Assembly (NCBI RefSeq): GCF_000143415.4
Contig: NW_003314419.1
Coordinates: 13,969 to 77,968, forward strand
Reading direction: 5' to 3'
Length of the DNA stretch: 64,000 nucleotides
Source: Selaginella moellendorffii
Lineage: Eukaryota; Plantae; Lycopodiophyta
Part shown: one piece after another, positions 1-64,000 of the stretch
How the letters are laid out: the number at the start of each line of letters is the position of its first letter
Numbering within the stretch: the stretch's first letter is position 1
Position numbers and translations under genes: made by a program
The notes under the pieces: generated by a model
Told to the model about the DNA's origin: nothing
Seen by the model: only the letters and a program-made list of their open reading frames with translations
The model's database searches: none

Positions 1-3000
1 TTCAGCTTCATATATATATAAATTGTATAAAGAATCTTACAATCTATTGTGTTGCAAAGAACTATTATGCATTATTTAGATTTTGTGACTTTATATTTTC
101 TTAATATATCTAGAACCATTCTCCATTGCTGGCTTATGAGGTTTAATATAAATGTGGTAGCAAGCTAGATAGATTTATGTATATATGTTTTATAATGTAA
201 AACCAGACATATAATAGAAATTTTATTATTCTTTTGTAAATTATGAATGTTAGAGGCATAACTCAATATGCAATTAAAGTTATAATTTCTCCAAACTAAA
301 CTGTTATTTTTTGGTAATCTATGATTCTTTGGTTTTGTGCAAACTCAATTGCTTTTAAAGCATGGCAGAAATTTGTATACGTGTTTAGGGTTGTGCACCT
401 TTTTATAAAGGCAATAAAAACATCAAATTCAAATTTAATAATGATAAAAAATGATCTTAATTCCCCAACACACATTATTATCTATTTATATTATTGTACA
501 TTTCTCTGGATATGAATACTAAAAAATTTTAGATAAATTTAACTTTATATATAATAAAATTTTCTAATATTTTAAAATTAGAAAAGAAGAATTATTTATC
601 TTGGTTATGTTATATCTCCCAGCGGAGCTGGAGTTTGTGCTAGTAAGATATCTCATACACATACAAATATAAAATATATATCTTAATAATATCTCAAAAA
701 TTAGTAAAGTTTTAGTTTTCTTGCACAGAATCTTATTTAAATCTACAAGCAGCTTTACATGAGGTTTATCTTTTGTCTCAATATTGATACAATGATTTAT
801 TTTCTACAGTTAAAACATATGGTTTTTATACTTCTTGTGATCTTGCTCTAGATTTTACTGCATTTGAATTATCTCAATCCCTATCAAAACATAAGGAAAA
901 TATCTTCTTAATTCAAAATGATAAATTTAGTATTTCAAAGAAAAAAGTTAATGGTTTCTAAATAGAGAAAAATTATATGTCACAGTTGAGATAAATACAA
1001 TTCTGCTAGGAAATATAGAAATAATATTTTAAAATTTATTTATTATATGTATTTTATAAAATAAAAATATTAATAAACTTATAATACAGAACGAATATTA
1101 CCAATGGATCAAGAGTGTGTAAGACATTTGTAACTAATATTATAAAAGATAACTACTATGAAATTTAAATGATGAGAAGGCTAAATACTTGAGAAGATAA
1201 AACATAGAATAAAATAATAACATTATCCCAATTAAATATATAGATTCTTAGGAATAAAGTTGAAAATAATAAACTATGCTTCATTAGGATTATAATCAGG
1301 TGATATCATGCTAGAAGTTCTGATTATAAAAGCTTTAAAAAGTTTGAAACTTGCATTAATTTTATTCAAGATTATCTCTACCCAATGGATTTTAAATCAT
1401 ATAAAACAAAGAATTTAGAAAATTTGAGTTCAAATATAAACTTAAAAAAATCCAAAAATAGCTATTATTTAAAGGAGAACATGATTATTAAAGAAACAAA
1501 TTATAAAAATATTAGCTTCTAAATATTAATTCTATTATATTTTTGTTTATAGTAATATATTTAATATACTATAATAACATTATCAATTCTGAGAGTGATG
1601 AAAATTAGTGACTGAAGTCTTAGCTATGCTGCTAGCATCATGGTTATTCCTGATGTTTTAGAAATTTCAAAGAATTGTAATAATAATTGTAATTTTTAAC
1701 ATAATCATAATGATAAAATACGTAGTTAAATAATATAATATTTATATTAAAAATCCCTTCTACAATTGATTCTATCACCTACACACATGAGATCATACTA
1801 AATATAACTCATAACATTATATCACATTTAAAATTCTGATTGTTGAGTGAAGTCTTTGATCTTCTATAAATGGAATTCCTTACTATGGAATCCCATGGCC
1901 AGATGAGTCATTTAGAGCTTGAGGTTTGGTAAATATTATTTTCTTTTGTTTGATAACTTTATAAATGATATAAAAATATTATCACTTGATGATTCATTCA
2001 ACACTACAAATTTCCCACTTAATAAAGTGTTATTTTAATTACACTAAAATATAATAATGTTAAAACATATAGATTTAGAACTCACTTAAACTTCATACAT
2101 CTTATTAATTTAAAAGATATAGACATTGTTATGGAGTTTACTACTTATTAAATTTAAAATATTATATTAGATATTGTTCACATCATTTCTGTATATGTTT
2201 ATATATTGAGAAAATTCTTATATAAATAAAGATAATTATCTCTATGCTTCATGTAATTTTATTTAAATTTATTTCATTATAACAATGTTATTGAGGCTAA
2301 ATGTTTTCAGTAAAAGTTAAGGTTTTACTCTTATATTAGGGTATTGATGATGTGTAATATTTTTTCCTTGGAATGACATTCTTTTAGATTGTAGCCTTTT
2401 GTATTGTGTCTAATGTTGTCTCAATCATATTTTTACCTGTATCTCTTTATATTTATTTATATGTTTTCTTTGTTTAAATCTTAGACTATATCTGAGCTAA
2501 CTGAAAACTCAATTTGATTAGATTCATTGATGAGTGTGTAATAAATATCATGAGATTATTGATTAAATTAAAAAAATTCATAAGATAAAGTACCTGCAGC
2601 CATTCAACTCTTATATTTTAAATTATGAGATATATCATTTTCTATAGTTATTACTTTATTTAGTTATTTAAATTTTTAGTATATTTTCTATTGTGTCTAC
2701 TATATATGATCTTTGTACAAACAAATAATGTGAAATTTTTCTATTTTTAAATTTTTATAATAATAAACTTTTTAGATTTAAAACTCACTTAAACTATATA
2801 CATCTTATAAATTTAAAAAATATGAACATTGTTATGGAGTTTATTATTTATTAAAATTAAAATAAAAATATTATATTATTAACATTATTTCTGTATATGT
2901 TTTTATATAGAGAAAATACTGATATAAATTATCTCTATGCTTTGTGTAATTTTATTTAAATGTTATCAGTAAAAGCTAAGGTTTTACTCTGATATTAGTG

Positions 3001-5000
3001 TATTGATGATGGATAATCTTTTCTCCTTGAAATGACATTTTTTTTAGATTGTAGCCTTTTGTATTGTGTGTAATGTTGTCTCAATCAGATTTTTACCTGT
3101 ATGTCATTATATTTATTTATATGTTTTCTTTGTTTAAATCTTAGACTATATCTGAGCTAACCAATAACTCAATCTAATTAGATTTTTTGAAGTGTGTGTA
3201 CTAAATATCATAAGATTATCGATAAAACTAAAGCTAATATATAAGATAAAATAGCTACCCCCATTCAACTCTTATATTTTAAGTTTGAAATATATCATTT
3301 TCTATAGTTACTACTTTATTTACTTTTTCAGTTTTAGTATATTTTCTGTTGTGTCTACTATATATGATCTTTGTACAACAAAATTATGTACTAATGTACT
3401 ATCGAATCATTCAAATACTTTTTGTTCTATTAAGGTTTCATTCTATAGATCAAAGAGTATGCTGAAATATCTGCTAGGAGATATAGCATGCCAAAGATAA
3501 ATAGATCTTCTTTTGTAATTTTACAATGTTAGAAATTTTGATTGTAAACAAGGTCCAATTTATCTTAATTTTACTACTCATCTACAAAGAAATGGACAAT
3601 AATGCAATTAGATAATAATGCAAGTGTTGGGGAAGATAAGATCATTATTTAATCATCATTTTATTTTTTTTTAAATTCAAAAATAAACATAAATAAATCT
3701 ATCTAGATATTCACACTACATTAAATGTGTTTAAAAAGAGGTATATCTGAAACCAATTATTATATTAGAGAGATAATCTTTGCATTAAGACAAACCTGTA
3801 ATAATGCTTTCAGATAAAACTATGGATTCCAATTTTAAAATAAATTAATATTAAATGTTTGAAAACTACTTACTGTTCAGCAAATATATGAAGGTGAACA
3901 TGATTACAAATTAACTTATTATCAAAATAATAATAATTTGAATATAAACATGAATCTAGCACAATACTGTGTAAAAATTAATTTTATTTCTTGTGAATAT
4001 GATAAATTAATTAATGTCATTAAAAATTTATTTATTTATTTATTTATAAATAAATATTAATTATTAAGCTTATTATTTGTCAGTAAAGAGTAACTATGGC
4101 ATTTTTATTCTCAATACTTCTTCATTTTAATTTATAAAAATTACATTGTTGATACTTATATATTATTATTATTAATATATTATTATTATCTTACTTGTTG
4201 TTCTTACTTATATATTAAGTACTTGTATCTTACTTATTGTTCTTACTGGTTTATAATGACACCTATGATGCGGTACACATTCTACATAATGAGTTTGTCT
4301 CTTTGCCTCGTTTGATAATTTCTGTTTTTAATAATTTAATTTTAAGTTTATATTTAAACTGAAATTTTCTAAATTTTTAGCTTTATATGATTTAAAATTT
4401 ATTAAAAACTTGCAATAGTTTTATTCAAGATTGTCTCTAGCCAATGGGCTAGAGATAATCTTGAATAAAATTATTGCAAGTTTCAAACTTTATTAAAGCT
4501 TTTGAAGTCATAACTTCCATAAAATTTTATAATTATAACTTCTAGCATGATATCACTTAATTATGATCCTGATGAAGCATAGTTTATTATATTAAACTTT
4601 ATTCCTAGCAATCTATACTTTTTTAATTGGGAGTTTTTTTACTACTTCGTAATCTGAATCTCTTTTCATGAGAAGTTCATTTAGACCACTCTTTTTAACA
4701 TTTTGAATTCTTGTTTCTATAAAATTTTCTTCTTATTCTATATTGTTTCTTCTCAAGTATTTTGTCTTTTCATCATTTAAATTTGATAGTAGTTATCTTT
4801 TATATTATAAGTTACAAATGTCTTACACACTCTAATCTATTGGTAAATTAAGTTCTGTATTATAGGTGTATTAGTATTATATATTTTTTAAGATATTATT
4901 AAGAACTGGATTTGATATTTGTATGTGTATAAGATAGCTTATACCTATTTCTCTATTGTGATGAGGTTTAATATAAATGTGGCAGCAATTAGGACAAAAT
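1..5000. repeat. AT-rich modular repeat DNA (Helitron-derived)
   Basis: ~2060-2720 is duplicated at ~2770-3390. ~1100-1390 recurs inverted at ~4450-4880. The same modules recur at ~24080-24490, ~44870-45800 and ~54620-57450. Confidence 0.75.
616..643 (+). mobile_element. Helitron 3' terminus (hairpin + CTAG)
   Basis: CCAGCGGAGCTGG hairpin then GCTAG|T; same motif as the end of the RepHel-bearing Helitron at 39467. Confidence 0.8.
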
Positions 5001-5528
5001 TTACTTAGTGGGTTTTGTGCAGAGCTCAGATAGTGAATCATCTACTTAGTGGGTTAATAGTAGATTTACGAGATTTGTCAGCAGGTACATCATCTGTCGT
5101 CATGTTTTCTGATTTCAATCATTCTTTAGTTTTGAATGCAACCGAGGTAGAGCTCCATTTCTGAGAGTTATGACACAACATTTAAGAACTTAGCTACAAA
5201 TGTAGATTTCCACACAAGGGTCACCAACTTGTCGCTGCTTCCGTCACTGCATGATGCTTGTGATTTTCTTGCTCAAGCTGGTCATGAGAAAAAACAAGAG
5301 CTGTAAAAGGCACAGCTTAGAATCAAAGCTGTAAGTCTCAGTAGCAACCAGTAGTAGTAACAAGGTAAGGGCTGATATTTCTAAGAAAGTTTCTGGTTTA
5401 CCTTTCTTGTGTTCAATGATTCTTTTGATCATTTTTTTGTTTCTTTTTCTTTTTCTTGGTGTCTGGTGCCTCACTTATGTTTTGTAGCCTTTTAAATGCT
5501 ATACAACACCAATCTAGTCTCCTACTAA

Positions 5529-5550
5529 GCTCTATTTCGTTAAAGTGGGA
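5529..5550 (+). repeat. Left terminal inverted repeat (22 bp)
   Basis: Perfect reverse complement of 17246-17267. Confidence 0.95.
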
Positions 5551-6205
5551 ATTGTCATTATCCCACTTGTAAAATAAGGTTTCCAAACCTTTATATAGTA
5601 TATAAATATAACAAAATTCAACTGCATTGAGGCACATGCCATTTTATTTTAAACAAGGAAATATCTACTCAATCACTTCTCCTCCCCCTGCCACTGCTTC
5701 ACCTCTCTCTTCTCCTTGTCATTGTCGTCCAATTTCTTTCCATCCTTTTAATATTGGCTCAGTTGCTCCAAGTCTAGGTGGAGCCCAAGTCCCCATTCAA
5801 TCTTTACTTTCCCCTTATTAATAAAACAATTTCGTAGACTTCCAATAACATGCTGTAACACTTCTAGTATAATGCAAATCCTCTCAAAGAATTGTCTTTT
5901 AATATTAATACAATGGCATGGAACCCCATGCCATAATAAGTTACATTTTTAAATAAATACATGCCATCTCAGACTGTTATTTTTTGCCTCCAACGCCTAT
6001 ACAATAATCTTGGAATTTCATCACTCTCCACACTATCAGGATTTAAACCCAATAGTAATGCCATCTCTTCTCTAATACATCCACGCTCATGTTCAGTGGT
6101 CGAAGAACCCATCCGGTTGAGTAGATTATGGAGATGCGGATAGTGCTTGGCTAGACAATATACATGCCATAAATGATGACTGGTGTCTGTCCGATCAAAT
6201 GGCTT

Positions 6206-6831
6206 CTAATATACCGTTCCATCTGCCATTTGGTTGATTTCTGCAGCCACCTCCTGGACTGCCCGGTTCTCTATCACCATCGCTCCAAGCCGTTCTGCAA
6301 GGTCCCCCAGAACATATGGTTTCTTCTCCCTAGTTTCCATACTGCAAGAGATGGGGTGCACTGCATATGTGTGCATGTTCGCTGCAGTTTTAATCGGCGA
6401 GTCATCGATGATGAGGATTTCACTTGACCTAGCAGTCCGGTTCATCACTACAGCCTCTGGCTTGACGAAGATGGGCTTGCTACCCCTCACATGGACCATA
6501 GTCAAGCAATCCTCCTGCGTTAGGAGAAAGTCAAATGGTAATATTACTCGCGTTTGATCGTGCATCATCTGTAGCAACGTTAATGCATTGTGGCGCATCA
6601 TGGATGTCCAAACTCCCAATTGCAAATTGAACCCGGCCCTCTGTTTTAAGTGTTGCATGGTCATTATTAGATCCCGTAGTTTCTCCCGTGTGATTAATGT
6701 GAATCTGTCTCTTTTGACCAACTTGCGACCGCAGGCTTTGGAGGGTGCAGTGACATTCGAGGACGAGCCACGCTCATGGGAGAAAAGGACACTGTTCAGA
6801 TCAAAAACGATATAGTACCTTCGCCGTGACT
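6206..6831 (-). CDS. FCP1/NIF-family HAD phosphatase domain (last exon of cargo gene)
   Basis: YYIVFDLNSVLF (motif I, DLN variant), GVWTSM, FLLTQEDC, KPIFVKP, ILIIDDSPIK. Confidence 0.8.
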
Positions 6832-8740
6832 CTGAAATGAAATGCGTCAGCATAAAAAATGGTACAAGTCAATTTTACCAACTACAATATTAGCGAATGG
6901 TGCTCCCGATGGTCGTTTAGAGGGTTTTGGTCGAGGAAACGTGAAGGGCGAAAATACTCTCCTCTGCAATGTGGGGTCAATCGCATCCGATGGCGTGTGG
7001 GCACATGCCATTTCAGCTGTAGACTTTGGTACAACTGGCTCAACAGTGGCATGGGGTGGTTCCGATGGCGTGTGATCACACGCCATTTCAGCTGGTGCCT
7101 CCGTTGGCAAAGTGGACATGACCGAACAGGCAGCAGGGGCGGTGTAGGGAGGTTCCAACGGCACGTAGTCAGACGATTGGGCACACGTTGAGTCCGTTGG
7201 AAATGAGGGTACGACCGGCTCGGCGGTTGGGGCGGCCTCATGCGGGTCCAATGGCACCTGGTCACCGTCAGTTGGATACGTGGACAAGATTGACTCAGTG
7301 GTATGGGCAGCATCAAGTGGAGCGTGGTCAGCTTGCTTGGCGTTGATATGGATAGTAGCCTCCACCAGCTCTGATGACTCTTGTAGACAAGTAGAGTCCA
7401 CTGGCGGATCCATATGCATGTCCAAATATCTCCCTTCGATTGAGATGGTATCCTCCCTACTGGCTACTAAAAACAAACTCATTAGCACATTGAATCGACT
7501 ATACTGTATTTACCATCAACTGCTATTGAGGAACTAGGACCGATATCACTTGGGCGCATTGCTGATTCTGAAGGATTGGACATACGTTTCGACCCTTGCT
7601 TGGCACTATCCTTCCTCGACACTAAAGGCTAGAGTTTGTATCTTAATTCAACTGAATAATCTCTACTTACCATTTGCTTTGCGACCTACATGGACAATGT
7701 TAGAAATGGTAAAAGGTTAGGAATGGATGTACTATTATTTACCTGATGGTTTGTTTTGTATGACCTTCCTCTGCTGCTCTTTGGCCACCTCAGGCTGGCC
7801 ATCGTCGTCATCATCGTCGTCGTCGTTATTGTGATCGTCACCATTGTGAGGACCATCCAAGTCCTCTTCGTCCTCCTCTTCTTCGTCCTCCTCTTCTTTG
7901 TCCTCCTCTTCGTCCTTCTGCTCTTCCTGCTCATTATCTTTCTCTGGCTCCTCATCCCCCTCCTGCATTTTTTCCATAGGCTGCTTAGGCTGGATGGCTT
8001 GTTCTTCCAGGACCATCTTGGGAAAATCATCTGGCCGAGTCTCCATCTCAAAATACAAGACATCCATAACCTGTTTTAGTGCGTGACCTAGGACCGTATC
8101 CTCACCCGACTGTCTTAACATGGTTTCTGCACGTTCTTGCACCCTTCGAAGACGACGAGATGAGAAAAACGTGGCCCTGACTTGAAAAGCATCCCTCATC
8201 CATTGTACCTCTCCATTGAGATTGGGGAAGGGGAGTCCGCCATAGGAATCTGAGTCAGGAGGTGGTGACCGCGAGGCATTACCTATCATCTTTTCGTTGC
8301 CCTTCTTCCTTTTCGAATCAAACGCCTCTGATCCCGACGATTGTCCAACGTGCTTTCGCTTTTTATGACCACTATCAGTTTGAGCTTGGCTGGTGCTTGC
8401 CTGTTTTGCCTTTGAAGAAGTGTCTCCTGCAAGGAATGGCATGAGACCACACGCCATTGCAAATATAATTTGTACCTCCTTTTTTCCTATTGCTTGTCTG
8501 TTTGTCCTTCTTCGACGCGCCATCAGTGCGCTTTTCAGTCCTCGTGTCTGAATATTCACAACGATCTATAATCAAAATGGCGTGAGGCCTCACGTGACCT
8601 TACCTTGTGCAGGTTGTGAGCTCGGCCCAACATGGGTATCTTCAACAGTAGTTGTTAACGCCGTTTCAGCATCTGGGGGTGGCCACACTCCTGCATACAG
8701 AGCTTGTGAGATAACATTTAAACTTAAAGTGCGTACTCAC

Positions 8741-9450
8741 CAGGTTCACAGAGAAGATACTGTTTTTCTTTGGCAACTGTAATTATATGCTTCATTGAAG
8801 TCACCTCTTTAATGGAGTTTGTCACCGCAACACACGGGACACCCTTGAGTAGTGCGGCTCGAAAGAATAGTCCGCCGCAGTTGTACTCGACAACGCATTT
8901 GCCCTTGGAGTTGGAAGCAGGTGCTATTGCGTTGAAGACCCAGCTGAGCATTTCCCATGCTGCACCTGGAGCTTTCTCTGGATTCGAAAGCTCCATAGCC
9001 GTCTTCAGTTCCTCAGGCACGGGTAAATTGACCTCCCTCAGATCAATTCGATCGGCCTTGTCGAACGAAGCTGGGAAGTCACTCCAGTCCCACTCTGCTG
9101 CAGGACCAATAACAAGGGCGAGTGTGAAGATGCGGACATTCGTCGGTATCTTCTTCTTAGCCATTATCCCATGGATCTCCTGCATCTCCTTGCCTTTCAA
9201 CCAAGCCTTCACCTCGTTCAAGGCCTTCTAGAACTTGTGATAGGATTCGGAGTCGTAGATCATATAGTGGACTGAAGATTCCACCTCCGCAAGTCCCACC
9301 ATTAAGTCAATGATGGAGCTGACTTCGTCTGCATGAGTGATCTCCTCGTTTGTGAAGTCCATCACACAAAAGATGTTCTTGACCTGCTCATCTCCGCGGG
9401 AAACGATGCTCCTCCACCTTTGATCCTCATCCGAATTCACGTATACCCAG
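8741..9450 (-). CDS. Degenerate beta-class N6/N4 DNA methyltransferase-like domain of cargo protein
   Basis: NPEKAP...WEMLSWVFNAIAP..KGKCVVEYNCGGLFFRAALLKGVPCVAV parallels HPTQKP..LL..LI...GD.VLDPF.GSGT...AA...GR..IG. NIFCVMDFT sits upstream where DPPY would be. Confidence 0.45.
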
Positions 9451-10112
9451 TAAGGTTCTCGATAGGCCTCTGCTGCGGGGTCGAGCTGTTTCTGAAGCCG
9501 GCGGTCGACATCCCTCTTAATGAAATTTGGATATTGATCCAACTTCTCAGCTTTACTTTTCGTGGCATCCCGCAGTAGATCGATGAACTTGGGGGCCCCC
9601 TTCACGTAGTCGTCGATGTCTTCATTTGACAACTCCAGCTCTTCCATCATCTCTTGCGTGGTGTCGATGCTCACCCTCTCCACGGCCACTTGCTCGAAGA
9701 TCCAATCCTTCAATAGCGCACGAGCTCTCAGAGTCGTGCACAAGTCCTCGTATGTCACAATATGGCCGGGAGTCATTTTGGTCTTGTTGAAGACTACCTC
9801 ACCACGTAGAAGAGCATTAGCCACTGTCAGAAGGTCGTCGTCGTCTAGAGACCGCGAGAAACGCAAGGCGTTGAGCTTCAAATCATTAGGCTTCCGGCCG
9901 TCCTCCACACCCATTGAGTTTAGCAACTCCCCGTCATGGTACCTCCTCAGCACATCTACCCATTTGTCAAAAATAACTTTTGTCGCGAGTACAATGTTAT
10001 GGATGCTGAGTGTGTCATTGACCCCCAGTGTTTTCGAGAGAAGACTCGAGAATTCCTGCAATGGAAATGGCGTGAGGCCACATGGTATGCCACATGCAAC
10101 GAGGCTTACCTG

Positions 10113-10640
10113 TCAGGCGCTAGTTGCTAGTGCACGTCCTTGTCCTGGTTTTTGTGGCTTATTCAGTTGAACCCAGAGCTTTCGTGTTCGTGCCAATGTC
10201 TCGTGCAGACCCGATTTGTAGCACGTTTCTTGCTTGACATTCTGCACGTGGGAGATGTATATGATAGATCGGAGGGGCGAGTTGCCTTTTATCAGGCGGA
10301 CAACTCTTGTCTTGAAGACTTTCTTCACCTCCTCACCCACCATAATATCCACAACTATCTCTTGCATCGCCAAGCTAGAATGCTGCCCGAAGACGGCATA
10401 GAACCGGATGTTCTGATCGTCCAACACCTTCCTATTGATCAAGTCTGGAAACCTCGTCTCGCCCTTCATTGTTTGGTAGTAGGGGATCACGTCTGCGATG
10501 TCGAGTGTTACTGGACTTGCCAGCATCTTCTGCTTCAGTTTCTCCACCCACTCATCAGATACTAGCCTGTGGTTGTATTTGCTTTGGATGTCGATACGGC
10601 TCACGTCGATTGTATATACTTTGTTGGAATAGTAACAAGT
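10113..10640 (-). CDS. ParB/Srx-like N-terminal domain of cargo protein
   Basis: IDVSRIDIQSKYNHRLVSDEWVEKLKQKM...FYAVFGQHSSLAM...ISHVQN follows the ParB-fold pattern, with GQH in place of GxHR. Confidence 0.6.
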   Translation of the reverse strand, partial: TCYYSNKVYTIDVSRIDIQSKYNHRLVSDEWVEKLKQKMLASPVTLDIADVIPYYQTMKGETRFPDLINRKVLDDQNIRFYAVFGQHSSLAMQEIVVDIMVGEEVKKVFKTRVVRLIKGNSPLRSIIYISHVQNVKQETCYKSGLHETLARTRKLWVQLNKPQKPGQGRALATSA

Positions 10641-11874
10641 ACTATTATCTGCGACGATTTTTGCTGCTTCTTCTTGCTCTTTCTGCTCTTTGTGGCTCTT
10701 CTTTTTGGTGGGTGTAGTGTTCGAACCCGAGGCAATGGCATCACCGAGTAGCTTCTTTTTTGGAGCAGCAAAGTCGGACGTCGGCTTGAGCTTGACCACC
10801 CTTTTCTGCTTCGGGGTAGTTTCCAGATCGACCCCCTTCCCCTTCGCTTCGCGAACTGGAGGCACTCTCAACGGCGTGGGGCCGCATGGAGGCACTCTCA
10901 ATGGCGTGGGGCCGCATGCCATTTTCAGGGTCACATAGGAGTATATTCCTAGGATATTCTAACATGCGTGAGATTTTTTTGAGTTTTCTGGAGATCCAAC
11001 CGTTAGATCGCAACTAGATTTTACAGAATGGTATACAATGTCTTTCTTGATGACCCTGTGGCAAATGTTGCGTGAAGAAACATGTGGCAAATGCTGCGTG
11101 AAGAAAGATGCCCTTTCTGGGCATATGCTGTAAGAGGCAGATGCCGAGCAGATGTATCTCAGGCTAGCGAAGGGGACAAACGAAAGCTAGCTATAAACAT
11201 GACGGGATGCAAATAGATTACTAGGCTGGTCCTGCGAAAATCAAAAACCATAATTGAAAACATTGAAAATGCAAAAAGAAAGGTTTATAATATTTTTGAA
11301 TTTTAAGCAACCAAAGGAATGCAAGTAGGGCATGTGTTTGTAAGTTTAAAAATGCCTCAACCACTTAAATTCCCAAGTAAATAAAGCTATTTCTATTTTT
11401 GGTACAGGTAAACTTTATAGCGTGTGGGCTCATGCAATTTTGAACCCAAAAATGCACCAAAAAATGCTCGACTAGCATTATTCTTTGAATGGCGTGTGGC
11501 CTTATATTGCCATAAATGGACGTACACACACAGCATAATTATTCCTTTACACGGCGAATAATCTTGGCGCGGATCGCTGACATGGCATGGCAAAGTTCGA
11601 ATCACTGACATGGCACAGCTGGATTGAGGCAAGGACATGATGTGACAAAGTTCAACCTCCGACAGCAAAGTCTAGAAGCTACTCAGTTTGAAATTTGTCA
11701 GAGGAGTCATAAGATCTGGTTTGTCAGAGGATTTGATGACGTTCAAGCGTGTGTTATTTTTGAATTCTTGAACTCATTCCTAGGTCTATCATTTTTGTGC
11801 GCCGTGTTCTTGGTTCCGCTGAGCGCAGTGAGCGCTGCTTGTGTAAGCGGCGTTGTGAGCTGTGGTTTATGCGT

Positions 11875-12010
11875 CTACGAGCGGTTGCAGCATTGCGAGC
11901 GCCATTGCGAGCGGCAGTTTATGCGAGTGGCAGTTTGTGCGAGCGGCGCTACGAGCAGTTGCGGTGTTGCGAGCGGCGCTACGAGTAGTTGCGGTGTTGC
12001 GAGCGGCACT
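11875..12010 (+). repeat. GC-rich GCGAGCGG-core tandem repeats (30-bp unit) in the intergenic region between the divergent genes
   Basis: gcgagcggcgctacgagYagttgcggtgtt x2 plus partial and degenerate units. Confidence 0.8.
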
Positions 12011-12570
12011 GTCTTTGGTGTGGCTACTGCTTCCTCTTGATATTCGGCACTTGTGCTTCCTGGTATGTTCACCATGGAATGGCTTAGGACCACATTTAGA
12101 AATGGCATGAGGCCACATGCCATCTTGGGCCCTTGCAATTTCATGGCTAGCGTATTGTCATGTATGTTTTTACTTGCCTGCAGCTGTGTGTATATCAAGA
12201 TGGCATGAGGCCTCATGCCATCTTTGGCCCCTGCTAGCCTATTGCCATATTCCTTTTGAACTGTATATATTTTTGTATGGGTGACTAGTCACGCAGACGA
12301 AAGTATTTACAGGTGCAGCGAGGCAAAAGGAATATAGCAAGAGGGTAGCAGGGGCCAAAGATAGCGTGAGGCCTCATGCCATTAGTGGTACCACTAATGG
12401 CATGAGGGCTCATGCCAATTTTGTGAATGCGAAATTTCACGTGGGTGTCAATAGCATGTTTGAATAATAGCATGTGGCCTCATGCTATTGAGGTTGTTTG
12501 GTATGTTATGATTTAGGCCATTCTCCAATCATTTTTTGTATGGTCTTAACTTCTTTTCTGCACTTTCAGA

Positions 12571-15500
12571 ATGGCCTTTAGGGTTGGGGAAAAGGTTTAC
12601 ATTTTGAATGGTGGGAAGAGAGTTGCAAAAGGGACCCTTGTGTCTATGGATCGGAACTTTGTTATACACTGTCAAAGGCTTGGGGAAGGTAATGCTGCTG
12701 TATCAGTAGAGACTGTCTTCGATGGGAATGTGGTCGCTATTGAACGAGGAGAGATGGTCGTCGAGGTAAATGTTGTTGTTGCCTTGAAAAATCTTCAGAA
12801 GAAAGCAGATGTTGGGGACAGCGCAAGTGCGACGCATGTTCCCTCCGTGGATCTTAAGAACCGTGCTACATGGATTCAGGCGAAGGTGTTTCTAAACAAC
12901 CCCGAGGGGGAGGTGGTAGCTGAGGGCTTAGCCACAATTGTCGATCCAAGAGATGCGGTTGCTAATCAAGAATTGGGCTGGGATGATATTGGAGTTGCGA
13001 TTTTAGAGGTTGTTGACACAGAAGAAAACAGTCTGACTATTGGAAGCATTGTGCGGTGGAAATTGAGGCACTTAGTGTTTGAGAATGTGAAGGATTCACA
13101 ATCAAACACCACTACAACTGATGACAGAACATCTCTTCATGGGAAAAAAAAGTACACCTTCCTAAAGCGCAGCCAAAGGGATCTGAGCAACGAACCGAAA
13201 AGGCAGAAAATGGCGATGGAGGTTCGAATGGTCTCGACAGTTGCTTGTTGCAAGAGGAGGTGCTGTCAACATGCTGATTGGGATGCTATTGAAGAGGAGA
13301 GAGCAAAATACAAGACATTGTTCTGGAAGGCAGCTCGCAATTTTGTGTATGAGGCATTACGGTCATCTGTTGATGCTTCAGAACATCAGGTGGGGGGCAT
13401 GGTCTTCTAGAGGGGTTTGGTCTGCATGAAGGCATGGAGAATCATTTATGGAGTCCCTCGAACCACATTCTACAGAATCAAAATTGAGTTCGAGGAACAA
13501 AGGGTTCAACAGGCAGTCCATGGGAACGACGGTACGCACAAAACCAGGGGTCATGTTGTATATGGAGAGGCAATCTTCAAGAGGTTTGTCGAGACATGTA
13601 GCGAGCAGCAACCACATAAAACCCGCCTCTTGGAAGATGGAACACGAGACACCCAACGAGTTCTCCCTTCCATGTATACCAAGGGGGCCATATTAGAAGA
13701 TGTGAATCGGGAACTCCAGAGTAATGGCTACAGGAAGCTGAGCTAATCTAGATTTAGTAGATTGTGGAGCAACAGGTTCAGGGATGTGAGTATAGGAAAG
13801 TACTCCAGCTTTTCAAAGTGTGATGAGTGCACTGCTATCAAAATGGCTTTGTCGAAGAATTCTTGCAGCGCTCAAGAGCGAGAGACGTTGGTTAAAAGGC
13901 GGCTCGACCACAACATCGAGCAGAGAAGCTGCAGGACTGCATATTATCATAACAGGATTCTTTCCATGGAGAGACCTGACTCTTACCTCTGCATCATCCA
14001 CGACAAAATGGACCAGAAAAAGACGTGCTTACCTCGACTCAATCCTGCCCCCAAGGCAATCTCTTCATCCATGCAGCTGCCTATGTCTCTGTTTGGCATA
14101 ATCGCTCATGGGCATGGTGCCCAGAACTATGGGAACTTCTTTGTACCTCTATGAGGTGGCGGGGGTGCAAACATGATGATTGCGTCCCTAGCAAAACACT
14201 TAAGGTCTCTGCAAAGTGCGCAGACTGAGCTGAACGGCCAACCCTTGCATAAGGTCCTTGTCGATCGAACCCCATACAGGGTTCAGCTGGAGGAGGAGCA
14301 AAGGCTTGCAGTATCGCGTGGGGCCCCATGCCATCCCAGTGAATATGTTGGCCGTCAGATTGTAGGGTTATCACGTGAGGCCTCATGCCATTCCGACGAG
14401 GCTGGTCGCCCGGTGAATGCACAGCCTCATCCAAACGAAGCAGAATCTCAAGGAAGTTCTTGCGGCCGATGTGGCCTTCCACCCCATCTTCTGCTCCAAA
14501 CAGACAATGCTGGCAGTGAGAACAAAAACATGTACGTCTTCGCGTACTTGGCGATGCTTGTTGCCAAAGGCATATTTGAAACGGTTACACTTGGCTTTCT
14601 CATGGTTGGGCACACTCATGAAGACGTCGATGCCATGTTCAGTCACCTAGCAGAGTCCCTCCGGCGATCCAATGTCCTCACCCTCCCACAACTCTACGAT
14701 GAATTCCAAAATTGCATCAAAGGCACTGTTGAAGCTGCACTTCTGACAGAGGTTCCAGACTTTAAGGGGTTTGTAAGAGGCTACATCAGGGACGGATCCG
14801 AAACGCTGATTGGCCACTCCAAGCCTCTTCAGTTTCATTTCAGCATGTGTGACGGTGCTCCAGTGATGAGGTACATGAGAGAATGAGACACAGTGTGGCT
14901 GCCAGTGGACGGCATTGAACTCTTCAAGAGAGATCCCATAACTGGGGAACCTATGATTCCTCAGGGTTCCCCACGGCCGATGCACCCGGATGGACTCAAA
15001 GACCAGGAAAGTATAGTGGCCGGGATTAGACAGCATATTGCCTTCTGGAAGAGGGGGTTGGTGTTTGGTGGAGAATCTTATTTTCAGAAGTGCAAGCCTT
15101 TGCTCGAATACTGGGAGAAGATTATATCTGCTATCCAAAATGGGCCGGTTGTATATGAAGAATTGGAAGAGTCCTTTTGGCCAGAACCCAGAGCACTAGA
15201 TAGTAGCGGAACAATGTCCTCTAGAAATGCAGTGACAGATAACGATGTTGAGGATCACTATTGTGGGCCGAGGAACAAGAAGCCGGATTCAGCATTCAAT
15301 CCAGTACAGGTCTGCAAAGGAATGGTCGTGCTTGTCAGACCCAGTAATAAAAAACAAATGATATGGGTGGGGCGCTGCATCACTGATGCAGAGGAGGACG
15401 CGGAAACTAACTCCTTCAATGTAACTGTGGAGTGGTTCAAGCCAAGTTCCGGATATACGAAGGATTGCCTAGAAAAGAGATGGGTGCTGAATCCAAGGGA

Positions 15501-15709
15501 TCCCAGCATGAGCATATCGGTGGATAATGTTGTGCATGGTTGGATGCGGAAGCAGAGTGCCACCATCACCTTGCCAGACCATGCAAGAGATGCAGCAAGA
15601 GCATTCATAACCCGGGTTCAAGGTGAGATTCATTAATATTCCTTTACTAAGTTTCTAATGTATTTTATTTCAAGGTGAACAATCCGAATCTGAATCAGAG
15701 GAGGCGTGA
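12571..15709 (+). pseudogene. Sola-like DDD/E transposase (~1030 codons) with 4 in-frame stops
   Basis: ORFs 12571, 13417, 13762, 14173 and 14893 share one frame and are separated by single stops (13408, 13744, 14152, 14884). Motifs: VCMKAWRIIYGV, FSKCDEC, HDKMDQKKTCLP, QTDNAGSENKN, GFLMVGHTHEDVDAMFS. Likely final intron 15623-15674 then a short exon to TGA at 15707-15709. Superfamily assignment is less certain than the transposase call. Confidence 0.82.
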
Positions 15710-17245
15710 TGGCATGTGGCCTTACGCCATTCCTAGGTGAGATGATACAAATAACAAGTATAAATTCTTAGTTGTTCTAGCAAATCTTACTTAAAGTTTA
15801 AGGTGAACAAGCCGAATATGAATTCATCGGATTATTATAACAAATTGCAAGGTGATGGCATGAGGCGATACGCCATTTGAGAGTGGTAGCCATTCCTATA
15901 TGAGGTGAGTGAAATATTTATTAGAAATACCTCATTTAATTGTGCACTTCTAAGTCTTGGTCCACTCAATACTGTTTGCATGTTTTTATTTTAATTCTTT
16001 CTCTAAAATGTTATTTAGCATGTGGCTTCATGCCATTGCTCTCCACAATCATGCATTGAATTTTTCTATCCTTGCATAATACTTCTCCATATATATAGCA
16101 TGTGCGCACATGTGATATGGTTCATTAGGCCTGATATAGTGTGTGAGGTAAAACAAAGATGATGTGACATATGCATTTACCAATCACACGTGCATAAATC
16201 TAATAATATGGCGTGTGGCCCATATTAATGGCACATAAACCCATATTGTGGGCTTACGTGCTTTATGTACCATCATTCCCTTGCAGTGTGTGTGTTGGTT
16301 TCCTTTTATAACACAACGAACTCCATATTTTAGGGTGAAGAGCATTCTCATGGCAAGCACAAAATCTGTAAGTGAGGCAGAAAAGGAGATGGAGAAGGAG
16401 ATAGGTGAAGATGTAGAATATATAAGTCTTCCAAACTCCCCGTACTATACTCCAGGTGATCATTTTTCTGAACAAATGGCAACATTAACAACTATCGAGA
16501 ACGCCCCAGTAACGTCAGAGACAACAATCCAAAGCAAAACAACTGACCCGGAGAGAAGGATGATAGTACCGCTGAGAGTACCAAAAAGGAGGTGTCCACT
16601 AGCGCTTAGGCTTATAATGGCGTGTGCCCTCATGCCATTTACTTGATCACCAAATACCTTTTTCCCTTTGCACTAGTATATCTTAATACCGGTCTGAGAA
16701 ATAGAATGGCATGTGCCCTCAGGCCTTTTACTAAATCACCTTTGAAAGAAATGCAAGCCTCTATGTCGTAAAAAAAAGGTACTAGAGAAATTCCTTAATA
16801 ATATGAATGTTATTTAGTTTCATGAAAATACACTAAGGGTCAAATGAGTTAAATGACTTCTCCAGACTAGCAATGCCTCTTGCTACACCTTCACAATTAG
16901 ATTCGTTAGAAAAAGATAACATTGAATAATATCTAAATGTTCTCACCATTAAGTTATATATCTGGCTAATAGGAATGACGTTCATCTTGGAAAGCTCACC
17001 ACACGCTCAATGAACAAACAAATAGTGTGTGCGCGCATGCCATCGCTTTTCTTTAGCTTCAGATTCGGCTTGTTCACCTTGACAATGAGATTTATTATAC
17101 AACCAGATGGACATAGTCTGGACATAAAGTCACCGCGCTAGTCACCATGCCCCAGATATGTCTAGCCCCTGGACAAAAAACATATAATTTCACGTCATTT
17201 TCAAATACTTGAAAATTTGTACCTAGTCCCATTTTACTGAATAAA

Positions 17246-17267
17246 TCCCACTTTAACGAAATAGAGC
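17246..17267 (-). repeat. Right terminal inverted repeat (22 bp)
   Basis: TCCCACTTTAACGAAATAGAGC, perfect reverse complement of 5529-5550. Confidence 0.95.
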
Positions 17268-17730
17268 ATTACTGCTCTTATTCCTCTCTACCTGATGACC
17301 ACTTGAGGTATGTGTAGTCTTTTCCTTGACATGCTTGCTCAATTCCTCATAATTTAGTTTATAAAGTTTTTCGGTAGTGCTGCTTTTTTCATTGAGAAAT
17401 TTCTATGAAGCTGAGGTAGAGCTCCATTCCTAAGAATTGTGCTTAAGAACTTTCATAGAAAGGTCACCAAACTGTCACTATTGCCATCGCTGCATGATGT
17501 TTGTGATTTTGTGGCACACTTGTCATGAGAAAAACCAGTTACTGCAGGAAAAAAATGACTAAAAAGGCATGAAGGACTTACAAACCTGGTAAAGCTGTAG
17601 ATTGGAATCAAAGCTGTAAGCCTCAGTAGCAACCTATAAAATAAACATGCCATGAGAAAACAACAAAAGAAATAGATTGAACAATTATAATTATAATTAC
17701 AATTTTTCAAATTGAAACTATTCTCTACTA

Positions 17731-17758
17731 CTCTCAGCGGAGCTGGGATCTCTGCTAA
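17731..17758 (+). mobile_element. Helitron 3' terminus (host element of the TIR transposon)
   Basis: CTCAGCGGAGCTGGG...GCTAA (CTRR). 17640-17755 is an inverted homolog of ~54495-54610. Confidence 0.7.
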
Positions 17759-19899
17759 TACTCATATATTTAAACGAAAGAGCCAGTATAATAATAGCAT
17801 ATACTGGTGATGTTTATTCTGGGATATGCCAAAATCTAACGGCTGAGATTAAACAATGTAAAGTCGTGACTTTTGGGACCATAAAATATTTCAAATGTCT
17901 TTTAGGGCGCATGACCACGAGGAGAGAGTGTCAATCATTGCTAGTGGGAAGGTACTGTGTGTGTGTGTGTGTGTGTTTTGAGGTCTTCATTGTAGAGCAC
18001 CTCAGTAGTTGATTTCAGATCATACTTTCCTAGTGGACCATTCAAAGAACCATGGAATGATTTAGAAGGCTACAGTCAGCTGTATGTGAAGAACTGAAGC
18101 TGCCACCGGTTGGTTCATTCTCGAGTTCAAAAGCTCAGGATACCGTGGTTAATGGCCACGCACCGGAAAATGACAATCATTTAACCGACGCTGAAGCATT
18201 CTTCAACAGGAGAATTATCGAGTTCGTGAAGAAACGAGTCACACTTATGGAAAAAGTACTCAACGCAGAATACCATCTAGTAAAAGAGTCTCAACCCCCC
18301 TATCATCATCCCTGCGATTCTAACTTGAGATGTTCCAGGATGACCAAGATATTCCGGCCAATCGCAGCAAAAAGGACCTGGCGAGGGACCAAAAACCTCC
18401 TACCAAAAGCCGCAACCTACATTTTTTCCTTATCCAACACCTTTAAGTGATTTAGACACTAGAAAAAACTCTAACGCATTCGTTTTTGGACAGCTCCAGA
18501 AGAAGTCCTGGGAAGGGCATTGGATAACAATCCTAAGTGGCTGAAAGTCCCAGCCTATTACAACGAGGTTGTGTTTGTTTCTCCGTTTGCAAAGGTTTGA
18601 GAGGCTCATGGCTTTCTCTGTGTTGCCATAGTTGTGCTCAATGATCAGCGAGAACAGGCTCGACGCTTTCCAGACTTACGTGGGGAACAAATCCACCGGC
18701 ATCCGCCTGCGCAGGTGCATTCGGTAGATCGACATGCTATGCTCGGAAATGCGACGAGGATTGGGAGTGAAAGGCGAAGAGGCTATGGTGGATGGAGCTC
18801 ACAACAGGGACAACATCTCGGACAATGAGGGGATTCACGTTGTCATCGATGACTAGAATCAAGGTTCTTCACTCTCTTGCTTGTCGCTATTCTTTTTTCG
18901 AGTCTCTCAAGTCCCTGTTTGTTCCAGGTTCTCGAGGCTGGAACCACGACTAGAATCAAGGTTTTCACTCTCTTGCTCTTCACTCTTTTATGTCTTATTC
19001 TTGAAGTGTATTCCTTATTTACCTACTATTTGACCTGGAGAAATTGATAAGAAAATCCTACAGGTGGGAAGAATGAAGATTCAAAAGTAAGTTTATTGAG
19101 GAACCATCAAGTTTTTATTTTGTTTCTTTTTACTAGGCTAATGTATTTGTATGACACTTTGAAACCTAAGATGGTTCAAAAAGATATCTGACTTTAGCCA
19201 TCTAGGAAGTCCTGTCACTAACATGAGTGATTGGTAAACAAAAAATCAAAACTCAAATGCTTACAATCTCTATTTTTTCTCAGAGATTCTATGGATTATA
19301 GCAAGACACCTTGAGAGGTATGTGTCACATGGCTTGGCATTTCTATTTATTTTGCAATCTTTAATTCAAACTTCTATGTGAATTTGGTGGATTTACTGAA
19401 AGTTATAAGCACTTAGATGACATTGACTAAGATTTTGTGCTATTCTTCTTAAATGAGGTTCCTTTACTTTACTTTCTGCCAGCTCTATTTCAGATTAGAT
19501 GCTCTTGGTGACGATTTTCCAGCTCAGCTTTGTGTGCTAGAATTGAACTTGATAGTTAATAAGCTACTTTGGAAACATATTCTTTTTTACTAATATGAAA
19601 CTATGATATGGGGCAAATATATCTCACTAGTGCACTGCTATATGGATGCTATTTTATTATTTTAGAAAAAGGAATCACTACTGCAAGAGGGTTTTAACTA
19701 TGAAGAGCAAGAGGGTGTAGTTGACAGGACAAATGTTACTTCTTGAAATGACTGAAACAAGCCTTTTTTTAGTAAATGATGACTTCCTAACACACTTTCT
19801 GCCCATCACATTCTATCTTGCAACACCATGTGTTTTGTATAAGCTACAGTTGTCAACTTTGCATAGTTGCTGGCACTCTTTGAAGTCAAAAGAATCTCT

Positions 19900-20600
19900 C
19901 CCTTTTGGAATAGCATCTTGAAAAAAAGAGTGCCACATAAATTCATGGATAATTCATGAGCATGGTATAGGAGATCATCTTGTTATACAAAACTTGGTTA
20001 ACACAATTTCATGTGACAAATTATTTCAACTACGAGAAATTAACATACCACTAGTTGCCATTGAACAAATGTTTGTCATTGGACTACCAAGGACTTAAAC
20101 AAATTAAATGTACTACTAGCATTAAACAAGGATGTCCACTATATTTGGTTTATACATCAATGTCCTTATATATCAAGATTCATATGGTCCTCCCTTTTTT
20201 TGCCACTACTACTTTTTTGCCACCACACCAATTCTTGAATGTGGAATTTGGCTATTGGAACGTAAACCTTGGTATCATGGCTGTAGAGATATAAGTTTTC
20301 TCAGTCTGCTCTACAAACATCACAAGATGGTGGCACCAACTTAGATGTTAGACATACCAAGCTAGACATGGATTTAGACTACTTGCTTCACAGCAGCACG
20401 TGATGTATATTGCATATTGCTTTTCAATAATAGCTCATTTAAGCTCAACACAATTCAAGTTCATAGAGTACCTTGATGTTGTCAACATACAATACCTTAT
20501 TGGAATAATATCTTATTGAAGTGCTAATAAACCATGCCATGGGTAGATAACATCGATATATTGTGGCAAGTTATCAAGTAGGCTAACATCACCTCCACAT
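19900..20600 (+). mobile_element. Possible highly decayed LINE RT remnant
   Basis: IKQGCPL resembles the RT motif RQGCPLSP; little other support. Confidence 0.25.
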
Positions 20601-21199
20601 AGACATATTCTTGTAGACTCTATTTGATAACTTTTAGATGGTACACGACTTCAATCTCACATATAAGACATTTGACAACCTACAAGCTAACAAGAATTCC
20701 TTAGATTTCACCTTACCTCTTCACAAGTTTCTCATGCAATTACATCATATTTGTCTGGTTGAATTCCTCTTGGCTGCAACAGTTTTATGAGATAGGGTGC
20801 TTCATATTTTTATGATTAATATTTTTTAATAATTTTATATTTTTCAGTTGAAAATTTTCTTTACAATATAAAGATATAATTTATAGTGATTTTTAATAAG
20901 AAAAAAATTTCTTTATATGATGATTTCCTAAAACCTAATAGTATTTCATGCTAACTGGTGATGAATCACATTTTTTATATGGTAGCTTATATCCTGTGTA
21001 GCCCTTACATTAAAGATGTCTCAATCATATTTATAACTTTATTTTATATATCAAAATTATAATTAATACAAAATATTAATGCAAAATTAAAAAAACTGTT
21101 ATAAATTTGAGATATTCTAAAAATCTTAAAATATATTATTATCTAATAGAACTAAAAAATCAATATGTATTACATTGATTACATGATTGTATTACAAGA

Positions 21200-21772
21200 T
21201 AGAATAGCTAGAGCCATTGAACTCCTCTATATCAATTTATGAAGGTTCCTCCATATATTATATCACTACTTCACCTTTTTTCTTACTTGAAAGTATTTTT
21301 TAGTCTGTACTTGTATAAGTATGTGTAATTTTAATAAAATTCTATCAAATAAATCAAGTATTATTTTTCTATACATAAATTAAAATATCAAATTAACTTT
21401 ATCTCAATAATTTTAACTACAACTTCATCTCATAAAAAATTAGTTATTTTAGTAACAGTAACTAATGTAATTTGTTAGGTTCAAGTTTTATTTATATACA
21501 TATTTAGAATAGCTAGAGCCATTGAACTGTATTACATGACCTTTTTTCTTACTTGAAAGTATTTTTTAGTCTGTACTTGTATAAGTATGTGTAATTTTAA
21601 TAAAATTCTATCAAATAAATCAAGTATTATTTTTCTATACATAAATTAAAATATCAAATTAACTTTATCTCAATACTTTTAACTACAACTTCATCTCATA
21701 AAAAATTAGTTATTTTAGTAACAGTAACTAATGTAATTTGTTAGGTTCAAGTTTTATTTATATACATATTTA
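21200..21772 (+). repeat. Near-identical local tandem duplication (~230-bp core)
   Basis: ccttttttcttacttgaaag...tatacatattta occurs at ~21274-21505 and ~21540-21772. Confidence 0.9.
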
Positions 21773-24587
21773 TCCACAATATTCTACTTTCCAAGTTTAC
21801 TATAATTAATTATCTACCGTATGTTTGTATTCAATAGAATGTATCTAGAAGTTAAAAGCACAACTACACACTATTTAATATTTTCATAGATTCATCACTT
21901 TGATTAGTTTTGAATATAAGTAATATTAAAGTATAACATTTATTAGTCCAAATGACAATATTTGAAATCTTGAATTTATAAAATCAGTATGATATGTTGA
22001 GTATAGCCAGAATGAAGAGACACTATTTTATGAAGTCTAACAAGATCTACCACTCTAATTGAACGGATTTATATTGCAAAGGTACAATCATGGCAATAAC
22101 TTATGCATGATGCATAAACACTAATGGTAAAGAGCTTTTGTTCCATACCATGAGTTGTTAGAAGAACATTTAGACAGTCTTGAAAAATTGCAACGTTATA
22201 ATAATGATCCAAGTTGACAATTTAGAAGCCATAATTATGGTGTAAACTCCTAAATTTGGACTTCATGGAGTTCACCCAGCACATACTACTCAAACCCAAA
22301 AACACTTTAAGCCCAAATATCCCAAAACCCTTAATCAATTGAAAAAACACATGCATTTTTATTTATAGACATTTGAATCCATATGAATCACTTCTCAAGT
22401 CATTCTCTTTTATTAATTATATATGGTAGTTTACAAGCTTGGTATACCTTTCAACAAATATACACAAACCATCAATGAGCTCATTTATATGAACTTTGAT
22501 TCCTTGGATTCAGTGGATTACTTGCTACAGTTGAGCTCTTTTCACTATAGGTGAAGGCTTCAAAAACTCATAGTAAAATTTAATAGGGTAACCAAAGTGT
22601 TTCCATCATAATTAGACCCATTCCTTTAGTGGTTGCCAAGCCTCAATCTCCAAACAATTCATCTATCCATAGGATCTTATAATAAGCATTTTTATCTTGG
22701 TAGAAGATCTAAGACGTCACTTGGCACTCTAATTATGTTTTTTATGTTATGAGGTGTGTTATAATTATTGTCAATTGCAAATAGGATTTTTCTATAAAGA
22801 TTGTCTATATAAATTATAGTTATGATTATTTAAAAATAAGGATTAAAATTACACTTTTGGAAATCCAAGTATAAACACAACAAAGTAATGGCTCAAATTG
22901 GCAAACCCTTCTCATATAGATAACTACAAGACACTATTCTACTCAGTAAATTGTCAGAAGAACATCTGGGCAATCTCAAGGGACTACAAGGTTGTTTTAG
23001 TGATCCAGATTGATGACATTGAAACCAAAGTGATAGATGTTCAATCTTAGCATGCTTTTTATTGATTATCCAAAAACAATCAATATGCGGGTTAATGTAA
23101 TTACAACAATTCCAAAAGGTCAAGAATGAAATTTAAGTCTGGAGAAAAATCAGCTTACTTTTATAAAGAAATTGTAAGACAACTATAAAAGTTATATGAC
23201 ATTTCTAATTCTGCCACCACTAGCATTAGTGTTGTCGATGCTCCCACTGGATGTTTGGTCTAACACATACTTTATACAATAGCTGTTGATAACTAATAGA
23301 TTTTCTCGTGTGAGTATTTAACTAAGATTCAGTTAGGAACACATGGGAACTGACTTGTCATGTCAAGAAAATAAATTGTCATATGTAAATGCTACTTATA
23401 TGTCTATATCTCCATCTAATATTTCATATTGCATTTCAAAAGTTAATTATACTTTTCTGGATGATGACATATCCTAGATTAGCAGTCTTGCCCAGACTGC
23501 TAAAGGTGCGAAATATCTCTTATGTGTGTTTTTATATTAAATTATTTATGTATGTTATGATTAATATGAACTTTTCAAACATAAAGATGAATATGAACTT
23601 TTAAAAATTACTAAATAACAAAAATGTACATGACACTCCCAGTGAAGCTGGGACTTTTGCTAGTGCTCCCTTATTTCAAAGTGCTATTGGCATAAGGCAT
23701 ATGGCATCTTTTATTCCATTTTAAGAATATTACTTGTGAAAATATTTATCACAAATATTGCTGGCAAACATGCATTATCTCAGTAAGTGTTCCAGGTTTA
23801 TCAACCTTAAACTCATGACACTGTGTCCATGTAATTCACAGTAAAGTGGAATATGTAAAACTTCTGGAAAAAGTAGTTGTTCTTATTTCAGATCCCATGA
23901 TTGAGCTTTTGGGGGTGCTTATATGTTTTACAGTCAATATAAGGAACAATATATACTGCTACCTTTCAATGGAAAACTCTTTCAGTACCCTGGAAATTCA
24001 GAGAGAGAGATGAAGAAAATATATTCTTCAACATCATTTACTGATAATAATGATAAATAATAAAATTTTAAGTGATGAGGAACGACATTTTTTTGGGTTC
24101 TAGCCTTTTGTATTGTGTCTAATGTTGTCTTAATCATATTTTTCCCTGTATGTCATTATAATTATTTATATGTTTTCCATGTATCAATGTATAAAATATT
24201 AGTTTTAAAAATAGTATTATAACTTTATGATATTTCATAACTCTTAGACTATATCTGTGCTAACCAACAACTCAATGTGATTAGATTCATTTATGAATAT
24301 GTAATAAGTATCATAAGATTATTGATAAAACTAAAACTAACTTATAATATAAAATAGTTGGGGCTATTCAACTCTTCTTTTTAAGTTAAGAAATATATAA
24401 TTCTCTATAGTCCTTACTTTATGTACTTTTAACTTTATAGTATATTTTCTATTGTATCTACTATATACCATCTTTATACAATAAAATTATATAAGGTATA
24501 GCCTTAGTCACCCTAGCCTTTCTTGGCCAAACTAGCTCCACTGAAGTTCTCCCTTTACTATGCTTTTGAAGCTCGTTAAACCCCTAG

Positions 24588-27500
24588 TGTCGCAAATGTG
24601 ACTTCGGGTATCGAAAGTTACCTGTCAACCAGTCCTTACGGACACTCTTACCTTACTGCCACGATGGCAGGAGGTCGGTATTGCTGGTTCCCTTTATCGG
24701 CCCCTCTTGTTCAAGTGTTAGTTTACTGGGCTTAGCACCTATACTTAGCCAGATGGACATAAGGTAGGAACTCCTATATGTTTCTAGCTGAGCATACTCA
24801 GCCTGGCTCTTAGTTCTCTTTTGCTCTGTCTTGCACTAGCTTGACAAGAACCCTCGCATATTGAGATTGGTCCCTCAATATCGCTACATGATAGTTTACC
24901 GTGTCTGCCAAACACCCTCGCTATCATGCCCTTTGTGTTAGTCTCATTTCGGTCCCAAATGCTATTTATGGAAAGTGTCCAGATTTGCTCATTTGGCATA
25001 TCTACGGAATGTAGAAATCGTTCTGAACACAATGGTGTTCATCCCATGTCCAAATTCACAATCTAGGGACATTCCATATTTAGTAAGTTTCGAGCTTGTC
25101 CCAGAGACTAACTCCTGATACTAAGGGAGGCTTGGGGTGAAAGCCCAAAGCATGTGTTCCTCAAGGGGGGGGGGGTGGGCTATGGGGGGTTCCAAATGTA
25201 TATTAGGGATAGTGGGTAGGTCGGGCATGGCCGACCAACCTGAGGCATAGTCTAGCTCCCGCTTGTGTGCCTGTCCTTGTTCTGCGTCCGGCTTGGGTCT
25301 AAGCCCAAGTTCCACACCATGCTAGCTGGTGGAGTACCCATGTCCTTGCGTTAGGCCACCGGTATGCCGAAATAGCGCCAGACTCCGTTTGGCTCCATTT
25401 TGCGTGCTGGTTCTAGCATTGGGATGCTGGTTGCTCCAGGACTGTTCCAAGTCGCTTCGGGCTCCTGTCCCTTCGCTCCTTGGGCTTTATGCTCGGGAGT
25501 TGCTCCGTGGTTCGGTTCCGTCACTCCTTGGCTCCATGCTTAGGAGTTTGGCACCGTTCCTTCGTTCAGTGGCCCAAGGCTCTGAACCTCGGGTTCCTGT
25601 GGACACGTGGCATGGACACGTGGCATGTGACACGTGGCATCTGTCACAGGGCACAAAGAGGGTTTAGGTTCCGCTTCGTGGTGTTATCCTATGGTAAATC
25701 ACCATAGGATAAAGGGTCAAAACCACGTGCGCTACATTTGGTATCAGAGGATGAGTCTCAGCGAGTACTATACAATGAGATTAGGCAACTAGTCTCGTTG
25801 CATACGCAGAGATGAAAACGATGATCCGAGTGGGTACACGTTTGGTGCAAAGGGTTCCCAATTGTTCCTTGGGTATGGATTTGGTTACCTTATTGTACTT
25901 TATGATATGAGCTTGAGCTTGGGCTCGCAAGAGGGATTGAGTTGTTCCATTCGCACGAGTTTGAGCTTGGACTCGTGAGTGAGGCACATTAGCAACTCAA
26001 GGTTACACTTTGAGTTGGCAGGATTAATGTTAGCCTATCGGTGGTTCCATAAGTTGTTCCATGTACCGTGGGTGAAAGTAAAACTTCCCTGAGTTTGCTA
26101 TGAGTGGCAAATAGGCTGGTCCGTAGCTGTTTAGCACGGCACTAGTGGATCCTTCCTAAGCATGATTACAAGTGAATCAATCAAGACTTATAGGGATTAG
26201 TTTATTGGCTCAAGTAGTCATTGTAGTGCTCTCTCATAAACTTTTCTTGGATTGGATTGAAGGCAGTGCGAAAGCAAGCTTGAGGTTTAGTCAAAGATGA
26301 GACCGAAAAGAGAGTCGTCAGGGACGAAGGATCAAACACGTAAATCATCTTCTCTTCTTGGAGAGATGATTTGCAACGAGGTGTGACTCATTGCTCGTGT
26401 TCACATTATGCAATCAAGAGTCCTTACCTTGATGCATGTTGGAGATGATGGTCTTACAAATGGTGAGTTGTGAGATGGATAGCGGTGAAACGTTATACCA
26501 TTTTGTCTAGGCTTGCTATGGAAGACTAGGGTTGCAATGCTCAATTCTTTTCTGAGGAACCTTGTTATTGCTCCTTAAGTAGCTTGGTGTTGGATTAGTT
26601 TTGAGTTTGGTCGGAAAGAGAGTGGCATGAGCTTGTCCGTGTTGTGAATAAAAGTTGGTGGTGTTAGGTGTTATAAATCTCTATCGATGGAGTGTGGCAT
26701 TTATGTTGCATTTTGTTGAATCGAGTTTGCACTTGATACTCACATAAACCTTTGAAGTAATGACATAGACATTACTCGTGGTGTTGCTCAATTGATGATC
26801 AAATCATTGTGATTTCCATATCATATCCATGTGATAATGAGCAATGTATTTACGAAGTTGCTTGGTTAAACGATGATCAACCCCAAAATGGTTGATGGTG
26901 AGGCTAGTCTACTTGCATGAAGTAGCATTGTAGTAGCTTTGACTGGATTTTCAATGGTGGTCCATTATGCTAAGTTTAAGTTACTTCCTTGTTTCCTTGA
27001 GAGTTTGCTCATTAGGTGTTGGAAAAGGGTTGTAGCATTCATTTGCTATGGCTTGTTGGTTTATCCGTTATCACTTGGAGTAGATTGTTGGATGGAAAAA
27101 GTGTGTAATTAAAGCATTGATATCGCTAGCACTTGTGTTAGTGGAAATGGCATTGTTGATTCGAGTGATGAGGAATTTTCCTTAGAGCTTGATTTTCCAT
27201 GTCATTTTTCTTGTTAGTGTTTTGGCTTCACATTGGATCTTGAAGGTGATTGAAGAAAAGTGTTAATGCAATGTGAATATCCGAAGATGTGGTCTTCGTG
27301 ATCAAGCTTTAGATATTCATTTTGTGTTCTGCGGATGTCAGAGTTGGATGTCGAAAGAATGGGCAGAAAGATGTTCGAGGCTTAAGCATACTATGGGTCA
27401 TGAGAATTTGTGTTGAGGTGAGCCTATGTGAAGTTGTTAAGTAGGAGGAAGTTGGTTGAGTCTTGAAAGTTTGCATTCTTGGACTGAGAGTCATTTTTTC

Positions 27501-30500
27501 TCTAGGATGGAAATTTTCCACAAATTTTCTTATACTTTTCTAATTGTTGATCTGTTATCATTTTGTCCGAAAACCATTCCATTTTCATAAGCTAGTATAA
27601 ACTAGTGAAAGGGTTGGAGTTGACTTCGGTTGGCTTAGACCTTAGTAAGTAGTTTATATGATACAGTCTGAAAGGGATGTTGACTTCTGGGGCTAAGGCA
27701 TTTAAGTTGGATAGAGTCTGGAGTTGGTATAGAAAAGTGGCCGTTGCACTTTTCTAAGAAGGGTGACCATTGTGCCTTTCTTTTGTAGCATTATGCTTGG
27801 TGGCAAGTTGCACCTTGCATTTTGTTAAGACTCTATGAGAGTAGTGAGCTCTCACTGATCTTGACTTGGTCTTGGTGGCTTTGCGCCTTGGCTGAGGATG
27901 GTGATGTTCAACTTAGTTGTTTGAGTTTGAGATGTTGGTACCCGTACTATAGCTTTGTCTATGAAGAGGTTGTGTACTGATATGGATCCATCTCATGGTC
28001 TTCACTTTAGTTTCGGCTGAGTGTTGATCATGCATAGCTAGCCTCTTCAAGGCATGCTCAGAGCTAAATGCATTAGTGAGCTTATCGCAGTTGAGTTGGA
28101 TTTGAGTGGTCATTTAGTTCATGCTTGTATATGAACCTTTATCTCGTACTTGGGGTATTATGTTCATGTTGGACAAGTGTGTAACTCAATGGTATGAGTT
28201 AGTGTTTGGGTCTTGTGAAAGCAAGTTGAAAAAGTGATGGTTAGTTGCTTTGTGACTAATGATTGCTTGTAGACTTCGTTGAGGACTGTTTGACACTTGC
28301 TTCGCTCGATGAACATTTAGCAGTGATGGGTTTACTTTACCGGATGGTGTTGCGGAGGATCGTGTCATTTGACTTACATAGGTTTTCCATGTTGGCATGT
28401 TGACTCTACCTCTGTTGATATCATTTGGTTGCGTTTAGTTCATAGTGTTGGATTTCATTAAGTCTTGGACGTGGTGATTCACTCCTTGATGAAGTGTTAT
28501 CTGTAACTGAGTTTTGCTGAAGGATTGGTCTCAGATACTGACTAAAGTATCTTCGACCTTGGTTAGTTTGGTTGCTAGAGAGCTTTAAGTGGTGATACAC
28601 TCATGCTTTCTTTTAGCTTTGTTCTAGTGTTGGTGGCATTGAAGTGATGCCTTGGTGTTGACATTGTTGATGTTGGGATTTTAGTGAAATGAAATGTCTC
28701 TCCATAGGATTGATATTGAGTGTCATTAGTCTTAATGAAAATAGTGTTGATGATTTAGCTATGACTTTGTGTTATTGGCATTCGTGCATTTGCTAGTTAG
28801 CAACTGTCTTAACGTTCACATGAACTGAGTGGCAAGTTTGAGTTAGTTGTGTTCTAGACGAGATTGTTTAGTAAGGGTTAAGCTTTGGCTTTTCCTTGAA
28901 AAGTGATTCAGTCATGGATTATGCTAGCTCTACAAGCGGAAGAGTTAGTGATTGATATTGGAAGGTTTGAATCTTTATTGGATTTGAGTTGGAATATATC
29001 GATCATTGATGATTCTTCTTATGCTTGCTATGAAGTGAATTACGTCTTGCTATAGATGGATTCATGGAGGATCATTTGGTGATCACTTGTCGAGCATAAC
29101 TTTGTTATGCTTAGCTTTTGGATTGATGCAGGCATGCTCTTCATTAGCTTTACATTATGAAGTTTAGCTTATGGATGTGTTGAAGAAGATGTTGTGAGTT
29201 GCACCATAATTTCTTCTTTAGCATTGAAGTTAGTTCATGTGAGACTTATGATCATTGTTAGGAAAGACTTGGCTATAGACTTCTTCGAGCTTTTGGTTCT
29301 TTGAGTTTTATGCTCGTTGTTCCATTTGTTAAAAGTCGTTAGGGAAGGCATTTTGGCTTGTTAGCTTCGATGAAGTTAGTATTTGCATCTGGCAATCATT
29401 GGTGATGATTAATTATCATCTAAGATAGTGGATTATCCTTGTCAAGGGTTTTGCTTGATTGTTGTTGATATAGAATGATTTGCTATTCTTCGGGGTAGTG
29501 GATTCTTTCTTAGACGATGATTATGCATCTCTTTATTGATGGGATGATTGATGATCTTTCGTGATAGTTAGTTATTCTTTTTGATAGCTTTTGGCTTTTC
29601 GCAATACCACATGTTGTTTGTGGTTTGCTCTGGATTGGTCTCTTGGGTTTGAGACATCAATAGGATGTTGCTGACACTTGCTTAGGCAACTTAAGTTCCT
29701 TAGTATTGTTGACTGGGATCTATTTGGATTGGCTCGTGTGATAGTTGACATGACCGAGTGTTTGTTGGCCATGCAACATTCATTCTATTCTGTTGATTAT
29801 TGCTCGAGTTTGTTTTGATAGATTAGAATGTTATTTCCTCCAGGTGATACATTCGCGAGCATTTTGCTTGCTTGTCAATGATACTTGGTGTTCTTTGAGT
29901 TCCCTTTTCTAAGTTGTTTGGCATTCTATCTGCAATCTTTCATCCGAATGTGACTTCGAGTATCGAAAGTTACCTGTCAACCAGTCCTTACGGACACTCT
30001 TACCTTACTGCCACGATGGCAGAAGGTCGGTATTGCTGGTTCCCTTTATCGGCCCCTCTTGTTCAAGTGTTAGTTTACTGGGCTTAGCACCTGTACTTAG
30101 CCAGATGGACATAAGGTAGGAACTCCTATATGTTTCTAGCTGAGCATACTCGGCTTGGCTCTTAGTTCTCTTTTGCTCTGTCTTGCACTAGCTTGACAAG
30201 AACCCTCGCATATTGAGATTGGTCCCTCAATATCGCTACATGATAGTTTACCGTGTCTGCCAAACACCCTCGCTATCATGCCCTTTGTGTTAGTCTCATT
30301 TCGGTCCCAAATGCTATTTATGGAAAGTGTCCAGATTTGCTCATTTGGCATATCTACGGAATGTAGAGATCGTTCTGAACACAATGGTGTTCGTCCCGTG
30401 TCCAAATTCACAATCTAGGGACATTCCATATTTAGTAAGTTTCGAGCTTGTCCCAGAGACTAACTCCTGATACTAAGGTGAAAGCCCAAAGCGTGTGTTC

Positions 30501-31070
30501 CTCAAGGGGGGGGCTGTGGGGGGTTCCAAATGTATAGTAGGGATAGTGGGTAGGTCGGGCATGGCTGACCAACCTGAGGCATAGTCTAGCTCCCGCTTGC
30601 GTGCCTGTCCTTGTTCTGCGTCCGGCTTGGGTCTAAGCCCAAGTTCCACACCATGCTAGCTGGTGGAGTACCCATGTCCTCGCGTTAGGCCACCGGTATG
30701 CTGAAATAGCGCCAGACTCTGTTTGGCTCCATTTTGCGTGCTGGTTCTAGCATTGGGATGCTGGTTGCTCCAGGACTGTTCCAAGTCGCTTCGGGCTCCT
30801 GTCCCTTCGCTCCTTGGGCTTTATGCTCGGGAGTTGCTCCGTGGTTCGGTTCCGTCACTCCTTGGCTCCTTGCTTGGGAGTTTGGCACCGTTCCTTCGTT
30901 CAGTGGCCCAAGGCCCTGAACCTTGGGTTCCTGTGGACACGTGGCATGGACACGTGGCATGTGACACGTGGCATCTGTCACGTGGCACAAAGAGGGTTTA
31001 GGTTCCGCTTCGTGGTGTTATCCTATGGTAAATCACCATAGGATAAAGGGTCAAAACCACGTGCGCTACA
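24588..31070 (+). mobile_element. Full-length non-autonomous LTR retroelement (LARD-like, gypsy-related)
   Basis: LTRs 24588-25736 (TG...CA) and ~29947-31070 are highly similar. PBS TGGTATCAGAG (tRNA-iMet) at 25739. 5-bp TSD CCTAG at 24583-24587 and 31071-31075. The 4.2-kb interior has no long ORF. Confidence 0.93.
25601..25640 (+). promoter_or_regulatory. Tandem G-box/ABRE motifs (CACGTGGC x3) in the LTR; x4 in the 3' LTR at ~30936-30986
   Basis: ggacacgtggcatggacacgtggcatgtgacacgtggcat. Function untested. Confidence 0.55.
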
Positions 31071-31589
31071 CCTAGGATCTAGGAGACAAATGCTTTGGGC
31101 TTTCACCCTCAAACTCGGACTCGGACTTGGACTTAATTTTGGTCTTAGTCAAAGCTACTACAATGTTACTTCTTGCAAGTAGACTAACATCACTATCAAC
31201 CACTTTGGGGTTGATCATTGTTTAACCAAACAACTTCATAAACACATTACTCACAGTCACATAGATATGATTTAAGTATCATAATGAATTAATTATCAAT
31301 CAAGCAATACCATGAGCAACACCTATATCACTACTATAAAGATTTATGTGAGTACTAAATGCCATCTCAATTTCACAATTGCAACATAAATACCACACCC
31401 CACCAATAGAAATTTACAACACTTAACACCACTAACTTTTATTCATAAGACACACAAGCTTATACCACTCTTTTTCTAATTAAACTCAAAACTAATCTAA
31501 CATTAAATTACTCAAGGAGTAATAATAAGATTCCCCATAAAAGAATTAAGCATTATAACCCAAGTCTCCAATAACAAGCCTAAACAAAA

Positions 31590-32770
31590 TGACTTGATGG
31601 CCATATTGGCTCTGGCCTTCTTCGGGTAGGGACATTCCCTCGAGAAGTGTCCCGCTTCGCCGCAGTTGTAGCATACGTTGTTTCCCACGCTGCTATACGA
31701 CTTGACCTTCTTATCCGTGGTTTGTCTTTTTTCGCTTGACTCCCCCACGTACTCGCTCGCTGGCCACCGGATTTGCCTTTCCGGAACCCCGAGGACTCAT
31801 TCTTAGAGAAACTCTTCTTGAATTTCCCCTTGCTATATGTTCCCCTCGGTTTGGCCCCTTTGTGAAACGTGGATCCCGACCCCGTCGTGTTCCCCTTTCG
31901 CAGGTTATCGTTGAAATGCACCTTGATGGCCACATCCAACGCTTCCTTGTAGTTGGTCGGGTTCCAGCGCATCACCTCACCGCGAGCCCAGGTTTGCAAA
32001 CTTGATATAAAGGCATGGAACGCATCCATATCTCCCATGTCTGTGACAAGTATCCTCTTTGCCATGAACCCATTCACATATTCCTGGATGGTTCCAGTCT
32101 GCTTCAGCCTACTCAGCTCATCTCTCAGATGCAGAGTGGCATTCGGAGGAACGTATGTTGCGCGGATCCTCGCCTTCATCATGTCCCAGGTGGCCACCGG
32201 TCCTTCGTTGGCCTCCGTTGTTCTCCACCAAGACTTGGCATTATCTGCCAAGTATGGTTTTGCACATGGGACCTTCTCCGAGCTCGGTAACCGCAACGCT
32301 CGGAAGTAGTCCTCCATATCGTAAAACCAATCCTCCACCACCTTATAGTCATTCACTCCCTTGAAGACCGGTGGGGGATTTGGTTTGTACTTGGGAACTG
32401 CCTGAGGGACTGATTCCACTTCGGTCTATTCGACCTTGTCTGGTTTTGCCTCAGTCCCTGCCGAAGGGTCCGCACCTTCTGCGCTGCCAGCATCCGCAGT
32501 CTTTCGCTTTTTCTTCCGCTTCTCGTCACGCTTTAACTTGCGTACGAGAGTCTCCAGCAGGGCATTGGTCTGTGCTAACTGTCCTTCTAGCACGTCCAAT
32601 CGAGCCTTGGACAACCGAACCTCGCCACCGGACTCCTGTTTGGAAGTTTCCTCACTAGAGTCCTCCTCATGCAAGGATTCCTCATCCATAGCCTCTTGTT
32701 CAACCGAAGGCTCCAGCTCTGGCGGAGGTTCCGTCTCCGCCTGGGTTCGCTTACGCCCTGCCCTTGCCAT
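31590..32770 (-). pseudogene. gag: Ty3/gypsy gag (capsid + CCHC zinc knuckle), truncated, no pol
   Basis: PPVFKG...VEDWFYDMEDYF...AKSWW...LKQTGTIQEYVNGF. CYNCGEAGHFSREC lies in a shifted frame. In-frame stop at 32426. Confidence 0.9.
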
Positions 32771-32829
32771 CTCCCAGCAATCCGCCTCTATCCTTCGCTA
32801 GAACTGAGGAAAAGGCTCTGATACCAAAT

Positions 32830-33061
32830 TGTAAGCCACAAATTTTTCCTTTCCAATTTGCCAACTTACCTCGTCTATCCGTCCAACACCGCCTTGGCTT
32901 TTGCTAAGTTCCCTTGCCAAGGTTCTCGCCTATGGTACCAGCTCCTACTTGGTCTCAGCTACTCACTGCACGAGCAACGGAGTGTTAGCCATCCATCCAC
33001 GGATTCCCAAATCACTCCCAATCCCCTCCCCGGGTTAGACTGGACTTAAGGTTCGGCTACA
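32830..33061 (-). mobile_element. Short (232-bp) LTR flanked by a PPT-like tract upstream and a PBS downstream
   Basis: Minus strand reads GCGGGGAG|TGTAGCC...GGCTTACA|ATTTGGTATCAGAGC. Confidence 0.75.
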
Positions 33062-33610
33062 CTCCCCGCAAGCACAAGCAGCCAAGCACACCAAGCTTCC
33101 AGGTTCCTAACATCCTTTGGTACCACAAGACTTGATCATGGGACCCTCTAAATCCCAAGTCTTGAGTGCAACACTTGCTTCGGGACGCCGGGGCGAAACA
33201 CCGTGGCCTAGCGGCCCGGTATGGGTACCTCTCACCCCCCACTTCCATCCCGAAGGAAGGCCCAAGCCCCTAGGAAGGGCGAGGACCAATGAGCCGCATG
33301 GTACTCAAGTGGGGCACCACTCCACATGAGCCGGGAGCACCGCAATCGGTTTCCTTTTCGGGAGTGGGAGCTGCTCTTGAGCACTTCCTTGGATGGCCCC
33401 TCCGGCACCAACCAAGTCCATGCTCACTCCCACCCAAGGCCCCTCGGTCCCAGTCCCAACCTCAAGTCAGTTTGGGAGCCCCACTGGAGAGTCCCTTCTA
33501 AACTGGTTCCTGGACCTCACTATCCCTACTATACTTTTGGAACCCCCTGCAGCCCCCCCCCCCTGGGAGACGCACGCTTTGGGCTTTCACCCCTTGACCC
33601 ATATTAGTAT

Positions 33611-33905
33611 TTGGACTTAGTCTCTGGCTCGATCTCGGACTCGATTTCGGATCCGACTTCGGATTCGGTTTCGGACTCGATCTCGGATTCGATCTTGGAC
33701 CCGATCTCGGACCCGATCTTGGACCCGATCTCGGACCCGACCTCGGACTCGGTCTCGGACCCGATTTCGGATCTCGGACTCCGTCTCGAACTCGGTCTCG
33801 AACTCGGACTCGAACTCGGTCCCCGAGTCGGTCTCGGACTCGATTCCGGACTCGATCTCGAACTCGGTCCTAGAGTCGGTCTTGGACTCGATCTTCGACT
33901 TGGTC
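33611..33905. repeat. Degenerate 6/12-bp tandem repeat (TCGGAC/CCGATC)
   Basis: ggacccgatctc- and cgaactcggtct-like units. Related degenerate tracts at ~31113-31135 and ~37455-37555. Confidence 0.85.
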
Positions 33906-36103
33906 CCATCTGATGAACTCTTTGTCATTTTGGTCATGCTTTCGGGGTTCCTTTAGCCTACGACACCTCGGCGAGTTGGTTCCTTACACCATTGACATAT
34001 CAACCCATTACGCTAAGGCCATGTCTATTCACCTTTGTCACACTGGTGATTTAACACCACCTACATCACAGTCCCATCTCTCAAAGACTGGGCCATCTGT
34101 CCATGAGTGGTCATCCCAGATCCACTCCTTAGCATAATTAGGATGTCTGTAGACATGGGGAATAACCTTCCCCAATATCCTTTTTTCAGTCCCCACCAAG
34201 TACCTTTTTGTCCATGGCTGTGTTCACCAACACTGCCACTGGATCAAAGCCCACAGGTCCAACCACTAAGTCCCTTTGTTCTCTGGGACTTCCTCACCAT
34301 GTGACTGCATCCTTGGTCACTACATTAGAGGATTGCTCCTCTTCCTTTCCACCATTTAGGATTTTGGGACAACAATTTGGAACACCATGGTCTTACATGA
34401 GCCTCATGGATACTCTCCCCACCTTCCACCTTTGGGTGCTCTGACTAGGAAGGATCTATTAGTGTTATGCTAAATAGCTATGGACTAGCCTATTAGCCAC
34501 TTATAGGAAACCCAATTTACTTTTACCTATGGTAACATGGAACAACTCATGGTAACTAATGTGTAGTGCACTTTATTTCTCTCCCCTTAAGCCAACTGAA
34601 AAAAGGGCAATTGCTTGATGAGAGAGCCCTTAGTAGCTATTTTATTCCCATTTATCCCCAAGGTTCCAAGGATCCATGGTGACAGTATATTCAAATCTCA
34701 TCCTATGATCACATGCGCTATACAATGATATAGTAACATTAATTTTGTCAACTCAAAGTGTAGCTTAAATTGCTAATATTCCTCACTCACGAAGCCAAGT
34801 GTAAACTCGTGCAAATGAAACATCTCAATCCATTTTATAGGCCCAAGTGCAAGCTCATGCAATATGATATAAAAAGGTAACCAAAATCTATACCCAAGGA
34901 ATGAATGTGAAGTTATAGCACCCAAACTTATACCCACTAAGATCATCATTTTTACCTTTGCATATGCAACAAGATTAGTTGCCCAATCTCATTTGATGGT
35001 ATTCGCTAAGACTCATTCTTTGATACCAAATGTAGCACATATGGTTTTCACCCATTACTTTATAGTGGTTTGCTATAGGATAACCACGAAGCAAAACCTT
35101 AACCTTTAGATACGTAAGCCAAGGGCAGTGAAGTAGAACTTAAGTTCAGGGCCTTGCGCCACTAAATAGAAGTATGGAGCCAAACTCTTGAGCATATAGC
35201 CAAGAAGCATAGGAAACTAGAGTACAGAACAACTCCCAAATATATAGTCCAAAAGGACAAGAGCATAGAGTGACTCCCAAGTGTACAGCCCAAGGAGTGA
35301 AGGGACAAAAGTACAGAGTGACATTGGAACAGTCCAAAAGTTTCCAACATCCTAATATCAAGACCAAAACACAAAATAGAGCCAAACAGAGTTTGACACT
35401 TGGGCTTGGACCCAAATCGGATAGAAAACAAGGATATGCATGCAAGCAAAGGCTAGATTATACCTCAAGTTGATCTACCTACTATCCCTATACATTTAGA
35501 ACAACCCCCCCCCCTTTAGGGTTTAGGGTTATGAAAACTTACATAATACTGAATGGCGCAAGATTGTGAATTTGGACATGGGAATAACACCATTGTGTTC
35601 AAGATAATTTCCACATTCCAGATATATGCCAAATTAGCAAATTTAAACACTTTCCATAAATAGCTAATAGGACCATATGGAACCAACAAATAGGGAAATG
35701 ATATCTTGGCAGACATGGTAAGCTATCACTAGCGAGTATTGAGGGACCAAGCTCAATATTGCAAGGGTTTCCAACATTAGCAAGTGCAAACTAACTTATA
35801 AATTACTTATACCAAGCCGAGTATGCTCAGCAAGAAACATATAGGAGTTTTTACTTTAGGTTTATCCAACATAAGTACATACATGATGACCAATTTCTCA
35901 ATTAACTTAGGTGGAGATTAAGGGTTTAGCACTGACTTCCTACTGTTGTGGTAGTAAGGAAAGAATATCTGAAAGGATTCACCGATAGATAACTTTCAAT
36001 ACCCCTGACAAAATGTGTCAAATATATATTTAAACACATATACAAGGGACACAATTATCTACCTTTGCAAAAATGAGAACTCAACACTAGATTGGGATGA
36101 AAT

Positions 36104-37216
36104 TGTAGTGCACGTGGTTTTTATCCTTTATCCTATAGTGATTTACCATAGGATAACACCACAAAGCAGAACCTAAACCCTCTATGTGCCACGTGTCACA
36201 TGCCATGTGTCCATAGGACAGTGGTGTGGAACCTGAGGTTCAGGGCCTTGAGCCACTGAATGAAGGAATGGTGCCAAACTCCCAAGCATGGAGCCAAAGA
36301 GTGATGGAACTGGACCACGGAGCAGCTCTTGAGCATATAGCCCAAGGAACAAGGGACAAGAGCATGAAGCAACTTGGAACAGTCCTAGAGTGTCCAACAT
36401 CCCAATGCTAAGACCAACACGCAAAACAGAGCCAAATAGAGTTTGGCATTATTTTAGTATACCGGTGGCCTAACGCGATTAGCTAGCATGGTGTGGAGCT
36501 TGGGCTTAGACCCAAGTCAGACGCAAAACAAGGACAGGCACGCAAGCGGGAGGTAGATTATGCCTCAAGTTAGTTAGGCATACCCGACCTACCCACTATC
36601 CCTACTATACATTTGGAACCCCCCACAGTGCCCCCCCCCCCCCCCCCTGAGGAACACACACTTTAGGCTTTCACCCCAAACCTCCCTTAGTATCAGGAGT
36701 TAGTCTCTAGGACAAGCTCAAAACTTACTAAATATGGAATGTCATTAGATTGCGAATTTGGATGCAGGATGAACACTATTGTGTTCAGGACAATCTCTAC
36801 ATTCCATAGATATGCCAAATGAGAAAATTTAGACACTTTCCATAAATAGCATTTAGGATCGGAATGAGACTAACACAAAGGGCATGATAGCGAGGGTGTT
36901 TGGCAGACATGGTAAGCTATCATCCAGCAATATTAAGGGACTAGTCTCAATATGCAAGGGTTTTTGTCAAGCTAGTGCAAGACAGAGCAAAAGAGAACTA
37001 ACAAGCCGGGCTAAGTATGCTCAGCTAAATAGACACTTAGGAGTTCCTTCCTTATGCTCATCCCGCCAAATATAGATGCAAAGTCCAATTTATTAACACT
37101 TGAACAAGAGGGACTGATAAAGGGTCCGACCTCCTGTCATTGTGGTAGTAAGGAAAGAGTCTTTGTAAAGACTAGCCAACAGGTAACTTTCGATACCCGA
37201 AGTCACATTTGCAACA
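36104..37216 (-). mobile_element. Solo LTR of the 24588 family
   Basis: Inverted homolog of 24588-25736 with TG...CA ends. 5-bp TSD GAAAT at 36099-36103 and 37217-37221. Confidence 0.93.
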
Positions 37217-39509
37217 GAAATAGAGGCATTTAAAAACTACTGCTACATTGCCACATCACCTGGAAAACCTTCATGAAAAAGTATTTATTTCAATAAGAGT
37301 GAGGAACAGATTGCATTACAATAGAAATTGATAGAATGGTTTGAACTAAACAAGATCAATAAATTTTCAAGGACACCCTTGTACCACAAGATTTTTGAGT
37401 GGTATACATGGAATTCAAGAAACAAAATGTGGACACCACACCAACGTGCATTCAAGTTAGTCTCAGTCTCAGTCTTGGTCTCGAACTCCATTTTGGACTC
37501 AGTATCAGCCTTGATCTCAAACTCAATCTTGGACTCGGTCTCAAACTTAGTCTTAACACCTCCATGTATCACGATTTACCATGTGTCATTCCTTCTTTTG
37601 TCCCTTTCTAGAGATTTGTTTATCAATCGCTTTGTGTTTGTTCCTTAAGCACTTCTTTGGGAGTTCCTTCATGGCTCTCAACTTTCTGAGTTAGAGCTTT
37701 CGGTCCAGACATATTACACTTGCAAGATTTCAGCTTTAGCCACTACCATATGGCACATCTTTGGCTCCATTTTGGGACTTAAACATTTGTGTTTTATAAT
37801 GTTGGACTACCCTTCAGAATTCTTAAACTTAGTAACACCATCTGGAATGCCTTTGCACAAGCTACACATAAAATCACAGTTACAAATAAAATATTCATGG
37901 ATGTGTTTGCTACTTGCCAGACTTTGACTATCCCTGAAGTTTCTAAGAATCTAGCAGGTTGGTTGAAGCATTTTTATGTCAAACTCGATGCATTTTTTTA
38001 AGGTAAAAGTCACAGACAGGACTATATACATCATAGATGAACTGTTTTGGCAAAATACAATAGTATCCAATCCTCCAACCTCACCTACTAATCATGAGTT
38101 GCAGCCAGGTGTTAATCTTGACTATGCAAAAGTAATGATTGACTTCACCTGGAATAATAGAAATCTTAGAACATACCTTCTATTGTCTGCCATGATTAGG
38201 AAGATTCAAATAATAAGAAAAGAAGTAAATAACCAATTGATTTGATTTTAATTGAGCAGGTTGAGGGAGTTCTGAAAGGGAAGTGCGGTTCATAGATATG
38301 GAGTGTCAGACGTTCCCCCTGGTATTGAGGACAACTGAGACATGTCCAGCTCCCTTTGTAGGACATGACAATCCTATGCAATGGTTAAAAGTTTCTAGCC
38401 ATGGATGTTGGTAGCAAAATGACTGACTTGGTGGTGCATGGGTGAATCCTGTCCTTGAGCTGCAGCTGCAGGATGTCAGTTTTTCTTGATGAAACCTATC
38501 TGGTACACACATAATCAAATCCAAACATACAAACACGATAAGAATACCTGTAAGTCGACAACAACTGCTTGAAGCTTGTCAGCATTCAAGGTTATCATAA
38601 GTTCTGGCATAATAACCTGTCTAGATAGCAGAGCATTGTATCATATCTCCAACACGTTATTTTTCCAGATCCTGCCGCATTTCAGTCACTCCTTGCCTCG
38701 GGATCTGTTTAGGTCAATGTTTATCAGTGAATAGTGTTATAAAATACACAAGCAGTACCTTTGTACAGACTTGCAGTCATGGACACTGCGAGATAAAGCG
38801 TTGCAGTGTATTCCACCTGCTCTCTTTTGGAGAGACGCTTTGTGGCTGCTGCTGTTAGTTACAAACACAAACTACTCACTTGTAAAAGCTGCATGGAATT
38901 GGAAGCGATCCATGCTTGTTTAAAGGAGCGTTCTAGAGCAAGTAAACATCAAGAAAGAAAGCAAGAATGCCGCAAATAGATTGTCTTTGTTTGCGAAGCT
39001 GGCCTTTCAATCCTATCTACATGACCTCATGCAAGAATCTTTGCAGGAATGCAAGCCAGAATCCACATGATGCTTTTTATTGCTGTGAAGCTTTTTTGTG
39101 GCAAAAATAGAGCTACAAAACCAAAGAGAGAAGTCATCTTGTAAGTCATGGTGACTAACGCCTTTGCTGTGAGAATAATCTACGGTGAAGTTTGAGTGCC
39201 CGGATACATGGGTTCCTGACTAAAAACCTCAGTTGCCACTGCAATCTCAATCTGGTGTAACAGCATAGCATGCAAGCCATAGCCACCATTTATTTTGCAT
39301 CATATGTCTGGAAAATGAAAAACTCTGTCCATCATGCACATGAACACACACACACACACACAGAGTACACGTGGAGCTGCTCACGCTAGAGACTCCTGAT
39401 TTGAAGCTTTCAAATATTAACCATCCGATTGAAAGCATATTCATAAATAATATTTTTAAAAAAGAACTAGCAGGGATTCCAGCTCCGCTGGGATAGATAG
39501 GACATCTGT

Positions 39510-42500
39510 TACATAGGTGACATGAATCCTAGAGAATTTCTTTGTAAACAATGTTTTTCATATAGACATTATGGTTCTGGAGCACACCTTGTCCTTCACA
39601 CTGTTCAATAGACATTGTAATTTGTTTCTTTGATGTTCCCCTTGAAAGTGCAACATAAAGTTGATCATGGCCAAAAACAAGTCTTGGCAAGTAGATACCC
39701 ACATTCTGTAATGTTTTTCCCTAAGATTTGCAAATTGTTATGGAGAACGCAAGCCTTATTGGGAATTGCCGTCATTTGAGGATAAATGGCATGTGTCCAT
39801 CAGTTGGTTTTAAAGAGATTCTTGGTAGGAGGACTTTTTTTCCTTGCATACCATTATGTAGAATTTCAGCTTCTATAACATTTGGTAGTGTGGTTATAAT
39901 TAGTTTAGTGCCATTACAGAGGCCTTTTTTAGTGTCAATGTTGTGTAACAACATTACAATACATCCGATTTTTATCTGTAGCTTGTGTGGAGGCATTCCA
40001 GATGGTGTTACTGAGTTTAAGAATTCTACAGGATAGTCCAACATTTCTTCTTCCGAATCTGTTTCTACAATGTCAATGCTTCTGTATGTTATTGTTCCGC
40101 CGGTCATTCTCGAAAGAACTTGGTCGTTCATTTGTAGAGAGAGATCATTTAAAGTCGTGAGAATAGCTTTCTGCATTAGGTTTGGGTCATTTGGTTGTAT
40201 ATGCTTTCCAAACACATTATCTATCATTTGTTCTCTGGATGTCAATGTTAGAGGTAATTTTATAACATCTTGGTTGAATCCTTGGAGGCTAGGTAGGTTA
40301 CTATTTCTGAGCTTCACAAGGCATCTAGACCATTCCTTTTCTTCAGAGTTCACCCTCATGTTTGTATGTAATGAAAACTTTACAAGTTTCCACCATATTG
40401 GTGAGGATTTCACGCTGTTTTGGATAATTTGTGTGCAACAGGCTCTTTTTAGAACAGATAATGTCTGTCTGAAATCTCCTCCTGTTACTAATGTGATGCC
40501 ACCAAATTCTGTATCACAGTTTTTTATGTCACGCAAGACCCTCTCGACAGCTTTAAAAGCGTGAACAGGTACCATGCTTATTTCATCCCATATGAGCAGG
40601 TCAGCTCTTCTTATGACCTCGGCAGGTGCTAAATTCTCTCGTAGGTCCGAGGTGCATGTTTCTGTGATTAGTACTGGAAGCTTAAATGTTGAATGAGCCG
40701 TTCGGCCTCCTACAAGAAGAGTACTCGCTATTCCTGTCCACGTGACTGCTAAGACTTTCATGCCATAAGCAGTGACATATTTTATCAGCGTGTTAAAAAG
40801 GTATGATTTCCCTGTGCCTCCCACACCATCAACAAAGAATAATCTGCTTGTTTCTTTTTTGTTTTGTATTGCATTTAAGACGTTGTTAAATATGTGAAGC
40901 TGTTCCATGTTCAATCTGGTTTTTAGTAATTCAACTTCGTCAGGTGTGCATGGCATACAGCTTATTTCAGTTGTGGTTTCGTTATCTCCTATAAACTCTG
41001 AATCTGGTAACTCGTAGTCGGACAGTTTCTTGTGATGTTCCTGGAGTAATATTGACATTTCATGCAATCCATGTTGCATTGCTGCTTCATAGTTGTGATT
41101 TTGGACCAAGTCTTCACACATGCCTTCCTTGAATTTATCCCATAGTTTTTTGGGATCAATGAGCTCACAAAAATAACACATGACACTGAATAGATACCTT
41201 ACTTTTGCAGGCATCTGAAATGTCAATGACTCTTCTAAACATTTCTCCCACTCACAATCATCCTGTAGAAGTCCCATTTCTTGTGCAGTAAAACGGTATG
41301 TGTCATATGCAACNNNNNNNNNNNNNNNNNNNNNNNNNNNNNNNNNNNNNNNNNNNNNNNNNNNNNNNNNNNNNNNNNNNNNNNNNNNNNNNNNNNNNNN
41401 NNNNNNNNNNNNNNNNNNNNNNNNNNNNNNNNNNNNNNNNNNNNNNNNNNNNNNNNNNNNNNNNNNNNNNNNNNNNNNNNNNNNNNNNNNNNNNNNNNNN
41501 NNNNNNNNNNNNNNNNNNNNNNNNNNNNNNNNNNNNNNNNNNNNNNNNNNNNNNNNNNNNNNNNNNNNNNNNNNNNNNNNNNNNNNNNNNNNNNNNNNNN
41601 NNNNNNNNNNNNNNNNNNNNNNNNNNNNNNNNNNNNNNNNNNNNNNNNNNNNNNNNNNNNNNNNNNNNNNNNNNNNNNNNNNNNNNNNNNNNNNNNNNNN
41701 NNNNNNNNNNNNNNNNNNNNNNNNNNNNNNNNNNNNNNNNNNNNNNNNNNNNNNNNNNNNNNNNNNNNNNNNNNNNNNNNNNNNNNNNNNNNNNNNNNNN
41801 NNNNNNNNNNNNNNNNNNNNNNNNNNNNNNNNNNNNNNNNNNNNNNNNNNNNNNNNNNNNNNNNNNNNNNNNNNNNNNNNNNNNNNNNNNNNNNNNNNNN
41901 NNNNNNNNNNNNNNNNNNNNNNNNNNNNNNNNNNNNNNNNNNNNNNNNNNNNNNNNNNNNNNNNNNNNNNNNNNNTAGTGTGACTTACATTCACCATCCT
42001 TCGTGCATGGGCTGTTTGGAAATTCAGGCCCACAAGGGCCATGTATCATGTGCTTTTTAACCAATTCATATAATTCTGGGTCTAGTCTGGCATCTGGTAT
42101 TTCGGCAGTAACTATATTGTCTATGTCGTCGATAGTTCTGATTTTATTATCTTTACCAAGGATCACAAAATATGACAGTGTGGCAGTCCTCTTTTCTGGA
42201 ATTCAATCACATAGACATAAGCATTGACCTGGCCAAATATTTCTTGTTTGTAAATGTCATCTATGAGTTCTTGTTTCTTGATATGGAATACACGTGCAAT
42301 CAAGTCAGGTCTGTCTGCAGTTGTTTGTCCAGGTAGAAGGTTTTTAGTGGTCTCTTTCCATTTAGGATTGTAGGTGAATGTTATGAACAAATCAGGTTTT
42401 CCCTTACAAGGCTCATGGCATCCTGGTAGTTCTGATTCATCTGTCGTGGGCCTCCAGTGAATGAGGATGGAAGTATTATTAGTTTTCCAGCACGTACCCC
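39510..42500 (-). pseudogene. Helitron RepHel (HUH Rep + PIF1 helicase), with stops/frameshifts and an N gap
   Basis: FITFTYNPKW, VIEFQKRGLPHCHIL, HMIHGPCG (Rep). GVGGTGKS, WDEISM, GGDFRQ, LHTNMR, GLCNGT, QFPIRLAFSIT, QLYVALSR (helicase). Confidence 0.95.
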
Positions 42501-43899
42501 TTGCTGTTCGGCTCTGTTTTTCACGAAATCTGAGAGGCCACCGTATGCTTCAGCACATAGCTCACGTTGGTAACACTTTATTCAGTGCCCTTTTCCCATC
42601 AAGTCCATTCATCTTAAATCATTTTCCTTCGTTACATTCGGCAATAAGATATTATTCAGCAAGCCGGGTTGTGCTGCAGCACGGATTGCATGTGTTCTTT
42701 AGCCGTGATGTACTTGCAAAGCTCAAGAGATCACTCATTATCAAAAAGTTATGAAGTCATGCTCTGCCCAAGTTCTCTCACCTTTAAATAACGGTTGAGC
42801 AGCATTGTGGACTATGATTAGATCCTTCTATGGGCTTTCGTTTGTTTGTGAAGCATTCATCTGTATGCAAACTCGGGATGCAAGGACCTGAAAGGTTGGA
42901 TTTTCAATTAATTTCAGATGATGGAAAGCCAAGTTTACATTGCCAAGTTTACACTCCATTGATCGAAGGAGTTGATTCCCCAGATAAATCCCTGCACCAC
43001 GACCCAGTGCTCATACAAAGCTAGAAGCTGGTCAACTGTAAATGGCTTTAGAGTTGGTAGCAACATGCTCAAGACTGGACGATTGCTGGTGAATTCTTGC
43101 AGACTTTCACCTAACATGCTAGATAACCGTAGAGCAGCAAGGAAAGAACATTCAAGAAGCCTTTCAAGATCCTACTCTTTATTTTGTAGGAAATTCAGCA
43201 CTTGGCTCTCGAATTTGCAGCATGCCGGGACTGCATTGCAATGTGTTGGGATTTCTCCTATCCAAGATGTNNNNNNNNNNNNNNNNNNNNNNNNNNNNNN
43301 NNNNNNNNNNNNNNNNNNNNNNNNNNNNNNNNNNNNNNNNNNNNNNNNNNNNNNNNNNNNNNNNNNNNNNTCGGTAGACACTGCTTGATTCTTATTATAA
43401 TGAGGCTTATAACATTAACTTTGGCCAATCTTGCTAAACAATAGACTATGGCCGATTTAGTAAAGGGATGATAAGTTGTAAAACTCAGTTCTCATGAGAT
43501 TCTTACAACTTGCTTCTGAAAGTCTTCATGTTTTGCCTTTGTGCTTCGCAAATCTTCCTCAGCTTGCTTGAGCTGTATAAATAGGAACGACGTCTGTCAT
43601 ATGTAACGTTAAAAACAACAACCTTCAAGTGATGTTCTTGTCAGGAATGGAAGGGGAAAAATCCTTGAGGATCAACGCATTAGTTTTGGCAGGGTTGGCA
43701 ACCACCAAATTCCAAATGCTGATACGTTTTATATTTAGATGTTACCTTCAAGTCCTTGGCAGCACACTTTTCAAGAGCAGAAGCTTGAGACTTATAGATG
43801 GAGATAGGCTATGCCATCAGGACTTTCAAGGAGGAGCTGCCTGTTCTGTTCCACAGAGGTCTGAGCTAAGTCAGGTGTACCTCTCAGCTCCCACACTGC

Positions 43900-44305
43900 T
43901 GCGAGGTGATCAAGGTGATGGACAAGCTGACTAAAAAGTTCACCAAGATGGTGGACAAAACAGGAGCGCTTTACATTGGAACACTCCAGGAACCAATGGC
44001 ATCTGATGGTGAGACCGAGCAGCTGTTCCAGAAGATTGAGAATCCCCGGTTAACTGGAGGAGATCCGCATGGCTCTGAGCTCGAACCCAATGTATCTGGT
44101 GATGGCAGTGCCAGATGCGAAGATTGCGAGTAGCATGTGCAACTCCAGCGAGGTTCTCATCACTGTTAACTTCCAGAAAGCTTGCAAGGACAGGAGCATC
44201 AAGTTCTACACGTCAGAGAATGGCTTGATCTTCAGCAGTGGCTCCATACCGGTCAAGTACTTCAAGCAGGTGGTGGAACTGCCAAGCAACAAACTACTGC
44301 TCTAG
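43900..44305 (+). pseudogene. tRNA 2'-phosphotransferase (Tpt1/KptA)-like fragment
   Basis: SMCNSSEVLITVNFQKACKDRSIKFYTSENGLIFSSGSIPVKYFKQV matches the Tpt1 C-terminal pattern; frameshifted upstream. Confidence 0.7.
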
Positions 44306-44467
44306 CTCCGGCCAAGGGGCCTCGGTTCTTAAGAGTAGTTAGATCTTTTCTCAAGTCTTGGAATGAATCTATAAGAAAGTTTTCTAGATATTTAATTTAA
44401 TCAATCAGTCCTCGTTTGGCTTCCAAAAAAACGAAACATAAGAGAAAACACGTCCTCATACCATAAG

Positions 44468-44622
44468 CTACTCTTCCACTGCGATCGTTCCCTTCTTGCT
44501 CAAGTAGATACCATCCAAGTCTTTATTCTTCACATGGCATTTCTGGCAGCAAAAAAAGAAGAAACATCACCACAAGATAGATCTGAAAAACTCATCTCAT
44601 ACCTGGTTGATGAGAGCAGCAA
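44468..44622 (-). pseudogene. RPL9: 60S ribosomal protein L9 (uL6) C-terminal fragment with intron
   Basis: AALINQ|intron|KCHVKNKDLDGIYLSKKGTIAVEE*, with a small deletion relative to KNKDIRKFLDGIYVSEKG. Confidence 0.8.
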
Positions 44623-47600
44623 ACCTCATGGCATGCAACCGTGGTGAAATGCTGAATTACATAAGCACTCCTGGAAAAATGCTTCAAAAAAACAGGTTTA
44701 CCATCGAAAAAACTGGTTTACCCTAAAAAAATAAAAACGTTCCACTCTCAACTGTTTTTCCCACGTGTCTTCATCTCCACCATTAAGCTCGAAAAGAATC
44801 TCGATTGAATATGTCACCCTTGCTCTTTTAAATATAGAAGGACTAGCAGAGACCCCAGCTCCGTTGGAAGATATAGTAAGATATACCTAAGATAAATACA
44901 TCAATGTTAGAAATTTTGATTGTATACAAAGTTAAATTTATCTTAATTTTGCTATTCTTCACCTCTAAAGAAATGCACAATAATGCAAATAGATAAAAAA
45001 TGCAAGTTTTGGAAAAGATAAGATCATTTTTTAATCATCATTAAATTTAAATTTGAATTTTTCTATTGCCTTTATAAAATGATACAAAACCCTAAACACG
45101 TCTACAAGATTGATGCCATGATCTAAAACCAATTGAGTTTTCACAAAACCAAAGAATTATATACTGCCAAAAAAATAGGTTTGGGGAAACTATTTTCTTG
45201 ATTACATTCTGAGCTTTATTTTTTTTATATCTGAACTATAATGCTGCCTTTAACTTTCATAGTCTAATAAAAAACAAGAGAATTTCTATTATGTGTCTCG
45301 ATTTATATTTACAAATAAACATAAGTAAATCTATCTAGATACTCACACTACATAAGAGGTGTTTGAAAAGAGGTACATCCAAAGATAATAATTATATTAG
45401 AGATACAATTGTATTAAAACAAATCTCTACTAATGCTTTATAATAAAACTATACATTCCAATTTATAAAAACATTACTATTCAATGATTCAACACTACTT
45501 ATTATTCAGCAATTATATAAAGGAGAACATGATAACAGATTAACATATTATATAAAAATATTAATGTTTTAAATATAAACATGTAGATAATATTAATATT
45601 TACATATTAAAAAATTTATTTTTTGTATAGGATCCATTATCTAATGTCATATTAAATATTTTTAATTTTTATATTTTATTTTATATTTTCAATTTAGAAA
45701 AAAATATTAGACTATTAAGCTTATCTTTGTGAGTAAAATGTTACTATTGCACATTATTCGCTATACATCTTTTTTTTCTTCTATTAAATATTATATTATT
45801 GATACTCAAATTTAAAATAAAATAAAATAAAATCTATAAAATTAGATCTCATATTGCTATATAAACAAAAAAAGGAATGATATTTTATTATATTTTTAAA
45901 ATTATTAAAACATATTATTGAAACATATCTTAAATATAGCAACTGTTTTAAAAAATAAATTATAGAGATAATAGCTATAACATGTTATATACATATTATA
46001 TTAACATGTAATATACAAATTAATATAAATGTTGTAGAAATCTAGAAATCTAAAAATCAATTGTAGAAAATTAATTGTACTTATAAATATCCTAAAAAAC
46101 TAATAACATTTTTAAAAGTTCCTTAAGTATGTGCATGGTTTGGATATTTATATTATCAACCATCTCTCTGAATAACATAAAATAAATCAGTTTAAAATAT
46201 AATTATTAATTTATATTTCAAAACATAGCACTCATTTATTTTAGTTTTTACTTTAAATACTACACTAATTTTCTTTTAACTAAGAATATTTAATCTCTAA
46301 TGTTTAATTTATTATAATATTTAAATTTTCTATTCAGTATTTTTTATATGTATTTTTCATCTTGTAAAACTCATTATTATAAATAAAGTGTGAATACTTC
46401 ATGGTTGCATTAACCAGCACATTACAATAAGTGTACAATATATTATACCTTACTTTTCTTGTTTAATATAAATATGTAGATAAATGAGTGAATTCACTAA
46501 CTTTTAATGTTTATAAATAAATTTATTTAGAACATAAAATTACTCATAAAATTTCTTCAAGCTGGAGTTTGTAGTGGAGCTGGAGTTTGTTAATTCTTGA
46601 AGTGTTATTACAATTATTTAGTAAATATGACCAATACATTAGTGACACTATTTAATATAATGAAATTTCTAGAAATTATTTTGATACACAATTGTATACT
46701 CATGTTGATTAGATGTCATTACTTTTAATTTTACCTGGATATTTAATTTTGCTATTTCGTTTTTTCCTTTAACTCTTCATCTTTGAAGTGCCAAAAGTTT
46801 TTCTGAAAACCTTATTATTATAAATAAATCTTCCAGAGAGTAATTGCAAAAGGTATATTTTATATATATATAATGTTATCATTTTGTTTTATTATTATCA
46901 TGGTATAATAAAATAGTGCTTATTATTGACATTATTACCATTTTCTGAACACTATAATGGTGAATGATATAATGGATTTTCTTTGCTTACCAGAAGAAGT
47001 ATCTGTATTGTCATAGAAGTGTTAAGATGTCATTATGTGTGACAAAATTCCATTATTTATTACTGCTCTAATCCCAATTTCCAATGCATGCCATTAATAT
47101 TACCACATTAGTAATAGAACTATTAAGTATCTACATTATCAATAATTAAAAAGCTGTATTATTTGAATTTATCTGGATTATTGTGATATTTGTTAATATC
47201 ATCATTTAAATTAATCATGGGAGGACCCTAGCATAAATTCTAATTTTTTTTAAAACCTATCTGCTATTTGTAAGACATGTTGTTTCTCCTTTTTCTCAAC
47301 CTATTTTTAATTTTTATCGTGCTCATTGAATAGCCCACCACTTGATAAGACTTAACACCCAAGGAACTTCATGTGCTTGGATGTACCAGCAAGGACTCCT
47401 TAGCTTATGGAACTGCAGAAGGTAGCTCAAGTTTTTCTTTCATATCCAAGAAGAAGCTAACAAAGCTTTTTCTTGTAGTTTCTTAAGTCTTCAAGAGTAG
47501 TGTTTTCTAAAAAAATAATGATATTTTTGAGATATTCATAAGAATTGCATGTTTGGAATATCTACATCACCAAAGATTTCTCTAAGTAGCAGAAAACAAA

Positions 47601-48429
47601 TTACTTTCCAATATAAATACTACTATGTTTTTCATAAGATTAGCAACCTTCCTTATTCTTTCTTGCTTCAAATGCCAAATCCATTATATGTTTTTTCTCT
47701 AAAATCCTTCTTTAGGCCAACTATCAACTTCTTATTTTTCTACTTACTACAAGGTCTCATCTTTTCTCATTTGCAATAATGTGTTAGCTTGGACTATTGA
47801 AATAGGAGATTGTGATCTTAGGATACCATTATTTGCACGAATTTACGATGTTAGTTTTTGTAGCAGTGGATTGTAACACATTTGTTAAGGACCCTTTGAT
47901 AATAAGATTGAAATGGTGACCTTTGTGGCCTCACAAACTCATGTTTCTATGCTCCCTGCCACCACAAGCCATTCTAAGGAAGCTCCTGAATCTAGTGTCA
48001 GGTAATGCAACTGATGTTAGATCTCTTCCTCTTGCAAGGATATGTGTCTGTCTGGGTATTTGCAAAGGTGCTGAATCCAATTCTATTCTTCTTCAACATT
48101 TTGTCTTGGGTGATTCATTATTTGCTTTCATTGTTTGAGAGTGAAGTGGCAAGAGACTGACTTTTTTTATGAAATCTCTGCTTGTGTCATTCTGACTTTG
48201 TAAGCATTGTTTTGTAGTCAAGCAAAGCCACAAAGGCTACAACAGGCAGTACAATGTACTCCTATTTAACTATTTATTAGAACAAGAAAATATCATACTA
48301 CACCTTACTATTTCTCATTCCCTAGACATTCCTCAGATGCTGCTCATAGAATTCCAGAAGCTGTAACTTGACTCCATAAAACATGAAAGAAGCAGTGAAA
48401 AAGTACCTTTCATAGGTTAAAGATTTTTT

Positions 48430-49830
48430 CTCGTTATTGAAAGATATCCAGAGGAGGTTAACACTTCAGAGCCTCACAAGCGCCTCATAGATTGCCCTTA
48501 AAGAGATGGTGTTCAGTTCTATGGTTCTTTAAGAATACCTACCAGTTTGTCTCTATCTTGAACATGTCGTCATTAGGTCCATTGGAGAAAAGGGTAACCA
48601 TAAATGTAGAGTTTTTATAAATAGTGTTTCCTTCGAAATACAGAAGCGACAGAGATGAATTAGAACAGTGGAGGCTTGAGAATACATAGCGTATCATCTT
48701 GTATGAGGTACAATTCAGTAGAATACTTTTTTCTTTTTTAATTACAGAAGTTTTGAAACTCTTACAGAATAGTCTGGANNNNNNNNNNNNNNNNNNNNNN
48801 NNNNNNNNNNNNNNNNNNNNNNNNNNNNNNNNNNNNNNNNNNNNNNNNNNNNNNNNNNNNNNNNNNNNNNNNNNNNNNGATTTTTCTTTAGGAAATCATC
48901 AGCCACATGATGACATGAGCCGTTGAGTCGTGACCAGCATTCATGTACATGTTGAGCATGTCTATGATATGAGCGTCTTCCAGCACCTCTTTTTTGTCAT
49001 CCGGCTGATCCATGAGCAATGAAAGAATGCTTGTTTCCTGCGGCTTTCCAGAAGCGTTGGTTGATCACGTCCTGGATAAGCTTGATGAGCTTTTGCCTCG
49101 GCCTGAAAATGAGAAAACGTCACAAAGCTATGTACAACGCATATGGCTTTGTTGTAGGCAGTGCCGAGGAAGTTGATGGGGAGAGCCTGAATGCCTTGGT
49201 TGACAATGTAGTAGAAGGAGAAAGTCTCTTCCATGTCGAGACTGGAGTCTTTCCCATATAAAATGTAGAGGACAGTTAGAAACGTGAACTGTCATATCAG
49301 AAAAAAAAAACCAGTGTCAACAAGAAAACTAAGACAATTGCTTACTGGTAAGAAGAACGATCTTATCCTGCGTAGACCACCTCACAAGGGACACTTTTAT
49401 GTTGTTGACGATGAGGGGCACATACTGCTTGAGAGCTTTGGGATTGTTCACAGCGGGCTTGGAGCTTCAAGTGGCTCTTTCCAGTTAACCCTGCAAACAA
49501 ATTTCGTCCAATGAGCACAACAGTGCTCTCCGGCCATCCTGTCTCAAAGCTGTCTTTACAAAATTGCATGCTGCCAGAACAGAAACGCCTTGTAAAACCC
49601 ACTCGATTATACCTGAAACCAAGAAAAAGCGACAGTTAAACAAGCGAAAGAAAGTACAAGATCACTCAACTTTGCAATGTAGTCGGTCTTCCAGACTTGA
49701 AACCTCTGAGAAAAGCAGCCACGTTGCCAAAGATCCCGGTGGAAGTGGAGGCTGTCCCGGCTTGAGCACCGTCTCATGGTACCACTTTTTGAGAAAACTC
49801 GAGAATGTCAGGAAGGCAGTGACTGCCACA
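48430..49830 (-). pseudogene. Cytochrome P450 CYP88 (ent-kaurenoic acid oxidase-like) pseudogene
   Basis: LPPGSL, SFETGWPESTVVLIGRNLFAGL, VNQGIQALPINFLGTAYNKA, I-helix IIDMLNMYMNAGHDSTAHVIMW. Multiple frameshifts. Confidence 0.8.
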
Positions 49831-51089
49831 CTGCTGTGGATTCCCAGTGAACAGCCTGGGATTTACTCAGCTGGCTATCTGGACAACTTGGAGGAAATAG
49901 AAACCTTAAAATGGTATGGCGTTGGCGCTCAGATATGGATTGAGCGGCCAGTCACGTTCATATCAGTGGCTGCAGTGACGATAACTTGAGAGCGCCAGTG
50001 CACAAAGCTGCTGCATTGCCAGTGCGCTCCTCGCTGGGAAATTTCGAGCAAACACTGGATATTTCAATAGGCTCCAAAACTGTAAAACAGCTATACAACA
50101 CAAAATTTAGGATTTTATCCCACCCAGATCACTGCAAGAATACTGCAACCATAAACTCTCTGCCTTTCAGTTCTGTAACGATAGAAAATCTACAACAGAA
50201 CAACATGGCATTAGTGTTATAAAAAAAAAATCTAAAGCGAGGACAATGTAATCAAATTCTAAGGTTTTGCTTCTTGATCCAGCGAGCATCTGATGATGTG
50301 GGCGACATTTTGTCTAGCGTCCGGCTGCACAGCTTACGCTTGCCAGGCTTGTGAGGGATTAGCGAGCAGCATCTCTTGCNNNNNNNNNNNNNNNNNNNNN
50401 NNNNNNNNNNNNNNNNNNNNNNNNNNNNNNNNNNNNNNNNNNNNNNNNNNNNNNNNNNNNNNNNNNNNNNNNNNNNNNNNNNNNNNNNNNNNNNNNNNNN
50501 NNNNNNNNNNNNNNNNNNNNNNNNNNNNNNNNNNNNNNNNNNNNNNNNNNNNNNNNNNNNNNNNNNNNNNNNNNNNNNNNNNNNNNNNNNNNNNNNNNNN
50601 NNNNNNNNNNNNNNNNNNNNNNNATCGTGGCAACTGAATGATCAAGCTCTTATCGTCTGGTCTGGTCTCACTGTGCTTTGCCTCATCCTTCTTCCCAATG
50701 ACATTGTGGATGCTGACGGTAAATCTAGTGCTTTTCTCTTGGATTTATAACCATAGTTTCTTTGTTCTTCTGGCAGGAAGACTCTCGACATACAACTGGA
50801 ATGCTGCATGGATTGCCAAAGAGAGTCAGTTTTAGTTTCTTCTAAAATATTTTTTTAATTTTTGATTGTTTATGTAATATCTTTATTTTGAATTACATTT
50901 TCTTTTGTCCTTTAGCTCAATTTATAATTTTTTTTACAAGAAACATCAACAAAATTAAAAGCTTACAGTCATGCATACTCTATTAAATGTAGTGTTCCCT
51001 TTTTGTTCTGCCAAATAGTGCATAGAAGCTAATAACATGCACAATCTGTAATTTCTAAACAAACTTTTATTTATAAATCTCCTCATTCC

Positions 51090-52360
51090 ACTCACAGCAT
51101 TCCGTGTTGAAGAGAGCATCAAGACTGCTTGCTCCTCGGGTATTAATGCAGGCATCGACTTAGTATTCTAACAAAATCCCACAGTCAAGAGTTCTCCAAA
51201 CTTTCAAAACACCACAACACTTACAAAGAATGGAATTTCATTTGTGTCGCCATCATGAACACTATTAGAAATTCACGATAAAACCTGCAGAAAAACTCTT
51301 TGGTATAGCAAAGAAAAGAGAAAAAAGTCTAAATGAAACCAACCAACCTCCGAGATTTCATTTGCATCACTGTATGGAGCAATAAGCATCGATGCTAAAT
51401 CTGGCTCCTCATAATTCAAACGCCACCAGGTATTGATTCTCTTCACCACCGGCTTTTGATGTTGGATCTCTTCTAAAACGTATCATCAAAATCCTTGCCA
51501 CGTCTTGCACTTGGTACTGCCTCGGCCTGCAAGTCTCATGGACGGGTTCAGAAGGGAGGCAGTAATAGCAAAATTTCTGTACAAAAACAAGGATTAATTA
51601 ACCAGCGAGCTATATAAGTATCCACCTTTTGCATTTCGCCGTCAAGCCATGATAGGCTCAAATGCTTGTCTTTGTATGCAGTGGCAGCAGCAAAATTTTG
51701 GCTATCAATGTCCTCACTTACACGAGCTCATCTTGCACAATTCTCATCGTCTAAAATGAGAAACTCGTCAGCTAGAAACAACAAGAAAGAAAATCTTACA
51801 CTGCAGAGTTGATCAAGCTGAAAACCAGGCCTTCCAGCAACCACAATGCAGTACCATGTTTCTACATCTTTTCCAGCTGCAGAGAAGTCCGCGGGATCAC
51901 ATCCAAGTTTGGAAGCCGTGATGCTTTGCAGCTGAGGAAGAAATAAAAGCACGCACATCAAATTGCAATTAAAAAGATAGCAAAAGGAGGAAGAGCCTAC
52001 ATAGTACTTACCATGAACTTTATGTTCTTCCACAGTTTCCATGAAGGAGTCACGCAATTTACCTGCAATTTACCCGCAAAGTGAAAGAAATCATCTCAAA
52101 GCTGCCGAAAAGAAGATTTTTACCATAAACAGTTATGGGCTGGACACCTGGATCTTTGATGAAAACTACTGCCGGTGCCAACTCTAATCCAAACCTGCTC
52201 CACACGCAAAAGCATGAATCAATTCACGTGATTATCACTAAAACTACCAGCTTTTCAAAATCGAAGCTTCCTCTTGCCTCCACAAAACACATCCGAAAGA
52301 CATCAACTCGGAGTCCTTCTTGGCCGCTTCTCTTCTGAATGGAAATGCACGCTCTTCTGT
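51090..52360 (-). pseudogene. C-terminal multi-exon fragment of a plant DnaJ/thioredoxin-like protein (At1g18700-type)
   Basis: FGLELAPAVVFIKDPGVQP, LPQLQSITASKLGCDPADFSAAGKDVETWYCIVVAGR, LSWLDGEMQK|KFCYYCL. Short GT-AG introns; stops present. Confidence 0.65.
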
Positions 52361-55300
52361 GTCAGAAAAAAGAATAACTTTCACCTAAAAAGAAGTGCAA
52401 AAGAGAGAGATTTTGATTAGCATCATAAAAAAAAATTTTATGCTACTATACCAGCACCTTATGCGGTCCAGGATTTTTAATGAACTCGGATCTGCGTGAC
52501 TTTAGTCAGTGCTTGTTTTAGATTTTAGTGAAAATTGTGGCTACCTAGTTCTGAGAAGAATAATAACGAATGCGAGGAAGATCAAGAAGCAGCGTTGCTG
52601 TCCCAGTCCAGTATAGAATCGTAGCTGAGGCCTTTGGAGTACCTACAGTGTTCGTCAGGAAAAGCGGAACAAGGCTTCATGAATTTACCAAATCAGGCAT
52701 TTTAATTCCCTACATCCCAGCGGCTTGGCAACAAGAGATGGAATTCCTGAAGAAAAAAATGAAAGAAAATAGGAGGTTTACGTGTTTACCATGGCATCTG
52801 ATCCACCTCTTTCCTCCCAAGAGCTTTGTGAGTTGAACTTCTCCTAGCTCGACTCTCAAAAGATTAACTTGGCCTTCGAGAACTTCCGCTGGAATCACGA
52901 ACAGCATGGTTGGAAAAAACACAAACACGCAAAGCATTACCCAGTCTTCCCCATACTGGTGAGATCCCAAACTTGCCCAGTTTTTTTATTTTTCTGTTCA
53001 TCTGCCACCTCTCATCTTTTACTGGATTTGATTGAAGCTGCCAAACCATACCAGCGCTGTCAATTTCGCCTTCATCGCTGTCATTTCCCTTTCATCAGTG
53101 TCACTGTCGGCCTCATCCAAAAATGACAGACAGGAAGGGCCTTTTGCTCATCTCTTTTTCTTCTTCTGGAGCTGACGTTCCTCTTCCCTGCAACATAGAT
53201 GGATTCAGACACATGGCCACAGAGATGGGATGTGGGCTTACTTTTTCTACAGCTTCTCTTTCTCATCCTCCTCTATCTTGGTGTGCAAGTTGTCGCTCTG
53301 CAGCAGCACAGAAATGAAACAAAGTGATGAAACAGGTCAGCTACCTTTTCCACTAACTACTCCCTGGAAGTCCAACAGTCTCTTGCACTCTCCAGAATCT
53401 GTGGCAGTGAGCTCTGGTAATGAGGAACAGAGAGCGCACCTCCACCCAGGCAGACATGTGCATCAATCGGATCCTGTTTGGAGAGCTTCCAAGGATGTTG
53501 CTTCCCAGCCTGAGCTCTTGCCTCTCCACCTATTCCAACCAGAACCTCGACTACATCTCCTAGAGCTACACAAAGCAAGCTGTACAGGCATATCCAAAGA
53601 TGGTAGTCATTTTTTTTTCTAAAACAAAACTCACTGGATTTTGTTGCGATGCCATTGATCAGCTTCACTGGACTGGAAAAATGCTGCAAGGCACCCTGGA
53701 TTCGCTTGAATGTTAGAGTACCTAGAGAAGCAGTAAATTTGTTTTTTCTTCTGAGCAATACCTGTATCGTTCAGAAATTCTGAAACAAAAATCACCTCTG
53801 ATGTCACCTTCTTCTTGAGGTCTTGGATGTACAGTATATGGGACGGGAAAGTTCTACTTCTCATCCGATGCGCTTCTTCTCCCACAATAAAATTTTCGCA
53901 TCCAATATGCTCCAGATACGGACACCCATATTAACCGTTTCTTAAACCTAAAACCAAGCTCTTTGCCACCATGTAACAATCCGCACCATTGCTTTGGAGC
54001 GTCACAAATCTGGATCGTTGAATTGAGAGCATCTGCCATAAGTAAAAATGGATATTCGAAAAATGGAATATGTGACACCGATGCCAAAATAGCAACTTTA
54101 AATAAAGAGTTTGACTAGCAGGGAACCTAGCTCCGCTGGGATAGTTAGATGCTAATTTTAAAAAGAGAACAATTTATTAAAACTTGCTTAAGTTCAATAT
54201 GTAACAAACACTTGGTTTATTTAGTTTTTACTTAGTGATTGCAACCAAACACTATTTCTTAAATGGTTTACTGGAATAGAATAATACATGCTTGGACTCA
54301 AAGCTTAAAAGAATTATTCAACACATGAAGAGGTGGCTTAATCATATTCCTCAATTTGGTATATTATTTGGGCATTCCAGAGGTAAGAGCAGTTAATGGG
54401 ATGGCATGGTAAAGGGCTTTTTGGTATAGAATGGCTCGTTGTCTTTATATACAGTCATTCTATATAGATGACCTAGTCATTATAGAACTAATTAGTCAGC
54501 AAGGATCCCAGCTCTCCTGGGAGTAGTAGAGAATATTTTCAATTTGAAAAAATGTAGTTGTAATTATAATTGTTCAATCTATTTCTTTTTTTGCTTTCTC
54601 TTGGCATGTTTATTTTTATTTTATCTTAATTTTACCACTATTAATCTCTAAATTAATGGACAATAATGCAATTAGATAATAATGCAAGTGTTGGGGAAGA
54701 TAAGATCATTTTTTAATCATCATTAAATTTGAATTTAAATTATTTTATTGCCTATATAAAAGGTACACAAACCTAAACACATCTACAAATTAAATTATAA
54801 ATCATATTGAGTCTATAAGAGAAGAGTTTTCTACAATATTCATCTTAAAATTAATATAAATCATAGTTGTAAATATTTCTTTGATAAATGTTTTAATAAA
54901 TAGTTGCTATATATGTGTTGTATTGTATGCATTGTATTTATTTTTATATTTTCATGTATCAATGCACAAAAGAATACTCTTAAAAACAGTATTATAGCTT
55001 TATGATATCACACAAATCTTAAACTATATCTACTTTGATGCCGTACACACTCTACATAATGAGTTTGTTTTTGGTTACTTATGGAACTTTGATCTTCATG
55101 CAGGGGTTCTCAAGTTCTTCTCCAGCTTCCTTTGGAAAAATGTGCCACAGGTAAGAAGAATTCTCCCAATAATCTGGAAGCTTTTTGTGACTAATATGTG
55201 ATCGATCTCTGAGGGCGCTGCTGTGCTTAAAAGAGCACAACAATGGCCATTTGTAGTGAAATATACACTTACAGAAAATATGCGTGTTAATTCGTTTGGT

Positions 55301-58300
55301 TTTGTAAAAACTAAATATTCTTTTCAAATATGGCAGCAATCTTTTAGATGTGATTAGATTTGTGTACCTTTTTATAAGGATAATAAAAAATTTAAATTCA
55401 AATTTAATGATTATTAAAAAATGATCCTATGTTCCTCAACACTTGCATTATATCTAATTGCATTATTTTCCATTTATTTGGAGATGAATAGTAGTAAAAT
55501 TAAGATAAATTTAACATTGTATAAAATCAAAAATATCTAACATTTTAGAATTACAAAAGAAGATCTATTTATCTTTGATATGCTATATCTCCCAGCGGAT
55601 ATATCAGCATACTCTTTGATCTATAGAATAAAACCTTTATAGAACAAAGAGTATTTGATTGATTTAATAGTACATTGTAGAATTAAACATAATTTTTTTG
55701 TACAAAGATCATATATAGCAGACACAATAGAAAGTATACTATAAAGTTTAAATGTAAATAATGTGGTGAATATAGAAAATGATTTTTTTCATAACTTAAA
55801 ATATAAGAGTTGAATGGCACCAGCTATTTTATCTTATAAATTAGCTTTAGTTTTTGTCAATAATCTTATGATACTTATTATACACTCATAATGAATATAA
55901 TCGCATTGAGTTGTTTGTTCGCTCAGATATAGTCTAAGATTTGTGTAATATCTGTAAGTGATAAGATTTGTGTAATTTGTGCAAGTGATAATACTATTTT
56001 TAAGACTAATAATTTATGAATTGATAAATAAATATAATGACATACAGGTAAAAATATGATTGAGCAACATTAGACACAATACAAAAGGCTACAATCCACA
56101 AAAATGTCATTCCAGGAAATCCCTAATATCATGAATACCCTAATATCAGAGTAAAACCTTACCTTTCACTGAAAAATATTAGCCTCAATAACATTGTTAT
56201 AATGCCATAAACTTAAATAAAAAACAATGAAACTTAGAGATAATAATCTTAATTTATATAAGCATTTTCTCTATATAAAAAGATATACAGAAACAATGTT
56301 AATGATATGTATTATAATACTTTAACTTTTAATAAATACTATTCTGCATAACAATATTTATTTTTTATAAATTTATAAAATGTATGTAGTTTGANNNNNN
56401 NNNNNNNNNNNNNNNNNNNNNNNNNNNNNNNNNNNNNNNNNNNNNNNNNNNNNNNNNNNNNNNNNNNNNNNNNNNNNNNNNNNNNNNNNNNNNNNNNNNN
56501 NNNNNNNNNNNNNNNNNNNNNNNNNNNNNNNNNNNNNNNNNNNNNNNNNNNNNNNNNNNNNNNNNNNNNNNNNNNNNNNNNNNNNNNNNNNNNNNNNNNN
56601 NNNNNNNNNNNNNNNNNNNNNNNNNNNNNNNNNNNNNNNNNNNNNNNNNNNNNNNNNNNNNNNNNNNNNNNNNNNNNNNNNNNNNNNNNNNNNNNNNNNN
56701 NNNNNNNNNNNNNNNNNNNNNNNNNNNNNNNNNNNNNNNNNNNNNNNNNNNNNNNNNNNNNNNNNNNNNNNNNNNNNNNNNNNNNNNNNNNNNNNNNNNN
56801 NNNNNNNNNNNNNNNNNNNNNNNNNNNNNNNNNNNNNNNNNNNNNNNNNNNNNNNNNNNNNNNNNNNNNNNNNNNNNNNNNNNNNNNNNNNNNNNNNNNN
56901 NNNNNNNNNNNNNNNNNNNNNNNNNNNNNNNNNNNNNNNNNNNNNNNNNNNNNNNNNNNNNNNNNNNNNNNNNNNNNNNNNNNNNNNNNNNNNNNNNNNN
57001 NNNNNNNNNNNNNNNNNNNNNNNNNNNNNNNNNNNNNNNNNNNNNNNNNNNNNNNNNNNNNNNNNNNNNNNNNNNNNNNNNNNNNNNNNNNNNNNNNNNN
57101 NNNNNNNNNNNNNNNNNNNNNNNNNNNNNNNNNNNNNNNNNNNNNNNNNNNNNNNNNNNNNNNNNNNNNNNNNNNNNNNNNNNNNNNNNNNNNNNNNNNN
57201 NNNNNNNNNNNNNNNNNNNNNNNNNNTGTGATATAATGTTATGAGTTATATTTATTATGTTATGATGTGTGTTGGTGATAGAGTGAATTGTAGAAGGGAT
57301 TTTTAATATAAAGATTATATTATGTTTAACTATGTATGTTATCGTTATGATTATGTTAAAAATTACAATTGCTATTACAACTCTTTGAAGTTACTAAAAT
57401 ATTAGGAATAAACACGATGCTCCCAGCATAGCTGGGACTTTAATCACTAATTTTCTTGGTATTGATTGGTATGTACTTATACAATTAGAATTCTAGATTA
57501 GTGGATTCACAGTGATGTGGATGTATATAATCCAGGATATACATTATCCTGGATCAAACATCTAAGTTGCCGAATTATATAATTGATTATATAACTTTAT
57601 ATGATCAATATAATCAATATAATTCATTTATGCAATCAATATATAATGCAATATATAGAAATATTCAAGCATGAGATTTCATAGGTGGTTATGTTAAAAG
57701 TTTCGAATGTGAAAGTGTGGGAAAGCTTACTCAATTGTAAAAAGTTCAGCCTTTTCTATATCATGATTTTAAAAAAATATTCTGTAATTACATTAACCTC
57801 GAAGGATATCCCACTCTCAACTATTTTGACAACTTTTTTGAGTTGACAACTATCCGAAATTCGTATCGATAAGTATTTTTGGTTTTTTTTCTGTTTTGTT
57901 TTCAAGCAAACATAGCAATAGCACAATAGAATAGAGATTCTTGTATGTGCAGGTCACTCTTCTGAACTGTTTTCTGCCTCCATGTTTCCTTTTGAATGTT
58001 TTAAGCATTTTTAGGATCTTGATCTGGAACGACATATAGACTTTTTTGTTTTTTACCTAATACCTTTACGAGAGAGAGCAAAACACTAAATAAAATCAAA
58101 CATGGAAATCATTTCTATGCCCTGAGTTAATGTACAAATATCATGTACCGAATCAAACCAAGCTCATGGCTTCAAAGTTGTGTCTATAAACACGTACATA
58201 CACAACAGTTTATTTAATGCTGTCCTTTTCCTTCAGAAATGGCTTTTTTAAAAAAAGTTCATGGCTTTGTCTGTAAGAAAGTAGAGTAGGCTGCCAATGT

Positions 58301-59682
58301 AGAGCTCCAATCCTTGTTCTCCACCACCTCAGCTGCCATGTACTACGCTGTGGTGATATCTCCTAAAGGTGCTGATCACCACTTTGTCACGCATGTTTAG
58401 TTTGGAAAGAATGTTGTCGAGCTTGAGATCCTGGTGAACCACGCCTCTCAAATAAATCTATTTGAAGGTCTTTACCAGCTGCTTGATGATTCTGGCTGCT
58501 TTGTCCTCACCAATCTTCTCGCAAATATGCTATATTTAAAAGACCAAATAATTATGGAATAACGCCTTAAGAAATGAAGGCAATATTTCCACCAACGAAC
58601 GTAACCACTTGAGGAAAAATGCCCGTGCCCTATCCAAAAGGTAAAGTTCCATCACTTTGGAGGTGAGCTTGGAAGCATCATGCCAGGCATGGCGACTCGA
58701 CTTTGTGGTGTTGTCCGAGTCTCATAGTAGTAGTAGATGCCGCAGAAGCACTACAAGGTCAAGGCTAGCCATGCCTTTGCTCATAAGGCTGTGAGTCAGC
58801 CGAGCAAGCTAGCAGTCTGAAGCTTTATAGAGAAATAGGCAAGCAGCCAGTTGACAAGCCGATGCAGCTAGTAAAAGATAAAGAAACAACAAAATACTGT
58901 GTCCAGATCTTGAGTTACCTCAAGACAATCACATTCAATATGGGCATCGAACTTCTTCTACGGGTGGTGGAGTTGTAAGGAACCAACTCACCGAGGTGTT
59001 GTAGGCTGAAGGTTCAAGGTATGAGGAAAAATTCGAACTTGATCAAAAGATTTCCATGATTTTCCATGTATACATCAATCCAGGTATCTTTTCTACTTGT
59101 TGTGATGTTTAGGCCATTTTCTTCTCACAAACTTGCTCATGGACAAAATAAAGGAGACCAAGGATAGTGTTTGTCAATCTCTCCTCCATTGCGCATATCA
59201 CCTCTTACAGCGGTGGAATCCAGTTCTCACACCTTAATGACAATGCCTGGTACACCAAACAACTCTTGTTTCTCGTGAGCAGTTCTGATGATTAAGGCTA
59301 GTTCTATATAGAATGGCTCATTTGGTATATAATACTATATATATATATATATATGAATAATTAAAATATATTTTATATTGCAAGAACCACTGCTTCCTTC
59401 TAACTGTAAGAAATTTTTGTCTTTTTTAAATACTATAGAATACCATTATCTACATAAAATATAAAACTATTTTTAATAATAATTATTGAAAAAGAAACAT
59501 ATTTTCAGCTGGGATTTATATCAGTTGTAAGATGGATGTTGTAGAAAATGCTATTGTTGAAGACTAAAATTGATTTAGAAAATTTTTCTTACTTATAAAG
59601 ATTCTAAAAAATTATGATATTTTATTATATCTTCCTTTGGATGGAGCTTCGCTTTCTTCAACTTCTTTGATTCCTCTTACAG

Positions 59683-60580
59683 GTGGTTATGGAGCTGGGA
59701 GGCAATGCTCCATACATGGTGGAAGATCTTGTTCCAGACTTGGAAGGTACAATCGCTAAGTTGGTCCACAAAGGATTCTATCAAAGCGGCCAGTCGTGCA
59801 TTCACATGCAGCGTCTTTACGTGAAAGGTGAGGTATCCAACACTCATCTTTAAATTCTATCGTATTCTTTGTTCTCAAATCGAGCTTTGATCCAACGTAT
59901 TTGGTACTGGTTGTATACATTGATTGCTGCTATTAAGAAACTCAAAGGTGGAGATCCTCGCCAAGACGACATGTCAATCTGGCCCAAGTCATCGGCAGCT
60001 ACAGTGGAGAAGAGCGTGAACGAGACAGTGAAGGCAGGCACCAAACTTTTAGTTGGTGGTAAGCGAAGGGGAGCTTTCATGGAGCCAATGATCCTGGAAG
60101 ACGCTCCCTTTGACACAGATGCAAAGAAGGAAGAGATTTTCAGTCCAGTGATCCTTCTCTACTCATACAAGTAAGCTCTCAAAGTTTCTTAGCCCCTGAA
60201 GTTCTTCTTTACTTCCTTTTTTTTCTCTAAACTAAAACGGTGGTGACGCAGTGATTTCAAGGAAGCCGTGAAGGAAGCTAACAACACGCATTACAGTCTC
60301 CAGGCCAGCGTCTTTACGCATGATCTAAACAAGGCCTTCTATGCGTTTGAGCACAGAGGTAGCTTTGCGTTTGAGATATAGAAAGTATTGATCGATTGTT
60401 TGATGATTATTTGATCCTCACAGGCTGGAGGAGTTTGCCTCAACGATTCGCCAAGCATGCGCGTTGATAGCCAGCCATACGGTGGGATCATAGACTCTGG
60501 AATCCAACGAGAGGGTGTCAAGTACGTGATGGACGACATGCTTGAAACCAAAGTTTAAGTCATGTGCAATGTAGGCAACG
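59683..60580 (+). pseudogene. Aldehyde dehydrogenase (ALDH21-like) C-terminal half, multi-exon, degenerate
   Basis: MELGGNAP, FYQSGQSCIHMQRLYV, EEIFSPV, ANNTHYSLQASVFT, QPYGGIIDSGIQREG. N-terminal half absent; premature TAA at 60556. Confidence 0.85.
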
Positions 60581-62034
60581 TTGCCATGGCTCTTCCATGC
60601 CATGGCCTTGAAATAGGAGGAGATCGCTTTCATGAACGTGTGGCAGTACTTGGAGTCTGCAACCATGGCTTGAATCTCACTGCAGATCGCTTCAGCAGCA
60701 TGTGTTTGCAAGGGCCGGGAAGCTGAAGGATTCCAAGGGGATGCTGGGCAAGAGGAGTGAGAGAGTCTGCTGGGAGCTTGTCGAATGTACTGGGATCTAA
60801 GCACTGCCTTGCAGACGGCACAGGAGTTTGGTGGTTGTAACAAGGATCTTTTTTCATATATAATGCTTGCAAAAGGTGGCAGTTAAGTTTTTGAAGTGTT
60901 TTGTAAAATTGGGAGAATGTTTTGATATATTTGAGTGTGTCTTTCTTTAAAAGGAGTGGAAGCTTTAAAGACACAGCTTTTCAAAACCTGGTTTGTTTTT
61001 TTCTTTCTTTCTTTCTATTCTTGTTTTCATCTCTCATTTTTCAAAACATCTATTTCCGATTTACCTGAAAATCAAAGGCCTACATATGAATGAATGAGTG
61101 TTTTGGAAGTTAGCTGTATAGTTCTCTTGTGCTATTTGACACATTTCTTGTCACCATTTCCAATGGGGCTTTTGCAAATGCAGGAGGTAAGCTGTAGGTG
61201 TGTGTCTGACCTCATCTCCAGATAATGTAAATGCCAGAGAATATTTTTTTTGGTGTGTCTGCTCTTGGATCCAATGCTTGTGAAGGCACTTGCGTTTTTC
61301 TTGCTCATCTGTCTCACGCTCACTGAATAATCATCCTCTGGCCCCTTAAGAATGCCTTAGCAGTTGATCCACACAACCAAACAAAAACGGCACTACAGTG
61401 TACCTGTCAGGTAAAACAAGGGTGAGTCAGCTTTCATCCATCAGTTAAGCTCTTAGTGATTGAGCTGAGCTCTTGTTATCTCAATTTTGCAACAGCATAG
61501 TGAAAAAGGGAAAGGGAAAGTATAGTACCTGAATGAAGGTGTGTCTGTCTGCTGTGTGTTTTTATTGCCTATCTCCTTTTCTTTGTTTTGCAGTTTCTCT
61601 TTCCCTTGTTGGTGGTCACCTGATTGGATCAAAGAGATCATTTTCATGGAGTTGTTTGGCGTGCTTGCTATTGGCTGCATGTGTGCTACAGCTGGCTGGT
61701 ATATGAGAGCTGCTGCTATAACGTATTGAGCTTACTTTCCACTCATTACAGAGCTTGTCCCAGGCGGGGCTTCAGGTCTACATTCAGATCAACAANNNNN
61801 NNNNNNNNNNNNNNNNNNNNNNNNNNNNNNNNNNNNNNNNNNNNNNNNNNNNNNNNNNNNNNNNNNNNNNNNNNNNNNNNNNNNNNNNNNNNNNNNNNNN
61901 NNNNNNNNNNNNNNNNNNNNNNNNNNNNNNNNNNNNNNNNNNNNNNNNNNCAAAGCAACGAACTTAAATAGTTCTCATAAGTTGCTAAATTAAGCCCACC
62001 TTTATCATATTTACTCTTCAATGTTCTTGTACCG

Positions 62035-62330
62035 CATCAAAGGTGTCATTATAAAGCCTAGATGAACAGCATTGGCTGTGATGTCAACTCCTTCGGCCTA
62101 ATCAGCGAAAGAGAAAGCATTGATGAAAGAGAAAGGTGGGAGAGATTTCAAAGCATTAGACGAATACCTTGAATCTCATTGCCATCAAAGGTGTCATTAT
62201 AAACCCTGGATGAATAGCGTTGGCTGTGATGTCAACTCCTTCGGCCTAATCAGCGAAAGAGAAAGCATTGGCGAAAGATAAAGGTGGGAGAGATTTCAAA
62301 GCATTAGACGAATACCTTGAATCTTATTGC
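62035..62330 (+). repeat. Tandem duplication of ~147 bp
   Basis: catcaaaggtgtcattataaa...gaataccttgaatct occurs twice. Confidence 0.9.
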
Positions 62331-63265
62331 CAGTTCTTTGGCGTGGAAAAAGTTCGCGAGCTTGGATTGACTGTATGCTCTAGTGTCGGAGTACCTTTTG
62401 GAAGAAAAAAGGAAGAATGTAAGCTCACGAGAAAAGAGAGTTGTTTGGCGTACCAGGTTTTGTCATTAAGGTGTGAGAACTGGATTCCACCGCTGTAAGA
62501 GGCGATATGCGTGGTGGAGGAGAGATTGACAAACACTTTCCTTAGTGGTCTCCTTCATTTTGTCCAGTAGCAAGTTTGTGAGAAGAAAATGGCCTAGACA
62601 TCACAACAAGATAGAAAAGATACCTATGTATACACGGAAAATCATGGATTTCTTTTGATCAAGTTCGAATTTTTCCTCATACCTTGTAAAGTTCCATCAC
62701 TTTGGAGGTGGGCTTCAAAGCATCATGCCAGGCATGGCCACTCGCCATCTCCGGGCACAGCAATGGCCGGAGTATGTGCCGTCCCAAAGAAGTGTGGAGC
62801 AAAACTCGAGCAAATGGCGATATCTGGAGGAGCTCACCGTGATCTAAACCACACCTTTGATCACCACCTTCACCACAGAAATGAAAATCCATGAGATGAT
62901 CCAACTATAGTGGCTTGGAGCTTACCTGCGTTGAGCTTAGAGTTGTCAAGATATTGGCAGCTGCCATAAGAGCAAGCAATCCACTGTCATCATGACCAAC
63001 GAGCACGACTGATGAGAATTTTAGTTGCTGGCAAAAGCTCAGCAGCAAATCCACCTGTGAGCTCTAATCAGAGAAATCAAACAAGCAAGAACAACAGGAA
63101 AAAATTTCTTTTTTTTTTCTTCTAAACGACAATGAATAGAACACTCACTTGGGACTGGTGCTCATAAGGATTCGGAAGACCATCTTTGTCACGGCCACTT
63201 TTTTTGCACGGCCAGCTTGTCAGTCCCCAGCCAGTCCGATCAAACACAGCAAATAGAAAATTTCA

Positions 63266-63434
<169 letters not shown>

Positions 63435-64000
63435 TCACAATCTGCCCAATCGCCCTAAATTTTTTCTCTTGTTTTGGATCGTCATTAAAAAATTGAAGAG
63501 TTGCCACCCTTTTGGCACTTGATCTATGCCATCTATTTGAAGTTTTTGAATTTGAACCGTTAGATTATAAGCATATTCAGAAATAATATTCTAAAAATGG
63601 AATAAAAGATGCCAGATGCCATATGCCAATAGCACGTTTAAATAAGGGAGTTTGATGATAGCAGATTTAGTAAAGGAAGTATGATATTAAGAGAATAAAA
63701 ATAAAAAATATAGGTGCAACATTATCAAACTGGTCTATTCGGTCTATTCCTTAACGATAATATTGAGCTGAACACGCTCAAACCTTTCGTTGCCAGCTGG
63801 TACTTGATTTTCTAATTCATCTTTTCCTGCTCCTTGTATAGCATTGTCTATGGGTGGGAGTTCCCCTGTTGATTTTGGGCGTGGCTCAACTGTCTCAATT
63901 TCAGTGAGAAGCTTTTCTAATTCGTTGATCCTTTGTTCTTTCCTTGTCAATTTCATCTTTAGGTCATCAAGTTCTCCTTGCAAAATAGCTCCCAATTGCA

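Follow-up and report, generated by a model that had tools for sequence, protein, structure and literature searches.

Two algal genome papers (PMC12477816; bioRxiv 10.1101/2025.02.11.637652) propose that transposon ParB-like proteins bind and modify the DNA of their own element, with no defined site or test in the available text; one of the two names VANDAL as the sole proven case. For Ectocarpus Sola1-1_Ec32, the accessory protein was proposed to bind and modify the sequence of its own element (PMC12477816), and the available description of that element contains the string 'palindrom' nowhere and describes no target palindrome. ParB proteins themselves bind palindromic parS sites, and ParB-methyltransferase fusions are reported to be common in phages (PMC12704722). 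For algal transposons, both the architecture of the accessory protein and the notion of self-binding are already published. We found no published report of cognate sites that switch between lineages.

The locus described here lies in a 64,000-nt stretch of Selaginella moellendorffii DNA (the window), where an entire DNA transposon of 11,743 bp (5527..17269) is delimited by terminal inverted repeats (TIR), a target-site duplication (TSD) and steps in read depth at both ends. The TSD, TACT, stands on the forward strand at 5523..5526 and 17270..17273, and empty-site contigs in X1-X3 hold one copy of it. The TIRs (5527..5550, forward; 17246..17269, reverse) have a 22-bp perfect core (5529-5550 and 17246-17267), the left one with the terminus AA, and the right end of other copies falls at 17267-17271. 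The transposon is young and heavily repeated. Its transposase (12571..15636, forward strand) is a single frame of 1021 codons with four premature stops that matches DUF7869 (E 4e-41); the HDKMD, QTDN and GHTHED motifs are kept across 18-19 homologues, as expected of a DDE transposase. Given the DUF7869 DDE transposase, the TIRs and the 4-bp TSD (TACT here, with empty sites, and ATAT in the related locus L008), the element appears to be Sola1-like; we found no literature link between DUF7869 and Sola. Sola1 elements prefer AWWT targets (PMC3845634), and the target of Sola1-1_Ec32 is described, in the text available, merely as biased to end in A (PMC12477816). Besides TACT and ATAT, other right flanks start with ATAA, ATAA and TAAG. 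A predicted accessory gene of nine exons and 1441 codons, with two premature stops, lies on the strand opposite the transposase (6206..10922, reverse).

An earlier note on this DNA described a palindrome, ATGGCRTG-N6-CAYGCCAT, of fixed geometry and restricted to one element, and both descriptions hold. At two mismatches or fewer the window has 20 matches, all within 5913-17043, against 0.04 expected from 100 shuffles. Allowing three mismatches adds sites at 5621, 8577 and 16095, and all 23 lie within 5527-17269, with none in the other 52 kb. The 6-bp spacing alone is enriched (8, 5, 7 and 3 palindromes at 0, 1, 2 and 3 mismatches); the remaining spacings from 0 to 12 gave no palindrome with 0 or 1 mismatch, and the matches at 11 bp (2 and 8 at two and three mismatches) are likely offset matches to identical sites. 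The suggested weight-matrix comparison, made within the window, gave 15.8-36.5 bits for sites inside the element and at most 5.6 outside. All six quoted spacers (AGGCCT, TGGCCT, GAACCC, TGATCA, TGCGCA, GGGCCC) were recovered, and the perfect 28-bp copy at 12197-12224 is exact, its symmetry stopping there. The spacer does not vary freely, however, as had been thought. At position 10, G is found in 42 of the 46 half-sites (1.4 bits, the level of the arms); position 9 is A or T in 38 of 46 and position 11 is G or C in 42 of 46. The half-site is ATGGCRTGWGS, and the whole motif is a 22-bp dyad, ATGGCRTGWGS-SCWCAYGCCAT. At half-site positions 5-6 we counted CA 29 times, CG 15 times, TG once and CC once, so that a near-invariant C5 (45/46) stands next to a tolerated R6. 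The reported CG/CA asymmetry is present, and the single TG is the opposite-way variant noted at 17022, but with CA outnumbering CG a biased decay from a CG ancestor is not required.

Coding sequence makes up 63% of the element yet carries 5 of the 23 palindromes (p 7e-5). Two sites are left subterminal (5621..5642, with three mismatches, and 5913..5934), and two lie in the linker exon of the accessory gene (6990..7011 and its local duplicate 7065..7086). Three of the eight predicted introns of 38-57 nt contain a palindrome (p 0.009): 8436..8457 in the 49-nt intron 8427-8475, 8577..8598 in the 38-nt intron 8566-8603, and 10067..10088 in the 54-nt intron 10056-10109, which corresponds to a gap in homologues. 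Another site spans the predicted accessory start codon (10901..10922). The intergenic site at 11417..11438 is followed by a degenerate one with a single good arm (11489..11510, 10.9 bits, with comparable remnants at 10871 and 16208) and by a cluster at 12102..12123, 12200-12221 (the copy extended to 12197..12224), 12361..12382 (in an arm of a 59-bp inverted duplication), 12397..12418 and 12467..12488, the last 83 bp upstream of the transposase ATG. Both sites within the transposase (14313..14334 and 14370..14391) fall in a hypervariable insertion of 8% identity, with 48-52% in the columns on either side. Downstream of it are 15709..15730 and 15855..15876, then in the right region 16015..16036, 16095..16116 (three mismatches), 16617..16638 and its local duplicate 16706..16727, and finally the right subterminal 17022..17043, which carries the lone TG. 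The palindromes avoid conserved coding sequence and occupy tolerant positions, namely spacers, subterminal regions, tiny introns and variable protein insertions. Even spacing along the element was not significant (p 0.31-0.58, with 18-23 points).

The predicted accessory protein has a ParB-like domain (about aa 95-255; 10131..10640, reverse strand, with a GQHS motif), a helical region, a fold like that of beta-class N6A/N4C methyltransferases with a degenerate catalytic motif IV (8741..9465, reverse), an acidic linker and a NIF/FCP1-like (HAD) domain exon (6206..6831, reverse; E 1.7e-5). The NIF/FCP1 (HAD) motif is DxDxT, and DLNS stands in its place here. The ParB-like assignment is a prediction from a language-model hit (neighbours DUF3723, 0.95, and ParB_N, 0.91; the ParB cluster takes its family from 35% of its members, with 126 shared features) and inspection of motifs. 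Sequence and profile searches of this domain against Pfam, PHROGs, NCBIfam and PDB, and phage tblastn, returned nothing meaningful; one phage ParB/Sulfiredoxin row matched at E 0.01. The domain was modelled at pLDDT below 50 by AlphaFold and at 35 by a single-sequence fold, and a homodimer prediction gave a score of 0.01 and no verdict. Box II reads GQH(S/T) rather than GxxR in all six distinct sequences that span the motif, which makes a CTP clamp doubtful. No ATPase family that could represent a ParA partner was found among the ORFs of the element, and a segregation role is unlikely.

In ParB a central HTH reads the site; the helical region here (aa 287-480) was modelled confidently, without a clear fold match. 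For aa ~487-720 the 11 best VIA rows are without exception beta-class amino-methyltransferases, with Z 8.4-10.7 and an rmsd of 4.0-5.9 across 175-230 residues, the top Foldseek rows agree, and the model has the permuted amino-methyltransferase fold. The language-model neighbour of this region is N6_N4_Mtase (0.91). Motif IV, (D/N/S)PP(Y/F/W), is DFTN here and is kept in none of 22 aligned rows; the SAM-binding motif I (VVEYNCGG here, IIDIFSGG in Riccia) retains its acidic residue and GG at altered spacing. A methyltransferase fold without the catalytic motif suggests that binding or flipping bases, or recruiting host factors, is likelier than writing 4mC or 6mA. A HMMER search for accessory homologues gave 10 hits, of which two (P0067 and P0071) were dropped as spurious; word-indexed searches with the accessory protein gave no match. 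The sole read run guessed to be RNA crosses a predicted intron without a gap.

Related elements bear six other palindromes, placed inside the element ends, and the table of motif by element is diagonal. Inside the right ends of related loci there are 79 palindromes in 83 kb, against 4 in 102 kb outside; L008, an 11.3-kb element with a 4-bp TSD and a divergent NIF-like gene, has 31 inside and none outside. Tandem arrays occur in relatives, and L016 has an array of its own palindrome. Across 928 kb of sequence from related loci the window motif is absent, the best score being 12.3 bits. No motif was found in L002, L003, L072 and L080, and one weak site in L004, on contigs of 2-6 kb that are mostly coding. 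The palindromes track the transposase tree, which was built with FastTree and places the window row insecurely, on a long branch. In one supported clade, motif A or its variant D is present in 31 of the 34 rows. Agreement of this kind comes from common ancestry and does not say which protein is the binder. Among 80 related loci, most of them too decayed, short or interrupted to judge the presence of accessory genes, a ParB-like remnant was seen in one (L031, E 0.01; best of the reversed null 1.2) and a NIF-like gene in two lineages.

On balance we think it probable, if by no means secure, that the palindrome is a parS-like site of the element's own predicted ParB-like accessory protein, a putative interaction that would mark copies of the element. 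The protein would bind as a dimer, with each subunit on one half-site. A dimeric protein site, as the earlier note proposed, is still the best reading, now that there is a candidate for the binder and the pattern recurs across the family; the free spacer in the original argument was wrong, and its CpG part is weaker than it was put. The tolerated purine at position 6 (and that at position 3) might let methylated CpG read like TG, so that silenced copies would still be recognised. Once bound, the protein may shield or reactivate the element, either by VANC-like anti-silencing or by promoting transcription or transposition.

The dimer on the palindrome could instead be formed by the transposase, or by a spliced product of its N-terminus in the manner of Spm TnpA, and serve to pair the element ends or for self-activation. 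The palindromes cluster subterminally and directly 5' of the transposase (in the window, L001, L008, L011 and L016), every locus that bears them was found through its transposase, and the transposase N-terminus has weak Transposase_23 matches (E 0.017-0.036; 6.6e-4 for P0004). TnpA and the AtMu1 transposase bind clustered family-specific motifs, but TnpA-type binding, as described in the accessible text, is terminal (bioRxiv 10.64898/2026.08.24.746577). Here the TIR lacks the window motif, and palindromes are retained deep inside, in accessory-gene introns. As the strongest of the alternatives it is worth keeping in view, though we consider it unlikely.

It is improbable that the palindromes act without a protein reader, as hairpins or cruciforms in RNA or single-stranded DNA or as tiny self-copying inserts. 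Three do sit in introns scarcely longer than the motif, five of 23 are redundant by local duplication, and relatives have their tandem arrays. The arms show no compensatory changes, however, either in the window (Fisher p 1.0) or across 179 sites of clade A (p 0.88), whose motif has no loop at all; in the window motif symmetry is kept at positions 10/13, which could not pair in a hairpin loop. Symmetry up to the dyad centre with arms that do not covary is as expected for duplex recognition. Most copies lack flanking duplications or shared flanks, and the DNA around the element excludes the palindromes.

A host transcription or chromatin factor would be a still less probable reader. GCCAT, the consensus of a YY1-like reader, is in the arms, and the best copy is flanked by AAG/CTT; flank positions -1 to -3 hold just 0.1-0.4 bits, though, with no enrichment of YY1-like flanks, the site is absent from the window's other repeats, and one factor could hardly account for seven unrelated palindromes within a single transposon lineage. 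Neutral by-products of recent local duplication, suggested by three small clusters with shared flanks, are very unlikely and largely refuted, as the 23 sites form 18 independent flank groups, conserved coding sequence is avoided and relatives repeat the pattern with other words.

Returning to the ParB-like accessory protein as reader, we tentatively suggest a broader scheme that is less likely than not to hold: land-plant Sola1-like transposons may run a phage-derived ParB/parS-type self-recognition system, with lineage palindromes of 12-30 bp about every kilobase, tiny introns included. A ParB-like pseudo-methyltransferase would load onto these, spread and keep the element unsilenced, protein and site switching specificity jointly. 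If true, VANC-like anti-silencing would have arisen a second time, independently and from prokaryotic parts, and a ready supply of orthogonal protein-site pairs would be at hand. With an exact 22-bp site as candidate, in a family that is young and heavily repeated, and six other lineage-specific palindromes as natural specificity controls, the self-binding idea is directly testable. If that idea is true, it would explain the expansion of large DNA transposons in the heavily methylated genomes of seed-free plants and would offer new sequence-specific epigenome tools.

Among described systems, as far as the accessible parts of the sources go, Sola1-1_Ec32 is similar in its Sola1 type, AA...TT termini and 4-bp TSD, and in an accessory gene, predicted here, that lies opposite the transposase and combines ParB-like and N4C/N6A methyltransferase domains (PMC12477816). 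The present element is in a land plant, measures 11.7 kb rather than 21.5 kb, has TIRs of 22-24 bp rather than 282 bp, adds a NIF-like domain and has lost methyltransferase motif IV. Bostrychia Plavaka PAG3 likewise pairs a ParB-like accessory protein with inverted-repeat units proposed as its binding sites (bioRxiv 10.1101/2025.02.11.637652), but its host is EnSpm/Plavaka, its effector a 2OG-oxygenase, and its tandem arrays adjoin the gene; the sites here stand singly across the whole element, in introns and exons as well. Bacterial ParB/parS shares the multiple palindromic sites and the ParB-like domain, the latter a prediction here (PMC12704722); the differences here are the missing ParA, GQH(S/T) for GxxR, a 22-bp site and a eukaryotic, intron-containing gene. 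Clustered family-specific motifs also figure in self-activation by Spm TnpA and by the AtMu1 transposase (bioRxiv 10.64898/2026.08.24.746577), with an element-protein reader that is putative here; in those cases the protein binds at the ends, and its motifs are no dyads of 22 bp. VANDAL (PMC5735166) is Mutator-like, with an unrelated protein and non-palindromic motifs of 8-9 bp, and its function is shown, whereas that of our element's predicted system is putative; neither protein of our element has a Pfam family of the Mutator-transposase or VANC type. Like VANDAL/VANC, the element has an element-encoded accessory factor (predicted here) and short family-specific motifs in introns, intergenic DNA and terminal non-coding DNA, and the VANDAL motifs vary from one related family to another and are amplified in tandem (PMC5735166), as is also seen here.

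The earlier note had described a palindrome, ATGGCRTG-N6-CAYGCCAT, restricted to an element, and this restriction was borne out. With at most two mismatches 20 pattern matches were found, all in 5913–17043, against 0.04 expected. Allowing three mismatches gave 23 (5621, 8577 and 16095 being the added ones) and not one in the remaining 52 kb of the window. A position weight matrix (PWM), trained on the same 23 sites that it scored, gave them 15.8–36.5 bits, and the best score elsewhere in the window was 5.6 bits. The perfect 28-bp copy that the note reported is exact; its freely varying spacer did not hold up. The symmetrised consensus of the 46 half-sites is ATGGCRTGWGS, and G10, present in 42, carries as much information as the arms, so that the "spacer" belongs to a 22-bp dyad as its centre and is under constraint. 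Half-site positions 5–6 read CA in 29 cases, CG in 15, and TG and CC in one each. Comparison of flanks placed the 23 sites in 18 independent groups, and mere local duplication therefore accounts for only a few copies. The divergent promoter region holds a 59-bp inverted duplication (92%; 12200–12258 and 12324–12382) with one site at each outer end.

The element is a Sola1-like DNA transposon whose perfect 22-bp inverted repeat (5529–5550 and 17246–17267) encloses the sites. Its ends, 5527–17269, and a 4-bp duplication are fixed by empty-site contigs of sequencing runs X1–X3, which carry a single TACT. Summed contig depth, which is not a copy number, was 5.6–8.8e5 over the element versus 1.3–1.8e4 in flanking bins. 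G>A or C>T in this copy made up 129 of the 188 differences listed for run X1, an excess that marks a young family in methylation-driven decay. In all four runs there are contigs that part from the window at 10875, with further ones parting at 11025 and 11058, and depth in runs X4 and X14 falls in the same stretch (10875–11060); the accessory gene differs between copies in its promoter and 5' end. Plant-type telomere repeat occurs in loose ends at 11078 in run X1. Contigs of X3 and X6 matching only the final 44 bp (17226–17269), with a same-type palindrome directly adjoining, represent a divergent subfamily or a non-autonomous derivative in which both end and site are retained. One X6 contig fuses the right end (17269) to about 16864 of the interior, likely a self-insertion. 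The element is nested in a different repeat, whose direct copies to its left and right (5208–5362 and 17451–17647) are 76% identical, and empty-site copies exist.

Further along, two direct repeats of 1.14 kb each (24595 and 29947; 96.5%), a related inverted copy (36100–37216) and a Ty3-type gag (31580–32425) are the remains of an LTR retrotransposon in 24595–37216. Six N runs (assembly gaps) in 41314–61950 give rise to false long ORFs.

The transposase, on the plus strand, is a single 1021-codon frame with four stops, matches DUF7869 (E 4e-41) and has DDE-type motifs conserved among 29 homologues; named ones come from Riccia, a coral and amphioxus. The predicted accessory gene on the minus strand has nine exons, 1441 codons with only two stops, and eight GT-AG introns of 38–57 nt, intron 1 coinciding with a gap in the homologue alignment (named homologues: Selaginella, Diphasiastrum, Riccia). 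These names suggest a seed-free land plant as the likely host. Residues 95–269 neighbour the DUF3723 (0.95) and ParB_N (0.91) clusters, the frame at 8727–9227 neighbours N6_N4_Mtase (0.91), and the last exon is NIF-like. In an AlphaFold model from a 22-row alignment (mean pLDDT 50), the top 11 fold rows for residues ~487–720 were exclusively beta-class DNA amino-methyltransferases (Z 8.4–10.7), and Foldseek concurs (E about 1e-3). Since methyltransferase motif IV is absent in 22 of 22 aligned rows and Box II of the ParB-like domain is GQH(S/T), the protein probably joins a pseudo-enzyme to a ParB-like domain of non-canonical type. Two homologues of that domain, P0069 and P0070, have another N-terminal domain and end shortly past the ParB-like domain, whose partners thus vary.

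Only 5 of the 23 sites are coding although 63% of the element codes (p 7e-5). The outer regions hold nine sites and the region separating the divergent genes six; tiny introns are filled by three, and one overlaps the start of the accessory gene. The two transposase sites fall in an insertion of 8% column identity between blocks of 48–52%. A hairpin is disfavoured as the form recognised, and duplex DNA favoured, because left R and right Y show no covariation and the central G..C could not pair in a hairpin. Short repeated AG/GT-bounded segments, each with one site, and a 135-codon frame without Pfam match lie at 15670–15910 and 16239–16646 and may represent additional exons or a third gene.

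A single metagenome scan yielded 80 related loci in 57 clusters. The window motif was absent from all 80 by PWM scan, and many relatives bear palindromes of their own: A (TRGTGGCCACYA); D, an extension of A, in L031, L032, L044 and L012; YCACGGGY-N4-RCCCGTGR in L011 and L036; TTGGCCATATGGCCAA in L001; an array of AATCTAGCA-N2-TGCTAGATT in L016; and an odd-centred one in L070. The table of motif by element is diagonal; its patterns were derived from their own loci, a choice of which the off-diagonal zeros are independent. In a FastTree tree of 59 rows (44 loci picked from the 57 clusters, short ones excluded, and 15 proteins), two or more sites of type A or D are present in 31 of the 34 rows of one clade (SH 100). 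Right ends, recognisable in 21 of 33 motif-bearing loci, had 79 sites within 83 kb just inside versus 4 in 102 kb outside. Locus L008 matches the whole plan of the window element (11.3 kb, AA terminus, ATAT duplication), with 31 sites within, none outside, and a NIF-like gene on the strand opposite the transposase. Tandem copies of the NIF-like segment occur at 3487–5366 of L008.

Because the dyad is read to its centre, kept where affordable and swapped for another dyad in each lineage, the site is very probably read by some element-encoded, co-evolving dimeric protein. The transposase is a rival candidate for this binder, and two results count against the ParB-like protein: among the relatives a ParB-like remnant was found in L031 only (E 0.01), and five short related loci had no clear motif. 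We prefer the ParB-like accessory protein as the putative binder, since ParB proteins recognise repeated palindromes (accessible text of PMC12704722) and sites are kept in its own introns and start codon. Tolerance of either purine at position 6, next to an invariant C, suggests that methylated and deaminated sites would be read alike. The bound protein may then serve anti-silencing or activation of the element, by analogy with the VANDAL anti-silencing protein VANC as outlined in the accessible part of PMC5735166.

A search on combinations of ParB, Sola, palindromes and transposons, covering few subscription papers, gave no account of such sites in land plants, and the FASTA supplements of PMC12477816 may show such sites; a search on DUF7869 found no paper. 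By its proposed function, the window site would work like parS or the VANC target motifs. The system is not a canonical ParABS, nor the element a VANDAL, and the accessory protein is probably not an active amino-methyltransferase. As far as their accessible texts go, PMC12477816 presents Sola1-1_Ec32 as an element that shares this gene plan, and proposes self-binding for it, and in Bostrychia (bioRxiv 10.1101/2025.02.11.637652) inverted-repeat arrays adjoin a ParB-like gene. The palindrome feature is real and is a variant of this recently proposed kind of system.
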